Below, one piece after another: positions 1 through 64,000 of a stretch of DNA of 64,000 bases. The position numbers and the translations under genes are program-made. How positions within the stretch are numbered: position 1 is the first letter of the stretch; every line of letters starts with the position of its first letter. The notes below the pieces were generated by a model. It ran no database searches, had not been told where the DNA came from, and saw only the letters and a list, made by a program, of their open reading frames with translations. The stretch is from Octopus sinensis (taxonomy: Eukaryota), in NCBI RefSeq assembly GCF_006345805.1, contig NC_042998.1, positions 97,960,001 to 98,024,000 of the forward strand. Direction: 5' to 3'.

Positions 1-118
1 TGCATGTACCTGGTGTACCCTTATCAGACACGTAGTCATGATGGGTATACTGGGCTTCGTATATTTTACCCCAGTGTCATTTTGATGGCACGCACTGCTC
101 TCTCACTCAATAATAATA

Positions 119-171
<53 letters not shown>
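1..171 (+). mobile_element. 3' end of a non-LTR retroelement with (AAT)n tail
   Basis: ...ggcttcgtatattttaccccagtgtc...ctgctctctcactc is followed by (AAT)n. A related copy lies at ~552-620. Confidence 0.5.
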
Positions 172-175
<4 letters not shown>

Positions 176-550
176 TCTAATAAAAGAATAAAGCCTGAAA
201 TTTTGAGGGAGGGGACTAGTCAATTACATCGACCCCACTGTTTCACTGGTACTTAATTTATCGAACCCGAAAGGATAAATGGCAAAGTCGACCTCGGCGG
301 GTTTTGAACTCAGAACGTAAAGACGGACGAAATGCCGCTAATCCTATTTACGAAAGGCACAAGACCTGAAATTTGAATCGGGGGGACTAGTCGATTATAT
401 TGACCCCAGAGTTTCACTGGTACTTAATCTATCGACCTCAAAAGAATGAAAAGTAAAGTCGAATTCGGAGGTATTTGAACTCAGAATGTAAACGTGGACG
501 AAATACTGGTAACCATTTTGTCCGGCATGCTAACGATTCTGCCAGCTCGC
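172..550 (-). mobile_element. Two adjacent copies of tRNA-derived SINE family A (Nin/Deu-like core)
   Basis: Reverse complement of the window-wide consensus ggcgagctggcagaa...gagttcaaattccgccgaggtcgactttgcctttcatcctttcggggtcgataaattaagtaccag. Confidence 0.85.
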
Positions 551-747
551 AGGTTATATTAGGCTTCGTATATTCGTGCCCCAGTGTCACTCTGACGGAA
601 TGCGCTGCTCTCTCACGCGATAACAAAAATAACTTGCCTCAATAGCTAGATTTTATGAAAGCCATATTAAAAAAAGAACAATTGGCATGTTTTAACTCCA
701 TTGGAAATTGGTCGCTATGCTGCTCGAGGTATTTTTACAGTTATCTT

Positions 748-1185
748 TTATCTTTTATCTTTTACTTGTTTCAGTCATTATATTGCCGCCATACTGGGGC
801 ACCGCATTGAGGGATTTTTAGTCGAATAAATCAACTTCAGTACTTATTTATTTAAAAGCCTGGTACTTATGGTATCAGCTTCTTTTGCGATCTGCTAAGT
901 TACGGGGACGTAAACACACCAACACCGGTTGTCAAGCAGTGGTGGTGTGGGACAAACACAAAGACACACACATATACATACATACATACATACATACATA
1001 CATACATACATACATACATACATACATACATACATACGACGGGCTTCTTTCAGTTCTCGTCTAATAAATCCATCCACCTGGTTTCGGTCAGCCCGAGGCT
1101 AGAGAAGAAGACACTTGCCCAAGCTGCCACGCAGTGGAACCGAACCCGGAACCATGTGGTTGAGAAGCAAACTTCTTACCGCACA
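748..1185 (-). mobile_element. tRNA-derived SINE family B (full length, internal TACA array)
   Basis: On the minus strand: tggttccgggttcg...cttgggcaagtgtcttc...cgtccccgtaacttagc...tgactgaaacaagtaaaaga tail. Homologous to 32590-33025 and 55135-55450. Confidence 0.85.
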
Positions 1186-1217
1186 ACAACAATAGAGAAT
1201 TGTTATTATCATTATTA

Positions 1218-1249
<32 letters not shown>

Positions 1250-1737
1250 GTTATTTATTTATTTATTTAATTTTGTAAAACATGCTGTACCATTTAAAAG
1301 CGTCATAGATTATGCAAATAATACTGCAGATGTATTATGAGATAAAAACTTGTTGCTTAAAGTCTTCTACAGAAGAAAATACCATATCGCTTTGTAGAAA
1401 CCTGTGTATGCCAGCCAATACATTAAGATATGCTAATGTATGTGTATATGTGTGTGTGTGCATATGTATATGTATGTGTGTGTGTGTGTTTATACATACA
1501 TACATACATACATATATACATACAAACATACATACATACATATATACATACCTATGCATCATGCACATGTTTAGAACTTCCACTTCCATGTTCCGATCCT
1601 AATAAGAAAAAAGATTACGTCATTGTTATTCATGAAGGTTATTACTTCAGTTAGTGCTAAACTGACTACTGAATCCATAATCAGCATTTGTCGTATTTTT
1701 TTTTTACTTCAATTTTATTACATTGTTTTAGCTTTTA

Positions 1738-2040
1738 AGATGAGATCGTTTAAGAACGAAGCGGAGTGAATGATGTGATCGCAAAGCATCGAAAATAGAA
1801 GTTCCGCTGGGGCGGACATATCACAAGGTTCATAGACAACAGGTGGACCCGTGCAGTTGCCGAGTGGCATTCAAGAGATCAGCAAAGGACAGTTGGGAGG
1901 CCTCCACAACGATGGGAAGACTATCTAGTTAAGCAATTTGGTCAAGGAAGAAAAGAAAGGGGCACTCAAGATGGGTTTGTAAGCACATTGTAATCAGTGA
2001 TGTATAACATCTGGTCGATACTGTGATACTGTAATACTGT
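1738..2040 (+). mobile_element. RTE-clade LINE 3' fragment, degenerate
   Basis: Translates with stops to KFRWGGHITRFIDNRWTRAVAEWHSRDQQRTVGRPPQRWED, the RWxGH...GRP..RW.D C-terminus typical of RTE ORFs. Confidence 0.75.
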
Positions 2041-2659
2041 AGTATTACATAGAATAACTTCATTATCTACAACACTAAAAGCTTTTCAAAATCCAATTGT
2101 GAAATTGTACTTTGCATTTCTAACTTTTATTCTACTATATGTAAATAAAATATATTTACAGCTTCAAGCTGAGAGCTTAAGTATTCATAGTCTAAGTGCT
2201 TCTGTTAACGCTAGTATGAAAGGTATTCCTGTTAATTTATTAATAGTCAAGTACTAAAAGATGCAGGCAAACCTAAAGTTAATATCACTGATGCTTCAAT
2301 TTACTTTCCTTAAATGAAATATATAGTGTAGCAATGAACTGAAAGTATCTTTCTAAGGTATTCTTCAAGAATCCGAACCGAAGAACTCGAAGTCTTTCAA
2401 CTTAAGACATTGGATTTTTATGTGAAACTAAGCCGAATGTACAAACAGTCTGTGTCATCTAGTATGTTCATTAATTACAAGCTCTTGACTCTTTAGATCT
2501 TGAAAATGTGTTTCAAAAACGCCCATCTTTAAGTATTCCATTGATTAAGTAATTTCCAAATACAGCCGAAAAAAAAATAATAATAATTCGAAGATATCAG
2601 TGAAGTATGGAGAAAGTTTCCTTTATAAGAAAGTGAAATTTTAAGACCAGAGTAATAAT

Positions 2660-3105
2660 GATTTCTCATTTTGGCACTAGGCCAGCAATTTAGGGGAGGG
2701 GTAAATCGAGTACATCGACTCCAGTACTCAACTGGTACTTATTTTATCGACCTCGGAAGGTTAAAAGACTAAGTCAACCTCGATGGAATTTGAACTCGGA
2801 AAGTAAAAATAGACGAAATGCCGCTAAGCATTTTGCCAGGCGTCCTAACGATTCTGCTAGCTCGCCGCCTTCAAGACCAAAGTAATAACGATTTCAAATT
2901 TTGGCACAAGGCCAGCAATTTCGATTGAATGAGTAACCAGATTACATCGACCACAGTACACAACTGGTACTTATTTCATCGACCCCGAAAGAATGAAAGG
3001 TAGAATGGACCTCGTCGGAATTTGAACTCAGAACGTAAAGATAGACGAAATGCCGCTAAGCATTTTGTCCGGCATGTTAACGATTCTGCCAGCTCGCTGC
3101 TTTAG
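2660..3105 (-). mobile_element. Tandem pair of SINE family A copies
   Basis: Two family-A units, each preceded by aagacca(g/a)agtaataa(t/c)gatttc (2643-2665, 2873-2894). Confidence 0.85.
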
Positions 3106-3712
3106 ACACGAATAATATTGATAATCTTTTTCGTATGTGTACTCAACCGTGGCTGACCTTAAACTAAAGAAAGAACAAAAAAATAATGTGGATAATAAAA
3201 CCAGAAACTGTTTCAGTAACAGTCGATATTTGATCAAAGATAAAACAAATAAGCAATCACAAACATGGTTTAACTATACAGAAGAAGGCAAGGCCTGCAC
3301 AACTTGATACTTGATCGATTTGTGTAGCATGAATCTGTTCGGAGTTAACTTTTGAGCAAGAAGTGTAAAAGGATTGGGTTACGGGTATGATGGAGAGTTT
3401 TAAATTGTCATATAAGCGCATAAGACCAATTGCTAAAAGGCTTTATCGATGAGTTGTAAAGATGTCAAAAGGTGCGCCTAGAAATGATGGAAAAAAGAAG
3501 CGACCATATAAAATACTAACTTTTTAAGACTTAAACCTTCATTTTATGATTTACAATAAAGATTAATGCATATGATGGAAGAAAAAATTCTTTTTTTCTT
3601 AAATACAATACTAAATATTAAATTGTGAGTGGATTCTGTATTTCTATTTTAAACCAACAAAAAAAAAGGGGGCAAATTTTCTACAAGATGGCAAACTGCA
3701 GAAGGAGTATGA

Positions 3713-3790
3713 CTGTTACGATTGGCTGGTTGTGCTCGCGTCATGAGTCAATGATGCCTTGTATAAAGGCACAGCTATTAGTACACACAC
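3713..3790 (+). promoter_or_regulatory. Candidate Pol II promoter, copy A (CCAAT, half-CRE, AP-1, TATA)
   Basis: ATTGG 3721-3725, GCGTCA 3738-3743, TGAGTCA 3744-3750, TATAAAG 3762-3768. Aligns colinearly with 5317-5400. Confidence 0.5.
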
Positions 3791-4199
3791 ACACATGCAT
3801 ACACAGATACACACACACACACACACTCACACACACACACACACATTTATATACATATTTTATAGATATAGATATACGTATTTGGGAACACGCGTGTGTA
3901 TTTTTGTTACGTGGGGTATAAACTAGTCCTTGGATAAGATATCCGCTGCAGGTGCTTAGTTGTGTGATTGGGTGGCCATCTTACTCATCATGACAATCTT
4001 TTAGAAATAGGTACCAATCCTTTTTTTTTTTAATGCCTCATTATTCTCTCAAAGGGAAGATCTGCCTCATCTGCTTATCTCAGAGAATTAATCCATTACG
4101 GGAATCTTTAATTTATGTCTTTGAAAAACTGCAGAAGCTTTATGAGTCAGTGCAGTCTATGGTAACATTCATCCAATATATCTGTCTAATATAAATAAT

Positions 4200-4480
4200 G
4201 ACATTTGGCCTAGAGGCTAAGATCTTGAGCGATTGTAAAATCATAGGTTCGATTCCCGGACTAGGTTGTGTATTTTATTCGAAAGCAAAGCGTTTCATTT
4301 CTCATGTTACTTTAGCTCATTCAGCTGAAATTACTATCAGTGGCAGCTAAAGGGTTAACTCTGCGATAAACTAACACCCCGTTCAGGAAAACAGAAGTTT
4401 TACACTTTCAATTGTGTATACGACTAAAATCGGCATAAGCTCCGGTTTAATGAGTCTTTTGGTTTGAGACGAACTTTAAC
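4200..4480 (+). mobile_element. Degenerate tRNA-headed SINE (family C-like)
   Basis: A-box-like tggcctagagg and B-box ggttcgattccc, followed by a body resembling 5848-6135. Confidence 0.5.
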
Positions 4481-4821
4481 TAATGCAGTTTGTATGAACA
4501 GAGTTGTGTCTGACATAACTATTCCATTTCCTGGATGCAAGGATTTCAGTGAGCCAGGATATACCTATTGTTAATCAAGCTTACACCTAACGCAAATATT
4601 CTAAAGCGTGCAACTATTTTCTGATGATGTAGTGTCTGTGTTTCTAAACTATATTCTATTTATGTATTTATCCTTCTATCCATTATCTCATCAATCAAAT
4701 AATCGACCAGAGCATCATCTATTTGTACATTTACAAGTATCAATCAACCTTTCCAGTCTTTTTCATAATAGGATATTAACGAATAAGATAGAAGGGGTAG
4801 GGAAAATTAAAGCAAAAAAGG

Positions 4822-4862
<41 letters not shown>

Positions 4863-4997
4863 AAACGAGGAAACTAACAAAGGAATTGAGAAAAGGAAGT
4901 AAAGAAGAAAAAGAAAGCGTGATGAATAGGTAATTCAAATCCGTTGGTACTGTAAATCAGTTAAGAGAAGGAAAACTGCGAATATGAAAGCAGCAAT

Positions 4998-5077
<80 letters not shown>

Positions 5078-5316
5078 TAGATAGATACATAGATAGATAG
5101 ATACATAGATAGATAGATAGATAAAAATAATAAAAGAAAGAAACGTAATACAAAAAACACATATACGTGCACACACATTTACATACGAAGAGTTATCAAG
5201 CAAACTATCAATTCTACGCTTGGTGTTTACGGGGAAAATAAATTGTTTTTCAAAGATAATCTCACTAACAAACAGCGCAAACCCAGCGAGTAAGTTCATT
5301 TTGCAATAGCTTCTAG

Positions 5317-5404
5317 CTGTTACGATTGGTTGATCGTTCTGACGTCATCAGTCATTGATGCAGACAACACTTGTATAAATGCACTACCATTAGCACGCAC
5401 TACA
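5317..5404 (+). promoter_or_regulatory. Candidate Pol II promoter, copy B (CCAAT, perfect CRE, TATA, Inr)
   Basis: ATTGG 5325-5329, TGACGTCA 5340-5347, TATAAAT 5374-5380, and an Inr-like cAtt at A5404, 30 nt after the TATA start. Confidence 0.65.
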
Positions 5405-5425
5405 TTACAGAATATAATTGTCGAC
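5404..5425 (+). other. Candidate non-coding exon 1 of the 44035 prepropeptide gene
   Basis: Followed by consensus donor GTAAGT at 5426-5431. Splicing to the AG at 44033-44034 gives gtcGACATGG, a strong Kozak context with no upstream ATG. Confidence 0.5.
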
Positions 5426-5475
5426 GTAAGTACCGTATATTATTTTCGATATAGTTTTAAGTTATTATGTATGTC

Positions 5476-5536
<61 letters not shown>

Positions 5537-5643
5537 CGCGCTTTCTCTCTTTCTTGTTCTTTTTATATCGCAACACCGTTTTTAATGTTACAAAGGTAAA
5601 TTTCTTACATAAACCACTGTGAAGTATTTTAAAGTAATAATAT

Positions 5644-5699
<56 letters not shown>

Positions 5700-5847
5700 T
5701 GCGTGCGTATGTGTACGTATGTATGGATATATTAATGTATGTATGCATGTGCATGTGCTTGCCTATGCGTGAGTATGCGCGTTTATATGTATGTACGTGT
5801 GTGAGAGAGAGAGCGTGAATGTGCGCGCGCGTTCAAGTAGGCGTAGA

Positions 5848-6135
5848 GAAGGTGCATAGCGTAGCCGTTAGAGAGTTTGGATTGCGTTGATAAGGATGTG
5901 GGTTCGATTTCAGGGCCAGGCATCAGTTTGTGTCCTTAAGCAAATTACTTTTATTTAGCATGACTCCAATCAATTCAAAGGTAAACGAGAACTAGCTCTG
6001 TGCAGGTGCAACCTTCTCATCCTCAAGTTGTCACATCTTTGATATTCCTCTGGGCCCAGCACCAAAGACTTTAGAAGGTGTCATTATATGCTCGCGATTA
6101 CACAGGCACCTAAAACAATTAGCGAAAGTATCGCA
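5848..6135 (+). mobile_element. tRNA-headed SINE family C
   Basis: tagcgtagccg A-box, gggttcgattt B-box, gtgtccttaagcaa body, and 3' ggcacctaaaacaattagcgaaag shared with 55830-56100. Confidence 0.65.
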
Positions 6136-6236
6136 TATGCTATCAAGTCACTGGCTTTTTACGTGGGTTTATTTACACACACACACACATCACACACACA
6201 CATACACACAAACACATCACACACACACACACACAC

Positions 6237-6313
<77 letters not shown>

Positions 6314-6369
6314 TGCATGCCCGTTTGTATTCCAAGAAAACATTTTTTATTAATTCTATCTATTGCAAT

Positions 6370-6600
6370 GAAGCGAGCTGGCAGAACCGTTAGCACTCCG
6401 GACAAAATGCTCAGCGCTATTTCGTCCGTCCTTCTGCCCTTGCGTTCTTAGTTCGAATTCCGCTGTGGTCGATTTTGCATCTCATCCTTTCGGGGCCGAT
6501 GAAATGCGTACCAGCTGAGCAGTGGGGTTGATGTAATCGACAAGCCCCCTTCTCCCAAAATATCAGGCCTTGGACCTATAGTGGAAAGAAATTATTGTTA
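6370..6600 (+). mobile_element. SINE family A
   Basis: gcgagctggcagaaccgttagcac...catcctttcggggccgat...aggccttggacctatagtggaaaga. Confidence 0.85.
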
Positions 6601-7134
6601 TTCCTGGCAACAACAACAGAAATATCATCCATGCACATCAACACAAACAACACACTAATACTTAACATACAAACGCAGGTGTGCACACCCTCACAATTTC
6701 TCTCTCTCTCTCTTTCTCCTTTTTTTAAAATAACATACACACACGCACACATAGATACATACATACATACATACATACATACATACATACTACATACATA
6801 CATACATACATACATACATACATACCGAAGTGTGTGTGTGTGTGTAAATCAATCAATAATAAGCAGAAACCAGGTGTGGTATTCGATACTTTATAGGACG
6901 TACGCGTTTCAAATGCCGAAATAATTCTATTATGTAAACATTGTGGCATTTGAAACGGGGTATGTTCTACAAAGCACTGAATACCACGCACGTTTGCTAC
7001 TTATTATTACTATTTCTATAATTTAGCTCGTATTCCGCACATTCGCCTGCCTCAAGATTGATGTCCAGTGTAGTCCTAAAATGGTTACTGGAATGGAGAG
7101 TGGAAACCACTACTGAACCCGATTATCTTTGGCT

Positions 7135-7255
7135 AGATAGATAGATAGATTTGTGGATATATATATATGTGTGTACATATATATATATATATGTCTATAT
7201 ATTCATATACATACATACATACATACATACATACATACATACATACATACATACA

Positions 7256-7291
<36 letters not shown>

Positions 7292-7379
7292 TATATGTGT
7301 GTGTGTGTGTATACATAAATAAATACATATTTACACACACATGTAATATATAACATGCATACATACTTTATAAAATGTA

Positions 7380-7450
<71 letters not shown>

Positions 7451-7456
7451 TGCATA

Positions 7457-7496
<40 letters not shown>

Positions 7497-7501
7497 TAAT
7501 A

Positions 7502-7537
<36 letters not shown>

Positions 7538-7612
7538 CATACATACATACATACATACATACATACATACATGCATACATACATATATATACATACATAC
7601 ATACATGCATGC

Positions 7613-7660
<48 letters not shown>

Positions 7661-7997
7661 CGTAGTATATCATATATGCGATACATATGAAGCTATAACA
7701 ATTTTATATGCAAATAAAAATATATAAATATAAATGTATTTATTATCTATACGTATATATGCATATATCAATTTACTTACCCATCTATCTATATATATGT
7801 ATATATATATATATATATATATGTATGCATGCATATTCATATATATATATATGTGTGTATATAGATGAGGACTGCGGCATCAAAGTCCCTCATCGACCAA
7901 ATGCTACCTATGAAAGGAGGTCTCAACTATTGTTGCAGCTCAGTCAACGGTGGTGCCCTAGCATGACCGCGGCTTTGAAGCTGAAGTATTTTTAAAG

Positions 7998-8039
<42 letters not shown>

Positions 8040-8170
8040 CATACATACATACATACATACATACATACATACATACATACATACATACATACAGATACAC
8101 ACATAACATATGTATGTATATATGTGTATATATGTATGTATATATGTATGTATATGCATATATATATGAG
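7135..8170. repeat. Compound microsatellite field: (TA)n, (TACA)n, (TG)n
   Basis: Directly visible; accounts for many YIYI/MYVC/HTHT ORFs. Confidence 0.95.
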
Positions 8171-8599
8171 AGATTTTGTATATACTTATACACACTTCTT
8201 TTATTGGTTTGAAGCACTTCATTGCATTTACGTTGGTATAGTGATTTCAAGTGTTTAGTAGGTCTCTATCTCCGTCTGGCACTTATTTTATCGAATCCTG
8301 TTTGCCGAATCTCTTGATTACAAACGTTAAGGAACACAATATAGGCAGACACATAACATACAAGCAAAAAAACATGCTCATATATATACATAGATTGACA
8401 TATAATCAGGTATATGCAACGTGGCTTGAAGTGGACTGGTAATGAAAGAATTGTAACCGCTCTTAAGCTTATGCCATATTGGTATCGTCATCTTACTGCT
8501 TGTATTTCATATGTATGTGTGTGTTTATGGCGGTTTGTGTGAACAGTAGTAAGGAGGGCTGAGGACAAGTGATCTTTACAGAATCAACATGGTTCCTGA

Positions 8600-9745
8600 T
8601 CTCTTGTACCGAATCATCTCAGGATCCATTCTTCCAGCCTCTTTCACATCGATTCATCTTGGTAATGTATACATGGGAAGATGTGTCATTTCTCATATTT
8701 ATCCCTAGGTTGCGCACTGGCTATAACTCTGAGATTCCAGTCCCTCTAGATTATCTTGGTCATGGAGTGTTTGTTGGCTGACGTCTTGGGACTCTCAAGC
8801 GTTAAATTGCGTTATTTTTCTTCCGACCGCATGTTGATTGTAATAGGGTTTTGATGTACGTTTGGGGCATCACCAAGTTTCGCAATAGATTGAGATACTT
8901 TTGTATCATCAACATAGCTAGTGAGAGTGCATGTTTGTCGAATCGAGGGCGTGTCCAATAGAGGTACCATAAATAGCAATGGCACCAGAACACAACAGTG
9001 TAAGACTACACTCAAAATCGGTGTTTCCCTTGAGAGAGCACTATTGGCTGCTACTATCAGATTTCTGCCTCTTAAAAAGTCATTTCGTCAACTATGCCGA
9101 CATCACGTAGTTTGCGATACATCATCCTATGATTGACTTTATCGAAGGTTTCCACAGAGTTGAGACATCGTACATTCACGTTCGAATGGTTGAGCAGCTG
9201 TTCCAACACGTAGGCATAGTACTGCAGGAGATATATTAGGCGACTGCTGAATGTTAGTCAGCAAGTAATTTTCATCTAGGAAGGTGATTATTTATTTATT
9301 TTGATAATTCTTTCCATGACTTTACTGATATATGAAGTCAGAGAGATAGGTCTGTAATTCTTAGCATCCGCTCTGCTACTATCTTTAAGAAAATGGCATA
9401 TTACTCCTTCCTTTAGCTTTTTCGGGAATTTCCAACTTGCCAAGAATCTTTGAAAAATTATCTGGAGTGACCTACCTAAAGCATATTCATAGGTTTTCTG
9501 CAGGATAGCAGGAAATCCATTGGCACCCGCTGCATATATAAACTCATTTCATCTGTGGCCGATATTACAACTTATATTCTGTCAATGTAATCGATGGTTG
9601 CCACCTACCTATGCAGAGCTTTGGTGGCCAAGAACTCAAGTGGCTTGTTTCCCATCAGACAGGTGAAAACACTTTTGAACTGCTCATTTGATATTTTACC
9701 AATCCTTTTAAGGTAAGTTGTTAGAGAATGTGTTATCTCCTTGGA
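8600..9745 (-). mobile_element. CR1/L2-group LINE reverse transcriptase remnant
   Basis: Minus-strand motifs AKNYRPISLTS (~9335-9365), FDKVNH (~9130-9147) and SYVDDTKV (ORF 8812-9015), with many frameshifts. Confidence 0.8.
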
Positions 9746-10027
9746 ACAATAGCTTTATTTAAATATATGTGTAATGTTGGTATATATATAAATGATATAT
9801 ACATATACATACATATATCCGTATTTCACTCACTCTCACACTTTCTGTCCCCTCCCTCTACCCTCTCTCAATATATTTGTGTATATATACATATGTGTGT
9901 GTGTTTATATAGATATATACAGAAATACAAACATTTTGTCAAACACATATATACATTTCCATATATACATACTATACATATATGTTTGTATTTCTGTATA
10001 TATTCACATAAACATATATATATATAT

Positions 10028-10548
10028 ATTTCTTTACTGCCCACAAGGGGCTAAACATAGAGGGGACAAACAAGATGAAAATTACTTGCTGACTAACATT
10101 CAGCAGTCGCCTAATACATCTCCTGCAGTACTATGCCTACGTGTTGGAACAGCTGCTCAACCATTCGAACGTGAATGTACGATGTCTCAACTCTGTGGAA
10201 ACCTTCGATAAAGTCAATCATAGGATGATGTATCGCAAACTACGTGATGTCGGCATAGTTGACGAAATGACTTTTTAAGAGGCAGAAATCTGATAGTAGC
10301 AGCCAATAGTGCTCTCTCAAGGGAAACACCGATTTTGAGTGTAGTCTTACACTGTCGTGTTCTAGTGCCATTGCTATTTATGGTACCTCTATCGGTCCCA
10401 GTGCGTTACTGGTACTTTATTTATCGACCCCGAAAGGATGAAAGGCAAAGTCGACCTCGGCGGAGTTTGAACTTAGAACGTAACGGCAGACGAAATACGG
10501 CTACGCATTTCGCCCGGCGTGCTAAAGTTTCTGCCAGCTCACCGCCTA
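10028..10548 (-). mobile_element. SINE family A interrupted by an inverted local duplication (10073-10395)
   Basis: SINE tail at 10028-10072 and head/core at 10396-10548 flank a 323-bp inverted copy of 8955-9277. Confidence 0.85.
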
Positions 10549-10619
10549 TATAAACATATATATATATATATGTAAACATATATATATGCATATATATAAT
10601 ATATATATATATATAATAT

Positions 10620-10664
<45 letters not shown>

Positions 10665-10792
10665 AGGCGCATATAATATGGCCCAGTGGTTAGCGTTTTT
10701 CAGATAGCCAGATACCGAAGAGATTGTATTGTGGATTTCCACCTCGGCATCCAAAACTCAGAGTTTTATCTTGGCTATTGAATAATTGTCAC

Positions 10793-10875
<83 letters not shown>

Positions 10876-10934
10876 TATATATGTATATAAACATATGTGT
10901 ATATATATATATAGTAAGAATTTGCAAAAAAAAA

Positions 10935-12165
10935 AAAAGACGAAGATAGGTGTGTAAACAACAAGCTGATGTATTAGATAACGCTCGGGAAGTGAGAAAA
11001 TCTTTTACGTTTCGCGCCTACGCTCTTCGACAGAAAAGAACACAGAAATAAACAGTGAGTGAAAATAGAAAATGGTTTAGTGGCTAGCGATCTATCATGG
11101 CGAATACCAGGCAGAGGGGTCACGCAGGAAAGCTAGGAAGAAAGGGAGATAATAAAGTAGTGGTGGATCCCAAAACGAAGGTGCGCGTGCGTAAGTATGT
11201 GAGAGCGTCTATGTGCGTGTGGGAGGGGGATTGTGACATTGACGTGTGCATGTGTAGATGTGTGGATGATGGTGTAGGTGCTGGGAAGTGGTCAATGCTA
11301 GTGTGTGCTGGGTGGTATGATGTGGTGTGGTGCGGTATGGTGTTGTGTGGTGTGGTGGTGAGTGGTGTGGTGGTGTGGTGGTGTTGACGGGGGTGGCGAG
11401 AGTGGGGAAAGTAAGTGTGGGTCTAAGGGATGGGGTGGGGTGGGATGGGAAGTAGAGGAATGGTGGGGATGGAATGTGTAGGGGGTAACGAGGGAGGCGG
11501 TGACGATGAAGAGGGAGGGTGGAAGGGAGAAGGTGGGTAGGAGTGAAAGAGGAAGTAGGTGCAAGAGCAAGAGAGGAGAGGTGGGTGGGAGGAAGTAGAT
11601 GTGAGCGGAAGAGAGGAGAGAGGGGGTTAGATGAAGAGAGGAGGACAGTTGAGCTCATGTGGCGCAAAAGACAGAAGAGAGATGATTAAACCCCTGCTCA
11701 CGTCGAAGACGGGAGTCCGGATGGCCCCTGTGCAAGGACAATCTGTACACAGACAGGTGTTGTAAAGAGTGACGGGTAGAGCGGAAATGGCGTGAGACCG
11801 GGGTGTCGTTGCCGAGTTGGATGTCTGGGAAGTGTTCCGCGAACTGGTCAGCCAAGCGGCGTCCCTTTCGACCGATGTATAGAGAAGGACAGAGAGAGCA
11901 GGAGATGCAGCAGATGACGTTGCTAGAAGTGCAGGTGAAGGAGTCAGTGATATGATATGGTCGATGATGGGTGCCTGTGAGGAAGGTGGTGTTGGAAAAG
12001 TAAGGGCAAGTGCGGCAGCGTGGGCGGGAGCAGGAGAACGAGCCGGGTTGGGAGTTTGGGTTAGGGAAGAAGCTGTGGACCAAGAGGTCTCGTAGGTCGT
12101 GGGCTCATATATATATATATTAGGGAAGAAGCTGTGGACCAAGAGGTCTCGTAGGTCGTGGGCTC

Positions 12166-12170
<5 letters not shown>
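10935..12170 (-). mobile_element. Penelope-like element 3' part (GIY-YIG endonuclease plus terminal region)
   Basis: ORF 11655-12083 contains CSRPRCRTC...FTCTSSNVICCISCSLCPSLYIGRKGRRLADQFAEH...PVSRHF, a PLE GIY-YIG with its Cys-rich linker. Hammerhead-like gaagagcgtaggcgcgaaacgta lies on the minus strand at ~11006-11030. Confidence 0.85.
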
Positions 12171-12226
<56 letters not shown>

Positions 12227-12882
12227 ATATATACATAACACCCAAGGGACGTTTGTACGTTGAAACAAAACGAAAACCAAAGATGAACATGAACAAATCA
12301 GTTATCCTTGACCTGCTAATATTACTAGCAAAGTCTTTTTTTATACATAAAAGCAAAGTATCAAAATCCACTCTTAGCCTCAGGACAAGTAAGTATCTTA
12401 TTGAAAAAAACATATCTTACAATAAAAGTAAGCAAGATGAATTTTATAAAAAGTGGATGCTCTACCATGAGTGTGCAAATGTGAAGTAATCCTCTATTGT
12501 TACCTCTTGTGGAACTACAAGAGCATACTATAATTGGATTAAAATTCTATTGGCGAGTGAATGTGTAGTAGTGTCTTTTTTTTTTGTTAATATTATTCCC
12601 TCTTCTTTTTCTCGCTTCTCTTTTTTAAGAAAAAAGAAAGTCCTGTTCTCCGTTTATTTTTATACAAGACTTCACAGCCCCCTGGCAGTGCTGTCTCCAA
12701 TCATAACAGGAAAAACAGGAAATAAAAAATATTAATTTTAAAAAATCCGTTATCGCTTAGAACATACACATATACACATGGACATACGAATGCAATGCCA
12801 CGCACACATGGCGTCTCTCGCTATCACAATAAAATCCATACACATATATACATAAATATATACCTATAGTATATACATATAT

Positions 12883-12915
<33 letters not shown>

Positions 12916-12935
12916 CTTATACATACATACATACA

Positions 12936-12966
<31 letters not shown>

Positions 12967-12992
12967 CTGTCTGACAGCCGTCAGACTTTGCC

Positions 12993-13085
12993 CCAAAGGT
13001 TTTTGTATCGACAAAAGTCAAAGCCTTGGACAGCTCTGAGTCTGTCGAGCTGTCCACAAGGCTTTGGTGGATACAAAACCTTTGG
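12993..13085. repeat. Imperfect palindrome (MITE-like hairpin)
   Basis: ccaaaggtttttgtatc...caaagccttggacagctc pairs with gagctgtccacaaggctttg...gatacaaaacctttgg around a 10-nt loop. Confidence 0.7.
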
Positions 13086-13621
13086 TAACTGTATGACCAG
13101 AATTTTATTTTTTTGCACACACACACGCACACACTAGGGATTCTCTCACGAGATTTCTGGTTTTCAAACGTATTATTCAATAAAAACTATTTACAATTCG
13201 AAAGCTGTCTCAATGTGCTCGGATTGCTCAATAAGCAGCCTTTACGGCATTTAAAGATTGTTTATAAAGATTTTCTCAGAAACTAACACAATTTAAAATA
13301 TGCAAACTTCCTTCGAAAATTAGCGACCAACAGAAAATAACTTCCTGTATCGAAAATAGACTAAATCTATAGCATAAATAAATAGTATGCAAATTAGATT
13401 CGACTAATGGATTGATTTCCACGAATACGATAATCAAAAATTCTTTTATTAGGAAAGTTATGACAAATAAAGGTTTGGCTTTGCTGGAGAATAGCACTCC
13501 TTTAACACAGATGATCATGCACCAATATGATTTGGAAAAAACAAATGTTATGTTTAGTGAAATAATTAAAAGAAAGGGGAACTTTAACAAATTCAGTAGT
13601 TTGATAATATGCAGCTTTGCG

Positions 13622-14026
13622 AGGTGGCGAGCTGGCAGAAACGTTAGCACGCCGGGTGAAATGCTTAGCAGTATTTCGTCTGCCATTACGTTCTGAGTTC
13701 AAATCCCGCCGAGGTCGACTTAGCCTTTCATCCTTTCAGGGTCGATAAATTAAGTACCAGTTACGTACTGGGGTTGATATAATCGACTTAATCCGTTTGT
13801 CTGTCCTTGTTTGTCCTCTTTGTGTTTAGCCCCTTGTGGGTAATAAAGAAATAGGTATTTCGTCTGTCTTTACGTTCTGAGTTCAAATTCCGCCGAGTCG
13901 ACTTTACCTTTCATCCTTTCGGAGTCGATAAATTAAGTATCAGTTGCGTATTGGGGGGGGGGGGTCCGATCTAATCGACTTTCCCACTCCCCCAAAATGT
14001 CGGGCCTTGTGCCTAGAGTAGAAAAG
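13622..14026 (+). mobile_element. Dimeric SINE family A with 16-bp TSD
   Basis: Two cores in tandem, flanked by aatatgcagctttgcg at 13606-13621 and 14027-14042. Confidence 0.9.
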
Positions 14027-15356
14027 AATATGCAGCTTTGCGTAATCGCGAGTATTTGCACGTCAATATACATTCATCTGGTAATTTTGGGGATTCAGAA
14101 ACGATCAGAATGTATGGAAGTTTAGTTGCTGAAGAATTATAGAGCTTTTTGAAACAAAACTTTCTAAATTCAATTTGATTCGGAAAGAAATATATAGCTG
14201 CGATCCTAACTGATGAAGTAAATATTTCTTCTTTATATACCTTGTGCGCTAAATATTTTCTCCACTTTTCAAAACAATCCACACAATACCAAATTTTGTT
14301 CTAAATATCATCATTCATTCACCAGAAACCAGCTGTGTGAACAGCAATAATCGCTAGATTAATAAGGGCTAATCAACTGGAAAAGCAATTAATTTCACTC
14401 TGATTATTATTCACTGTACTTTCTAGTATTATCATGAACGTAGTGGGCTGTCAAATGATTTTTTTTAAAGTTTTTTTCATCAAAGGTAAACTAGAATTAA
14501 GACAACAAAGACTTCAGCAAAACTGAATCCGTAAAATCGACTGCCGATAGCAAGGAATGCCAGAACAGAGACAACAAACACGTTAAGAAAAGAGAATCCG
14601 TGCAACAAACTGTCAACAGTAAGAAGCACTACAACTTGAAAAGATAGAATACGTGGAGCAAACCGCTCATAGGAAGAGACACCAGAAGAGAAATATGACA
14701 GGCTTTAAAAAAAAAAAGACTGAGTCGAACTGTTGTCAGCAATAATCTGAGCCGCAATGGCTACACTGCTATCAACAACATAGGGTATACTCACCATCCA
14801 TCTCAAAACAATGGTTAACTGAGCATTTGTCAATGATCCAACTGATGGATATGAACTTAACACATTGTCACTTTTTATTCCGTATCAAAACTATGTACCA
14901 AGTGTAGAATAAAAACGAAACAGCTGAAATGTGTTTCTTATATGTCTACGTCTAGCTGAGAATGTTCTAATACTTCAGCATTTTTAAGAGTACTGCTTAC
15001 AGGCACTACTTCAGAGTGTAAGCATTTTCTTAAAAACATTCACATCTGTAAATGTGATATCATTTTAAATCAGTTGGAACTAATAACAATCGTTAGAGAG
15101 GCTTCAAATATCCATTGAAAGTCATAATTACCCCTTAGAACTCTTTCCTTGCTTTTTCTTTCTCATGAAGAGCACCAATATCTGCAATCATAATTGGTTG
15201 ACGATTTAATTCTGTGAGATCATAGCCCTGGCAACGAGGGGTACTTTGTCTTTTAGTTATTAGCACAGCTATTCGGTTTACAACAGACGCGATTTTCGAA
15301 TACCGCAGGTGATAACATGTATTTGCCCCTTCTCTATGTACATATATATATATATA

Positions 15357-15608
15357 TATATTGTAAAAAGGGTCGTGGGTAAGGCCAGAACAATGTGAAG
15401 TAAATGCAAGGCAAATCAGAAGAAATATATATGAATTAATGTAGACTTACCTTGCATTCAATATCTCGGAGTTATGAGGATGGGGTTATACCGCCGAAAT
15501 ATTGAATGCAAGGTAAGTCTACATTAATTCATACATTTGCTTTCTTGTGATTTGCTCGCATTTACTTCGCATTGGTTTGGCCTTACCCACGATCCTTTAT
15601 ACAATATA
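15357..15608. repeat. ~250-bp inverted repeat (arms ~113 bp) with a hammerhead-like centre
   Basis: 15357-15469 is the reverse complement of 15494-15608 with few mismatches. The centre reads tgaggat-ggggt-tat-accgcc-gaaa-tatt. Confidence 0.85.
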
Positions 15609-15677
15609 TTCTGTACAATGCTTCACAGTAACTATTCCATTATGTATATATACACACACGTATATATACACACATGC

Positions 15678-15717
<40 letters not shown>

Positions 15718-15759
15718 CACACACACACACATACATACATACATATATATATGTATGTA

Positions 15760-16295
15760 TGTATCGCAGCCTCTGTGACGTGGTAGCACCATTGATCTTA
15801 AGCGCAGGCAACACATCCCACAAAATATTCAGTGTCATTCCCGGCATATCTGGTTTTATATCAGAGTGGCCTTCTCCTAGAGACATGCTTTAATAAAAGC
15901 TAAGATATGCTTCACTCCCAGTGGTCTTCTACCACGTCGGACACCAACCTGGTATTTATGAGGGCTTGTGCAATGATAGATAGTCATTTAGCGTAAACTA
16001 GGTTTGTCCGTCCTTTTGATAGGTCTTGTAATTAGTCCTGTTGGGTTTCTAGCAACCCTCTTTACCAAGCAAGCCTAGTGGGGGAGCCGGTTTAGCCGCC
16101 AACGAACCGACCATGTAACAGGGTGTACTGGTGCGATATTACAAGTGACCTGATAAAATGGGCCTACTACCCATATTTGCACAGGATGTCTTGTCCTGGC
16201 TTGTCTCTGGAACCCGTGCGAAGCCTACAACTGGTGTAACAACCTCATCCATGGGTAATGGTCAGTGATGGTTTTCCCCAGTCACGAGTAGGTAG
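15760..16295. repeat. Unclassified GC-richer interspersed repeat between microsatellites
   Basis: Abrupt composition change bounded by microsatellites; no protein motif recognised. Confidence 0.3.
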
Positions 16296-16351
16296 CCATT
16301 ATATATATATATATATAAATATATATATACGCACACATACACACACACACA

Positions 16352-16419
<68 letters not shown>

Positions 16420-16595
16420 GCGTTCAACTCCATTTATTTACTTATACTATACAAATTACTGCACATTAACCCAGAGTTTCTACCTTTGAATAGGTCGCTA
16501 CATCCTTGTTACTTGCGTGAATTTTGCTACCCTGGTAACTGTTCATTGAATTTTCCATGTTAATGGTAAACAAAGGATAATTCATTCATCCATTT

Positions 16596-16650
<55 letters not shown>

Positions 16651-16985
16651 ATATATGATCTTTTATATTTTACTTGTTTCAGTCATTGCACTGCGGCCAC
16701 TTTTTTAAAGGGTGGTACTTATTCTATCAATTTTTTGGGCCGAACCGCTAAGTTACGGAGACGTAAACACACCAACACCAATTGTCAAGGAGGGAACAAA
16801 CACAGACACAAAGACACACACATATACATATATATATATATATAATATATATATATATATATTATATATATATATATATATACATATATAAACATAATTA
16901 TATACATATATATAATATATATATATATATATACATATATATAATTATATATATATATATATAATATATATATATATAATATATA

Positions 16986-17250
16986 TACATTATTTACAAT
17001 TGACGGATATTTGTCCTCATCTTGTATTTTGTTAACACAATGTTTCGGCTGATATACCCTCCAGCCTTCATAAGGTGTCTTGAGGAAATTTCGAACCTGG
17101 GTTCTCATTCCTAAGGTATTTTCGATGTTGTACCACTACGCCATATGCCCGTGGATGGTGTATTGGTTAAGAGCTCGGGCTACTAACCCCAAGATTCCGA
17201 GTTCGATTACTGGCAGTGACCTGAATAATATAATAATAATAATAATAATA

Positions 17251-17282
<32 letters not shown>

Positions 17283-17467
17283 GCAACATCGAAAATACCT
17301 TAGGAATGAGAACCCAGGTTCGAAATTTCCCCAAGACAGCTGATGAAGACTGGGAGGTATATCAGCCGAAATGTTGTGTTAACAACAAACAAGATGAGGA
17401 CAAATATCCGTCAATTGTAAATAATGTAAATAATGTACATAATTCCTCATTTCTTAAATATAGAACT
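16986..17467. mobile_element. Head-to-head pair of tRNA-headed elements carrying hammerhead ribozyme motifs
   Basis: Plus copy 17151-17467: A-box tggtgtattgg, B-box gagttcgatt, (AAT)n, then the body. Minus copy 17150-16986: gggcatatggcgtagtggt head, internally deleted. 16986-17130 is the reverse complement of 17284-17430. Confidence 0.75.
17333..17380 (+). ncRNA. Minimal type-I hammerhead ribozyme motif (mutated); second copy at 17034-17081 on the minus strand
   Basis: Consensus of the two copies: gacac-CTGATGA-a-ggctg[gagggtatat]cagcc-GAAA-cgtt-gtgtt, with stem I gacac/gtgtt and stem II ggctg/cagcc. Confidence 0.6.
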
Positions 17468-18834
17468 ATATATATATATACGATGGGCTTCTTTCTGTTT
17501 CCGTCTACTAAATCCACCCCCAAGGCTTTGGTCGGCCGGAAGATATAGCAGAAAACACTTGCCCATGGTAACCACGCAGTAGAACTGCATCAACAGAAAT
17601 AACAAGCAAAATTTGAGGCAAATGGAAAAGAAAGAAACAAAATACTACCCAGAGTCAGGGTCATGTGAAGATGTCTTTTTTATTATTGTTGTATACGTTT
17701 TTTTTTCTTTCTCCAGACTGTTAGTTTATTTTTCCATTTTTTTCCTTCCCCTTGATAAATTATATTTCCCGAAACGTTAGATTCTCTTCTATTTCCTCCT
17801 TTGACATATTGGGATTCATTGTAGACTGTTTCATTGCTTTTTGACTTTGACTTTTTTTTTAATCGCTACTCTATTCGGCACGTGCTTTCGCCTGTCTGAT
17901 TCAGCACGATATCTTTTATTTGTTTCCTCTCAGCCTGTATTATTTCGCTTGTATTATTTCTATGGTATTTTTAGCTAATCATATCGTTGCGCCTACATAG
18001 AATTATTCGTCGATATTCTGTGTATTTATTATAACAATTACCATGTGTGTGTGTGTGTGGTTTATGCGTGTATATGTATACCTGTGTGTGTATGAGACCA
18101 GTATGCCTCGTATATATTGTGACAGGTTTTACATTTAGTAATTTTATAATACAGTGTGGACATCAACCAAAACCCGGGACTAGACAGCAACCGGAATATA
18201 GGATTTTCCGAGCCAATGAAGCTTAAGATGAAAAGTGGCAAAAATAATGCCTATATTGTATTGTGTTATGGATACCAATACAACTTACAGAACCATAAGT
18301 CAAATTGATGCGTACTTGACTTCTTTATTACAAAGAGTTAGTTCTAAAAAAGCAAAGAAAAAGTGGCCGAATGATGTCTGTAAAACAATACGGATATATT
18401 ATGAAGAAAAAACAATCAGTTTATGTTCGTTAAGCTTTACTGAGAAACCATTTCAAAAATATATTCATGTTTCTATAAATAAACGTTGAATATTACCTTT
18501 TTTTTCTGTTTTCAATAACCTTCTTATTTCCGGAGACAGCAAATCTCTCTTTTCGTTGTTTCTTAACGCTGTTCACTATCGATGTATCTGGAAAGTTATT
18601 TTCTTCTGTGCGTCGTGCAAGAAACTAAATAACTTGCTGTAGTTAATTCTTTAATATATATGTGTGTGTATGTGCGTGTGTACATATTTATTTATTATTT
18701 CTTGAACATTTCACGGTTTATATGAAAAAGAATTTCGACATAGTTACAAAATGACATTCCAATTTCAGATGGTTTACGATGAAATAGTTGAATCTGATGC
18801 TATCTCGGGAGAGGTTGCATGGAAAAAAATAACG

Positions 18835-19035
18835 GTTTCATATTTTAGCACAAGGCCAGCGGTTTTTGAGGGAAGGGGCGAGTCGATTACATCGACTCCA
18901 CTAAATTAACTAGTAGTTATTTTATAGAAGCCGAAAGGATAGGTAACATCAACCTCAGATGAATTTGAGCTCAGAAGGTAAAGACGGACAAAATGTTGCT
19001 AAGCGTATTAGCGGTTCTGTCAGGTCGCCACCTTA
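18835..19035 (-). mobile_element. SINE family A, diverged
   Basis: gcacaaggccagc...gtcgattacatcgac...ctcagaaggtaaagacggac. Confidence 0.75.
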
Positions 19036-19771
19036 TATGTGAAAACTAATATGAATCAGTTTCGCGCAGATTAATAGAAAGAACTGAGGCATTAAGCTCT
19101 GTGTTGCTTACTACAATTTGAAAAGTTTGCAGCAAAATCATATTTTTAGTTGTATATCAAGAATAAATCTTAATTCACACGACATAAATAGCAAAAGTTC
19201 ACAAACTGTAATATAACTGAATATTTTTTTTTTAAATCAGCGAATAAAATGTTCCAAGCTTCAGTTTAGCAAGACCAACTAGGATAGAGTTTATTATAAA
19301 ACAGTAAAAGAAAATTGTATACAAATAATCTTTTAATAAAGTATGCAGAAGTTAATTGGAACCTGTGGAATACGAGATCTTGATGCATTGTACTTTGTCA
19401 GTGTTAACTTGTTTTGCTTAACCACAACAATCTTTACGATAGACGAATGCATAGTTAATTAAATCATCACTGGTACTAGATCAATCGTAATATAATAGTG
19501 ACAAGTCTAAAATTACCAATACATTTAGTTCGCGGTTCTACTGCTTCTAGAATTCCATCATATTTCTGTGTTCCAAATATTAACAAGAAAGGAATGTCGA
19601 CATACGCGTTACAGTGTCAAACAAAATAAGTTGCAATATCTCGATTAATACCTCACATCTTTACATTAAAACGGTGCCACTAATACACTAAAGTGTATTT
19701 GATAGGCTATACATTCTTGGTTAAAAAGTGAACCTTATGAATAAGAAAAATGTCAATATTCACAAAACGTA

Positions 19772-19960
19772 AGGTGGCGAGTTGGCAGAATTGTTATCAC
19801 GCCTGACAAAAATACATAGCGACATTTCATCCGTCTTTACGTTCTGAATTCAAATACCTTTGGTGTCGACTTTGCTTTTCATCCCTTTCAGGGTCGATAA
19901 AATAAATGCCAGTTGAGCAATGAAGCAATGCTAATTTTGTACCAAGATTTGAAACCAATA
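19772..19960 (+). mobile_element. SINE family A
   Basis: ggtggcgagttggcagaa...tttacgttctgaattcaaa...gggtcgataaaataaatgccag. Confidence 0.8.
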
Positions 19961-20814
19961 TTAGCAAAACGTATTTACCTTTTTTTACTGAATATTGTAG
20001 TATTTCAGAGAGGAACATATTGTTTCAACTTAGCAGTAAATTGATATGGATTCACCGCGTAAATTATAGAAATCGTTTCCTATGGTATTTAAGATAAATC
20101 AGAACCTTTAAAACTTCTATAAAAAGACGAAAAAAGATCTCTTTATTGATTGCACAAAATAATATCTGTATTCACTCGTATTATAAAATGGCTTCCCTGA
20201 CTGTAGAAATAGATATTATAATGTGTTCAATTGAAGAAAGTTATTTGTTGGTCTTTATTATCATTTTGTATCAATCATTCCCAGTTTTATGTTACTGTGT
20301 TAACTTCTTCTTCTTCAAGTCGGTCAATCGTAGAAAGTCATGATAGCTTGATTGATAAATAATTTTATCTTCCACAGTCTAGCATTAAATCTATTGGCAA
20401 CGGAATGCATCTGGTCATAGATATTCCAACTCATTCTCGTTGCATTAGTCACTGTCAGTAGTTTTTTTTAGTTTTTTTCTTGTACATGAAATTTGTCTTC
20501 TCTATTTCTGCATCAACAATTGATTGGTGGTCGGAGAAATCTCAATCGATAGAAAACCATTTTAGTAAAATTGTTTCGTTATTTTTTTTTTGATTTTTAA
20601 AAATTTTATTTGATGAGAGTTTATTCCAACTGCCAGCATACACTGTTAAACATAGTTATTTTATTTTAAGGACCTTGAAACCCAACAAAATGCTTCCTCA
20701 CTAACAGTGAAACTGTACTGCATAAGTTACCACGCATTCTGTCAATCATTTGTTTACAACAAACGATATCACTCCATCCAAGCTATTAACTAATGACCAT
20801 CATTATTGTTTTAC

Positions 20815-21035
20815 AGGGGGAGCTTGCAGAATCGTTAGCACACCATACAAAATACTAAGTGGCATTTCACTAAGCATATTGTCTTTACGTTCTGAGTTCA
20901 AATTCCGCCGAGGCCAATTTTACTTTTCGTCCTTCCTGGATCGATAAAATAAGTACCAGTTGAGCATAGAGGTGAATGTAATTGACTTGACCCCACTCCA
21001 AAATTTCAGGTCTTGTGGCAATAGTAGAAAAGAGT
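20815..21035 (+). mobile_element. SINE family A
   Basis: gagcttgcagaatcgttagcac...gagttcaaattccgccgagg...gataaaataagtaccagttgagc. Confidence 0.8.
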
Positions 21036-21369
21036 TATTTAAAATTCAAATCGCATCAATACAGATTATTTTATTCATTGTATAACTGTCATAGATTTTC
21101 AAATACTCTCACTCCGTAATCTGAATCACAGGTGTTCTGCTTAGAGGTAAATACAATGCCATGACAAGTAATTATACATCATTGTATGGTTAATAGTTAT
21201 CATGCACAAGGGAAATATGACAGAAAGGCATCAGGCCAAATTCCTTGAAGTACTTGCATAAACTTTTTATTAATTCTGGGGTTGGACAATAAAACAATCA
21301 GGAAAATATTCATCCTTTTAAGATCCTCCACCTATGAGCAAACGAAGAGAATCTCCCGGGAATCGTCCT

Positions 21370-21565
21370 TGTTGTAAGAAATAGCAATAGAACCTTCTTC
21401 AAATCACATTCTGTAGTCTTAAAAAAAGAGGCACACCTTAGATAATGTTGTTATGGACACAGTATATCTGGAGAGAAAGAAATGCGATGACCACAGCTGG
21501 AACACCTTTGTTCACAGGTCTGTTCCATCGGAGCTAACTTTAATATGATCAGCAACAACGACAAA
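21370..21565 (+). repeat. Old interspersed repeat family D
   Basis: gaaatagca...caaatcaca...gtcttaaaaaa...gctggaacacctttg...caacaac. Related copies at ~22475-22650 and 37085-37255, and inverted at ~40030-40200. Confidence 0.55.
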
Positions 21566-23369
21566 ACAAGGCGAAAATACTTTTTGCTTATTTTTTATAC
21601 ATATAATAGCTTAGTTAGAGAAGGGCAGTGTCCATAAGATCTCCCAGACGGGGAAAAGAGGAACTTATCTTAACGCTGAAAACTTACTCCGAATGCTTAC
21701 AACAGAGAAGACTGTTCAAGACATCCAAAGGCCAAGTGATAGTATTAAACGGATGACGAATTACATTTACTTCCTCGAGTGTGAGTGTTTGTGAAACTGT
21801 GTTTCTACAGTATTGGTTCTCAGTATTTCTGTCAAAATGTTTCTTTCTTTTCTAGTGCCAAATCAGAGAATAAGACGCCAAATATCGATCAAGCGATGTT
21901 TCACCTTCATTTCTGTCTATCTACTAAGATATCTTCATATATAGAATTGATATGTAAATATGAAAGAATATAGCCACGATAATTAAGAGATCAATTCATA
22001 ACATATCGTTAAGCTCCACGTCACTTATAAATTCATAACATTTTTATTAATCATGTATATAATTATATAAATAAAGATGTTTAATTTCATTGAAACAACT
22101 GTGGAGGGCAATTAAATTCTGAAGTATATGTGAACCGTATTCTTTTCTGATTTTTATTCTATATATCTACTAGTATATATAACGTCTTATTCGTAATAAA
22201 CTGGATTTTTTTCTCACGAATTTAACAAGTATCTTAGTATTTTCAATTCATTTTACTCCAAATATAGAATAAAGTAATTATGTGACACCTTATTCACGTT
22301 TCTACAGCCATCATCTGCAATATTCGTGCTTAATTTTCTTTTTGAATTCAATACGCTGTACAAATCATCTGCACAGATTAAAAAAAAACTAATTCAATAT
22401 GTTAAGGTTTGAAACAATCATATAAAATCACTGTCTAAATCGTTGCTTTTCTCCTCCTTCAGTGATTAACGAAATTCTATGCGATCGCTCGACTGCCAGA
22501 AATTGCAATCAAATCTCCCTCAAATCACACGCTATTGTCTTTATAAAATGTACTGCATATTCTTTGCTATATGAAAAAAAAATGGCAGCGTGATCTTGCC
22601 TGGAATGCTTTTGGTCAACGTTTGATCAATCAGCGCTGTCTTCAGGCTATAATATAGTGAAAAGGAAAATACTAACATACTAAACGATATAAGCATGCGT
22701 CTGCCAACGTCTAGTCACTAAGTCTAGTTGTTTTATTATTGAGCCAAATTACATCAAATCTAATTTCTTCGAATTTAATTCAGACGTTCAGTAGCGATGA
22801 TATAAAGTTATTATGAAATTGATGTTATTTCTAACCGGTCTTTATTTTTTTACCATCCAATCAAAGTGTAATTTTAAATAATCAATCAATAATTTTACTA
22901 ACTTAGCACTGTAGGTTAGATTATTATAAATACTAATGGAATAAAAATATTTCATTTAATAAAATGGAAATATTTAAGAATGTGATTAAATTGCAATATT
23001 TAATATTAAAAACATTGATGAAATAGTTCATAGACTAGCTAAACAAATTCAAACATCAAATGCAAACATCAGGTGGTTGAATTTATGCATAGTAAATGTT
23101 ACAGCCCAACAGTCAATGATTAAATAGATATAAAAGAAGGGACATGGAATTGTTGCGTTTATTTCTACAGCACTTGCCGTCACATTCGTAAATATAACAT
23201 ATTCAGATTGTTAATAAACGAATTATTAAGAAAAGGACGCCTTCATCAGCTGTAGGGACTCGTATAATCAATGCCTTCCGCCAAACTTTATAACGACAAT
23301 CAAATGAGAAATTAATCTTGTCTATGTAGAACACAATTTTAGTTTTCACAATATCTAGTATCCATTTCC

Positions 23370-23800
23370 TTGGCGGCATTACGTCCGTCTTTACGTTCTG
23401 GGTTCAGATGTCATCTCTACCTTTCATCCTTTCGGGGTCGACAAAATATGTACTAATTGAATCCTGGGATCGATCGAAATTGCTGACCTTGTGCCAAAAC
23501 TTGGAGCCAATATTAAAATAAAATTTTTGAAGTTAGTGAAGGGAAGAAATCTTGTAATGTGAAGTGCCTATTTTTTTACAGATTTATTTCTGACACTAAA
23601 GCTGGCAGAATCGTTATCATGTCAAACAAAATGCTCAGCGGCATTTCGTCCGTCTTTACGTTCTAAGTTCAAATTCCGCCGAGGTCGAATTTGTCTTTTA
23701 TTCTTTCGGGGTCGATAGAATAAATACATGTTGAGTACTGGGGTCGATCTAATCGGCTTACACCCCTCCCTGGAAATTGTTGGTCTTGTGCCAAAATTCA
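23370..23800 (+). mobile_element. Two SINE family A copies (23370-23515, 23600-23800)
   Basis: Both carry cgtccgtctttacgttct...tttcggggtcga. Confidence 0.8.
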
Positions 23801-23929
23801 ATTCTGACTCTCAGCCTGTTATAAATTTGAGGGTTGATGAAGTAAGTCCTAGACATCTAATAGAATTTTATTCAGTCGGCTGAACACGATATTTAACTAT
23901 TTAAATACTACAACTGTCTACGACAGTCA

Positions 23930-24528
23930 AGTTCTTTGTTAAAATATCTTGTTTACACTTATGAGACAATACGCCTCTTCTGAGAAGTGTGTGGAATTGA
24001 ACATTATCAAGAATAATCAAGAGAATACCCTCCATCAGGCATTTGCCATATTCTGAACGCCTTACTTCCCTGGGCATGAATACATTGAAACTCCGACATC
24101 TGGCAGCTGACTTGGCGGACACCCATAAAATTATTAACCATCTTACAAACAATAACTCTGAGCACCTTTTCAAACTCTATCTGTCTGACACCCATGGACA
24201 TGTTTACAAAGTCAGAAAACAGCACAACTACCATGACTTTCGGAAACATTTTTTCATGCTAAGAGTTGCTGAAGTATGGAACAAGCTGCCGGCATCAGTT
24301 GTTAGTTGTCGGAGCACTGCATCCTTCAAAACTTCCATGCTTCCTGAGATTCGCCAACACTACACCTGATTTTCTCCCATCCATACCATACACACGCAAG
24401 CACGTATCTGACTCATACACTGTTCGCTTTCCAGACATTTGTACATTACTGCATATTCCTTATACACACTTTTGACAAGTTGTGGTGCACCTGAGCACTG
24501 TATACAATAATTTCATTATTATTATTAT
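23930..24528 (+). mobile_element. CR1-clade LINE 3' end with (ATT)n tail
   Basis: ORF 24043-24369 reads PYSERLTSLGMNTL...THGHVYKV...RKHFFMLRVAEVWNKLPASVV...SFK, the canonical CR1 ORF2 C-terminus. Confidence 0.85.
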
Positions 24529-25083
24529 CAATCGAACTCAAGTTCACATGAAAGCTACTTGATAAAACTGTATGGTGAGACAGCAACCAAAGAGTAGGTT
24601 CCAGTAAATATTGTTTTGTTGTTATAAAACGATGGTTTTATAAAAGTAATTTTGTTTGTCCTCAACGATGAATTAACTTCACCAAGACATTCTATGTAAA
24701 CCAAACGCCTGTGAGCACACAATTACGCACATATATACATATACATGCATCTGTATATAGAAAGAAAATGACATGTCAGTTTGAATCAACTCTGAATATT
24801 AACTTAAGATGACAATTAATCTCTTGTGTGTGCGATCATAAAATAAGGTTTCTTATTCGAATTGAACGCCCACATATAAAACAAAAAGGAATGACATTTA
24901 TTCCAACTTGATATCTCACAACACGTGAGTGTCAGACAGTTAATGTGGTTCAGAAAGAATAGAACACCAAACATTGTGATTGCCAAGGTTTTAAATTCAA
25001 GAATGATTCTTTGTTTCTGAGTCGTGTAAAATAATTCAGTGAGCGGGGAAAAAATTGTTGAAATGATTTTCATGTTATTCTGT

Positions 25084-25250
25084 AGAGGCGTAGGCATGGC
25101 TATGGGGTTAACAGGTTCGCTTCACAACCACGTTGAATCGAGTTCAGTTCTACTATGCAACACCTCGTGTAAGTGTCTGCTATTATAACACTGGGTCTAC
25201 CAATGACTTGAATGATTTTCTTATATGGAAACTGTGTGGTAGCCCATCAT
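25084..25250 (+). mobile_element. SINE family B 5' half; the 3' half resumes at ~26590-26790 after the mariner
   Basis: aggcgtaggcatggct...aaccac...gagttcagttc...aagtgtctgctatta, then later gtaacttagcggttccgcaaaa...gctccagtataaccgca. Confidence 0.6.
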
Positions 25251-25275
25251 ATCTATCTATCTATCTATCTATCTA

Positions 25276-25327
<52 letters not shown>

Positions 25328-25329
<2 letters not shown>

Positions 25330-26586
25330 CCAGTTTGAGTAAAAAATTTTCACAGAGGATATCTAGCAGCATGTATCTCCATGTTATATCACTAATTTGA
25401 TACAACTTGTCCAATCGTTGCTGAATTGTTGATTCTTTATTTTTATATATAATATATAAATATTAATTGTTTATTCTTTGTTTTAAGGCTTTGATAATGA
25501 GTGGTCAAAACATTGTAATTAAAGCCATTTTACGCTATCTGTGGAAAAAAGGACTCAGTGCAAGGGCAGTAGAATAAGAAATTAATGATGTGGAAGGCCC
25601 AGGAACTGTCAACGAACGTGTGATACAAAATTGTTTCAGACGTTTCAAGAAAGGTGACACCAGCCTCGAAAACAAACTAAGGCTAGGGAGACTTCCTATT
25701 GTGGAAGGCCTAGCTTGAAATGGTTGAACAACAGCCAAGTACAAGCATTCATCACATTGACGGTAGAGCTTCACCCTTCCCAAAGCACTATCAGTTGACA
25801 CCTCATAAGCCCAGTCTTGCAAACTGACACAGCCGGGAAGTTCCTTGTGAACTAACCTATGACCAGGCCCAACGATGTGTGAACATTTGCAAACAACTGT
25901 TGGCAAATCCTTGAAAAGCTCGTTTTTGACATCAAATTGTAACTGGGGGCGAAAAGTAGACCTATTTTCGTAACCCTGATAAGAGAAATCATTGGCTTCG
26001 TTCCGGCCAGGCTTCAGAACCTGTTATCAAACAAAGGCGGTTTCAACAGAAGGTCGTGTGGGGTGTTTAGTAGAATTTCGAGGGGTTGTTGCAGTTTGAG
26101 ATTGTCCAAAATAGTTATGCTGTGAACGCTAATCTTTATGTTCAACAACTGCAATCAGTACATGATGCTTTGAAAGCCTGCTATCTGGTATTAGTCGAAC
26201 TCTTACTGCATGACAAACCCCAGAACACACTGCCAATGTGACCAAGCACAAACTTGAGGAACTTGGGGTGCTGGAAGTACTGCTTCCTCATCCTGACCAC
26301 AATCCAAACCTTTTCCCGTGAGATTACCAATTCTTCCGAGCCATGGTTCATTTTCTGCACGGACGGAGTTCAGCAATGTGGATGAGGCTGAAAACGGGTG
26401 CAGGGAATTGTTTGCTTCTAAACCAACCAAATGGTGTAAGTGTGGAATTTAGCTTCTGGTATAACAATGGCAAGAGACGATAGAGTATGAGGGGATATAT
26501 TTTGACGAATAAATGCTTTTAATATAAAATTTGTTTGAACCATTAATTAAAGCTTGAAATACGATCATTTTTAACTCAACCTGATA
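25328..26586 (+). mobile_element. Degenerate Tc1/mariner transposon
   Basis: Imperfect TIRs (ccagtttgagtaaaaaat / atttttaactcaacctga). Broken transposase reads ILRYLWKKGLSARA...CFRRFKKGDTSLE, IVTGGEK, LLHDK, DYQFFRAM. Confidence 0.8.
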
Positions 26587-27317
26587 TGCATGTGTGTCTT
26601 TGTATTTGTCAACAGCTGATTGTTTTTTTTTTCTTATATTCTTGTAACTTAGCGGTTCCGCAAAAAAGAGGATCAATTCCAGACTTAAAATAATTACTGA
26701 GAACGATTTGTTCGACTAACCGCACAAGATGTTGCTCCAGTATAACCGCAACCCAATGCCTGAAAGAAACAAAAGACTAAATGAGTTAAAGAATACACAG
26801 AATAACATATGCTATCAGGTTTACGCAGTTACTTCGCATATCTGCTGACTTCAACTGAAGAATTTAACAATATGACTGTGAATAACCGAATTGTGAGACT
26901 TTGTTGATGGGAATTTATTAACTACAACCCTTTGATGCGCGTTTTGAAAACAATGACAAAAAGATTTATGAAGTGTCCTAAAATGTCGATATTACTCATT
27001 TTTGTGCAGAAATTCCATAACTTTGCCGAATATCTCAGTAAAGCCAGGACGATTGCAGTTAACGTTGTGCAATTAAACTCAAAGGTGTGCGCGTGCATGA
27101 GTGCGTGCGAGCAAGTGTGTATACGTTTGCGAGTGTGTATGCGTATGTATGTATGTATGTATGTATGTATGTATGTATGTATGTATGTATGTATGTATGT
27201 ATGAATGTATGTATGCATGTATGTATGTATGTATGTATGTATGTATGTATGTATGTCTCTTCTACTGGGAAGGGAGCCGGTTTCCAATAAAGATATAGTT
27301 AACACAGACAAATTCAC

Positions 27318-27352
<35 letters not shown>

Positions 27353-27401
27353 TGTATGTATTATGCATGTATGTATGTGTAATTATACATACACACACAC
27401 A

Positions 27402-27414
27402 TTACAGACAGACC

Positions 27415-27510
<96 letters not shown>
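27402..27510. repeat. (GATA)n microsatellite
   Basis: Directly visible. Confidence 0.95.
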
Positions 27511-27512
<2 letters not shown>

Positions 27513-28199
27513 GTGCGTGAGTTCCATCCACCCTAATGCACAGCAAGTTTTCTGCATAGAAAATATGTAACTGTCAACATTCATAGTGAATCTTCCGTAT
27601 CAAGAATTCTATTTCTTATGTAATCTATCAAGTCCAATTTATTTCAAATGTACAAACACTAATATTGAACTATTTCTTAAATTTCTGTGTACACGTGCGC
27701 GTATGTGTATGTCTGTATCTACACATACACACACCAATGTACACACTTACACACATAAATACATATATACACACGCACAAAAAACATGAATATGTGCGCG
27801 TGCGTGTGTGTGTACGTGTGTGCACGTGTACGTGTTTATGTGTGCATGTATGAATGCAGTTGTATTTATATTCAGATATAGTTAAGTGAACATATATGTG
27901 TGTATAAAAGATCCGTCTTTTAAAACAACGCGTCGACGAGCCGGCGCAGCATGCCGGCTAACTGCAGTGCTGTGTATGGGTAACCTTGGCCTTTAGATTA
28001 ATGATAACCGCATCACCCATCGATAGTTAGTCATCGATCTACATGAGCTAAAGTGAAGTATGTCAACTACACTTGGTACTTTGTCCCTTGTTGAACAATG
28101 AAGGATTTGGACGAGTGGGGTATTCATGTGAAATTATGTTTCAATTTGGGAAAGTAATTACTGAGACTTTTCTAATGCTGCAACAATCCTATGGAGGAG

Positions 28200-29290
28200 A
28201 TTGTTTGAGCCGTGCACAATATCACGAATGATACCAGCATTTGAAATTGAGGAGAACATCTACCGAAGACTATCCCAATTCTGAGCAACCTTACAGGATA
28301 GTAGACGACGTTCACACTGTTTAAGTGCGTGATTTGATCAGTGAATATTGTCGCCTGACTATCCGTGAAGTTTCTAAAGTAGGCCTGTGCAAAACTTCGT
28401 GCCACAAATTTTTAAACAACGCACTGGTCCTGTAATATATATCTATTGAAAGCGAGTCAATGCATACATTGATCATAATTGTTCCCTTGACGCATGAGGC
28501 CCCTGGCTCTAGTCAGGACCAGAAGGGAGTTGTTTGATCGTTCGAACGTTTATGCAAACTTCCCGGAAAGTGTCACATCAGGTGACGACTAAACGTTGGT
28601 GTACCACTAATGTTGGAACCAAAAGGCAGCCGTCGCAGTAGGTTGGATCATCGTCACTGTGACAAAAGAAAGCACACCAGAGGTGCTTAAATGGGAAGTT
28701 GATGTTGATCGACATTATTTTTTATTGGAAAGGCATTGCATCATAACTTTGTCCTGCGTGGTCAGATGATCAATAAAAAGTTTTATGTGGAAGTTCTCGA
28801 CCATTTGAGAGAGGTATTATGAAGGAATGCGCCTAAACCATGAACAAAAACCTTGATATCGCGCCATGACAACGCATCTGCTCAAGTGACGCCCTTATCG
28901 GTAACTTTTTGATAAATCACGAAACAAATGGAAACTTCCTGCTTATGGAAACTTCTCGGAACGTGTCACATCAGGTGACGACTAAACGTTGGTGTACCAC
29001 TAATGTTGGAACCAAAAGGCAGCCGTCGCAGTGGGTTGGATCATCGTCACTCACCCTGCTCTCTAGATTCGATTCCTGAAAATTTTTTTCTGCTTCCAAA
29101 GTTGAAAGTCCCCCTGCGAAGCAACCAGTTTCAAGCGATAAAAGATATCGACGATAATTCGTTACAAAAATTGCGTACTAACCCTGAAAACATGTTCCAG
29201 AAAACTTTCAAAATTGGGAGTGATGTATCAAGTGTAGAGGGGACTATTTTGAAAGAGACAAGTCTAGTTAAAAGTAAATCGATTAACTTA
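28200..29290 (+). mobile_element. Highly degenerate mariner transposase remnant with an internal 109-bp duplication
   Basis: VTSGD (gtcacatcaggtgac), HDNASA (28866-28883) and PCSLDSIPENFFLLPKLK (decayed YSPDLAPxDF motif). Confidence 0.7.
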
Positions 29291-29454
29291 TTTCTTTTTT
29301 TAACAGTTTCTTTTATGGACAGTACTTAATAAGAGAAAAAAGTAGTGGGATCGATTTATTCGATTGAACCCATCAAGACAGCTCCACTGTTGTTGTTCTG
29401 TATATCTTTGCCGATAATATTATGTATATTCATTAGCATTGTTCATTGTACATG

Positions 29455-29610
29455 AGAGCGGCGGGGTGGAAGAATGCTTAGCAGCATTTCTTCCGGCTTA
29501 CGTTCTGAGTTCAAATTTCACTGAGATCGATTTTGCCTTTAAACCTTTCGAGATCGATAAAACGAGTACCAGTACCATGCTTTGAGCTTATAGTAGGAAG
29601 AATTATTCAG
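29455..29610 (+). mobile_element. SINE family A, partial
   Basis: atgcttagcagcatttc...acgttctgagttcaaat...gatcgataaaacgagtaccag. Confidence 0.7.
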
Positions 29611-29835
29611 TTCTGTATATCTTCACCGCTTTTCTTTTTTTATACCTTTCCGTGTTCTGTACACCTTCACAGGTGCTGTTCGATTTAACTTCTTTACTTC
29701 ACTGTGTAATTTCATTGCCCAGCAACTTTGCTACTTCTGATGCACAGCAAAGCATGTTTTTGTTATTTCTAAATGATTCTGTTGACGACGGAGCATTTGT
29801 AAACGTAATAAATTAAACGAGGCATAAGTGAGTGA

Positions 29836-29866
<31 letters not shown>

Positions 29867-30479
29867 TGTGTGTGTGTGTGTGTGTCTGTGTGTATGTGTA
29901 AAGAAAAGCTTTTCTTTTAAATATGTTTGCGTAAAATTTTTTTATAAAGGAATTTTTTTCCATATTTTCTTATCAGTTCTATATGTTTTAATTACATTCA
30001 GTCCATTTACGTTTCTTGTCCTTTTCATTAACATTTATAGTCATTCTCATTGACATCTCTGCTCCTCCCCTCATTAACATTTCTACTCCTCCTCATTAAT
30101 ATTTCTTCTTCCCTTAATTAACATTTCTATTCTCTCTCGGTCACATCTTCTTGACAGCGTGTAGACTACAGATCGGTTTTATTGCCTCGTTTATGTATTA
30201 AGCAAGAACTAATTAAAAAGAAATAATGAAAAAATCCTTAATAAAAAAAAAAAATTTGAACACCGTTCTGTCTTGAATAGCACGCACACACACACACACA
30301 CACATACATACTGAGACACAAACAAAATTGTTTTTGTTAAAAGAGCACAATGTTGATAGAGTCAACTTGATGAAATCTTGTTTTTATAGTTTCTCGCTCC
30401 TCCTCTCTCTCTCCCCTTACCCTTCTCCCCTTCTTTCCCTCTCCCCCTCTCTTCCTCTCCCTCTCTCTCCCTCTCTCTC

Positions 30480-30682
30480 CCTCTCGCCCTCTTTCCAATG
30501 ATACACGTGCTTTTCTCCAGACTATCTGCTCCTTCCTTCCTTTCCTCCTCTCTGGACGTTTTCCTCTTTCCGATGATGAGCCATACCCGAAACGTCATTT
30601 CTACCGAGCGTCAATCTAATTATATTCAATTTGTACGTCTAATTCACTTTTGTTTGGTTTTCCTGTTTTTTAATCGTTTATT
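30480..30682 (+). mobile_element. Penelope-like terminal remnant with hammerhead-like motif
   Basis: gatgatgagccatacccgaaacgtc...ttctaccgagcgtcaatctaat parallels the minus strand of 10960-11035 (gaaacgta...ttcccgagcgttatctaat). Confidence 0.5.
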
Positions 30683-30694
30683 TGCACACACACA

Positions 30695-30726
<32 letters not shown>

Positions 30727-30825
30727 TGTATATATACATATATAATTAATTAATTATTAATTAATAAATTTATGAATTTGCCTTCTTGGCTTCAACGCTT
30801 GCTGGCCACTTATATTATTGCTATT

Positions 30826-30892
<67 letters not shown>

Positions 30893-31157
30893 TCTTTATA
30901 TATATAATTCGAATTTGACAGCGGAACACGAAGTAGATAAATCTAATGGCAGTGCATCAGCATGGCCGCAGCTCTGAGCTGAAAGTATAGAAAATAAATA
31001 AATAAATAATAGCGTGTGAATACTGGGATAAAAAAAAGACTCTTTGGGGAGGAAAAGTCGCGGCTGCCTGTGGGATTCGAACCACGGCAGTCTTCGACTT
31101 TTCTTTCGAAAGAGATTTTACGCCAATATTTATACGCTATTGTTTATAGCTTTATCA

Positions 31158-31368
31158 AGGTGGTGTGCTGGTAGAATTGTTACCGCACCGGGCAAAATTT
31201 CGTCCTATCTTTACGTTCTGAGTTCATATTCTTACGAAGTTGACTTGGCCTTTCATCCTTTCGGGGTTGATGAAATAAGTATCAGTTACGCACTGGGATC
31301 GATGTAATCGACTTTGCCCCACCCCTTAAACTTCAGGCCTTCTGCCTATAATAGAAAGGGTTATTATA
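31158..31368 (+). mobile_element. SINE family A
   Basis: gctggtagaattgttaccgcaccggg...gcctttcatcctttcggggttgat...caggccttctgcctataatagaaagg. Confidence 0.8.
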
Positions 31369-31784
31369 GGTTTATGTACTTCGAGATCCACCGTTAAAAT
31401 CGAATTATCACACACACACAAACGATGGTTGTTTCGAAAGTAAGGCAAATGTGCCCATAACGTCTTTATTAACTGGCATATGGCGTTCAAATTGCACATG
31501 TTGACAGAGAAACTCTTCTCCTCTGCAAAGGTACTACTCAACATAGTCTCCATAACAAGCGATGTGTTTGCGTCATCGTTAAAACACAAGTCTTGAATCC
31601 TCTTGTACAGTGGGGAGAATCACAAACCAGTCTAATTTGGCGAATGGCTGCTTTATTGACAAAGATGTGTGTAGTGGTGCATTGTTATGAATGTGAATAG
31701 CTTTCAGATACTTGTTTTGGTCTCTTTCTTCTAATGGCTTCTTTAATCTTCTTTTAGTATCTCAATGTACCATTCGCTGTTCAC

Positions 31785-31950
31785 TAGGGCCGGTTCAAGG
31801 TACTAGCAATTCGGGAAGTCACCTGGGGTTCTATGTGCTAGGGGGCGCCAAGGAGGGCGTGACAAAGACAAGGAGATTTTCACGACCGTCAGCTTGTACG
31901 CGCCAGAATTCAGCTAACCCGGGGCACCAACAACCGTAGGACCGGCCCTG
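31785..31950. mobile_element. hAT-type MITE with 8-bp TSD
   Basis: TIRs (t)agggccggt / accggccctg; TSD ctgttcac at 31777-31784 and 31951-31958. A related fragment starts at ~37256. Confidence 0.85.
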
Positions 31951-32059
31951 CTGTTCACGGTACAGCCACAATCCAGAAAATCAAAGAGAATTACATTTTT
32001 GTCATTCCCAAATAACAGTCACCATAGTTTCCAGCACCAACCGCTGCGCGGTTTGTCTT

Positions 32060-32215
32060 CAATACTAGTTTTCTCTTCTTTAAACTTCATCCATCTGTGC
32101 ACATTGCTCTTGTCAATGGAATCCTCTCCGTAAAGTATTTGTTGCTTCCTGTGGATGTCGTACAGCCTGCAACCCTCCTTCGTCAATAACTCAACGACGG
32201 CACGTTGCTTTTGCT
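32060..32215 (-). mobile_element. Mariner transposase N-terminal (HTH) fragment
   Basis: Minus strand translates to KQRAVVELLTKEGCRLYDIHRKQQILYGEDSIDKSNVHRWMKFKE. Confidence 0.7.
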
Positions 32216-32589
32216 AGAAAACCCATTATTTCCCCAATAGTATAGCTAGGTGGGGAGGGAACGGTCCATTCCTGACGATGCTTTTATGGGAGCGGCACTA
32301 GTGGGTCTGCCGTATAAGCTTGAATAGGCTTGGGGGTGGGGACTAGAGAGTGACAAACTCAAGGGCTTCACTGGGCGGTACACGCTCTAGCTACGTCATT
32401 CGTATTTCCCTGCAATGTAGTAGACCAAGAAGACTTATGGGAGAGGAAGAGTTACTCTAACAGCAATGTGCTATTTGAACGACGTGTGGCAGTTAAAATG
32501 TTATGCTTACTTTTGCAATACTTTCTGTAGAACCCTTGTGCATAAATTTGGGTGAGTGAGTGGACATGTGTGCAGGTGCGTATGTATGT

Positions 32590-33025
32590 GTAATCCTTTT
32601 GTCTTCCACTTGTTTCAGTCACAGAACTGCTGTCATGCCAGAGCACCATCTCCGGTACTAACTCTGGCCTTTTTTGCTGAGCAACGAAGTAATGGTGGCG
32701 TAATCAAAACAATACCGGTTGTCAGGAAGTGTAAGGGTACAAATACAAGTACAAAGTCTTCTTCTCTCTCTCTCTTTCTCTCTCTCTCATACACACAAAC
32801 ACACACATATATACACATACATGTACACACACACACGCACACACACACACACACACACAAACACACGAATGGCGTCCACACAGTTTCCGTCGAACAAATT
32901 CTTTCCTAAAGCATTAGTTGGCCCGGGTCTAGAGTAGAAAACACTTGCCTAATGTGCCGGGTGGTGGGACTGAAACTCGAAACCACGTAGTTACAGACCG
33001 AACTTCTTAACCACACAATCATGCA
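32590..33025 (-). mobile_element. SINE family B
   Basis: cttgtttcagtca...accggttgtcagg...acacttgcctaatgtgcc...gtgggactgaa...aaccacac. Confidence 0.75.
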
Positions 33026-33435
33026 ATAACAAGAGGAAGAAAAATAAGAAAGAAAATAGGAATAAAAAAGTTTGCAAGCGACAAAGAATACAAAGCAAAA
33101 AGAAAAAGATAGAGAAAGCGAATGACAGAGAATAAAAGGGAAAAAGAACATAGCTGAAGCAACACGAATTTAATAGGGGAGAGCTAGGTATTACTTCCTA
33201 ATATTTCAGGGAAGAGTAGAAAGGAATATTTTAGGCTATAATCATATTTCTCAAGCTGTCAGTATTATTGTTATGTATGAAAATAGATTAATTATGGAAA
33301 AGAAAAAAAAGAAAATCAGCCATTTTGGGTTTCTTATAATTTCCTTGAATAAGCAGCACACCGCCTGCATTTTTCTGGCTTTCTTTTTACAGATAACAAC
33401 TGCAGCTTTAGAAGTGTGTGTGTGTACGCACGCGC

Positions 33436-33500
<65 letters not shown>

Positions 33501-33594
33501 TATTTGAGACAAAACCACTATTTTGCAAAACAAACAAGGAAAGACTTAATCAATACATAAAATTTAATAATAGTCATGTATATATGTATGTATG

Positions 33595-33686
<92 letters not shown>

Positions 33687-33823
33687 ATATGTATATATGT
33701 GTGTGTGTATATATATATATATTTACACACACATACACATACTTAAATACACATACATACATGCATATACATACATACACACATACATACATACATACAT
33801 ACATACATACATACATACATACA

Positions 33824-33854
<31 letters not shown>

Positions 33855-34954
33855 CTGCAGTTTCGTCAACGACTATTGTCAGTGTTATTTAGACTTAGGC
33901 CTTATCTGACTAAACCTCCGTGTGAGACTTCTTTATTACAACATACGCAATAAACAACAATGGTGTTAGTTCCTGGTGATAAATTTGATATCGAGCTAAC
34001 GTCAACAATAACATCAACTACAATAACAAGAAAAATAACTGTGAAACCAGTCATTATAGTAGTGGTAATAACACTAGTTGTACTTTGAGATATATTTCGG
34101 TTCAAATCCATCAGTATTAACTATGACAAACTTGCTTTCTTGGTGGTAAATGAATACTGCGTCGTATCAAATCTTCTGTATAGATCTTCTCTCTCTCTCT
34201 GTCTCTGTCTCTGTCTCCTTCTCTCTCTGTGTTGAAATCCTTTTAAACTGCAGTGTTTGTCTTGAGAAAGTATCTCTTATTGCCGTATCGTGTTAAAAAC
34301 AGAACACCATTAGTAGCAGTGATGATTACCCAGCATTGGTGGTGAAATTGCGAGATCTAGATTTCTACTTGATAGCTTAATCATTAACAAATATCCACCT
34401 CAAACAAACATCGGCTGTTAGCTGATACATACATACATACATACATACATACATACATACATACATACATACATACATACATACATACATACATACATAC
34501 ATACATACATACATACGTACGTACATACATACATACATACATATGTTCGTACGTACATATATATACATGATTTTTCTTTGAGCTTTATTGAAGAATCTTC
34601 TTCAGAGAATTCAAGTCGGTCGCTAACAAATCGACAAGACTTTTTGGGTTAAGAGAGTTCCCGATGTTTGTATAAATAAGTGGTTGAGTTTGGTGTGTTG
34701 GTTGAATTGCCGATGCATACACCCAAGTGTGTGCATGTATGTATGTATGTATGTATGTATGTATGTATGTATGTATGTATGTATGTATGTATGTATGTAT
34801 GTATGTATGTATGTATATGTGTATGTATGTATGTATGTATGTATGTATGTATGCATGCATGTATGTATGTATGTATGTATGCATGCATGTGTGTATGTAT
34901 GTATGTATGTATGCATGCATGTGTGTATGTATGTATGTATGTGTATATGCATGC

Positions 34955-35758
34955 ATGTTTTATGTTTATCATTGTTTAGTTTTATTTCAAGATTTCTGGC
35001 CAATAGAGAAAGGGCCGCTTTCTAACCTAGATTCAAGGTTCCCTCATTGGAATTTCAACATCAACAGGGTATTTTTGTTTGTTTGTTTGTTTGTTTGTTT
35101 GTTTGTTTGTATGTATGTATGTATGTATGTATGTATGTATGTATGTGTGCAGATTTGTATGTTTTTTTATGTATGTATTCTCATGCATATAGTTGCATAT
35201 CTAGACATGCTCATATATATTTAAATGATAAACTTCTGGAAAGCTTTACAGATTTTTACAGTTTCAGTGATGGATTGGATCTATAGAATTCGAATTATCT
35301 TTCTATTTCTGGTTTTGAGAAGCCTAATTTCTCAAGGCTGGTATTTAGGCAGTGTTTTACATATCCCAGAGCCCCAATAATTACAGGTATAAATGTGAAC
35401 TTATAATCTGGATAGAGTAACTGCAGCTTTCTCAATAATTCAGCGTAGGTGTTCTTTTTCACTGATCTTCAGCTTTATGTTAACATTCGCTGGGCAGCTA
35501 ATTTCCACAACTGTACACAGTTTTTCTTCTCTATCCCAAATTTTTATATCAGTTCTGTTGTGCTTACATTTTATTAAGGTCTTCACTAGGACATTCCCCC
35601 ACTACTCCTTTTTATTATGAGTGACAATGGCTTCTACCATATTGTGGATTCTTATTTCTTTGTCCTCGAGGTTATCCTTCCGACGGATTTCATTATAGAT
35701 TGTCTTAGCTACATCATGTCTCAACGGTAGATAATGTGATGGCATTTTCGGACAACTG
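34955..35758 (-). mobile_element. R4/Dong-like LINE 3' end (RLE endonuclease) embedded in (TACA)n
   Basis: Minus strand: CPKMPSHYLPLRHDVAKTIY...KHNRTDIKIWD...VVEISCP...EKENTY...FIPVIIGALG, then a 3' UTR running into (CATA)n. TATG arrays on both sides. Confidence 0.8.
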
Positions 35759-36261
35759 TATGTATGTATGTATGTATGTATGTATGTATGTAGGTAGGTA
35801 GGTAGGTAGGTATGCATGCATGCATGATGTATGTATGTATACAAAACTCAAGAATGACAATGTATGTACAGCGCCTGTCTAGTGACCTTTATTATTTTAT
35901 AATTTTCCCATTAACATTTTGCTGAATCAGCCATTGATTCTTATGGTAGAAATTATATGCTGACAGGCTGGATTTGACATAACTATAAGCGATGGAGCTA
36001 ATGAGCTTTAATTTCAAGGGAAATTGGTTTACCAATTTAGTATCTTCGCTCGCTGTAAGCGGTTAACTACCCTGTCAGTACATAGACTTGTGCTATGTTT
36101 GTAGCTATAAGGGTCTTTGACTCTTATTTCTAGCAATGTAGGTGCTACAGTGCACCCTCAGTCACTATTAGTGACAACTTAATTCTTCCTTCTTGGTTTT
36201 ATATTGCGTCTAGCCACCTTTATTATGTTTTATATATATACATAGGGAAAGTGCCTTATAT

Positions 36262-36314
<53 letters not shown>

Positions 36315-37784
36315 AAAGTGCCAACCACGGAAATACCTCACTATTAAAAAATACATACCAAATTACAGAAAATACAGCAGACACAATTTTATATTATAAA
36401 TGGTAGGTATAGTTGTGTATATGTGTACAGTACGTTAACTAACACATTTATCAGTAAAAACAGTATTCCGCATTCAGCTGGGTTCGTAATATTTGACGAT
36501 ACTGTGATACTTTTAAGTACATTACCAGCGGACACTACTTGGCTATCTACGCCAGGGCATAAAGTGATCGTAATATCAAGAATAAAAGTAACGTAGTGTG
36601 AGTTTTGGTCTCCCTGAGTAGTAGCCAAATTGGTTGCCCTTTTTCTTAAATGTAATATGCATTCCATTACAGCAAACACACGTATATAAAGTGGCCACCC
36701 TGTGCAATCCGCGTAACTGCATATTTCACGCTACGTCACTGAGTATCAACAAGATCATTTATGCTTTGTCTTGCTGGCAATGTTAAAATCATTGGAGAGT
36801 CTCTTCTATCAATATTCTTCTAGAACTTTCATTATGGGAAGATTCGATGTTCAGCTACACAAAGAAATGAAAGTGTTTTCACTTAACCGTTTGCCCTCTC
36901 AGTAAACTCCTTAATAAATGCTTCTCAACCAATAAGAGAATCTCTACATTAGTCAGGGCAACCAGTAAGACTTTCCAAATGGCATACCTAACGAAAAATT
37001 ACTTCAAATTTTTATAGTAGTGCGATCCCCACCCGATCCTTTGATGCTGAGTCATGTCGCATGCAGCCCGCTCCTCGAAAAGGTTGCCCATGTCTGTTCC
37101 ACATGCTCGCTTGACTTACTGGAAATAGCAGCTAAATTTCTTTCAAATCGAAGTGTACCGTTTTAAATAAAAGGTGATACATTAAATAGTGTAGTCATAG
37201 ATACATTATGCATGAAAAAGAAAACTAGATGGTCATGTCACGAATATCTTTAATTCAGGGCCGGTCCTAATTGGCTGGGTCAGCTGAATTTTGGCGCCAA
37301 GCAGGCCATTTCCACCCATATACACACATGCTGAAAATTGCCCAATTTCCCAAACTAACGCCGGCAAAAACATAACCTCCTCCCATACTTATCTCGACCA
37401 TCGTCATCTTCAAGACTGTTTCTGCTTTCACCACAATCACCTTCAAAACTACGATCGCCACAATCAGTTTCTTTACGCAGTTGAAAATCCATTATCTGAT
37501 ACTCATGAGACCGAGATTGTTGCAGATTTTTGGTTTTTCTAATTTTAGGGTGCTTTATTAAAAAAAGAATTACATCTACAAAACGGAACAGTTTGAGGAT
37601 AGAAACCAGGTCTAAACACAATAGCTTATAGACATACTCTGAATGTAGTTCTATATAAACCTTTAATAATTTTTTTATACTTAAGGCCATCAGAAATGTT
37701 AAGATATCAGCCTCTACTCACGTTGTCATGCTTTGATTAAAAGGTTACAGCATAAATTAGATTACTTGGAAGTTTCGGCCGAAG

Positions 37785-38250
37785 TTGACTCAGGCCATGT
37801 TTAATTTAATAGCACCACCTGGAAGAGATACACAGCCAGCTCTGGAGAACCGTAGCCCATTCAAGCAAAGGGTTATTATTTTCAGAGACATATCTGGGTG
37901 TGGGTGGTTTATCTGGTATTTGTTGGGGGTAATCATCTAGGGATCATTTGAAGTGACTTTCCTCCTTTATGTGTGTCTGGCACGATGTTGAAGTGAGTAG
38001 GGCCAATTGAGGTGAAATAGTTCTGTCATAGTGTTGTGATACGACACGAACATTTCTGTAATGGACGTATAGCACGGAAGCCAAGCCTCGGACGAATTTT
38101 TGAACATGAGCAATGTTGATGGAATATTTTCCACATCATACAGATGATATAGAGCTCACAGCGGCGGTGGAGGGAGCAAAGCCTCAGCTTTTTGAGTCGA
38201 TTCCAATAGCCAAAGCTTATGTCATCCTCTTTGCAGACCTCCGCCAAGCA
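37785..38250 (-). mobile_element. CR1/L2-group LINE 3' fragment
   Basis: ORF 38026-38256 reads YWNRLKKLRLCSLHRRCELYIICMMWKI, matching the Y.ERL..L.LYSL.RRR motif. Confidence 0.7.
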
Positions 38251-38414
38251 GCTCATTTTAAGATAGATACGCGAGTAAAATTACTAATAGAGAAACGAAA
38301 ATAAATTTTGGAAACAGCAACGCCACCATAGGTTACGTTGAAACGATGAACGTGTTTTCAAGGGAGATAATCAAAAACGTAACATTAATACTTCATGTAA
38401 AGTAAATATAACAA

Positions 38415-38608
38415 ATGAAAAATCCTTCAAGAATCCATAAAAATTCCCTGATCTCTACCAAATTTTCATCATCTGTTCCTTGTGTCATTACCAACTTTTC
38501 CTGCAAGATTCATCAAATACCGTTCACAACTTTTTGAGTTATTTTGCACACAGATGGACAAACCAACGCCGATGAAAACATAACCTCCTTCCTTGGTGGA
38601 GGTAAATA
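38415..38608 (+). mobile_element. Helentron/HINE-like non-autonomous element end
   Basis: ...tttttgagttattttgcacacaga...aaaacataacctccttccttggtggaggtaa, with terminal palindrome acctcc/ggaggt. Remnant at ~37355-37385. Confidence 0.5.
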
Positions 38609-40429
38609 TTTTGACAAAGAGTAAAAACTATAACAAGCAGAAATAAAGCGTTTATTATAATGTATTAAATATAAGACTAAAATTGTTTATTTTATTTCTT
38701 ATTTCCACGTTACCCTTTTGTATATGTAAGATCCCAAGGGCATGAACTCTGAGCGACTGTACGAGTTGCCGATACCTTCAGCTGATCTGGAGCAGATGTG
38801 TGTATTCTTATTTAAATCGACAATTTTGAAAACTCGGATCAGTGTTCAGAATCAATAAGCAATTTATTGATTATGTATGCCTATCCATGCACTTGCATGT
38901 GTGTTTTTGTAAAGGGGCGCGCTCGTGTGTGAATATATTGGCAAACAAACTTCTTAATTTTATCTCTGTTAATTTTTTTTCCGGAGAAGAGAAATTAGCC
39001 AAACGCTATTATTTCTCCTAGATACCCTCCTTGTTACCCCTTCCCCTCCAAGCAAAGAGATAATAATAAATGTGGAAAATAACACGGAGCTGAGACTACC
39101 TGGGAATGTTATCGAAATTCTGTTGCTCACTGCCCTCACTACCTAACAAAATATAACACTACAAGGTTATGCAGAGGACCGCAATAATTCAAACGGTGTG
39201 CTCATATGAAGGCGGCAACTCTTTGGAACTTTACACTTTCAGTCGAAGAATATTCCTTGTTTAGTAGAAAATTGAAAATCCAGGTAGATGTACATATGTA
39301 GTGGAACACGCCTATTGTCGAAAACGAAATTCTCAATATCATAACTGAGAGTGCTTTAGGTAGTGTATCAAACGAATGATGAAATGTTCGGGTTTACCGT
39401 TGATAAGAGATCAGATGTAGCGGGAGTAACATTGACTGAGGAAACACATAGTTAGCTCACTTACAGAAGGGAATTGCGTGTTATCAAAACACATCGTCTG
39501 AAAGAAAGAGGTGTTCTCCGATGATGAAAAACACTAGCAATCAGACATTCACGTTCGAATCTGACAGAACATATTAAGAATGAATAGATCTGTTATTCTA
39601 CAAGAATGATCTTCATTGTATATTGCCAGTCTTCATCAAAATCTTCCCACTAGATCATGTTCTGCTGAGAGAATGTAAGCCAGTTTGTCTGTTGACAAAA
39701 TTGCTAACAAAGTAATTTATATTTTTGTTGCTTACAGTTAGTGTCTCGATTAAAGCCTGTCAGGATGAAAATAAAATTTCAGATGAAATCCCAACTGATT
39801 ACTATCTATCTAAGATGTTTCTCATTAGAACACCTGAAATAAATGAGATATTATGATTAATATTATAAAGCGATATGGCATATAGCATCATTTCCGAGAC
39901 ACCAATGTATGCTAATCTAAATTTCGATATTAAAATTAGATTTCATATCCTCTCTAGCATATATAATAATATTGACAACAGAATATAGGTTCTCCAGATC
40001 GACATGTAATTATCAAATATTTCCTGATTGTTGTTTAAACACAGATTAACCCTGATCGAGCAGATATATCGTCAAAAACATACATGCTGTGACCATCGCA
40101 TCTTTATTTTCTCCGTACACCTGTATCCATGAACAAACTTTTCAATGTTTTCATCCTTTTTTAAGATGGTCGAGAGGGATTTACGGGAGATTTAGTTGTC
40201 AATTAATTTCTGAAATGTGCTGGCAATATTTATGAGAGAACTACCTAAAATCACATGGAATACTTAACTGGGAATGGTTGAAAGGTTGGTAAGCATCCAC
40301 GACATACATGTTCATTCTCACTGCATAGTATTTTCGGAAAGTGTCTTTTGCTATAGCCTCGGTGCCACCAAACCAACTTGAGTAAATTTGTTTGCTGGAA
40401 ACTGCACGCTAACCTCCATGTATGAGTTT

Positions 40430-40467
<38 letters not shown>

Positions 40468-40504
40468 CTATGTATATATATATATTATATATATATATAT
40501 ATAT

Positions 40505-40563
<59 letters not shown>

Positions 40564-42620
40564 AGAGAGTGGTGCAATCCAAAAAGATCTTGGTACAGGC
40601 AGTTAGTTATATAGATGTCCCAAAGCAGATAATACTTGATCAACAACGTTTATTCTTCAACGTGTGTTACATACTTCGTCCCATATCGAATTTAATGGAA
40701 ATTTCGATGAGAAGACTGCAACTATACAGCACACGGTTTACTAATGGAAATAGCAAATTATGCAATTATAAATTGATAGTTGTAGGAAATGGAGAAGGTA
40801 AATACGTACTAAGTACGACATATGTTTCCAAGAAAAGTTGAACGGGTGTTACGTAACTTTTAGGTATAACATATTTATTGAGCCTGACTTTTTTCTGCCA
40901 CCTTTACCTACGCTTTACAAATGATTGTCGCAATGAACTTGTAAACTGTAGGTAAAATACTTGAAGAAAAGTCAAGCTAAATATATGTGTTAACCTTTAA
41001 GTTATGTAACACATGTTCAGCTTTTCTTGGAAACATATGTAGGGATTTACCGTCCCCATTTCCTACACCTATACATACATACATACATACATACATACAT
41101 ACATACATACATACATACATACATACATACATACATAAGATGTGACAGAATAAGTTTGTTGAAGAAAAATGCTTTGGTACTTAATTCTATCTTATTAACT
41201 TTAATTTTTGCGCAAATTGGTTTTGCTTTTCGTCCTTTGCAAAATCGATCAAATTTTCATCATCTGTTAAATCATCAATCAGGTTAAATACTAGGGTTGT
41301 TACAAACGACTGAAGACACTCAGCGATAGTGACCGAGCCTGGCCGACGCCAAAAACTGAAGTAAGAAAAAAGAATTTAAAAAGAACGTGATTCCTAACAT
41401 AGTCACAAGGCTGATTATTATTAGCAGTAGAAGCATTAGACAGATGGCATAATACAAAAATATATCAAGGATTAAAGATATTCATTAAGCAAAGGTTGTT
41501 GTTGTTGTTGTTATTGTCGCCGTCGTCCAGCAAATCTTATGATCAAATATTTTTTTTTACTAGACATGGTGTATCAAAGATTACATTATTCAATGAATCA
41601 TTGCTTCTTTTAAAAAAAGTGGGCAAAGATTTTAATGCAGGTGAAATTGGAAATTATAAAGTACCTTTCTAGAGGGATGACTGGTGAAAATGCAAGAGCA
41701 TTAGGTGAGATACCTTGCATTGTATGTCCCGGTTGTTTACGTTCTGAGTACAAATTCTGCTGTGGCCTTCTTGAGTGGAAAGCTTAATCATTTGCCCTGT
41801 TTAATCCCACTAATTAGTACCTAGTTCCCTTTAGTGAAGTTCACTCTGTTACAAACAATCAGGTTAGGTCTCCGGTTTAAGGATACCTTTCTCCTGTCCT
41901 CCCACTAATCTCAAAATTCAAGAAAAGTTTACATGTGTTGCTATTCTTCCTGACTAAATGGTAAAAAAAAAAATACCACCTGCAGTCGCTGACCATAATA
42001 ATGGTAAATCCTATAACCCTTATGGATCCTGGAGATACTGAGTAATTTATTAGTAAGGTTTACTGTTAGGTAACGAAATATTTGTCATTTCAGTTCTATT
42101 CTTACTTAGTAGCCATAGCCTTAGATAAATATAGTAACAGGATAAATTACTAGGCTTTAAAAAGTACTGGGGTCGATTCTTTCGACTAAAATTCTTCAAG
42201 GTGGTACCCAGCATGGTTACAGTCTAATGACTGAAACAAGCTAAAGATATATATATATATATAACAATTTTTTGCGTAATAAGATAAAAAAACCAGGGCT
42301 GTATATATATTAGAGCATTTATAGATAGAAGGTCTTACAGCTGTTTCTAGGATATTAATTAATAATATCCCTTCATCGGAGACGGTGTGAGAGGAAAATT
42401 AAGTCATAGTTAGTTTCGATGTGATACAAAATAGAGAGCGAGGTGGATGAAAGAAAATAGATGTAAGATATATTTGGATATTGAATTTGTAAATCCGTTT
42501 TATTGGCATAATGGTATATATGCAATATTCCAATATTCTTTGAGTAAAATCCAAAAGTCCAACAGAGTTTAATATGAGCATTACCTGACACCTTTGGGTC
42601 TCAATGACACCATTATCTCT

Positions 42621-42725
<105 letters not shown>

Positions 42726-42745
42726 TGTGTGTGTGTATATACACT

Positions 42746-42968
42746 CACGAGGGCGGCGAGCTGAAAAGTTCATGGTTTTGTCTTAAAGAAAATATAGGAG
42801 GATCAATTAATTATGATTTTATTGAACATATTTCCCTCTGAGATTCACACACTTATTGCTGTGGACCTTCAGTTTGTCTAAGCCCTGTAAAAGAGCTCGG
42901 AAGGTTGAGCATCCAACCAGGTATTTTGCGATACCTTTAAAGCCATAAACTTTTCAGTATCCCCTCAT
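42746..42968. mobile_element. Mariner-derived MITE
   Basis: Imperfect TIRs cgagggcggcgagctgaaaagttcatggttt / aaagccataaacttttcagtatcccctca. Confidence 0.7.
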
Positions 42969-43376
42969 AAATACATATGTATGTATGTATGCATGCATGC
43001 ATGCATGTATGTATGTATGTAAGTATGTATGTATGTATATCGACATTTACAAAATTATCAACACGTTTCCTAAATATTTACCAGAATGTTGGGTTCCGAA
43101 TCTGAAGTGTATTTAAGAAAGGAGCCGGTCATTCTATAAATATCGATTTCATGAAATAAGAACTCTTTCACTCAACAATATTGAATACATTCTATTCCGT
43201 CTGTAGGCGCATGGGATGTAGAACAGTTTTTTTTTTACTTCATTTTTCTGAGAAGACAAGCTGTGAAAATTAAGGAAAATCATTTCTGCAGGAATGTGAG
43301 ACTGCGTTACAGCGTTGGTTTTCCAGAAGCCTACCTATTCCTCTATTACAGTTGCCGTTTTAGATTGAAATATTGA

Positions 43377-43819
43377 TTTCAAATTTTGGCACAAAGTCAA
43401 CAATTTCGGTGGCTGGGTAAGTCGATTACATTAACCCCACTGCTTAACTGGTATTTATTTTATCGACTCCGAAAGGATGAAAGACAAAGTCGGCTGCGAC
43501 GGAATTTGAACTCAGAACGTAAAGACGAACGAAATGCCACGAAGCATTTCGCCAGGCATGCTAACGTTTCTGCTAGCTCACCAGTTTTTTTCTTTTTTGA
43601 AATGCTGAGTTCAAATTTTTGGCTCAAAGCCAGTAATTTCGGGGGAGGGATAAGTCGATAACATCAACCCCAGAATTCAAATTTTATCAACTCCGAAAGG
43701 ATGAAAGGTAAAGTTAACATCGGCGGAATTTGAACACAGAACGTAAAGACGGTCGAAATGTCGCTAATCATTTTGCCCGACGTGCTAACGATTCCACCAG
43801 TTCGCCACCATTTTTTAAA
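43377..43819 (-). mobile_element. Pair of SINE family A copies inside one 13-bp TSD
   Basis: attgaaatattga at 43364-43376 and 43820-43832. Confidence 0.85.
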
Positions 43820-44004
43820 ATTGAAATATTGAAAACAGAAAATAATTTTTGAAATTGCATACCATTAATTATTTTTCAATACTCTCGAGAATGACAAACA
43901 AAGAACTTGGTTCCTCGCCCTCATTAAATGTCTAGCTTTGTACATGAATAATTATTCAATTTTTTAACAACAGCCACATAAAATATTGTCTTTACATTCT
44001 GTAC

Positions 44005-44034
44005 ATCTTGCTTTTATTCTTTTTTTTTTTTTAG
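44005..44034 (+). other. Polypyrimidine tract and splice acceptor abutting the start codon
   Basis: cttttattcttttttttttttttag|ATG. Confidence 0.85.
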
Positions 44035-44700
44035 ATGGCTGCTAAATATAGTCTTGTTGGTGGTACATTAATCAATATCCTTATTCTGAGCTTTACAATT
44101 CAGCTTGTATTCGTCGGAGTTTCGGAAAGCAGACAAGGCTGCCCAGCCAATTCAGTGAAAGAAGTCATATGTTCGTCGTGTTTCAAGCTGCCAGAAACTT
44201 TGCAACCACTTGTATCAAAGTGTTGCATCCAACCTGAAGCACTCATGCTTTGTGAAAAATGTCTGAGAGACAACGATCATTGTCAAGGGGAAGTGATGGA
44301 GCTCTTGAAACTCTACATACGAAGTGGTAATGTTGTACTTAATCGAAACAACGGCTTAGCTGTCTCACCAGAGAGTGCGTTTGCCAATCGTTACCGATAC
44401 CTGTTAATGAAGAGAGACTACGAGCCTACAACATCAACAATGTCGGCAGATTACGAAAGGTCTTTACTACCGGAATTTCTAAGACAGTATAAAGCATTCC
44501 AGTTAGAAAGGCGATTAGACAAGTTGGTCTCTAAAAGAGAAGCTGAACAAATGGTTGCGGCTCCAGCTGTTGATGAAAGGAAACGATCGGGAAGAGTATT
44601 CACGAGCAGATTTCGAAATCGTTACAGTGGTTATTTGTCTCCAACAGTAACAAGACTGGAACCATCTGGAAAAATTCATTTGTCAGATCTTGAAAAATAG
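44035..44700 (+). CDS. Secreted prepropeptide (neuropeptide/hormone precursor) with an N-terminal 8-Cys domain; possibly lophotrochozoan opioid-like family
   Basis: The longest ORF in the window (221 aa) and non-repetitive. Hydrophobic signal peptide with S-E-S|R cleavage after residue 32. C36-x9-C-x2-C-x13-CC-x8-C-x2-C-x6-C83. Basic sites KR126-127, RR159-160, KR167-168, RKR182-184. Confidence 0.85.
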   Translation: MAAKYSLVGGTLINILILSFTIQLVFVGVSESRQGCPANSVKEVICSSCFKLPETLQPLVSKCCIQPEALMLCEKCLRDNDHCQGEVMELLKLYIRSGNVVLNRNNGLAVSPESAFANRYRYLLMKRDYEPTTSTMSADYERSLLPEFLRQYKAFQLERRLDKLVSKREAEQMVAAPAVDERKRSGRVFTSRFRNRYSGYLSPTVTRLEPSGKIHLSDLEK

Positions 44701-44812
44701 ATGTTACTACACTTTGAAATCTACCATCTTAAAGTCTAAAATGGTTTCTCATTCGTCAAGATATTTCAAAGTCACAATTGTTTCAAACAAATTAAGATGT
44801 GCTCTCTCTCCC

Positions 44813-44922
<110 letters not shown>

Positions 44923-45170
44923 AAAGATAGCTTAATGCTTCAGATTCATTCAGTCGTTTATTCATATTTATTATCTATTAATAATACTACCGACAGATTC
45001 TACGAATGGATTTATTCGGTCTCTCTTTCACGAGAAATTTCTCCTTACTTATAACATCTATAATTTTATGATTACTTCTATTGCAACAACTCATTCAGTA
45101 GACGACTGTTATCAGTTAATTCAACATTCAGCTGGATTTACCAATGAAAAGATATTTATTATTTCGGTAA

Positions 45171-45634
45171 AATAAATATCAGAATCTATTCAGTTAACTC
45201 TAGCCTTTCCCCATGATCAATAGACCCTCCATATAATGAGAAAAAAATATTCAATATTTATTATGTTCATAATTTCCATCAAGAAACCATGAAACAGTGA
45301 TTACTTTTTTGCTAAGTTGAATAACAGACGGAAATGGTCGACGAAAATGTCTTCTCAGCTACACATATGGACACACTGCATTACACTTAGTTAATTTAGT
45401 TAGAACACTTTTTAAAAACAGACAGTCATTGCCATCTTGATATAAACGGATTCTTTCTTTATCTTTTTCATATTCCGGTTCCAGTTGACACTGTGCTGAT
45501 TATTTATTTACAAATTTATGTATTTTCAAATGAAAATAACGATACGATCAATGGCCAAAAATATAATTATAAAAATAAAACAATGGCATCATTATTTATC
45601 GTTTTTACTTATCTGTAATATCAAATGAAATAAA
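45171..45634 (+). terminator. Candidate polyadenylation signals of the prepropeptide gene
   Basis: AATAAA at 45171-45176, 45574-45579 and 45629-45634 in AT-rich downstream sequence; which is used is unknown. Confidence 0.35.
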
Positions 45635-46759
45635 GTATTCCAGTCTTAATGAACTGGATATTGTTTGTGATCCATGAATTTGCTTCTCACCATCCACTCT
45701 ATGGGCTACTCGGCGATGTACGTGCTGAAAACCGTATTCATTTCAATGTTTAATATTATTTGTTTCCAACAGGGACCTTCTCAATTTGTTTATGTCGAAG
45801 GAATATATGTATTAGCACATCTCCGGGAAATAGCGTGTAATGTTAAAATAGCAGGGTTGAACACGACCAAGGGAAATGCTTTGTTTCGTCTGTAATTCAC
45901 CTGAGTTTTTGTTACTGTTGCTGCTGTAGTTGCTGCCGCTTGTCATACGTAATGGAAAAGAATGCAGATGAAAAAAAATCTATTTCTGATTATTACAGTT
46001 TCGGGATTTCAAAAATTTAAAATAACGATGAGAGGTTCATCCCGTTGAAGTATCTGTTTAATTAACTAATAGAAATTACCATCGTCAACATTTTCTGTTT
46101 TTTGAACATCGTGTTTAAAAAAATTGCTCTTCTTAAGGGCCATACTAAAGATTTAAAATCATAGATTATTTTGAACAGCACCAGAAATAGATGAGACTTC
46201 GATGTCACTATTGGTTGCTAAATAATTCAAGTGCCTTGATCTGCAACCATTATAAATTGTTTTCATATGAGTTTTATAATCATTAGAATTTTCAGAAGTG
46301 TTAGTTAAGATGTGTTTCAACTCCAACAATTTCAATAAGTTACCTTGTTTGTAACACCTCTGTTAATGAGTTAGTGAACTGCGCTTCTGATCTTTTGATC
46401 ATTCTTCTTTCTACTTTAATATACACAAATTTTAAGAAAGACAGGCCAAGTAATTAAATGGTAATGTCAGTGAGAGTGAAATTTAATGTTCTCACAGTGT
46501 TTATCAAATCGATTTTGAATTGGTTGTTTATCATTGACCTCTCCATTTCTCAGTTCTAAAAGGTTTATCCATTTGTAAATTTATTATAACAATTCTTAAA
46601 TAGATACCATTTTACTGGCGACTGGAAAGATTTTCATCTTACAGGTTTGTAAAGTTGAACTTCACAAACGTGTAAGATGTTAACATTTTATAGGAATTTA
46701 ACATATCCACTCAATAGACTTCTTTCAAACATAAAAAAAAAACACTAGGGCATTTCAGA

Positions 46760-48960
46760 CCCATTTTACTGCAAAATATCGATGGGAGGATCATGTATGG
46801 AATTATTGCCAGGCGAATCATAATATTCGTACAGCATACCGGATATGTTAATGAAACAATCCAGAAGGTAAGGATCTCTGGAATCCCTGGATACATAGAA
46901 CATACATTTGCCATCTGGGAAGCTATCATCAACTAAAGAAAAAACTGTACATTGTATGGCTAGATCTTGCCAACGCATATGGATCTATTCCACACGCACT
47001 GATTCAAGCAGCTATGGACTTCTTTTGGATTCCAGATGTTCAACGAATGTTGATGCGTTACTACGATAAATTGAGGATGGGATTTACAGCAGGAAGGTTC
47101 ACAACGCAGTGGCAACGGCAAGAAGTAGGTATTGCAGCTGGATGCACGATATCACTCATATTATCTGTGCTAGTCATGGAGATGTTACTAAGATCAACAA
47201 ACTGTGAGAAATCTGTTACAAAGACACCATTAAGGACTTTTATGGAGGACATTACTGTATTGTCAGAATGTAGAAAAGCAGCAGATGAAGCGTTAGAGCG
47301 GTTGGGCGAAATGATAGGATGGGCAAGAATGAAATTCAAAGCTAAGAAATCTCGAAGTGTGGCATTCGTGAAGGGAGTCCAAAAAGAAGTGAAGTTCAAG
47401 ATAAGAGGTGAATATATACTAACGGTGAAAGAACAACAAATAAAAAGTCTCGGCAGAGATTTATTAAATGATAAGAAGCAAAGCAAAGAAACACGATTTA
47501 GTGGAACAGGGACTAAAGGCAATTGACAGAACAACATTACCGGGGAAATTCAAATGCTGGATACTGTAATTTGGACTGCACCCAAGGATAATGTGGCCAT
47601 TGCAAATGTATGAAATAGTCTCGAGTAGAGTAGAAAGAATGGAACAAAGATGTAATGTGTTTATCAGGAAATAGCTCTTCCTAAACCACTGAATACAACT
47701 GCACTATATGGAAAAACTTATGCTGCAACAACTGATAATATCAATCGTCGAAGAATATAAAGCAGGCAAGCGAGGACAGTAATGATGCTAAGGTATTCGA
47801 AAGATCAGAACATCCGAGAAAATCCCACAAAGGTACGAACAGGGAGGAAATGGAAAGCGGAAGAAGCAGTAAACAGCGCGATCGGAAAGCTAAGGCATGC
47901 CGATATAGTCGGAGCAACGCAAGAAGCAAGAGCCGGTCTAGGGTTGAATACTTTCAAACCATTTTGCCTGAGCAGTGTAAAAGTGATGAAAGAGGCAGTG
48001 GTACACGAAGTAAGAAAAGAGAAAAAAGAAAGGCGAAATGTACATTTGGTGCAATTTAGTCGACACGGACAGTACCTGAGATGGGAGGAATGTGGTCAAT
48101 CGGCGAATCTCATGGAAGGAACTTTGGACTTGGGAACAAGCAAGACCATCCTTCCTGATCAAGACTAGCTTCGACGTTTTGACTTCACCGGCCCATTTAG
48201 TCCGGTGGAACATACAAACGACTGATGAATGTAGATGCAGAGAGAAAGCGACGGTGAGACATGTTCTGTCAAACTAAAGACTAGGACTAGACAGATATAC
48301 CTGGCGTCACAATCAAGTCCTCGGTGTCATAAGCGCAGTACTCAAGGAGAAAAATCGAGGGATATAATAGGGGAGAGTACCCAAAAATGGAAAAGCGCGG
48401 AAGGATATACTTCCAGAAGGAGGGAAAAGGACATAAGACCAGGCCTTCAAAAATAGTATACGAGATAGACAAAAGATGGAAGGGATACTTGGAGCTGGTT
48501 GCAGATTTGGAAAGACATAATATTTCCACTCATAAAAACAGCAAAAAGACTGGACTTAATCCTATGGAATACAGAACAAAAAATTAGAATTTTGCTAGAG
48601 CTGACAGTGCCAAGGGAAGAGAACATCGCTGATGCAGAACAACAGAAGGAGAGGCGGTATTAAAGATTAATTGAAGAGTGCTAGGAACAGGGGTGGATTG
48701 TCGAGTATTACCACCTGGCAGTGGGGGCTAGAGGATTTATTGAAAAGAAAATGGGGCATTTTCGAGCTCAGAGCTGAGAAAAGTAAAGTAATAAGGAGGA
48801 TACAAGAGGCAGTCGAAAAAGCCAGCTTCTATACATGGCTGGACGAGAAGACCCGAAATAGCTTGAAAGCCATAAAATGCCAACTGGGAAATAGCGACGC
48901 TAGGTGAGGCTGGCTAGCACTCAAACAGCGTTGCGTGCCCCCCTCCCCAATAGTACCAAG
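46760..48960 (+). mobile_element. Hero-like (R2-group, RLE-type) LINE, 5'-truncated and frameshifted
   Basis: VWLDLANAYGSIPH, GIAAGCTIS, FMEDITVL, WARMKFKAKKSRS, TGRKWKA, CRCREKATVRHVLSN, RYTWRHNQVL, ELTVP, VGARGF. Confidence 0.85.
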
Positions 48961-49069
48961 GCTTGTACCACCAGACAACTAGTCGGCTCTGACTGCTGGA
49001 GCTGAAACTAACACGATTCTGTTGGAAGATACGTCTAGAGAGGGCGCGGGCCAAAACTACGCGCCCTTT

Positions 49070-49430
49070 CCCTCCATTGGTCAGTTGAAGCTTAGTTTGT
49101 CACGTGACAGCTGGTGCTGGCTGCTGGTGTCTACCAGCTAGTATTTAAAGGGAAATTAGGCAGGGTGCTCATTCGCCTGCTGACATTTGTTGATGCTGCA
49201 TCGAAGAAACCAAAGAATAAAAGGCGAAAGAAAAAAGAAAAAAACGCACTCAACACCAGAGCTGAAGATACCTCCGAAAGTGGAGGCTCCGCCACGTCGA
49301 AAACGGTAGAGGAGTAGGGGCTGAAACTGGACGTGGTTCCTCCTGATGATATCCTTAGCCACTGGATCCTATAAAAGAGCTGTTGAGGTAGTGAACCACG
49401 AAACGTTGTAGGAATTCCTCCCGTAATAAG
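49070..49430 (+). mobile_element. Possible Penelope-like terminal repeat remnant
   Basis: GC-richer block with attgg, gtcacgtgac and tatttaaa, then ctgaagat-acctcc-gaaagt-ggagg (hammerhead-like core plus stem). Confidence 0.35.
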
Positions 49431-52269
49431 ACAATCTGTAATTATATTAAAATTAAGAAAACTACAAAATTACGCAAGATACTTGTTAACCCTGAATTTA
49501 AAAAGATCACGTTCATGCTTTGAAGGAAAACAATGAAAGTAAAGTTTATTACCCAATGTGGTTGTTCTAGAAAAAAAAGCTCCATGCTGCGTGTTCATGA
49601 GGTATTCAAGAAGCATGAAAGCGAGTCACTAAATCTAAATCTGCTAAGGAATTTCTCAACTGGTAAGAGCAAGAAATAAACTCCCTCCATATGAGTAATA
49701 TTTGAAAAGAGCCTAATTTGTATCATTCAACCGGGAAAGAATGGAATCCCTCCCAATCTAATTTTAAGCATCTGAACACTATCTGATAGGTTAGCATATC
49801 AGAAGATTCTTCGCTCTATACTCCAATACGACAACCAAACAGTCATCTGATCTACAAAATGGAAATGACTCAGCTACAACACAGTAAAGATATTTAGTCA
49901 GGAAAAGATAAATCAGGTCAAGATTATGATTACTGACATCCAGAACATGAGTTTGAGAATTAATAGTTTCAGTTAGTTCATACACCACAGAGAAATCATA
50001 TCAATGTTTGCCATCAATATCTATTTGGTTGGAATATAGCCAGCCTTTAAACACGCAGATATCGGTAGATGGATAATCCACAAAAATGTTATCAATTTCT
50101 ATTTAATAAACGTATATGCAACATATTAACCTCAAATGATAATTGTCAATTTCTGAAGGCATTAAGTGATGAAATATAACTTGATTTTTGTAGATTATAT
50201 CAATCTTTAACTATCCTCCGAAACAAATCTGTTGTTCTCTCGGTCGAAAAGCAGATTTTAAATTGTTATGCGTGTGACCTCGGTCACTTTTTTTTTGGTC
50301 TTCAAAGATATTGTAATTTGGTCTTTAAAGATGTTGTAAGCCAATTCCTGCCAGTGGAATGAAACGTAATGTATAATTAGATAAGTTCACTAAAGTCATT
50401 CATCTGTTAATCAACGTTTGGGCATTTAAGGAGCAATCACACAATTAGAATTCATAAAAACGTCACAATTAAACATCTGAATAACATACTTTAACACCAG
50501 TTACAATAATATGGTTTTCATAAGCGCTACCACTACGAATAAAAATTCCCATTGCGATCTGTTTTCAAATCAACATGCTACTTTCGTCACATAATGTGTT
50601 CGTTACACCTATATTCAATCGCCTCATAAGAACTAAATGAGAACTGTTTGGTCTCCAGTGTTCCAACCTTAAAAGACATTTCAATGAATAAATTTGTAAC
50701 ACCAAACAACTGAGAGTTACAATCACAATGAGTCCTTTGTTGGAAGGTTTTAAGATACTACATTGTCAAAATTATTGATATTATATACTAAGTTAGCACC
50801 CTCTCCACGAAACTTCAGATCTTGTGCCTATAGCAGAAAGGATATCACATAATGAATTAATGAATCAACTAAGATATTCTGTTTTCACTGATTACTTTCT
50901 ATATAATTATGGCAACTGCGAGAAGAAAATTCTAACGCGTAATTTACGAACACTTTAAATTATTAAATATAGCCAAATGTATGCAAAAAGTTTATATTTA
51001 CATAAACCAAAACGGCTAAAAGCTAATAATGAATTAAATTATGATAGTGTCAAAAGTCTTATTCAAAAATAGACTGTTTCTAATAAGATGAGTGGCAGTG
51101 TAGAAATTCCTTGTTGGCACGTTGTGGTATAAGTTATGTTCTTAAGGTGTAAACTAAAATCGAAATTGAAAAACTGTACTACTCTACGATGTGTTTTACA
51201 AAATTAGCTTTAATATTTCAAGACCTATTACAACTGAAAACGAAGACAACTTAACAGTAACATTAAAAAACACACATACCAGATCTCCACGAAGGTGGAT
51301 GCTCCCTGGACTTGTCTTTGTAAAATATTTTTTACTCCAGAATTAAAAGCACACTAGACACATTTAAATCAATCGCCTATTTTGCTCTAGTCTAATCACA
51401 CCGCAACAGAAAAGTATATTCAATGAAAAGGTACTAATTTGTGATTGAGCACCGAATCCCTTACAAATGTAATTCAATTGTTCAGTTTATAGGGAATGAT
51501 TGGCCAATGGAAATTCAGAACCATGCAACAATCAACCAATATGTTTATACATGCTTTCTGTTAGTTAGACACAAGCCCTTACATTTTACGTTCGTGTTTT
51601 GGTCCTCTCCGAACTTTCATTCTTTTTCTGCCTGCAGAACTACCGCCACCCTGCGTCATTTGGATACTCTGTCCTCCACTGTTACATGTGATAACCTTGT
51701 GTTTTCACATGGCTGAAAGAGTCACCTCTTAGGTAGTCAACCACATGACCTGAAGCTTCGGAAGCCTTAACGAAACGTCAGAAGTACATAGCTATTATAA
51801 TATATTATCATACTTATTTCCTCAGTAACAGTGTCAGTCACATGAAAAGTTTTTCTTATTGAAGTATTTCTACGCCCGTCTCATAATGCTGACGTTAGAA
51901 CACAACCATAAACTTTAGAGTGTGCTGCGGTCGTCGGTGGTCAGCTGACGGATTAGTTTCAAGTACTTCAGGTCTAAGACAAAGTTTTTCACTTTTCCTC
52001 ACCATTTTCATTGCCATCCAAGAATTTATCATGAAAGATCGGAAGAAAATCTAACACTCACTGATTTGATAGATACTAGATATATACCAATGACACCACC
52101 CTAATATCTTTACCTTTGACAAATTGTATAATAAGATAGATGAGACATGTAAAAGAAACATAATTGGCACAAAGTACCAGTTCACTTAGTAAGCAAATGA
52201 TCAGATTGGGTGGCTCCAAAGTGGAACGTCACAGACCATGTTTCTCAGCAATACTGTACTGAATGGTTC

Positions 52270-52420
52270 AGAGTACGTAGAGAGACAGGTCTCGCTAGCA
52301 TCTGCAGCGTTTGAAGGACTAAGAAATGTGATCTAGAATAGGTAAGATATTAGCGAGGATAAAAATAAATAGTTAGGCTGTACAATTCCGTTATTTTCCT
52401 AATTGGAACCCATATCTTAG
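52270..52420 (+). mobile_element. Very old RTE-like fragment
   Basis: LASAAFEGLRNV...LYNSVI resembles the RTE A..AF..L...W...K...Y.S.I motif. Confidence 0.35.
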
Positions 52421-52892
52421 AAAAGTTTATCCTTATATTTTAAGGAGTAAAATATAAGATATGATGATGTCCATACTGTCTTGATAGGCAATAACTACGC
52501 AAGTGAAAGGAAATAACTTCAATAAAGTATTAGAAAACGTGGTAGAAGGGGCTTGCTAAGAGCTAACCTCTTGCTAAACATAGAATACACTACAGGCATA
52601 GTAGGAAAACTTGATATATTTACTCTGTTACCATGCTGAATTTCTTTGTTTCTATGTATTCAAATGACAAAATATGCATCTAGATATACAAATGAATAAA
52701 ATAAAGTGCAGAAGTGTGAGAGTTGGAATGCCTTTGATTAAGATAGAAGTGAATGATTTGAAGGAGATTTAGCAGCTGTTTCTGGCAAGTCAACCAAACG
52801 TGCATTAGTTACCTTGTCAGTACATTGTGAAATAAGTTGTGTCCTTCATATTTTTTGTCACCTGAACAACATGTACAATACATACATATATA

Positions 52893-54128
52893 CGAGGGGC
52901 GTTCAATAAGTAATGCCCCTGACCCACTTGCAGTTGTTTGATCTAGCTGAAATTTTGCATGTGCACTTATTTATACCTCTATAGATTAAGTGGCAAATTA
53001 CAGCTCTGAACTAATTGTGGTTTCTGATTTACAGGTGTTTGAACTGAGTCAAGTGTGAAATGGAGCCTGTTGAGTGTCGAGCAGTGATCTGGTTTTTGTA
53101 TTTGAAAGGACGCACACCACGGGAGACTTTTGATGAAATGAAAGTAACTTATGGTGATGATGCCCCATCATATGACCTTGTAAAACGCTGGCATTGTGAA
53201 TTCAAACATAGTCAGAACTCTATGGAAACAGCTCCCAGATCTGGTCGCCCCCATCTGCCGTTGATGAGACGTCTGTCCGTCAAGTTGAGGCTGCCATTTT
53301 GGAAGGTCAACGCATAACTATTCGCCAAATAGCCCATAAGGTCAAGATTAGTACCGGGTCTGTGGAAACTATCATTCATGACCGTTTGCATATGCAAAAG
53401 GTGTCTGCCAGATGGATTTCCAGGTTGCTCATACCTTTCCAGAAGCAAGAATGCGTTGAGTGCTCGAGGATGAATTTGGAGATGCGCCAAGAAGATGAGT
53501 CAAAATTTTTCAAAAGACTGATCACACAGGATAAAACCAGTCAATGCAGTGAAAGCATCGTGACTCACCTCCTCCAAAGAAGGCAAGGGTGCAGCCCTCT
53601 GCTGACAAGGTTATGCTCACAGTCTTCTGGGACCAGGACGGAGTAGTGATGACAGATTTCCTGGCAAAGGGTACCACAATTACAGGAGCCTATTATGCTT
53701 CACTTTTGAGGAAATTAAGAGAAGTTATCAAAATCAAGAGGCGGGGCAAGATCAGCAAAGGTATCCTCCTCCTGCAGGACAACGCTCCAGTCCACAACTC
53801 GCGTGTTGCCAGATCAGAAGCACAGGCATGCAGCTATGAACTCCTCCCCTTGCACCCTCTGATTTTCACCTCTTCCCAGCCATGAAGTTGATTTTGAAAG
53901 GAAAGCGTTTCCCAGATGATGCAGCCTTGATTTTTGAAGTCACGTCGTGGTTGGAGGACCAAGCTGGGGTCTTCTACAAAAACGGTCTCCAGAGCTGTAT
54001 CAAACGATGGGTGAAATGCATAACTCTGGGTAGTTCGTATGTTGGAAAAGACTAATAACTGTGCCAAGTGTCGTTGCTCTACTGCTATGGGAAGTGGGTC
54101 AGGGGCATTACTTATTGAACGCCCCTCG
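52893..54128 (+). mobile_element. Near full-length mariner transposon with disrupted transposase
   Basis: Perfect 37-bp TIRs (52893-52929, 54092-54128) flanked by TA. ORF pieces MEPVECRAVIWFLYLKG, KVSARWISRLL, LITQDKT, KVMLTVFWD, LLLQDNAPVH. Confidence 0.95.
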
Positions 54129-54682
54129 TATACATACATATATTTATATATATATATATATATACACATATATATATAGTAGGTAAGTTGGGATAAGTAA
54201 TCCTGTCATTTACTTTGAGAAGCACTTCAATGCACAGCAGCTATCTTAAAATTGCAAGGGGTATGTCTGCTTATGAAATTTTCATGTGAAATAAACAGGT
54301 CAGCAAATCAGGCTTGTCTCTGACCAATTCCATTAATAGCAGTGTAGTACAGCAAGAGATCTGCTTAGCACTTAGAGACTTCTATCATCAAGGTTGAATG
54401 CAAATAAATGTCACTTTTTTTTTCTTGTCATTTCTACATAAAATTATAAATCTTAGTACCACCCACTAACACCAATGATGAATGTCTTGCATTTAAGCAA
54501 AATAACAAATTGTTTGTACATATTGTTTTCAAAGAAGTTCTGAAGAAACATTTTCCATGAATACTATGGAAATAAAATGCATAGCATTCATTAATAAATA
54601 TGATGCAAAGATAGTCACCATGGTATTGTTGAAACAATTGTCAACTACAAAATAAAAATGACATCACAACTCCAATATACAC

Positions 54683-55125
54683 CATCATCATCATCATTTA
54701 GCAGCTGCTCTTCATGCTGGCATGGGTGAGACAGTTTGACTGAAACTGGTAAGCTGGAGGGCTACACAAGGTTCCAATCTGATTTGGTATGGTCTCTATG
54801 GCTGGATGCCCTTCCTAATGCCAACCACTCCAAGAGTGTTTTTTATGTGCCATCAGCATGGGTGCCAGTTACACGACACCAGCATCGGCCACAACTGAGA
54901 TTTCACTTGGCTTGACAGGTCTTCTCAAGCATGGCATATCGCCAAAGGTTGCAGTCACTTATCATTGCCCCTGTGAGACCCAATGTTCAAAGGGTGTTTT
55001 GTATGTGTCACTAACACAGGTGCCAGTTCTGGCATTGGCCATGACTACAATCTCACTTGGCTTGACAGGTCTTCTCAAGCATGGCATGTTGCTGAACGTC
55101 TCAGTCACTTGTCATTGCCTCCATA
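54683..55125 (-). mobile_element. Interspersed repeat with (CAT)n end and an internal tandem duplication
   Basis: catcatcat...catgctggcatggg...ggctggatgcccttcctaatgccaacc. tcacttggcttgacaggtcttctcaagcatggcat occurs twice (~54903, ~55053). Partial relative at ~63800-63850. Confidence 0.6.
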
Positions 55126-55134
55126 TTATATATA

Positions 55135-55277
55135 GGTGCAGGAGTGACTGTGTGGTAAGAAGCTTGCTTCCCAACCACATGGTTCCGGGTTCAGTCCCAC
55201 TGTGTGGCACCTTGGGCAAGTGTCTTCTACCATAGCCTTGAGTGGATTTGGTAGACAGAAACTGGAAGAAGCCCGTC

Positions 55278-55371
<94 letters not shown>

Positions 55372-55450
55372 TCTCCCTACCATCACTTGACAACCGATGT
55401 TGGTGCATTTACATCCCCATAACTTAGCGGTTCGGCAAAAATGACTGATA
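55135..55450 (+). mobile_element. SINE family B, CpG-decayed
   Basis: aggtgcaggagtgactgtgtggtaag...ggttccgggttcagtcccactgtgtggcaccttgggcaagtgtcttc...catccccataacttagcggttcggc. Confidence 0.9.
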
Positions 55451-55829
55451 AACATATATTAGTTCATCTATGGCGCATGGAGTACGACAAAACTTTTGTC
55501 TATGACTTTGTCAATGATGCTTCTAAACAGAAAAAATATTTTAGTCAACTTAAATGAAAGATAAAAGTTTTGCTTTTATCATTTCTTTATAGCTTATGGA
55601 TTCCATCCTCACATTCCAATGAGAAGTAGCAGCCAAATGAAAAAATGTATTTTGAAATTTTATAGCTAAAATGAAATTAAGTTTCAATTCTATAATAGAT
55701 ATTCTACAAGCAACACATATTACATTTGATTTGATTTAGTAAACATGTTATTTAAGAGACTTCCATTAGCAAGTGTCTAATTACTTTTCAAACTATAAAG
55801 AAGTTCACTTTACATTCACTAAATATTTT

Positions 55830-56100
55830 GGATATAACCTAATAGTCAGAGTGTTGGGCTTATTTACATCTAGTCATTGGTTCAATTCCAGGAATGGGCA
55901 GAATATCTCCTTGAGTAAGGTAATTCATTTTATGTTGCTCCAGTCTACTAAGCCGAAAATGAGCAATCAGTCCAGTGTCAATGCAGCCTTCTCTCTCTAT
56001 CATATATCCTCAATGTAAAGCTGAGCCAAGGGTGAAAGAGCTGAAATGATGTCTATATCTTTTGTGACTACACTGGCACCTAAAACAATTAGCAAAAGTT
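55830..56100 (+). mobile_element. SINE family C, diverged
   Basis: ggttcaattcc B-box, ctccttgagtaagg, ggcacctaaaacaattagcaaaag. Confidence 0.55.
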
Positions 56101-57539
56101 TTTATCATTGATAACTGCACTTTAATACTTGTACCAAATCTAAAAACAGGAGACAAAAAAAATAAAAAGATAGACAGAATGACAAACAGACGTAAAACAG
56201 AGTATATAGTAAAAGAGAAACAAACCAGAAGATGAAGTGTTATTTTATTCATCAGCCCAATAAGATCCATGAAATGAATGCACAGAAGCATTAACAAATG
56301 TTACATTGAAAACATAAAAATAGAAATAAGCAGGATACACTCTCACTTCTCGTGTATAATTAGATTTACAAACACATACAACCTTCCACTTAGTCCTCTT
56401 TCTCTCATATGTATATATATATATATATACACACATACATATATACACATATATATATATACATAAATATATATATACATATATTATAAATATATTATAA
56501 ACATTATATTATATTATATATACATACATGCATGCATGCACGCAAACACAAATATACAAATATTCACACATACATACATACACACACGTACATATATTTA
56601 TGTACATATATATGTGTATGCATTATAATTAAATATATATGTAGTAATACAAGAGAACACATTTCCATGGTAGACAGAAACCATCATTCATGGATCTCAC
56701 TGATATGAACCAGAGCTCCATGTCCGAAATCATTGCTTACGTACTTCCATGGTAGAAAATTACATTAAATAAAAATGTCACAAAATAAATACATGACTTT
56801 TATTAAAAAATATTCTGATCCTCTCTTCAATTTTTTTTTTTCACTTTTTTTCTTTGCTTTTTGGCAAAAATGAAGGAATAATTTGCAAATCATCTTTAGC
56901 AAATAAATTATAATTATTATCCAATAAGTATATAATGTCAGCATATGTGGGCAAAATTAGATTGGTAATTAGAAATAATTAACATCCTCATTACGAGTAT
57001 TCATTGGAGATGAGGATGGTTAGCATGCTAATAAGTAGAGTAAATGATACCCAACTATCACTTGCTTCTCCTACTTACTCATTTATTTTTGTATTAATTT
57101 TTAAATATCCACCAATTTTCAATTAAATTTTTCTTTAATAAATTTTTTCAAGAAACCAAAAAAAAAAAAAAGAAAGAAAGTAAAAGAGACTTTTTTTTAG
57201 ACGTGGTTAAGTTGTCAAATAAATTTTAGCAAAATAAAGGATAAAATAAGAACTATTTCATCAAATATTTACAAATGTATAAATACAGAAGCAGCTCCTT
57301 CCATAGGCAGGAGAGAGTTCAGGCTTAAATATTTATACACATATACATATAAACATACATATTCAAATAAATAAAGAAAATGTATATAACTAAATAATAA
57401 ATGAAGTATATCACATATATATATATATATATATCTAATACAGCTTTTTTCTTCTCTTTTGTTAGCAATATATTGTTTAGCAATTAGCAAAATGATAAAA
57501 GCAAGCAAGTAAAAGAAAAACAAAATAAATGAGTTATTA

Positions 57540-58225
57540 CATTGGCACAAGGCCTCAGTTTTATAGAGAGGCAGAGGGGAGATGTAATTAGATGAATCCA
57601 ATTAATATTTTATCTTATCAGTACATATTTTACTAACTTTGGAGATCAGCATGAAATGTAATGTTGACACCAGTAAAATTCATATTCTGATCATTGAAAA
57701 ACCAAGATTAAATACTGAAAAGGCTTTAATCTACTGCTGTACTATTTCTGCTACACCACTATCCTGGTGATAATAGTAATAACATTATTTTGATATGGGC
57801 GGGAGGTCAGAAATTTGTGAGAAGGGGTTAGTCTGTTATAACAGCACCCCATACTAGACTGGTACTTTATTTTATGAAACACAGAAGGATGAAAGCTGGT
57901 CTCAGCAGGATTTGAACTCAGAATGTAAAGAGCTTAAATACTGCAAAACATTTTGTTCAACATTTTAATGGTACTGCCCATCTTCTGCCCCAGTAAAAAT
58001 AATTGTTTCTAACATAGATATAAGGCCAAAAATTTGTTGGGGAGGAGAGTACAGTCAATTATATTCTAGGACTCGACTGGTATTGTATTTTATCAATTCC
58101 AAAAGAATGAAAGGCAAAGTTGATTTTGGGAGAATTTGAGCTCAGAATCTAAAAGAGTAGGAACAAATAAATACAACAAGGTATCTTGTCAGATACTCTA
58201 ATGACTCTGCCAATCTACTACCCTA
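57540..58225 (-). mobile_element. Three tandem, CpG-decayed SINE family A copies
   Basis: Repeated ggcacaaggcc / actggtac / aaggatgaaag / gaactcagaatgtaaa segments. Confidence 0.7.
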
Positions 58226-59739
58226 GTAATAATAATAATTATATGCTCATTATAAGAAATAAAATGTGGAATACATAAAAGCGATGCTGGGTTAAAACTG
58301 CAACAATTAACAAGGGAGATTAATTGTTCTGATTAATAGTAATGGTTAACAGTTTTGGCTAGGTTTCATGATTTAAATAACAATTATTAATTTTACTTTT
58401 CTTTCATTGGCAAATGTAACTTTAATTTTCATCTATTTTGGCTTAGCTGTAAAGACTTGTGATATGAATGATTAAACAGAAATCAACAACAATTTGCAAA
58501 TTATAACATTATTTATTAGTTTTCTTTTATAGAGTTTGGAGTTTAAAAGATATGAGGGTGTAAGATATTAAAACAACAACAAACAATGGAAAACAAATAA
58601 CCATCACCATTTTAAAAGTGAATACAAATACACACACACACACAAACAAACAATATATATATATAAACAAACTATAAGAGGTGTTTGCTCCAACATAGCC
58701 TTTATAGCAGCCATGGCTAAAACAATCTAATTTTCCTGATTAATGGTAATAATTAACATGCATTTGTATGCACATATGCTTATACACATGTGCATATGTA
58801 TATGCATACACACACATGTACGTAAGTGCATGTGAGTAACTGAGCGAGCAAATGGATACTTTGTATATTTCTCAGTAAAAAGGTCCTAACTCTAAAATAT
58901 CCCATTGATCTAACAATGAGAAAAGACAAACGTGGTCCCAATGTCGCACAAACTGAAACTCAGAGCCAACAGATTGTTTGCGGTAGGTGATTAGAAATTA
59001 GTATCAGCTGAAAATATTTACCTGGTATCCATTTGTTGAAACATTATTATTATCATTATAATTGCTATCTATATATCTTACTTAAGAAATACACTGTCAA
59101 TAGGCCAGTTACTGCAGTATTTGTTCTAAGATAATACTTATGGTTAGTGTTTATACATTATGTAGGATACATAAATGGCTATTTTACTTAAATACTGCCT
59201 CTATTATTTTAATTATTATAAGTAAATTAATTAATATATTCATATTGCTTATAAATTACATTAGTTCATTGCTAGTTAACATTTCTTGTAATATTAGACT
59301 TACTAGTCAGTTATTTCTTATAAACGATTTAAAATATATAGGCATTTGGACTAAACTGAAGAATGTTGAACTATTACAAAGTCTCTCATACACTATGTCT
59401 CTCTCCCATACTCTCACACACACTCGTCTTATATACCACATTCACACATTATACTCACATGCAAACAAGTTTAACAATCATAGTTAGTGATAAAACAGCT
59501 TGTATTAGACCAGTTCACATCACTGAAAACAAGTGTTAATGGAGAGTATTGTTCACCACAATATAATTGACATGTGTGAGTTTGTAGTATCACTTTAAAA
59601 TTTTCCCAAGAATGGCATCTCAAATGGGATATACTCTATGTACACTACATGATATATGAAGTTTCACATAGTGCCCTTAATAACCTTAGAGAAAATAAGA
59701 GTGGTGATTTGTTATACATAAAGATTACACACTTATTGT

Positions 59740-60190
59740 TTCAAATATTTGTCACAAGGCCAGCAGTTTTAGAGGGAAGAGATAAGCCTGTTACATTGAA
59801 CCCAGTGTTCAACTGGTACTAACTTTTACCAACTCTGTAAGGATGAAAGACCAAGTCAACCTCATTTATATTTGAACACAGAATGTAAAGCTGGAAGAGG
59901 TTTTGGTTTTAAATTTTGGCACAAGGCCAACAATTTCAGGGTAGGGGATAAGTCAAATACATTGACCCCAGTGCTCAACTGGTATTTATTTTATAAACCC
60001 CAAAAGGACGAAAAGTAAAGTCGACCTTGGCAGAATTTCAACTCAGAATGTAAAAATGGACAAAATGCCACTTAGCATTTTGCCCAGCTTGCTAACGGTT
60101 CTGCCAGCTTGCTGCCCTGAAAAAAGCTGGAAGAAATATTGCTAAGCATTTCGTTTGGTCGGCTAATGATTCTGCCATCTCGCTGCCTTG
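59740..60190 (-). mobile_element. SINE family A nested within another family A copy (12-bp TSD)
   Basis: aaagctggaaga at 59887-59898 and 60123-60134 flanks the inner copy. Confidence 0.85.
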
Positions 60191-61894
60191 TGCACACATA
60201 ATAGAAACCTAATATTCTACATTAATCACATATGACGTGAAAGAAAGAACCAATTTCTAGCCTGTTGTAGGGATTAGAAGGTTCAGTCAACACATGCTTC
60301 AGGTATTTTATCTTTTCACTGTAACTAGATTTCTCTTTACGCCACATTCATTTCATTTACACAAACACACTCAAAGCTACCTATATGAAAATAATACACA
60401 TACATAGATGAGTATGTCTTTTACACATGTACAAATAATATACATACACTGCAACTACAGGGTTAAAATTAACCTTCTTACAATATAATATATATATCTC
60501 ATAATTTATATTCTTTGAACATGGGGGATTTGAAGGAAAATTTGTTCATAATTCAATCATTACAGTAACTAATCAAGATTAAAAAAAGAAAAAAAACTTT
60601 TACCATGCAACAGTTCAAAAACATCGTAGGTGTATGTGCGGTGGGTGTATGTATATATAACAAAGGAAGAAGAAAAAGATCAGCAATAACAGAAGTCACT
60701 AACCACTGAATCAAAACTTATGAAATAGAAAAATATGCAATTTCCTCACCCCGACCAGTTTTAGAAACATTTTAATCTTCCCATATACTTTGTTATATTA
60801 AAATGAATTTCATAATAAAACATAGCTTAAAACTTTGTACACTATCTCAGCTGACACTGAGCGTGTGTGTGTGTATATACAGATACATACATATCCAATA
60901 TATTAAGCATATATAAGACAACATATATACATACATGCACTTGTGTATGTGTACATAAATTTATGTGTGTGTGTATGTGTACACCGAGACACACACACAA
61001 AGACGTGCATGTGTGTACATACAAACATATAAAACATATATAAGAAATACATACATGCATTTGTATCTATATGTATACATACACATATATCTTAGCTATG
61101 TATTTAGTGGGAGAATTCTAAGATTCACGCAAGATTTTACATTATTTTTAATATTATTATTTCTCTTTAATATTATTAATTTCCCATTAGAGAGGGGAAA
61201 AACCCCCCAGAAATGCTCTAGTATCATAAGTTAGCAACTGACAAACATCATCCTTCATCCATAGAGCTTACAACAATCAGATTTCAGAACCAAATACCAC
61301 CTTTAGTTTAGTGCAGCTGCAATCATATCAATGTATTTTTTTTTCTTTTTCTTTTTCTTTTTAATGAATAAAAATTTGATTCACATTTTATATTTTATTT
61401 TCTGAATAACTAAATTAATGGTACCGGGCTCTCCATCAATATTTTCCAATATCATAAATATTACAATTTTCCCCACCAATATTTTCCAGTATCAGAAATA
61501 TTACAACAATTTCTATAAGGACAAGCTTATATAACCAAAACAATGTCATTTAATTCTCCTTTTCTCTCACTTTAAGTGTCAGTTACATATCCTTATGTCT
61601 AGAAAATATATGTTCTTCATTAAAAAAAAAATCAAATCAAATCAAATTAACAAGAACACAACAAATATTTCTGTTACCTCAATTAAACTAAACCAGAAAT
61701 CAACTTTCAAAGATTATTTTCAGATTTTGTTTCCTTTATACATAGTTACCGAAGATATTTAGCTGTGAGGTTTATTCAGTCAGTTATGACAAAAACTGGC
61801 TTGAATACTTTAAATAACATAAAAGATTTGTAGACTTTGTGCACACATTCTTAGACCAGTATATGCATTTTATGTGCACTTCTGTCCATAAGAC

Positions 61895-61940
<46 letters not shown>

Positions 61941-63145
61941 TGTATGAGTTAGAGGTTAATAAACCATCCAAGGGATATTAAATATCCATTATACTACTGG
62001 ATGTGTACCTACGTATTTTTAACCTAGTGCTTACTATTGCTTGGCAATATCGCAATTGAATACTAGGTATGGGTGGGGTTAAATTGGAAATTTACCCAGG
62101 ATTTATAAGACAAATAAGAAAATGGAGAGGATATAAAATCAACAAACATCAGCCTGTGAACATCCCATTATATCTATTTATTAAATGATAATAAACAAGT
62201 GTTTAAGTGGTACAAGTAAACAAATGAGATCAGCCAATAAATATGTAAACAGATATATATATAGAGAGAGAGATGAATGAATGAATAATAATAATAATAG
62301 AGGAATGTACAGATACAAATCACTTATGACCATTTCTACCATGAGGCCTCAGTCATCCTCATCATTCCAGTGATATACAGGGATGAACAAACATTGGACA
62401 GAAATTGGGTAATAGTTGAGCCTCATGGCTTCTTCATAGAGTACAAATGTTAGGAAACTAACATGTGGGAAATTCAGTTAGAATAATAGAGTAAGGTAAA
62501 TAGGATAAGATAGAGTAAAATAGGTAAAAATAAAAAAAATGATGTAATGTAATAGACATGGTAAGGAAAAGTAAGAACTTCATTCTAAGATGTTATTATA
62601 ACCCATGGTATTCCATCCTGCGGTAAGTAAGAAAAGTCACTCTCAGGAGACATATCCATAGGCTGCGGTTTACATCAAGTTTCCATTATACTGAGGGAAA
62701 TAATGAAGGTAGTATGCTATGTGGTGGGTCTAATGGTATGGTCCATACTACATGGGTCAGGGGTTAGAGGTTAGACATTAATAGATATAACAATATTAAA
62801 GGAGTTGACCGTAATAACTTAAATTGAACCTGTTAGGGGAAAATTAATACATAAGTACATTAATGAAAGAAAAACTGGGTAAAACCTTAGTGCGATGTTA
62901 ATATTTGCAACTTATTGGCCAAAAACTAATCCCAATACTCCTATGCATAGTACTTATACCACTTAAACACATGTTTGTTATCATTTAATAAATAGATATA
63001 ATGGTATGTTTACTGGCTGATGTTTGTCGATTTTATATCCTCTCCATTTTCTTATTTGCCTTATATATACACACACACAAACATACACACATGTACATGC
63101 ATACATATACACATATACTCACGTACATGCACACATATACATAAA

Positions 63146-63215
<70 letters not shown>

Positions 63216-63699
63216 AGTATAAACAAATTCCATGACTATATAGCTTATGTTAAGTGAATGTAGTTCTATTTGTATGATCAACAGATTCAAAGACAGGCAG
63301 ACAAACAGACTTTGTATGTGACACAACACAAAGAAATTATTCACACAAAGATTTACATGAACGTTTAAAGATTCTTTTTTTCTTTCCATATCTCTGTCTT
63401 TCGAAGTTCATTTGCGTTTTTCTCCTTTTCATTTTGCATTATATTTTAAAATTAAAAAATATAAACTAATTGAGAAAAGTCAAAATACTATTTACTCCAA
63501 AAGCTGAGCAACAGTAATATTTCTGGTAGGGGAGACAACTCTGTATAGGTGTGTATGTGGTGTTTGAAATATTAAAAAAAAGATTTTAAAATAAATGGTT
63601 TAACGTTACTATTTACACGCTTGCATTCAAAATCATGAATTAACAAACAAGACATTAATCCACTCTCCCACACTGAATCACACATTACATTCAAATCAA

Positions 63700-63740
<41 letters not shown>

Positions 63741-64000
63741 GAGGCACACACACACACACACACACACACACATGCAATAAACATAAATAAAGATACAAAT
63801 CATCATCATCATCATTTAATGTCTGTTTTCCATGCTGGTATGGATCAAACATATGAGAAACACATTTACACACATATCCACACAGAGATAAATATAAATA
63901 GATGTTTTAAGAAGCTGGAAGCAGAAATGGATGACACCCAAATCTAAATTCAATCGATTTGTGGCACAATTAAAATATTGAAAACTTTTCAAAATTTCAG

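Follow-up and report, generated by a model that had tools for sequence, protein, structure and literature searches.

Genes with a BDNF-type layout use alternative promoters with separate untranslated first exons and one coding exon, and in PENK the cAMP and AP-1 inputs converge on one enhancer. The mammalian PENK promoter is a TATA-box promoter that reacts to both cAMP and PKC/AP-1 agonists; NF-Y is reported among its sites (PMC1764486), and its AP-1 element is bound by Fos/Jun (PMC12564054). Proximal CRE/TATA promoters are preferentially induced by activity (depolarization, cAMP) in mammalian neurons (PMC5740062). Neuropeptide promoters with CRE and TATA elements are already known, as are alternative first exons. 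The promoters of cephalopods are poorly mapped.

Proenkephalin is among the bilaterian families found in molluscs, according to the main text of PMC6425005, and comparative peptide surveys list a molluscan proenkephalin (PMC6425005, PMC8557429, PMC3890597). Elsewhere, opioid peptides are said to lack any invertebrate homolog (PMC5818035), and it is a matter of dispute whether the lophotrochozoan "proenkephalin" is homologous to vertebrate opioids (PMC5818035, PMC12919962). A 2026 survey reported that opioid precursors and classical opioid receptors are absent from the O. vulgaris transcriptome (PMC12919962). A proenkephalin-like target gene in an octopus bears on this debate about cephalopod opioid-like signaling; "proenkephalin-like" is a family name here and makes no claim of opioid function.

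The DNA analyzed, called the window below, is a stretch of 64,000 nt from Octopus sinensis (contig NC_042998.1, positions 97,960,001 to 98,024,000). It is AT-rich animal DNA, rich in microsatellites and SINEs. The window contains 134 stop-to-stop frames of at least 80 codons, mostly microsatellite translations, and a Pfam scan of seven frames returned one reverse transcriptase, one transposase, one weak HTH and four frames with no match. The only non-transposon coding exon found in the window lies at 44035-44700 on the plus strand. Far upstream of it are two similar promoter-like cassettes, copy A and copy B. By a slight preference, we read them as a duplicated promoter module of a proenkephalin-like gene, with B the likely main promoter and A a likely second one. 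No earlier description of this promoter pair was found in the largely non-subscription literature searched. The features are listed in Table 1.

Table 1. Features of the duplicated promoter module and of the gene downstream of it (window coordinates).
Feature	Position	Strand	Basis or details
Copy A, duplicated promoter module	3713..3781	+	motif search, alignment; predicted start ~3792 (TATA+30)
Copy A motifs	inverted CCAAT 3721-3725; half-CRE 3739-3743; perfect AP-1 3744-3750; TATAAA 3762-3767	+	
Region downstream of A, possible alternative first exon	3782..3960	+	(CA)n 3783-3845; ATG 3795; candidate donor 3952
Old tRNA-like SINE after A	4198..4349	+	B-box at 4246
Copy B, likely main core promoter	5317..5393	+	motif search, alignment; predicted start 5404
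Copy B motifs	inverted CCAAT 5325-5329; full CRE 5340-5347; one-mismatch AP-1 5348-5354; TATA 5374-5381	+	
Predicted 22-nt non-coding first exon, no ATG	5404..5425	+	donor 5426, CAI9718020.1; 5' end inferred
First intron, 38,609 nt, GT-AG	5426..44034	+	SINEs, transposon relics, microsatellites inside
Old tRNA-like SINE after B	5849..6010	+	B-box at 5901
Single coding exon, 221-aa proenkephalin-like precursor	44035..44700	+	ORF, homologs, published set

The 221-aa precursor is identical to an NCBI record, and its gene is labeled "uncharacterized" in databases. It has a hydrophobic N-terminus, with a signal peptide judged by eye, eight cysteines and four dibasic sites. The cysteine spacing, 9-2-13-0-8-2-6, is the same in all four octopod sequences compared. 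Identity to the Argonauta protein is ~77% overall and is distributed unevenly, with 55/63 identical residues in the Cys domain and 23/23 in residues 184-206 versus 42/70 in the spacer; conservation in a neuropeptide precursor is distributed in this way. The conserved peptide follows a KR at 183-184 and is the one KR-flanked peptide, with Ser at position 1 and Gly at position 2. Residues 184-206 point to the likely active peptide, and the octopod precursor has one such peptide where other molluscs have many Tyr-Gly repeats. The YGGF core peptide is absent from the precursor.

The assignment to the proenkephalin family comes from published sets. A molluscan proneuropeptide set (PMC6425005) and a second set, in PMC8557429, both include the O. 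bimaculoides ortholog, Ocbimv22011834, which by eye is the same sequence as record P0003. In PMC6425005, it stands in a block that begins with vertebrate proenkephalin and prepronociceptin and leads on, by way of Platynereis Pdu-Proenkephalin, to the molluscan precursors, a placement read from the order of the file and not from an explicit label. By eye, the molluscan precursors in that block have matching 8-Cys spacing (PMC6425005). Searches with the precursor itself found no match in Pfam, only octopod relatives in sequence databases and none among shorter proteins, a best E of 0.098 against PDB sequences, and best values of 0.82 and 0.88 in the ESM Atlas, both below lead level. A full-length AlphaFold model was unusable (pLDDT 37.7). 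The Cys domain was modeled as four helices (pLDDT 78.9; 2/5 models confident), and a fold search with this model was uninformative (best Z 5.3). A likeness to the Lymnaea sodium-influx-stimulating peptide, for which PMC4596865 gave no usable data, was dropped on finding the proenkephalin block. The gene identifiers had no match in the readable supplements of PMC9712504 (expression), and no mention of the gene was found in the available text of PMC9815951.

The initial annotation had described two colinear cassettes 1.6 kb apart, and this was confirmed at the positions given for A and B. The alignment of copy A (3713-3781) with copy B (5317-5393) has 57 identical columns, 12 mismatched ones (6 of them transitions) and one 8-nt gap, which amounts to 83% identity over 69 aligned columns in a stretch of ~70 bases. 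The alignment score was 211, and the second-ranked site in the 64-kb window scored 92. When 200 dinucleotide-shuffled versions of A were run against both strands, they scored 91.9 ± 6.5 with a maximum of 116, giving a Gumbel p of 2.9e-10 for the A/B score. The JC distance between the copies is 0.198, and at a published calibration their separation is at least ~28-55 My (PMC13282606), which would predict the presence of both in O. bimaculoides (split 13-33 Mya). A repeat finder run on the whole window was swamped by microsatellites, and masked self-BLAST was used in its place. It returned 209 alignments in 13 groups, and the cassette was one of the ten two-member groups. A profile built from the A+B pair found no third copy in the window (best remaining E 6.6). 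Membership of the cassette in a high-copy transposon, a possibility the initial annotation had raised, was not borne out within the 64-kb window, which has two cassette copies only.

The similarity ends just upstream of the CCAAT box and just downstream of the TATA box. Beyond these limits, shuffled sequences equaled the observed flank score in 530/2000 trials for 100 nt upstream, 282/500 for 150 nt upstream, 334/500 for 60 nt downstream and 91/500 for 200 nt downstream. The region downstream of A likewise showed no significant homology to the exon and donor region of B, as 1825/2000 shuffles equaled its score. When 17 tiles of 120 nt from the A side were compared with the B side, z exceeded 2 only for the cassette, a (CA)n tile and a SINE tile; a 1.6-kb tandem unit was rejected on this basis. 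Within the cassette, mismatches fall in 5/32 motif columns versus 7/37 other columns (Fisher p = 0.76). The earlier statement that CCAAT, CGTCA and TATA are kept between unlike flanks therefore stood in part: the motifs are retained and the flanks are dissimilar, but the similarity spans the whole block with no focus on the named motifs. The identical blocks outside these motifs are the first 8 nt, TGATGC, and ATTAG after the TATA box, and they are possibly unrecognized elements.

Every motif that had been named for the two copies was found, A having a perfect AP-1 site and a half CRE and B a full CRE and an imperfect AP-1 site. The inverted CCAAT box reads ATTGG in both (3721 and 5325). Both boxes match the strict NF-Y consensus, RRCCAATSR, and are two of the eight such sites in the window; a substitution adjoining the box preserves the consensus purine. 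CGTCA occurs at 3739 in A, and B has the full CRE TGACGTCA at 5340, which is the sole full CRE in 64 kb (CRE definition of PMC10336275). The TGAGTCA at 3744 in A is one of nine TGA[CG]TCA sites on the plus strand, and its counterpart in B is TCAGTCA at 5348, with one mismatch. TATAAA begins at 3762 in A and at 5374 in B. In B, TATAAATG at 5374 matches TATAWAWR, ~30 nt upstream of the predicted start, whereas the TATA box of A departs from this consensus at position 7. The start sites of both copies were placed at TATA+30, and B has a CA dinucleotide there (5403-5404). Relative to these predicted starts, the spacing is canonical in each copy, with CCAAT at -71, half-CRE at -53, AP-1 at -48 and TATAAA at -30 in A, and CCAAT at -79, CRE at -64, AP-1 at -56 and TATA at -30 in B. 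In these elements, two bases set the CREs apart and one base the AP-1 sites, and the spacing to the TATA box differs by 8 nt.

This arrangement is rare in the window. Only 2 of the 1,451 TATAWA sites on both strands have a CCAAT box and a CRE/AP-1 site within 80 nt upstream, namely A and B, which are not independent, and many of the 1,451 lie within TA repeats. The spaced motif pattern, which was derived from A and B themselves, occurred twice versus 0.07 expected. Two GTCAT pentamers are present in B at 5338-5360, spaced at a 7-nt period, and the AP-1-like site of B may stem from a micro-duplication of the CRE half-site. A sigma-70 scan of the window gave 6 sites versus 10.0 expected and is irrelevant in an animal.

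Copy B can be linked to the coding exon through splice sites and a public gene model. The ATG at 44035 lies directly 3' of a polypyrimidine-AG acceptor, and an upstream untranslated exon is therefore expected. A GTAAGT donor is present at 5426, which is 52 nt from where the TATA box of B begins; among the 726 TATAWA sites on the plus strand, only 5, B included, are followed by a GTRAGT donor at a distance of 35-120 nt. The public O. vulgaris model CAI9718020.1 (P0004) carries a 50-residue N-terminal extension, of which residues 27-50 are encoded at 5354-5425 and continue directly into the 44035 methionine. Thus, this model joins the 5426 donor to the 44035 acceptor, a junction deduced from the protein sequence, and it does not name the exon with the 5426 donor as the first. 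The first 26 residues of the model are not encoded in the window, and its translation runs through the TATA box of B. Since the other four of the five records (P0001, P0002, P0003, P0005) begin at the 44035 methionine and the extension would bury the signal peptide, the extension is likely an annotation artefact, suggesting that a public gene model has miscast a promoter as coding sequence. The O. vulgaris reference annotation merged Iso-Seq/RNA-seq junctions with ab initio predictions (PMC10700109), and we infer that CAI9718020.1 derives from that pipeline.

Because a public model joins the 5426 donor to the 44035 exon, B is likely a promoter together with a first exon, and we are fairly confident that it is the promoter of the octopus proenkephalin-like gene. 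The proposal in the initial annotation that B is the core promoter of a peptide gene thus gained support from its canonical spacing, the position of its donor and the use of that donor in the public model. An exon 1 from 5404 joined to 44035 would place a G at -3 of the start codon. Another first exon within the 38.6-kb intron is possible. After the stop codon, candidate poly(A) signals are found at 45171, 45574, 45629 and 46453.

All of these signals (45171-46453) precede a broken non-LTR retrotransposon at 46855-48600 (Pfam RVT_1, E 5.8e-15), which lies ~2.1 kb past the stop codon. Several other repeats were observed in the window. A 323-nt inverted repeat (8955-9277 and 10073-10395, 99% identity, 795 nt apart) adjoins a LINE RT-like fragment and could have come from a recent inversion or duplication or from an error of assembly. 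A purine-rich stretch at 11000-12180 contains a minus-strand frame at 11655-12104, which we take to resemble the GIY-YIG endonuclease of Penelope-like elements, and ends in a 59-nt tandem duplication (12061-12179). Inverted arms of 122 nt (17002-17123 and 17291-17412, 92%) surround an (AAT)n tract and are MITE-like. Transposon-like relics were seen by eye at ~25.5-26.5 kb, 28.0-29.3 kb and 31436-32525. The stretch at 52896-54125 is Mariner-like, with identical 34-nt terminal inverted repeats and a broken transposase (Pfam Transposase_1, E 2.8e-20), and the 108-nt inverted repeats at 62111-62218 and 62951-63058 (94%, 733 nt apart) are probably a non-autonomous DNA transposon.

A SINE follows each cassette in the same orientation; measured from the cassette start, its B-box lies at 533 nt for A and at 584 nt for B. 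Such matching offsets have a chance of 2.7e-4 under uniform placement (post hoc). A third clear copy is located at 55828-55985; all three in the window are on the plus strand, with 50-65% pairwise identity, and from their A/B-box motifs they are presumed to be tRNA-SINEs. A tRNA gene search of the window found none, and the 15 Rfam matches at E<=1 in 3000-6500 all scored far under the gathering thresholds and fell on stretches rich in microsatellites. If the SINEs had been duplicated together with the cassette, the event would be old and both cassettes would be under selection. The SINE copies after A and B are 50-64% identical, the value varying with the alignment, versus 83% for the cassettes (Fisher p 3e-6 to 0.007). 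Informative sites numbered 23 for A=B, 28 for A=third and 32 for B=third, and the SINEs after A and B are not detectably sisters. The matching offsets may be a coincidence or an insertion preference near promoters.

For copy A, we lean narrowly towards an active element, either a promoter or an enhancer. None of the 16 core positions (ATTGG, CGTCA, TATAAA) is altered in A, which has a chance of 0.047 under neutral decay (post hoc). Counting against activity, a (CA)n tract directly follows its predicted start, an upstream ATG occurs at 3795, and a consensus donor near the start is missing. The candidate donor at 3952 ranks at the 96.5th percentile of all GT sites when scored with a generic matrix. 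No annotation using this donor was seen, and no GTRAGT occurs 35-120 nt after the TATA box of A. One other explanation is that B is the sole working promoter and A a decaying copy from a short (~70-80 bp) local duplication, with an AP-1 site that is ancestral or accidental. Decay would fit with mismatches that are even across motif and non-motif columns, flanks that do not align, a copy A with no strong donor and SINE copies that are not sisters. However, the similarity ends near the promoter limits, the core positions have survived a JC distance of 0.198, and the SINE positions are colinear; we regard decay of A as a real but minor possibility.

Another possible explanation is that A is a proximal enhancer of B, acting through NF-Y and AP-1 at -1.6 kb and producing little or no spliced mRNA of its own. 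A perfect AP-1 site next to an intact NF-Y site, the missing first-exon donor of good quality and a second TGAGTCA at 4143 are what such an enhancer could look like. An enhancer would not need the TATA box and its surroundings, yet these are preserved, which makes this role for A quite improbable.

The remaining alternatives fare worse. In one of them, a longer transcript includes the region of B as an internal exon (putatively 5352-5425), and the repeat is a duplicated exon. The encoding of extension residues 27-50 of P0004 and an AG that precedes the stretch in A and B alike would allow this. It is very improbable, as that AG lacks a preceding polypyrimidine tract, roughly half of the conserved block is on the 5' side of the acceptor that it would provide, the signal peptide would be buried behind the extension, and four of the five records start at the 44035 methionine. 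A retroelement origin, with A and B as the two LTRs of a degenerate non-autonomous element, or an origin as copies of a dispersed repeat, is equally improbable; in either case one copy may have been co-opted as the promoter. The copies are direct repeats 1.6 kb apart with CCAAT and TATA, and both begin with TGTTAC, the TG at the second base (3714, 5318), an LTR-like start. Repeats make up ~66% of the O. vulgaris genome (PMC13282606). Against this, no TGG primer-binding start lies within 30 nt after A, no polypurine tract precedes B (7/15 purines), no clear target-site duplication was seen by eye, frames of at least 80 codons between the copies appear to be microsatellite-derived, a unit of 70-90 bp with TATA near its end leaves no space for R-U5, and the window has 2 copies versus 3-18 for SINE families; an LTR origin is thus unlikely. 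The relic of a tandem gene duplication, which the initial annotation had offered as an option, gained no support: a tblastn of P0004 against the window was significant only at 44035-44697 and 5348-5440 (next E = 1.7), which gives one coding-exon copy, and no such exon was seen in the interval between the two cassettes.

The preferred reading, a main promoter B and a second promoter A, suggests the following mechanism, in which factor binding and signal responses are modeled on known vertebrate promoters. B would be the main promoter, and its 22-nt untranslated exon would be spliced across 38.6 kb to the coding exon. A would be a second promoter favoring AP-1 (Fos/Jun) input, and B would favor CREB/ATF input. 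NF-Y on the inverted CCAAT box would keep the promoter accessible, and a bZIP dimer at -64 to -42 would relay signals, from cAMP/calcium in B and from MAPK/PKC in A, to TBP/TFIID at -30. A CRE can also be bound by ATF/Jun dimers, and the division of inputs may therefore be incomplete. Since the entire reading frame lies in one downstream exon, transcripts from A and B would give the same precursor. Judging from their motifs, it is plausible that A and B are alternative promoters tuned to different pathways.

The initial annotation had described the difference between the copies as a CRE-to-AP-1 divergence. That direction is unreadable from two copies without an outgroup, and an ancestor with both sites, followed by complementary loss, would explain the copies equally well. 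The fuller scenario, in which the ancestor had a full CRE and a perfect AP-1 site, each copy lost one and selection kept both, is in our judgment unlikely. If complementary loss were true, cAMP/calcium and MAPK/PKC inputs would be split between sister promoters of one gene. This would be subfunctionalization without gene duplication, and the gene would share the dual control of mammalian PENK. The two copies are also a natural sister-promoter pair: changing one to three bases is predicted to switch the signaling input. The module is a compact candidate signal-responsive promoter (70-80 bp) for reporters in octopus neurons.

Compared with PENK, the octopus module shares motif classes and lies in front of a gene from the same precursor block, a likeness at the level of motif classes. 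The two differ in that the full CRE and the perfect AP-1 site of the octopus are in separate duplicated modules. Many neuropeptide genes have CRE/TATA promoters, so this likeness could have arisen by convergence, and taken alone it is weak evidence of homology. In the precursor, the hydrophobic N-terminus and N-terminal Cys domain resemble those of lophotrochozoan proenkephalins. By eye, the 8-Cys spacing is common to the scaphopod, chiton, limpet and bivalve members, and the KR-flanked octopod peptide resembles the last scaphopod repeat (sequences in PMC6425005). Members of the group usually carry several KR-flanked peptides that begin Tyr/Phe-Gly, and the molluscan precursors contain repeated KR-YGRLF-type peptides, whereas the octopod precursor has one recognizable peptide starting with Ser.

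In its palindromic CRE at -64 and TATA box at -30, B is like the promoters of c-fos, Dusp1, Nr4a1, Nr4a2 and Ptgs2 (CREB/CRTC1), and by analogy it would most likely be induced by cAMP and calcium via NF-Y, CREB/ATF and TFIID. It differs from c-fos-type promoters in also having an inverted CCAAT box and a diverged upstream twin. With its single coding exon, long first intron and more than one candidate start for the same protein, the octopus gene also resembles the BDNF-type layout. Its candidate promoters are alignable duplicates, in contrast to that layout, and a first exon is supported for B only.

Follow-up and report, generated by a model that had tools for sequence, protein, structure and literature searches.

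An octopod secreted-precursor gene with the eight-cysteine domain of lophotrochozoan proenkephalin-like precursors

A conserved secreted-precursor gene in Octopus sinensis

The window, meaning the entire 64,000-nucleotide stretch of Octopus sinensis DNA that was analysed, contains an open reading frame for a 221-residue protein (P0001; Table 1). Among frames that begin with Met, none in the window was longer; the sole longer stop-to-stop frame was a reverse-transcriptase fragment with its first Met deep within. When the bases of the window were shuffled (n = 200), an ATG-started frame of ≥221 residues arose in 0/200 cases (maximum 192). Relatives were found in O. vulgaris (CAI9718020, 100% identity over all 221 residues), O. 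bimaculoides (XP_014772863, 97%), the assembly protein P0005 (95%) and Argonauta (GAB1604926, 77%). Conservation of the frame and cysteines in other octopods, on which an earlier note on this DNA had staked the gene, was evident: an intact frame and all eight cysteines were present in 5/5 octopod proteins, representing at least three named species. Database names of these relatives were confined to 'uncharacterized' or 'hypothetical', as might suit a chance open reading frame or a non-functional relic, but the shuffles, the retained frame with its eight cysteines and the uneven conservation described below all speak against such a reading, which the existence of orthologues refutes and to which we assign a negligible probability. 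Thus, 44035–44700 is a real secreted-precursor gene.

Table 1. Features of the precursor gene and its surroundings (window coordinates).
Feature	Position	Strand	Basis
Promoter-like motifs: reverse CCAAT (5325), palindromic CRE TGACGTCA (5340), TATAAA (5374)	5325..5379	+	Position beside putative first exon
Putative upstream exon, then GTAAGT donor at 5426	5352..5425	+	O. vulgaris model CAI9718020 (P0004)
Polypyrimidine (poly-T) tract and AG acceptor, directly 5' of ATG	44001..44034	+	Sequence
Coding exon, 221-residue prepropeptide P0001	44035..44700	+	Open reading frame, protein relatives, contig pieces
Predicted signal peptide, residues 1-32	44035..44130	+	Hydropathy, (-3,-1) rule
Eight-cysteine domain (C36-C83) and fourth helix to about residue 97	44140..44331	+	Cysteine positions, alignment, predicted fold
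Variable spacer, residues 100-166: KR126-127, DYE segment 128-158, RR159-160	44332..44532	+	Alignment
KR167-168, acidic peptide EAEQMVAAPAVDE (169-181), RKR182-184	44533..44586	+	Alignment
C-terminal peptide 185-221, starting SGRVFTSRFRNRYSGY; single Tyr-less copy of family peptide	44587..44697	+	Family comparison
Probable 3' UTR	44701..45755	+	Contig pieces from 44928 to 45433-45755 in 4/4 runs
AATAAA	45171, 45574, 45629	+	Sequence, within probable 3' UTR

One contig piece spanning 44042-44797 was present in each of the 4/4 runs examined (presumed RNA, from four studies). The contigs of 3/4 runs show A>G at position 44469, a silent change in the third base of a Leu codon that could reflect an allele or editing. 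Neither two protein searches of the genome nor a search with a cysteine-plus-Pro pattern returned a second copy of P0001.

Precursor layout, processing sites and uneven conservation

The signal peptide claimed in the earlier note is predicted here too: residues 11-29 are hydrophobic (mean Kyte-Doolittle value 2.2 for these 19 residues, compared to a maximum of 0.9 after residue 40), and S30 and S32 each end a small-residue (-3,-1) site. The several convertase-type sites that it listed correspond to KR126-127, RR159-160, KR167-168 and RKR182-184, but KR126 is replaced by KK in 3/5 octopod proteins. A further suggestion was amidation at a PSG-K site: G212-K213 is present, but its lone lysine is followed by eight further residues, making it a weak amidation signal. 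Conservation did not support the proposed tyrosine sulfation at two DYE motifs, the first of which was found in only 3/5 octopod proteins, while the second (DYER) was present in 5/5. Sulfakinin/CCK-type peptides are defined by an acidic DY motif that is conserved and by an amidated C-terminus, aromatic in character, that comes after it. This class of sulfated peptide was rejected for P0001 given the 3/5 occurrence of the first DYE and the lack of an amidated aromatic end after either motif.

Compared to Argonauta, Octopus was identical at 43/48 positions from C36 to C83, at 39/67 positions of the spacer (100-166) and at 42/44 positions of residues 169-212, the last two regions differing with a Fisher P of 7e-6 although they were picked after inspection of the alignment. 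The acidic-peptide stretch (KR167-168 to RKR182-184) was 13/14 identical in Argonauta, and residues 170-206 formed a 37-residue invariant run across all five octopod proteins that covers the first 19 residues of peptide 185-221. Because residues 169-212 are near-invariant, we argue that the single copy of the peptide starting SGRVF still carries a signal.

The cysteine domain places the precursor in a lophotrochozoan family

Directly after the predicted signal peptide, the cysteines of P0001 (36, 46, 49, 63, 64, 73, 76 and 83) form a C-x9-C-x2-C-x13-CC-x8-C-x2-C-x6-C domain. This is the pattern reported in the earlier note, and its spacing (9,2,13,0,8,2,6) was identical in 5/5 aligned octopod proteins; random placement of eight cysteines in 189 residues would give it with P of about 4e-12. 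Fold prediction yielded four helices for the domain (pLDDT 81) and was uninformative for the full-length protein (pLDDT 43.6). Disulfides would join C36-C64, C46-C63 and C49-C73, since structures of the same spacing pair in this way, as well as C76-C83.

Sequence searches stayed within octopods. In three word-seeded searches with P0001 the hits were P0001 itself and Argonauta (2 hits out of 221, 3 and 6 candidates), and phmmer against 1.84 billion representatives matched Argonauta alone; these large-database searches gave no relative outside octopods, and Pfam profiles gave nothing at cut-off. A published similarity clustering nevertheless grouped the O. bimaculoides entry Ocbimv22011834 with the proenkephalin family: it lies inside the proenkephalin block of part 99 of supplementary file 3 of De Oliveira et al. 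2019 (PMC6425005), where it is unlabelled and its membership is read from its position, with the proenkephalins of vertebrates and Platynereis on one side and the next family on the other (Haliotis marking the block end). The same entry appears in the supplement of PMC8557429. The earlier note's suggestion of a cephalopod-specific molecule must therefore be dropped, as the orthologue was already listed in both supplements. Thus, the gene and its family are already in print, as supplementary data only and with the octopod anatomy undiscussed there; a main-text discussion of the octopus gene was not found in the passages and supplement text searched. Further literature surveyed comprised PMC3890597, PMC12387772, PMC5736919, PMC7232367, PMC12611267 and PMC9712504.

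Part 99 holds 29 lophotrochozoan block entries, 24 of them molluscan, and leaving out one Haliotis fragment without the domain, two duplicates and the octopus entry gave a comparison set of 20. By eye, the exact spacing of P0001 recurred in 18/20 of these non-octopus molluscan entries, and the two others deviated by a single residue (Gadila with 8 in the first gap, Idiosepius with 12 in the third), bearing out the earlier note's statement that molluscan opioid-like precursors have a CxxC...CC...CxxC domain. The same domain was seen in 'opioid' precursors of scallop, oyster, limpet and annelid listed in published supplements, and a K/R-L-P follows the third cysteine in the listed Lottia, scallop, oyster and scaphopod sequences as in P0001. 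More broadly, the bivalve, gastropod and annelid members (scallop MH045241, Crassostrea CU990987, Pinctada, Lottia FC753982 and Platynereis, as listed in PMC4200219, PMC5996578, PMC6425005 and PMC8557429) and the octopus protein have a common layout of signal peptide, identical eight-cysteine spacing and variable spacer.

The family and the octopus protein also share a KR-flanked x-G-R-[VLM]-F peptide. KR-SGRVFTS, which fits the dibasic-flanked core G-[RKST]-[LVM]-F, was present in 5/5 octopod proteins and agrees from position 2 on with the listed YGRVF of Dreissena and WGRLFTS of Antalis, each preceded by the same KR; against the first peptide of the listed Lottia sequence, 8/18 ungapped positions matched by eye. 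The SGRVF peptide, noted earlier as lacking an N-terminal Tyr, is accordingly a Tyr-less counterpart of the family's YG peptides. Octopus departs from the family in having one peptide copy rather than several, Ser rather than Tyr, Phe or Trp at position 1, and a C-terminal extension that is long and unamidated. The motif dibasic-[YF]G was found in 0/5 octopod proteins, whereas dibasic-flanked peptides starting with Tyr, Phe or Trp and then Gly occur in 15/20 of the other molluscan entries as listed. Since they are missing from the remaining 5/20, such repeats are typical of the family without being a defining trait. The Tyr/Phe-Gly repeats seen in bivalves, gastropods, chitons and scaphopods are reduced in octopods to one Ser-start copy.

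Listed entries with the eight-cysteine domain and lacking a Tyr/Phe-Gly peptide came from Solemya, two solenogasters, one Antalis copy and Idiosepius. Such repeats may have been lost several times, though some of these entries are possibly truncated. Outside octopods, the acidic spacer peptide of 13-14 residues was seen in a single animal, the squid Idiosepius, whose listed sequence has a same-length counterpart between dibasic sites (6/14 identical by eye), stops soon afterwards, possibly through truncation, and contains neither a YG nor an SGRVF peptide. Given that Idiosepius entry and the missing aromatic first residue, the SGRVF peptide may not be the main signal.

Overall, we consider P0001 to be what octopods have as their orthologue of the lophotrochozoan 'proenkephalin/opioid-like' precursor, likely neuronal, cut by convertases and signalling via a non-opioid receptor (probability roughly 0.7). 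This family assignment is based on inspection of the sequences and on the published listing, as the computed searches reached no bivalve or gastropod member.

A true opioid is unlikely

An N-terminal cysteine domain followed by dibasic-flanked peptides is common to P0001 and vertebrate proenkephalin, and a C-x2-C-x13-C core is shared with the shrew synenkephalin-derived peptide BPP2. Unlike vertebrate proenkephalin, P0001 has eight cysteines rather than six, an adjacent CC and no YGGF. Its first gaps (9,2,13,0,8) differ from the six-cysteine spacing of synenkephalin (3,2,13,3,12), the synenkephalin profile PF01160 did not match P0001 at E 10, and the locus was absent among the 34 genome matches obtained at E 10. 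Neither YGGF nor FGGF follows a dibasic site in P0001 and there is no Tyr1, the residue needed for vertebrate opioid binding according to PMC13311285. The lost N-terminal tyrosine speaks against pharmacology of the opioid type, and we think it unlikely that the product is a true opioid as understood in vertebrates.

A related proposal is that the gene does in cephalopods what enkephalin does in vertebrates, its product relieving pain from within the body by way of the AstC receptors, which are the closest to the opioid receptors of vertebrates. It draws on the proenkephalin-like layout, on the core shared with BPP2 and on several surveys whose listings put the protostome family with proenkephalin. 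It has to contend with the missing YGGF and Tyr1, the 0/5 count for dibasic-[YF]G and the unmatched PF01160, and with published findings: opioid precursors and receptors are reported absent in O. vulgaris, in which AstC receptors are activated by AstC (PMC12919962; bioRxiv 10.64898/2026.02.18.706622), and the review PMC5818035 states that an invertebrate homologue of opioid peptides or receptors was not found. Taken together, we regard an enkephalin equivalent as highly improbable.

'Opioid-like' denotes a protostome family whose link to vertebrate opioids is disputed (PMC5818035), and the passages searched of PMC5818035, PMC12919962 and the bioRxiv preprint carry no mention of the P0001 gene. 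The possible existence of an endogenous opioid-like system in cephalopods is a question of welfare, and two 2026 papers (PMC12919962 and the preprint) describe opioid precursors or convincing opioid peptides as missing. P0001, which BLAST with vertebrate queries missed, represents in octopus the one family of protostomes that has been called proenkephalin, and it offers three defined molecules: the cysteine domain, the acidic peptide and the SGRVF peptide.

A weak resemblance of the cysteine domain to ITP/CHH and HAND peptides

The earlier note had named a best match to a toxin or ITP/CHH-like family as evidence against its opioid-like label. A weak resemblance in fold and spacing was found for the cysteine domain only, and it supplements that label without replacing it. 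The predicted all-helical fold resembles that of the ITP/CHH superfamily and the centipede HAND peptides derived from it (kappa-SLPTX3-Ssm1a, 2M35; Ssm6a, 2MZ4), and the first six cysteines of P0001 are within one residue of the HAND-type spacing (9,2,12,0,8), a closeness reached by 10 of 987,728 possible patterns, which is a post-hoc figure; the ITP/CHH profile PF01147 did not match P0001. We tentatively raise the possibility that the cysteine domain of lophotrochozoan 'proenkephalins' is a structural bridge between vertebrate synenkephalin and ITP/CHH, all sharing one ancient helical disulfide fold, and that in coleoids, in which the enkephalin-like repeats are down to one Tyr-less peptide, the domain and the coleoid-specific acidic peptide themselves signal. 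Such a link, if true, would matter for the contested question of whether the proenkephalins of protostomes and vertebrates are homologous, and it would connect the two with ITP/CHH. An unlikely alternative is that the hormone proper is mainly the cysteine domain, which would adopt the helical ITP/CHH fold and bind a GPCR or a membrane guanylate cyclase, while in several lineages the peptides downstream of it decay.

Octopuses could also have co-opted the gene for their saliva or venom, where the domain would paralyse by modulating ion channels, as for shrew synenkephalin and centipede ITP. Precedent, though only that, comes from shrew BPP peptides, which derive from the proenkephalin cysteine domain, have an SLPTX disulfide pattern and paralyse mealworms (PMC10493266), and octopuses are described as using neuropeptide-like salivary peptides (PMC13311285). 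The likeness of the predicted P0001 fold and spacing to centipede HAND peptides fits as well. Venom genes usually show duplication and fast change. Here, by contrast, no duplicate was found in the genome, conservation is strong out to Argonauta and the precursor remains complete, convertase sites included, such that recruitment as a venom appears very unlikely.

Proposed route from precursor to signal

Under the preferred assignment to the lophotrochozoan precursor family, P0001 would enter the regulated secretory pathway of neurons, where four disulfides would form in the N-terminal cysteine domain. PC1/PC2-type convertases would then cut at the conserved KR167-168 and RKR182-184, and less reliably at 126-127 and 159-160; genes for PCSK and CPE are described for O. 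vulgaris (PMC12919962). The expected products are a disulfide-bonded helical domain, an acidic 13-mer and a basic 37-mer starting SGRVFTS, or shorter pieces of the latter cut at internal arginines. Calculated monoisotopic masses are 1358.60 for 169-181, 4253.25 for 185-221 and 752.38 for 185-191. The basic SGRVFTS peptide would act on a non-opioid receptor, presumably a GPCR; among the matches listed by our literature search, there was no receptor for the lophotrochozoan proenkephalin-like family. Neuronal release is the best guess by analogy, because family peptides of scallop and oyster were detected by mass spectrometry according to published supplements, and proenkephalin marks one neuron type in Platynereis. 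The product is likely a nerve signal.

Putative upstream exon, promoter-like stretch, repeats and mobile elements

As the ATG abuts a poly-T tract and AG acceptor, 44035-44700 is most likely the coding exon of a spliced gene. The putative upstream exon encodes 24 residues of the N-terminal extension of CAI9718020, running straight into the Met of P0001, and would splice across ~38.6 kb to the acceptor at 44034. If the O. vulgaris model is right, 5426-44034 would be one 38.6-kb intron in the 5' leader, making up most of the window. The window has no coding sequence for the first 24 residues of CAI9718020, whose 50-residue extension may be a product of faulty annotation.

Beside this putative exon lie CCAAT, CRE and TATAAA elements, which we take to be promoter motifs, and we infer that the stretch could act as a promoter. 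The CRE occurs as a single copy in the window (expected 0.69 per window and 0.002 per 200 bp). A 74% identical copy of 5317-5400 is found 1.6 kb upstream at 3713-3788, with GATTGG, CGTCA and CTTGTATAAA kept in both, and a genome search with 5317-5400 gave two matches only, itself and 3713-3788. The two stretches are possibly a duplicated core promoter.

Repeats and mobile elements were also seen in the window. A dispersed repeat of very high abundance, with contig depths reaching 100,000, is present twice just upstream of the acceptor (43370-43800), a fragmented non-LTR reverse transcriptase occupies 46855-48168 (PF00078, E 5.8e-15 for 46855-47523), and a mariner-type transposase remnant in two frames is present at 53212-53885 (PF01359, E 2.8e-20).
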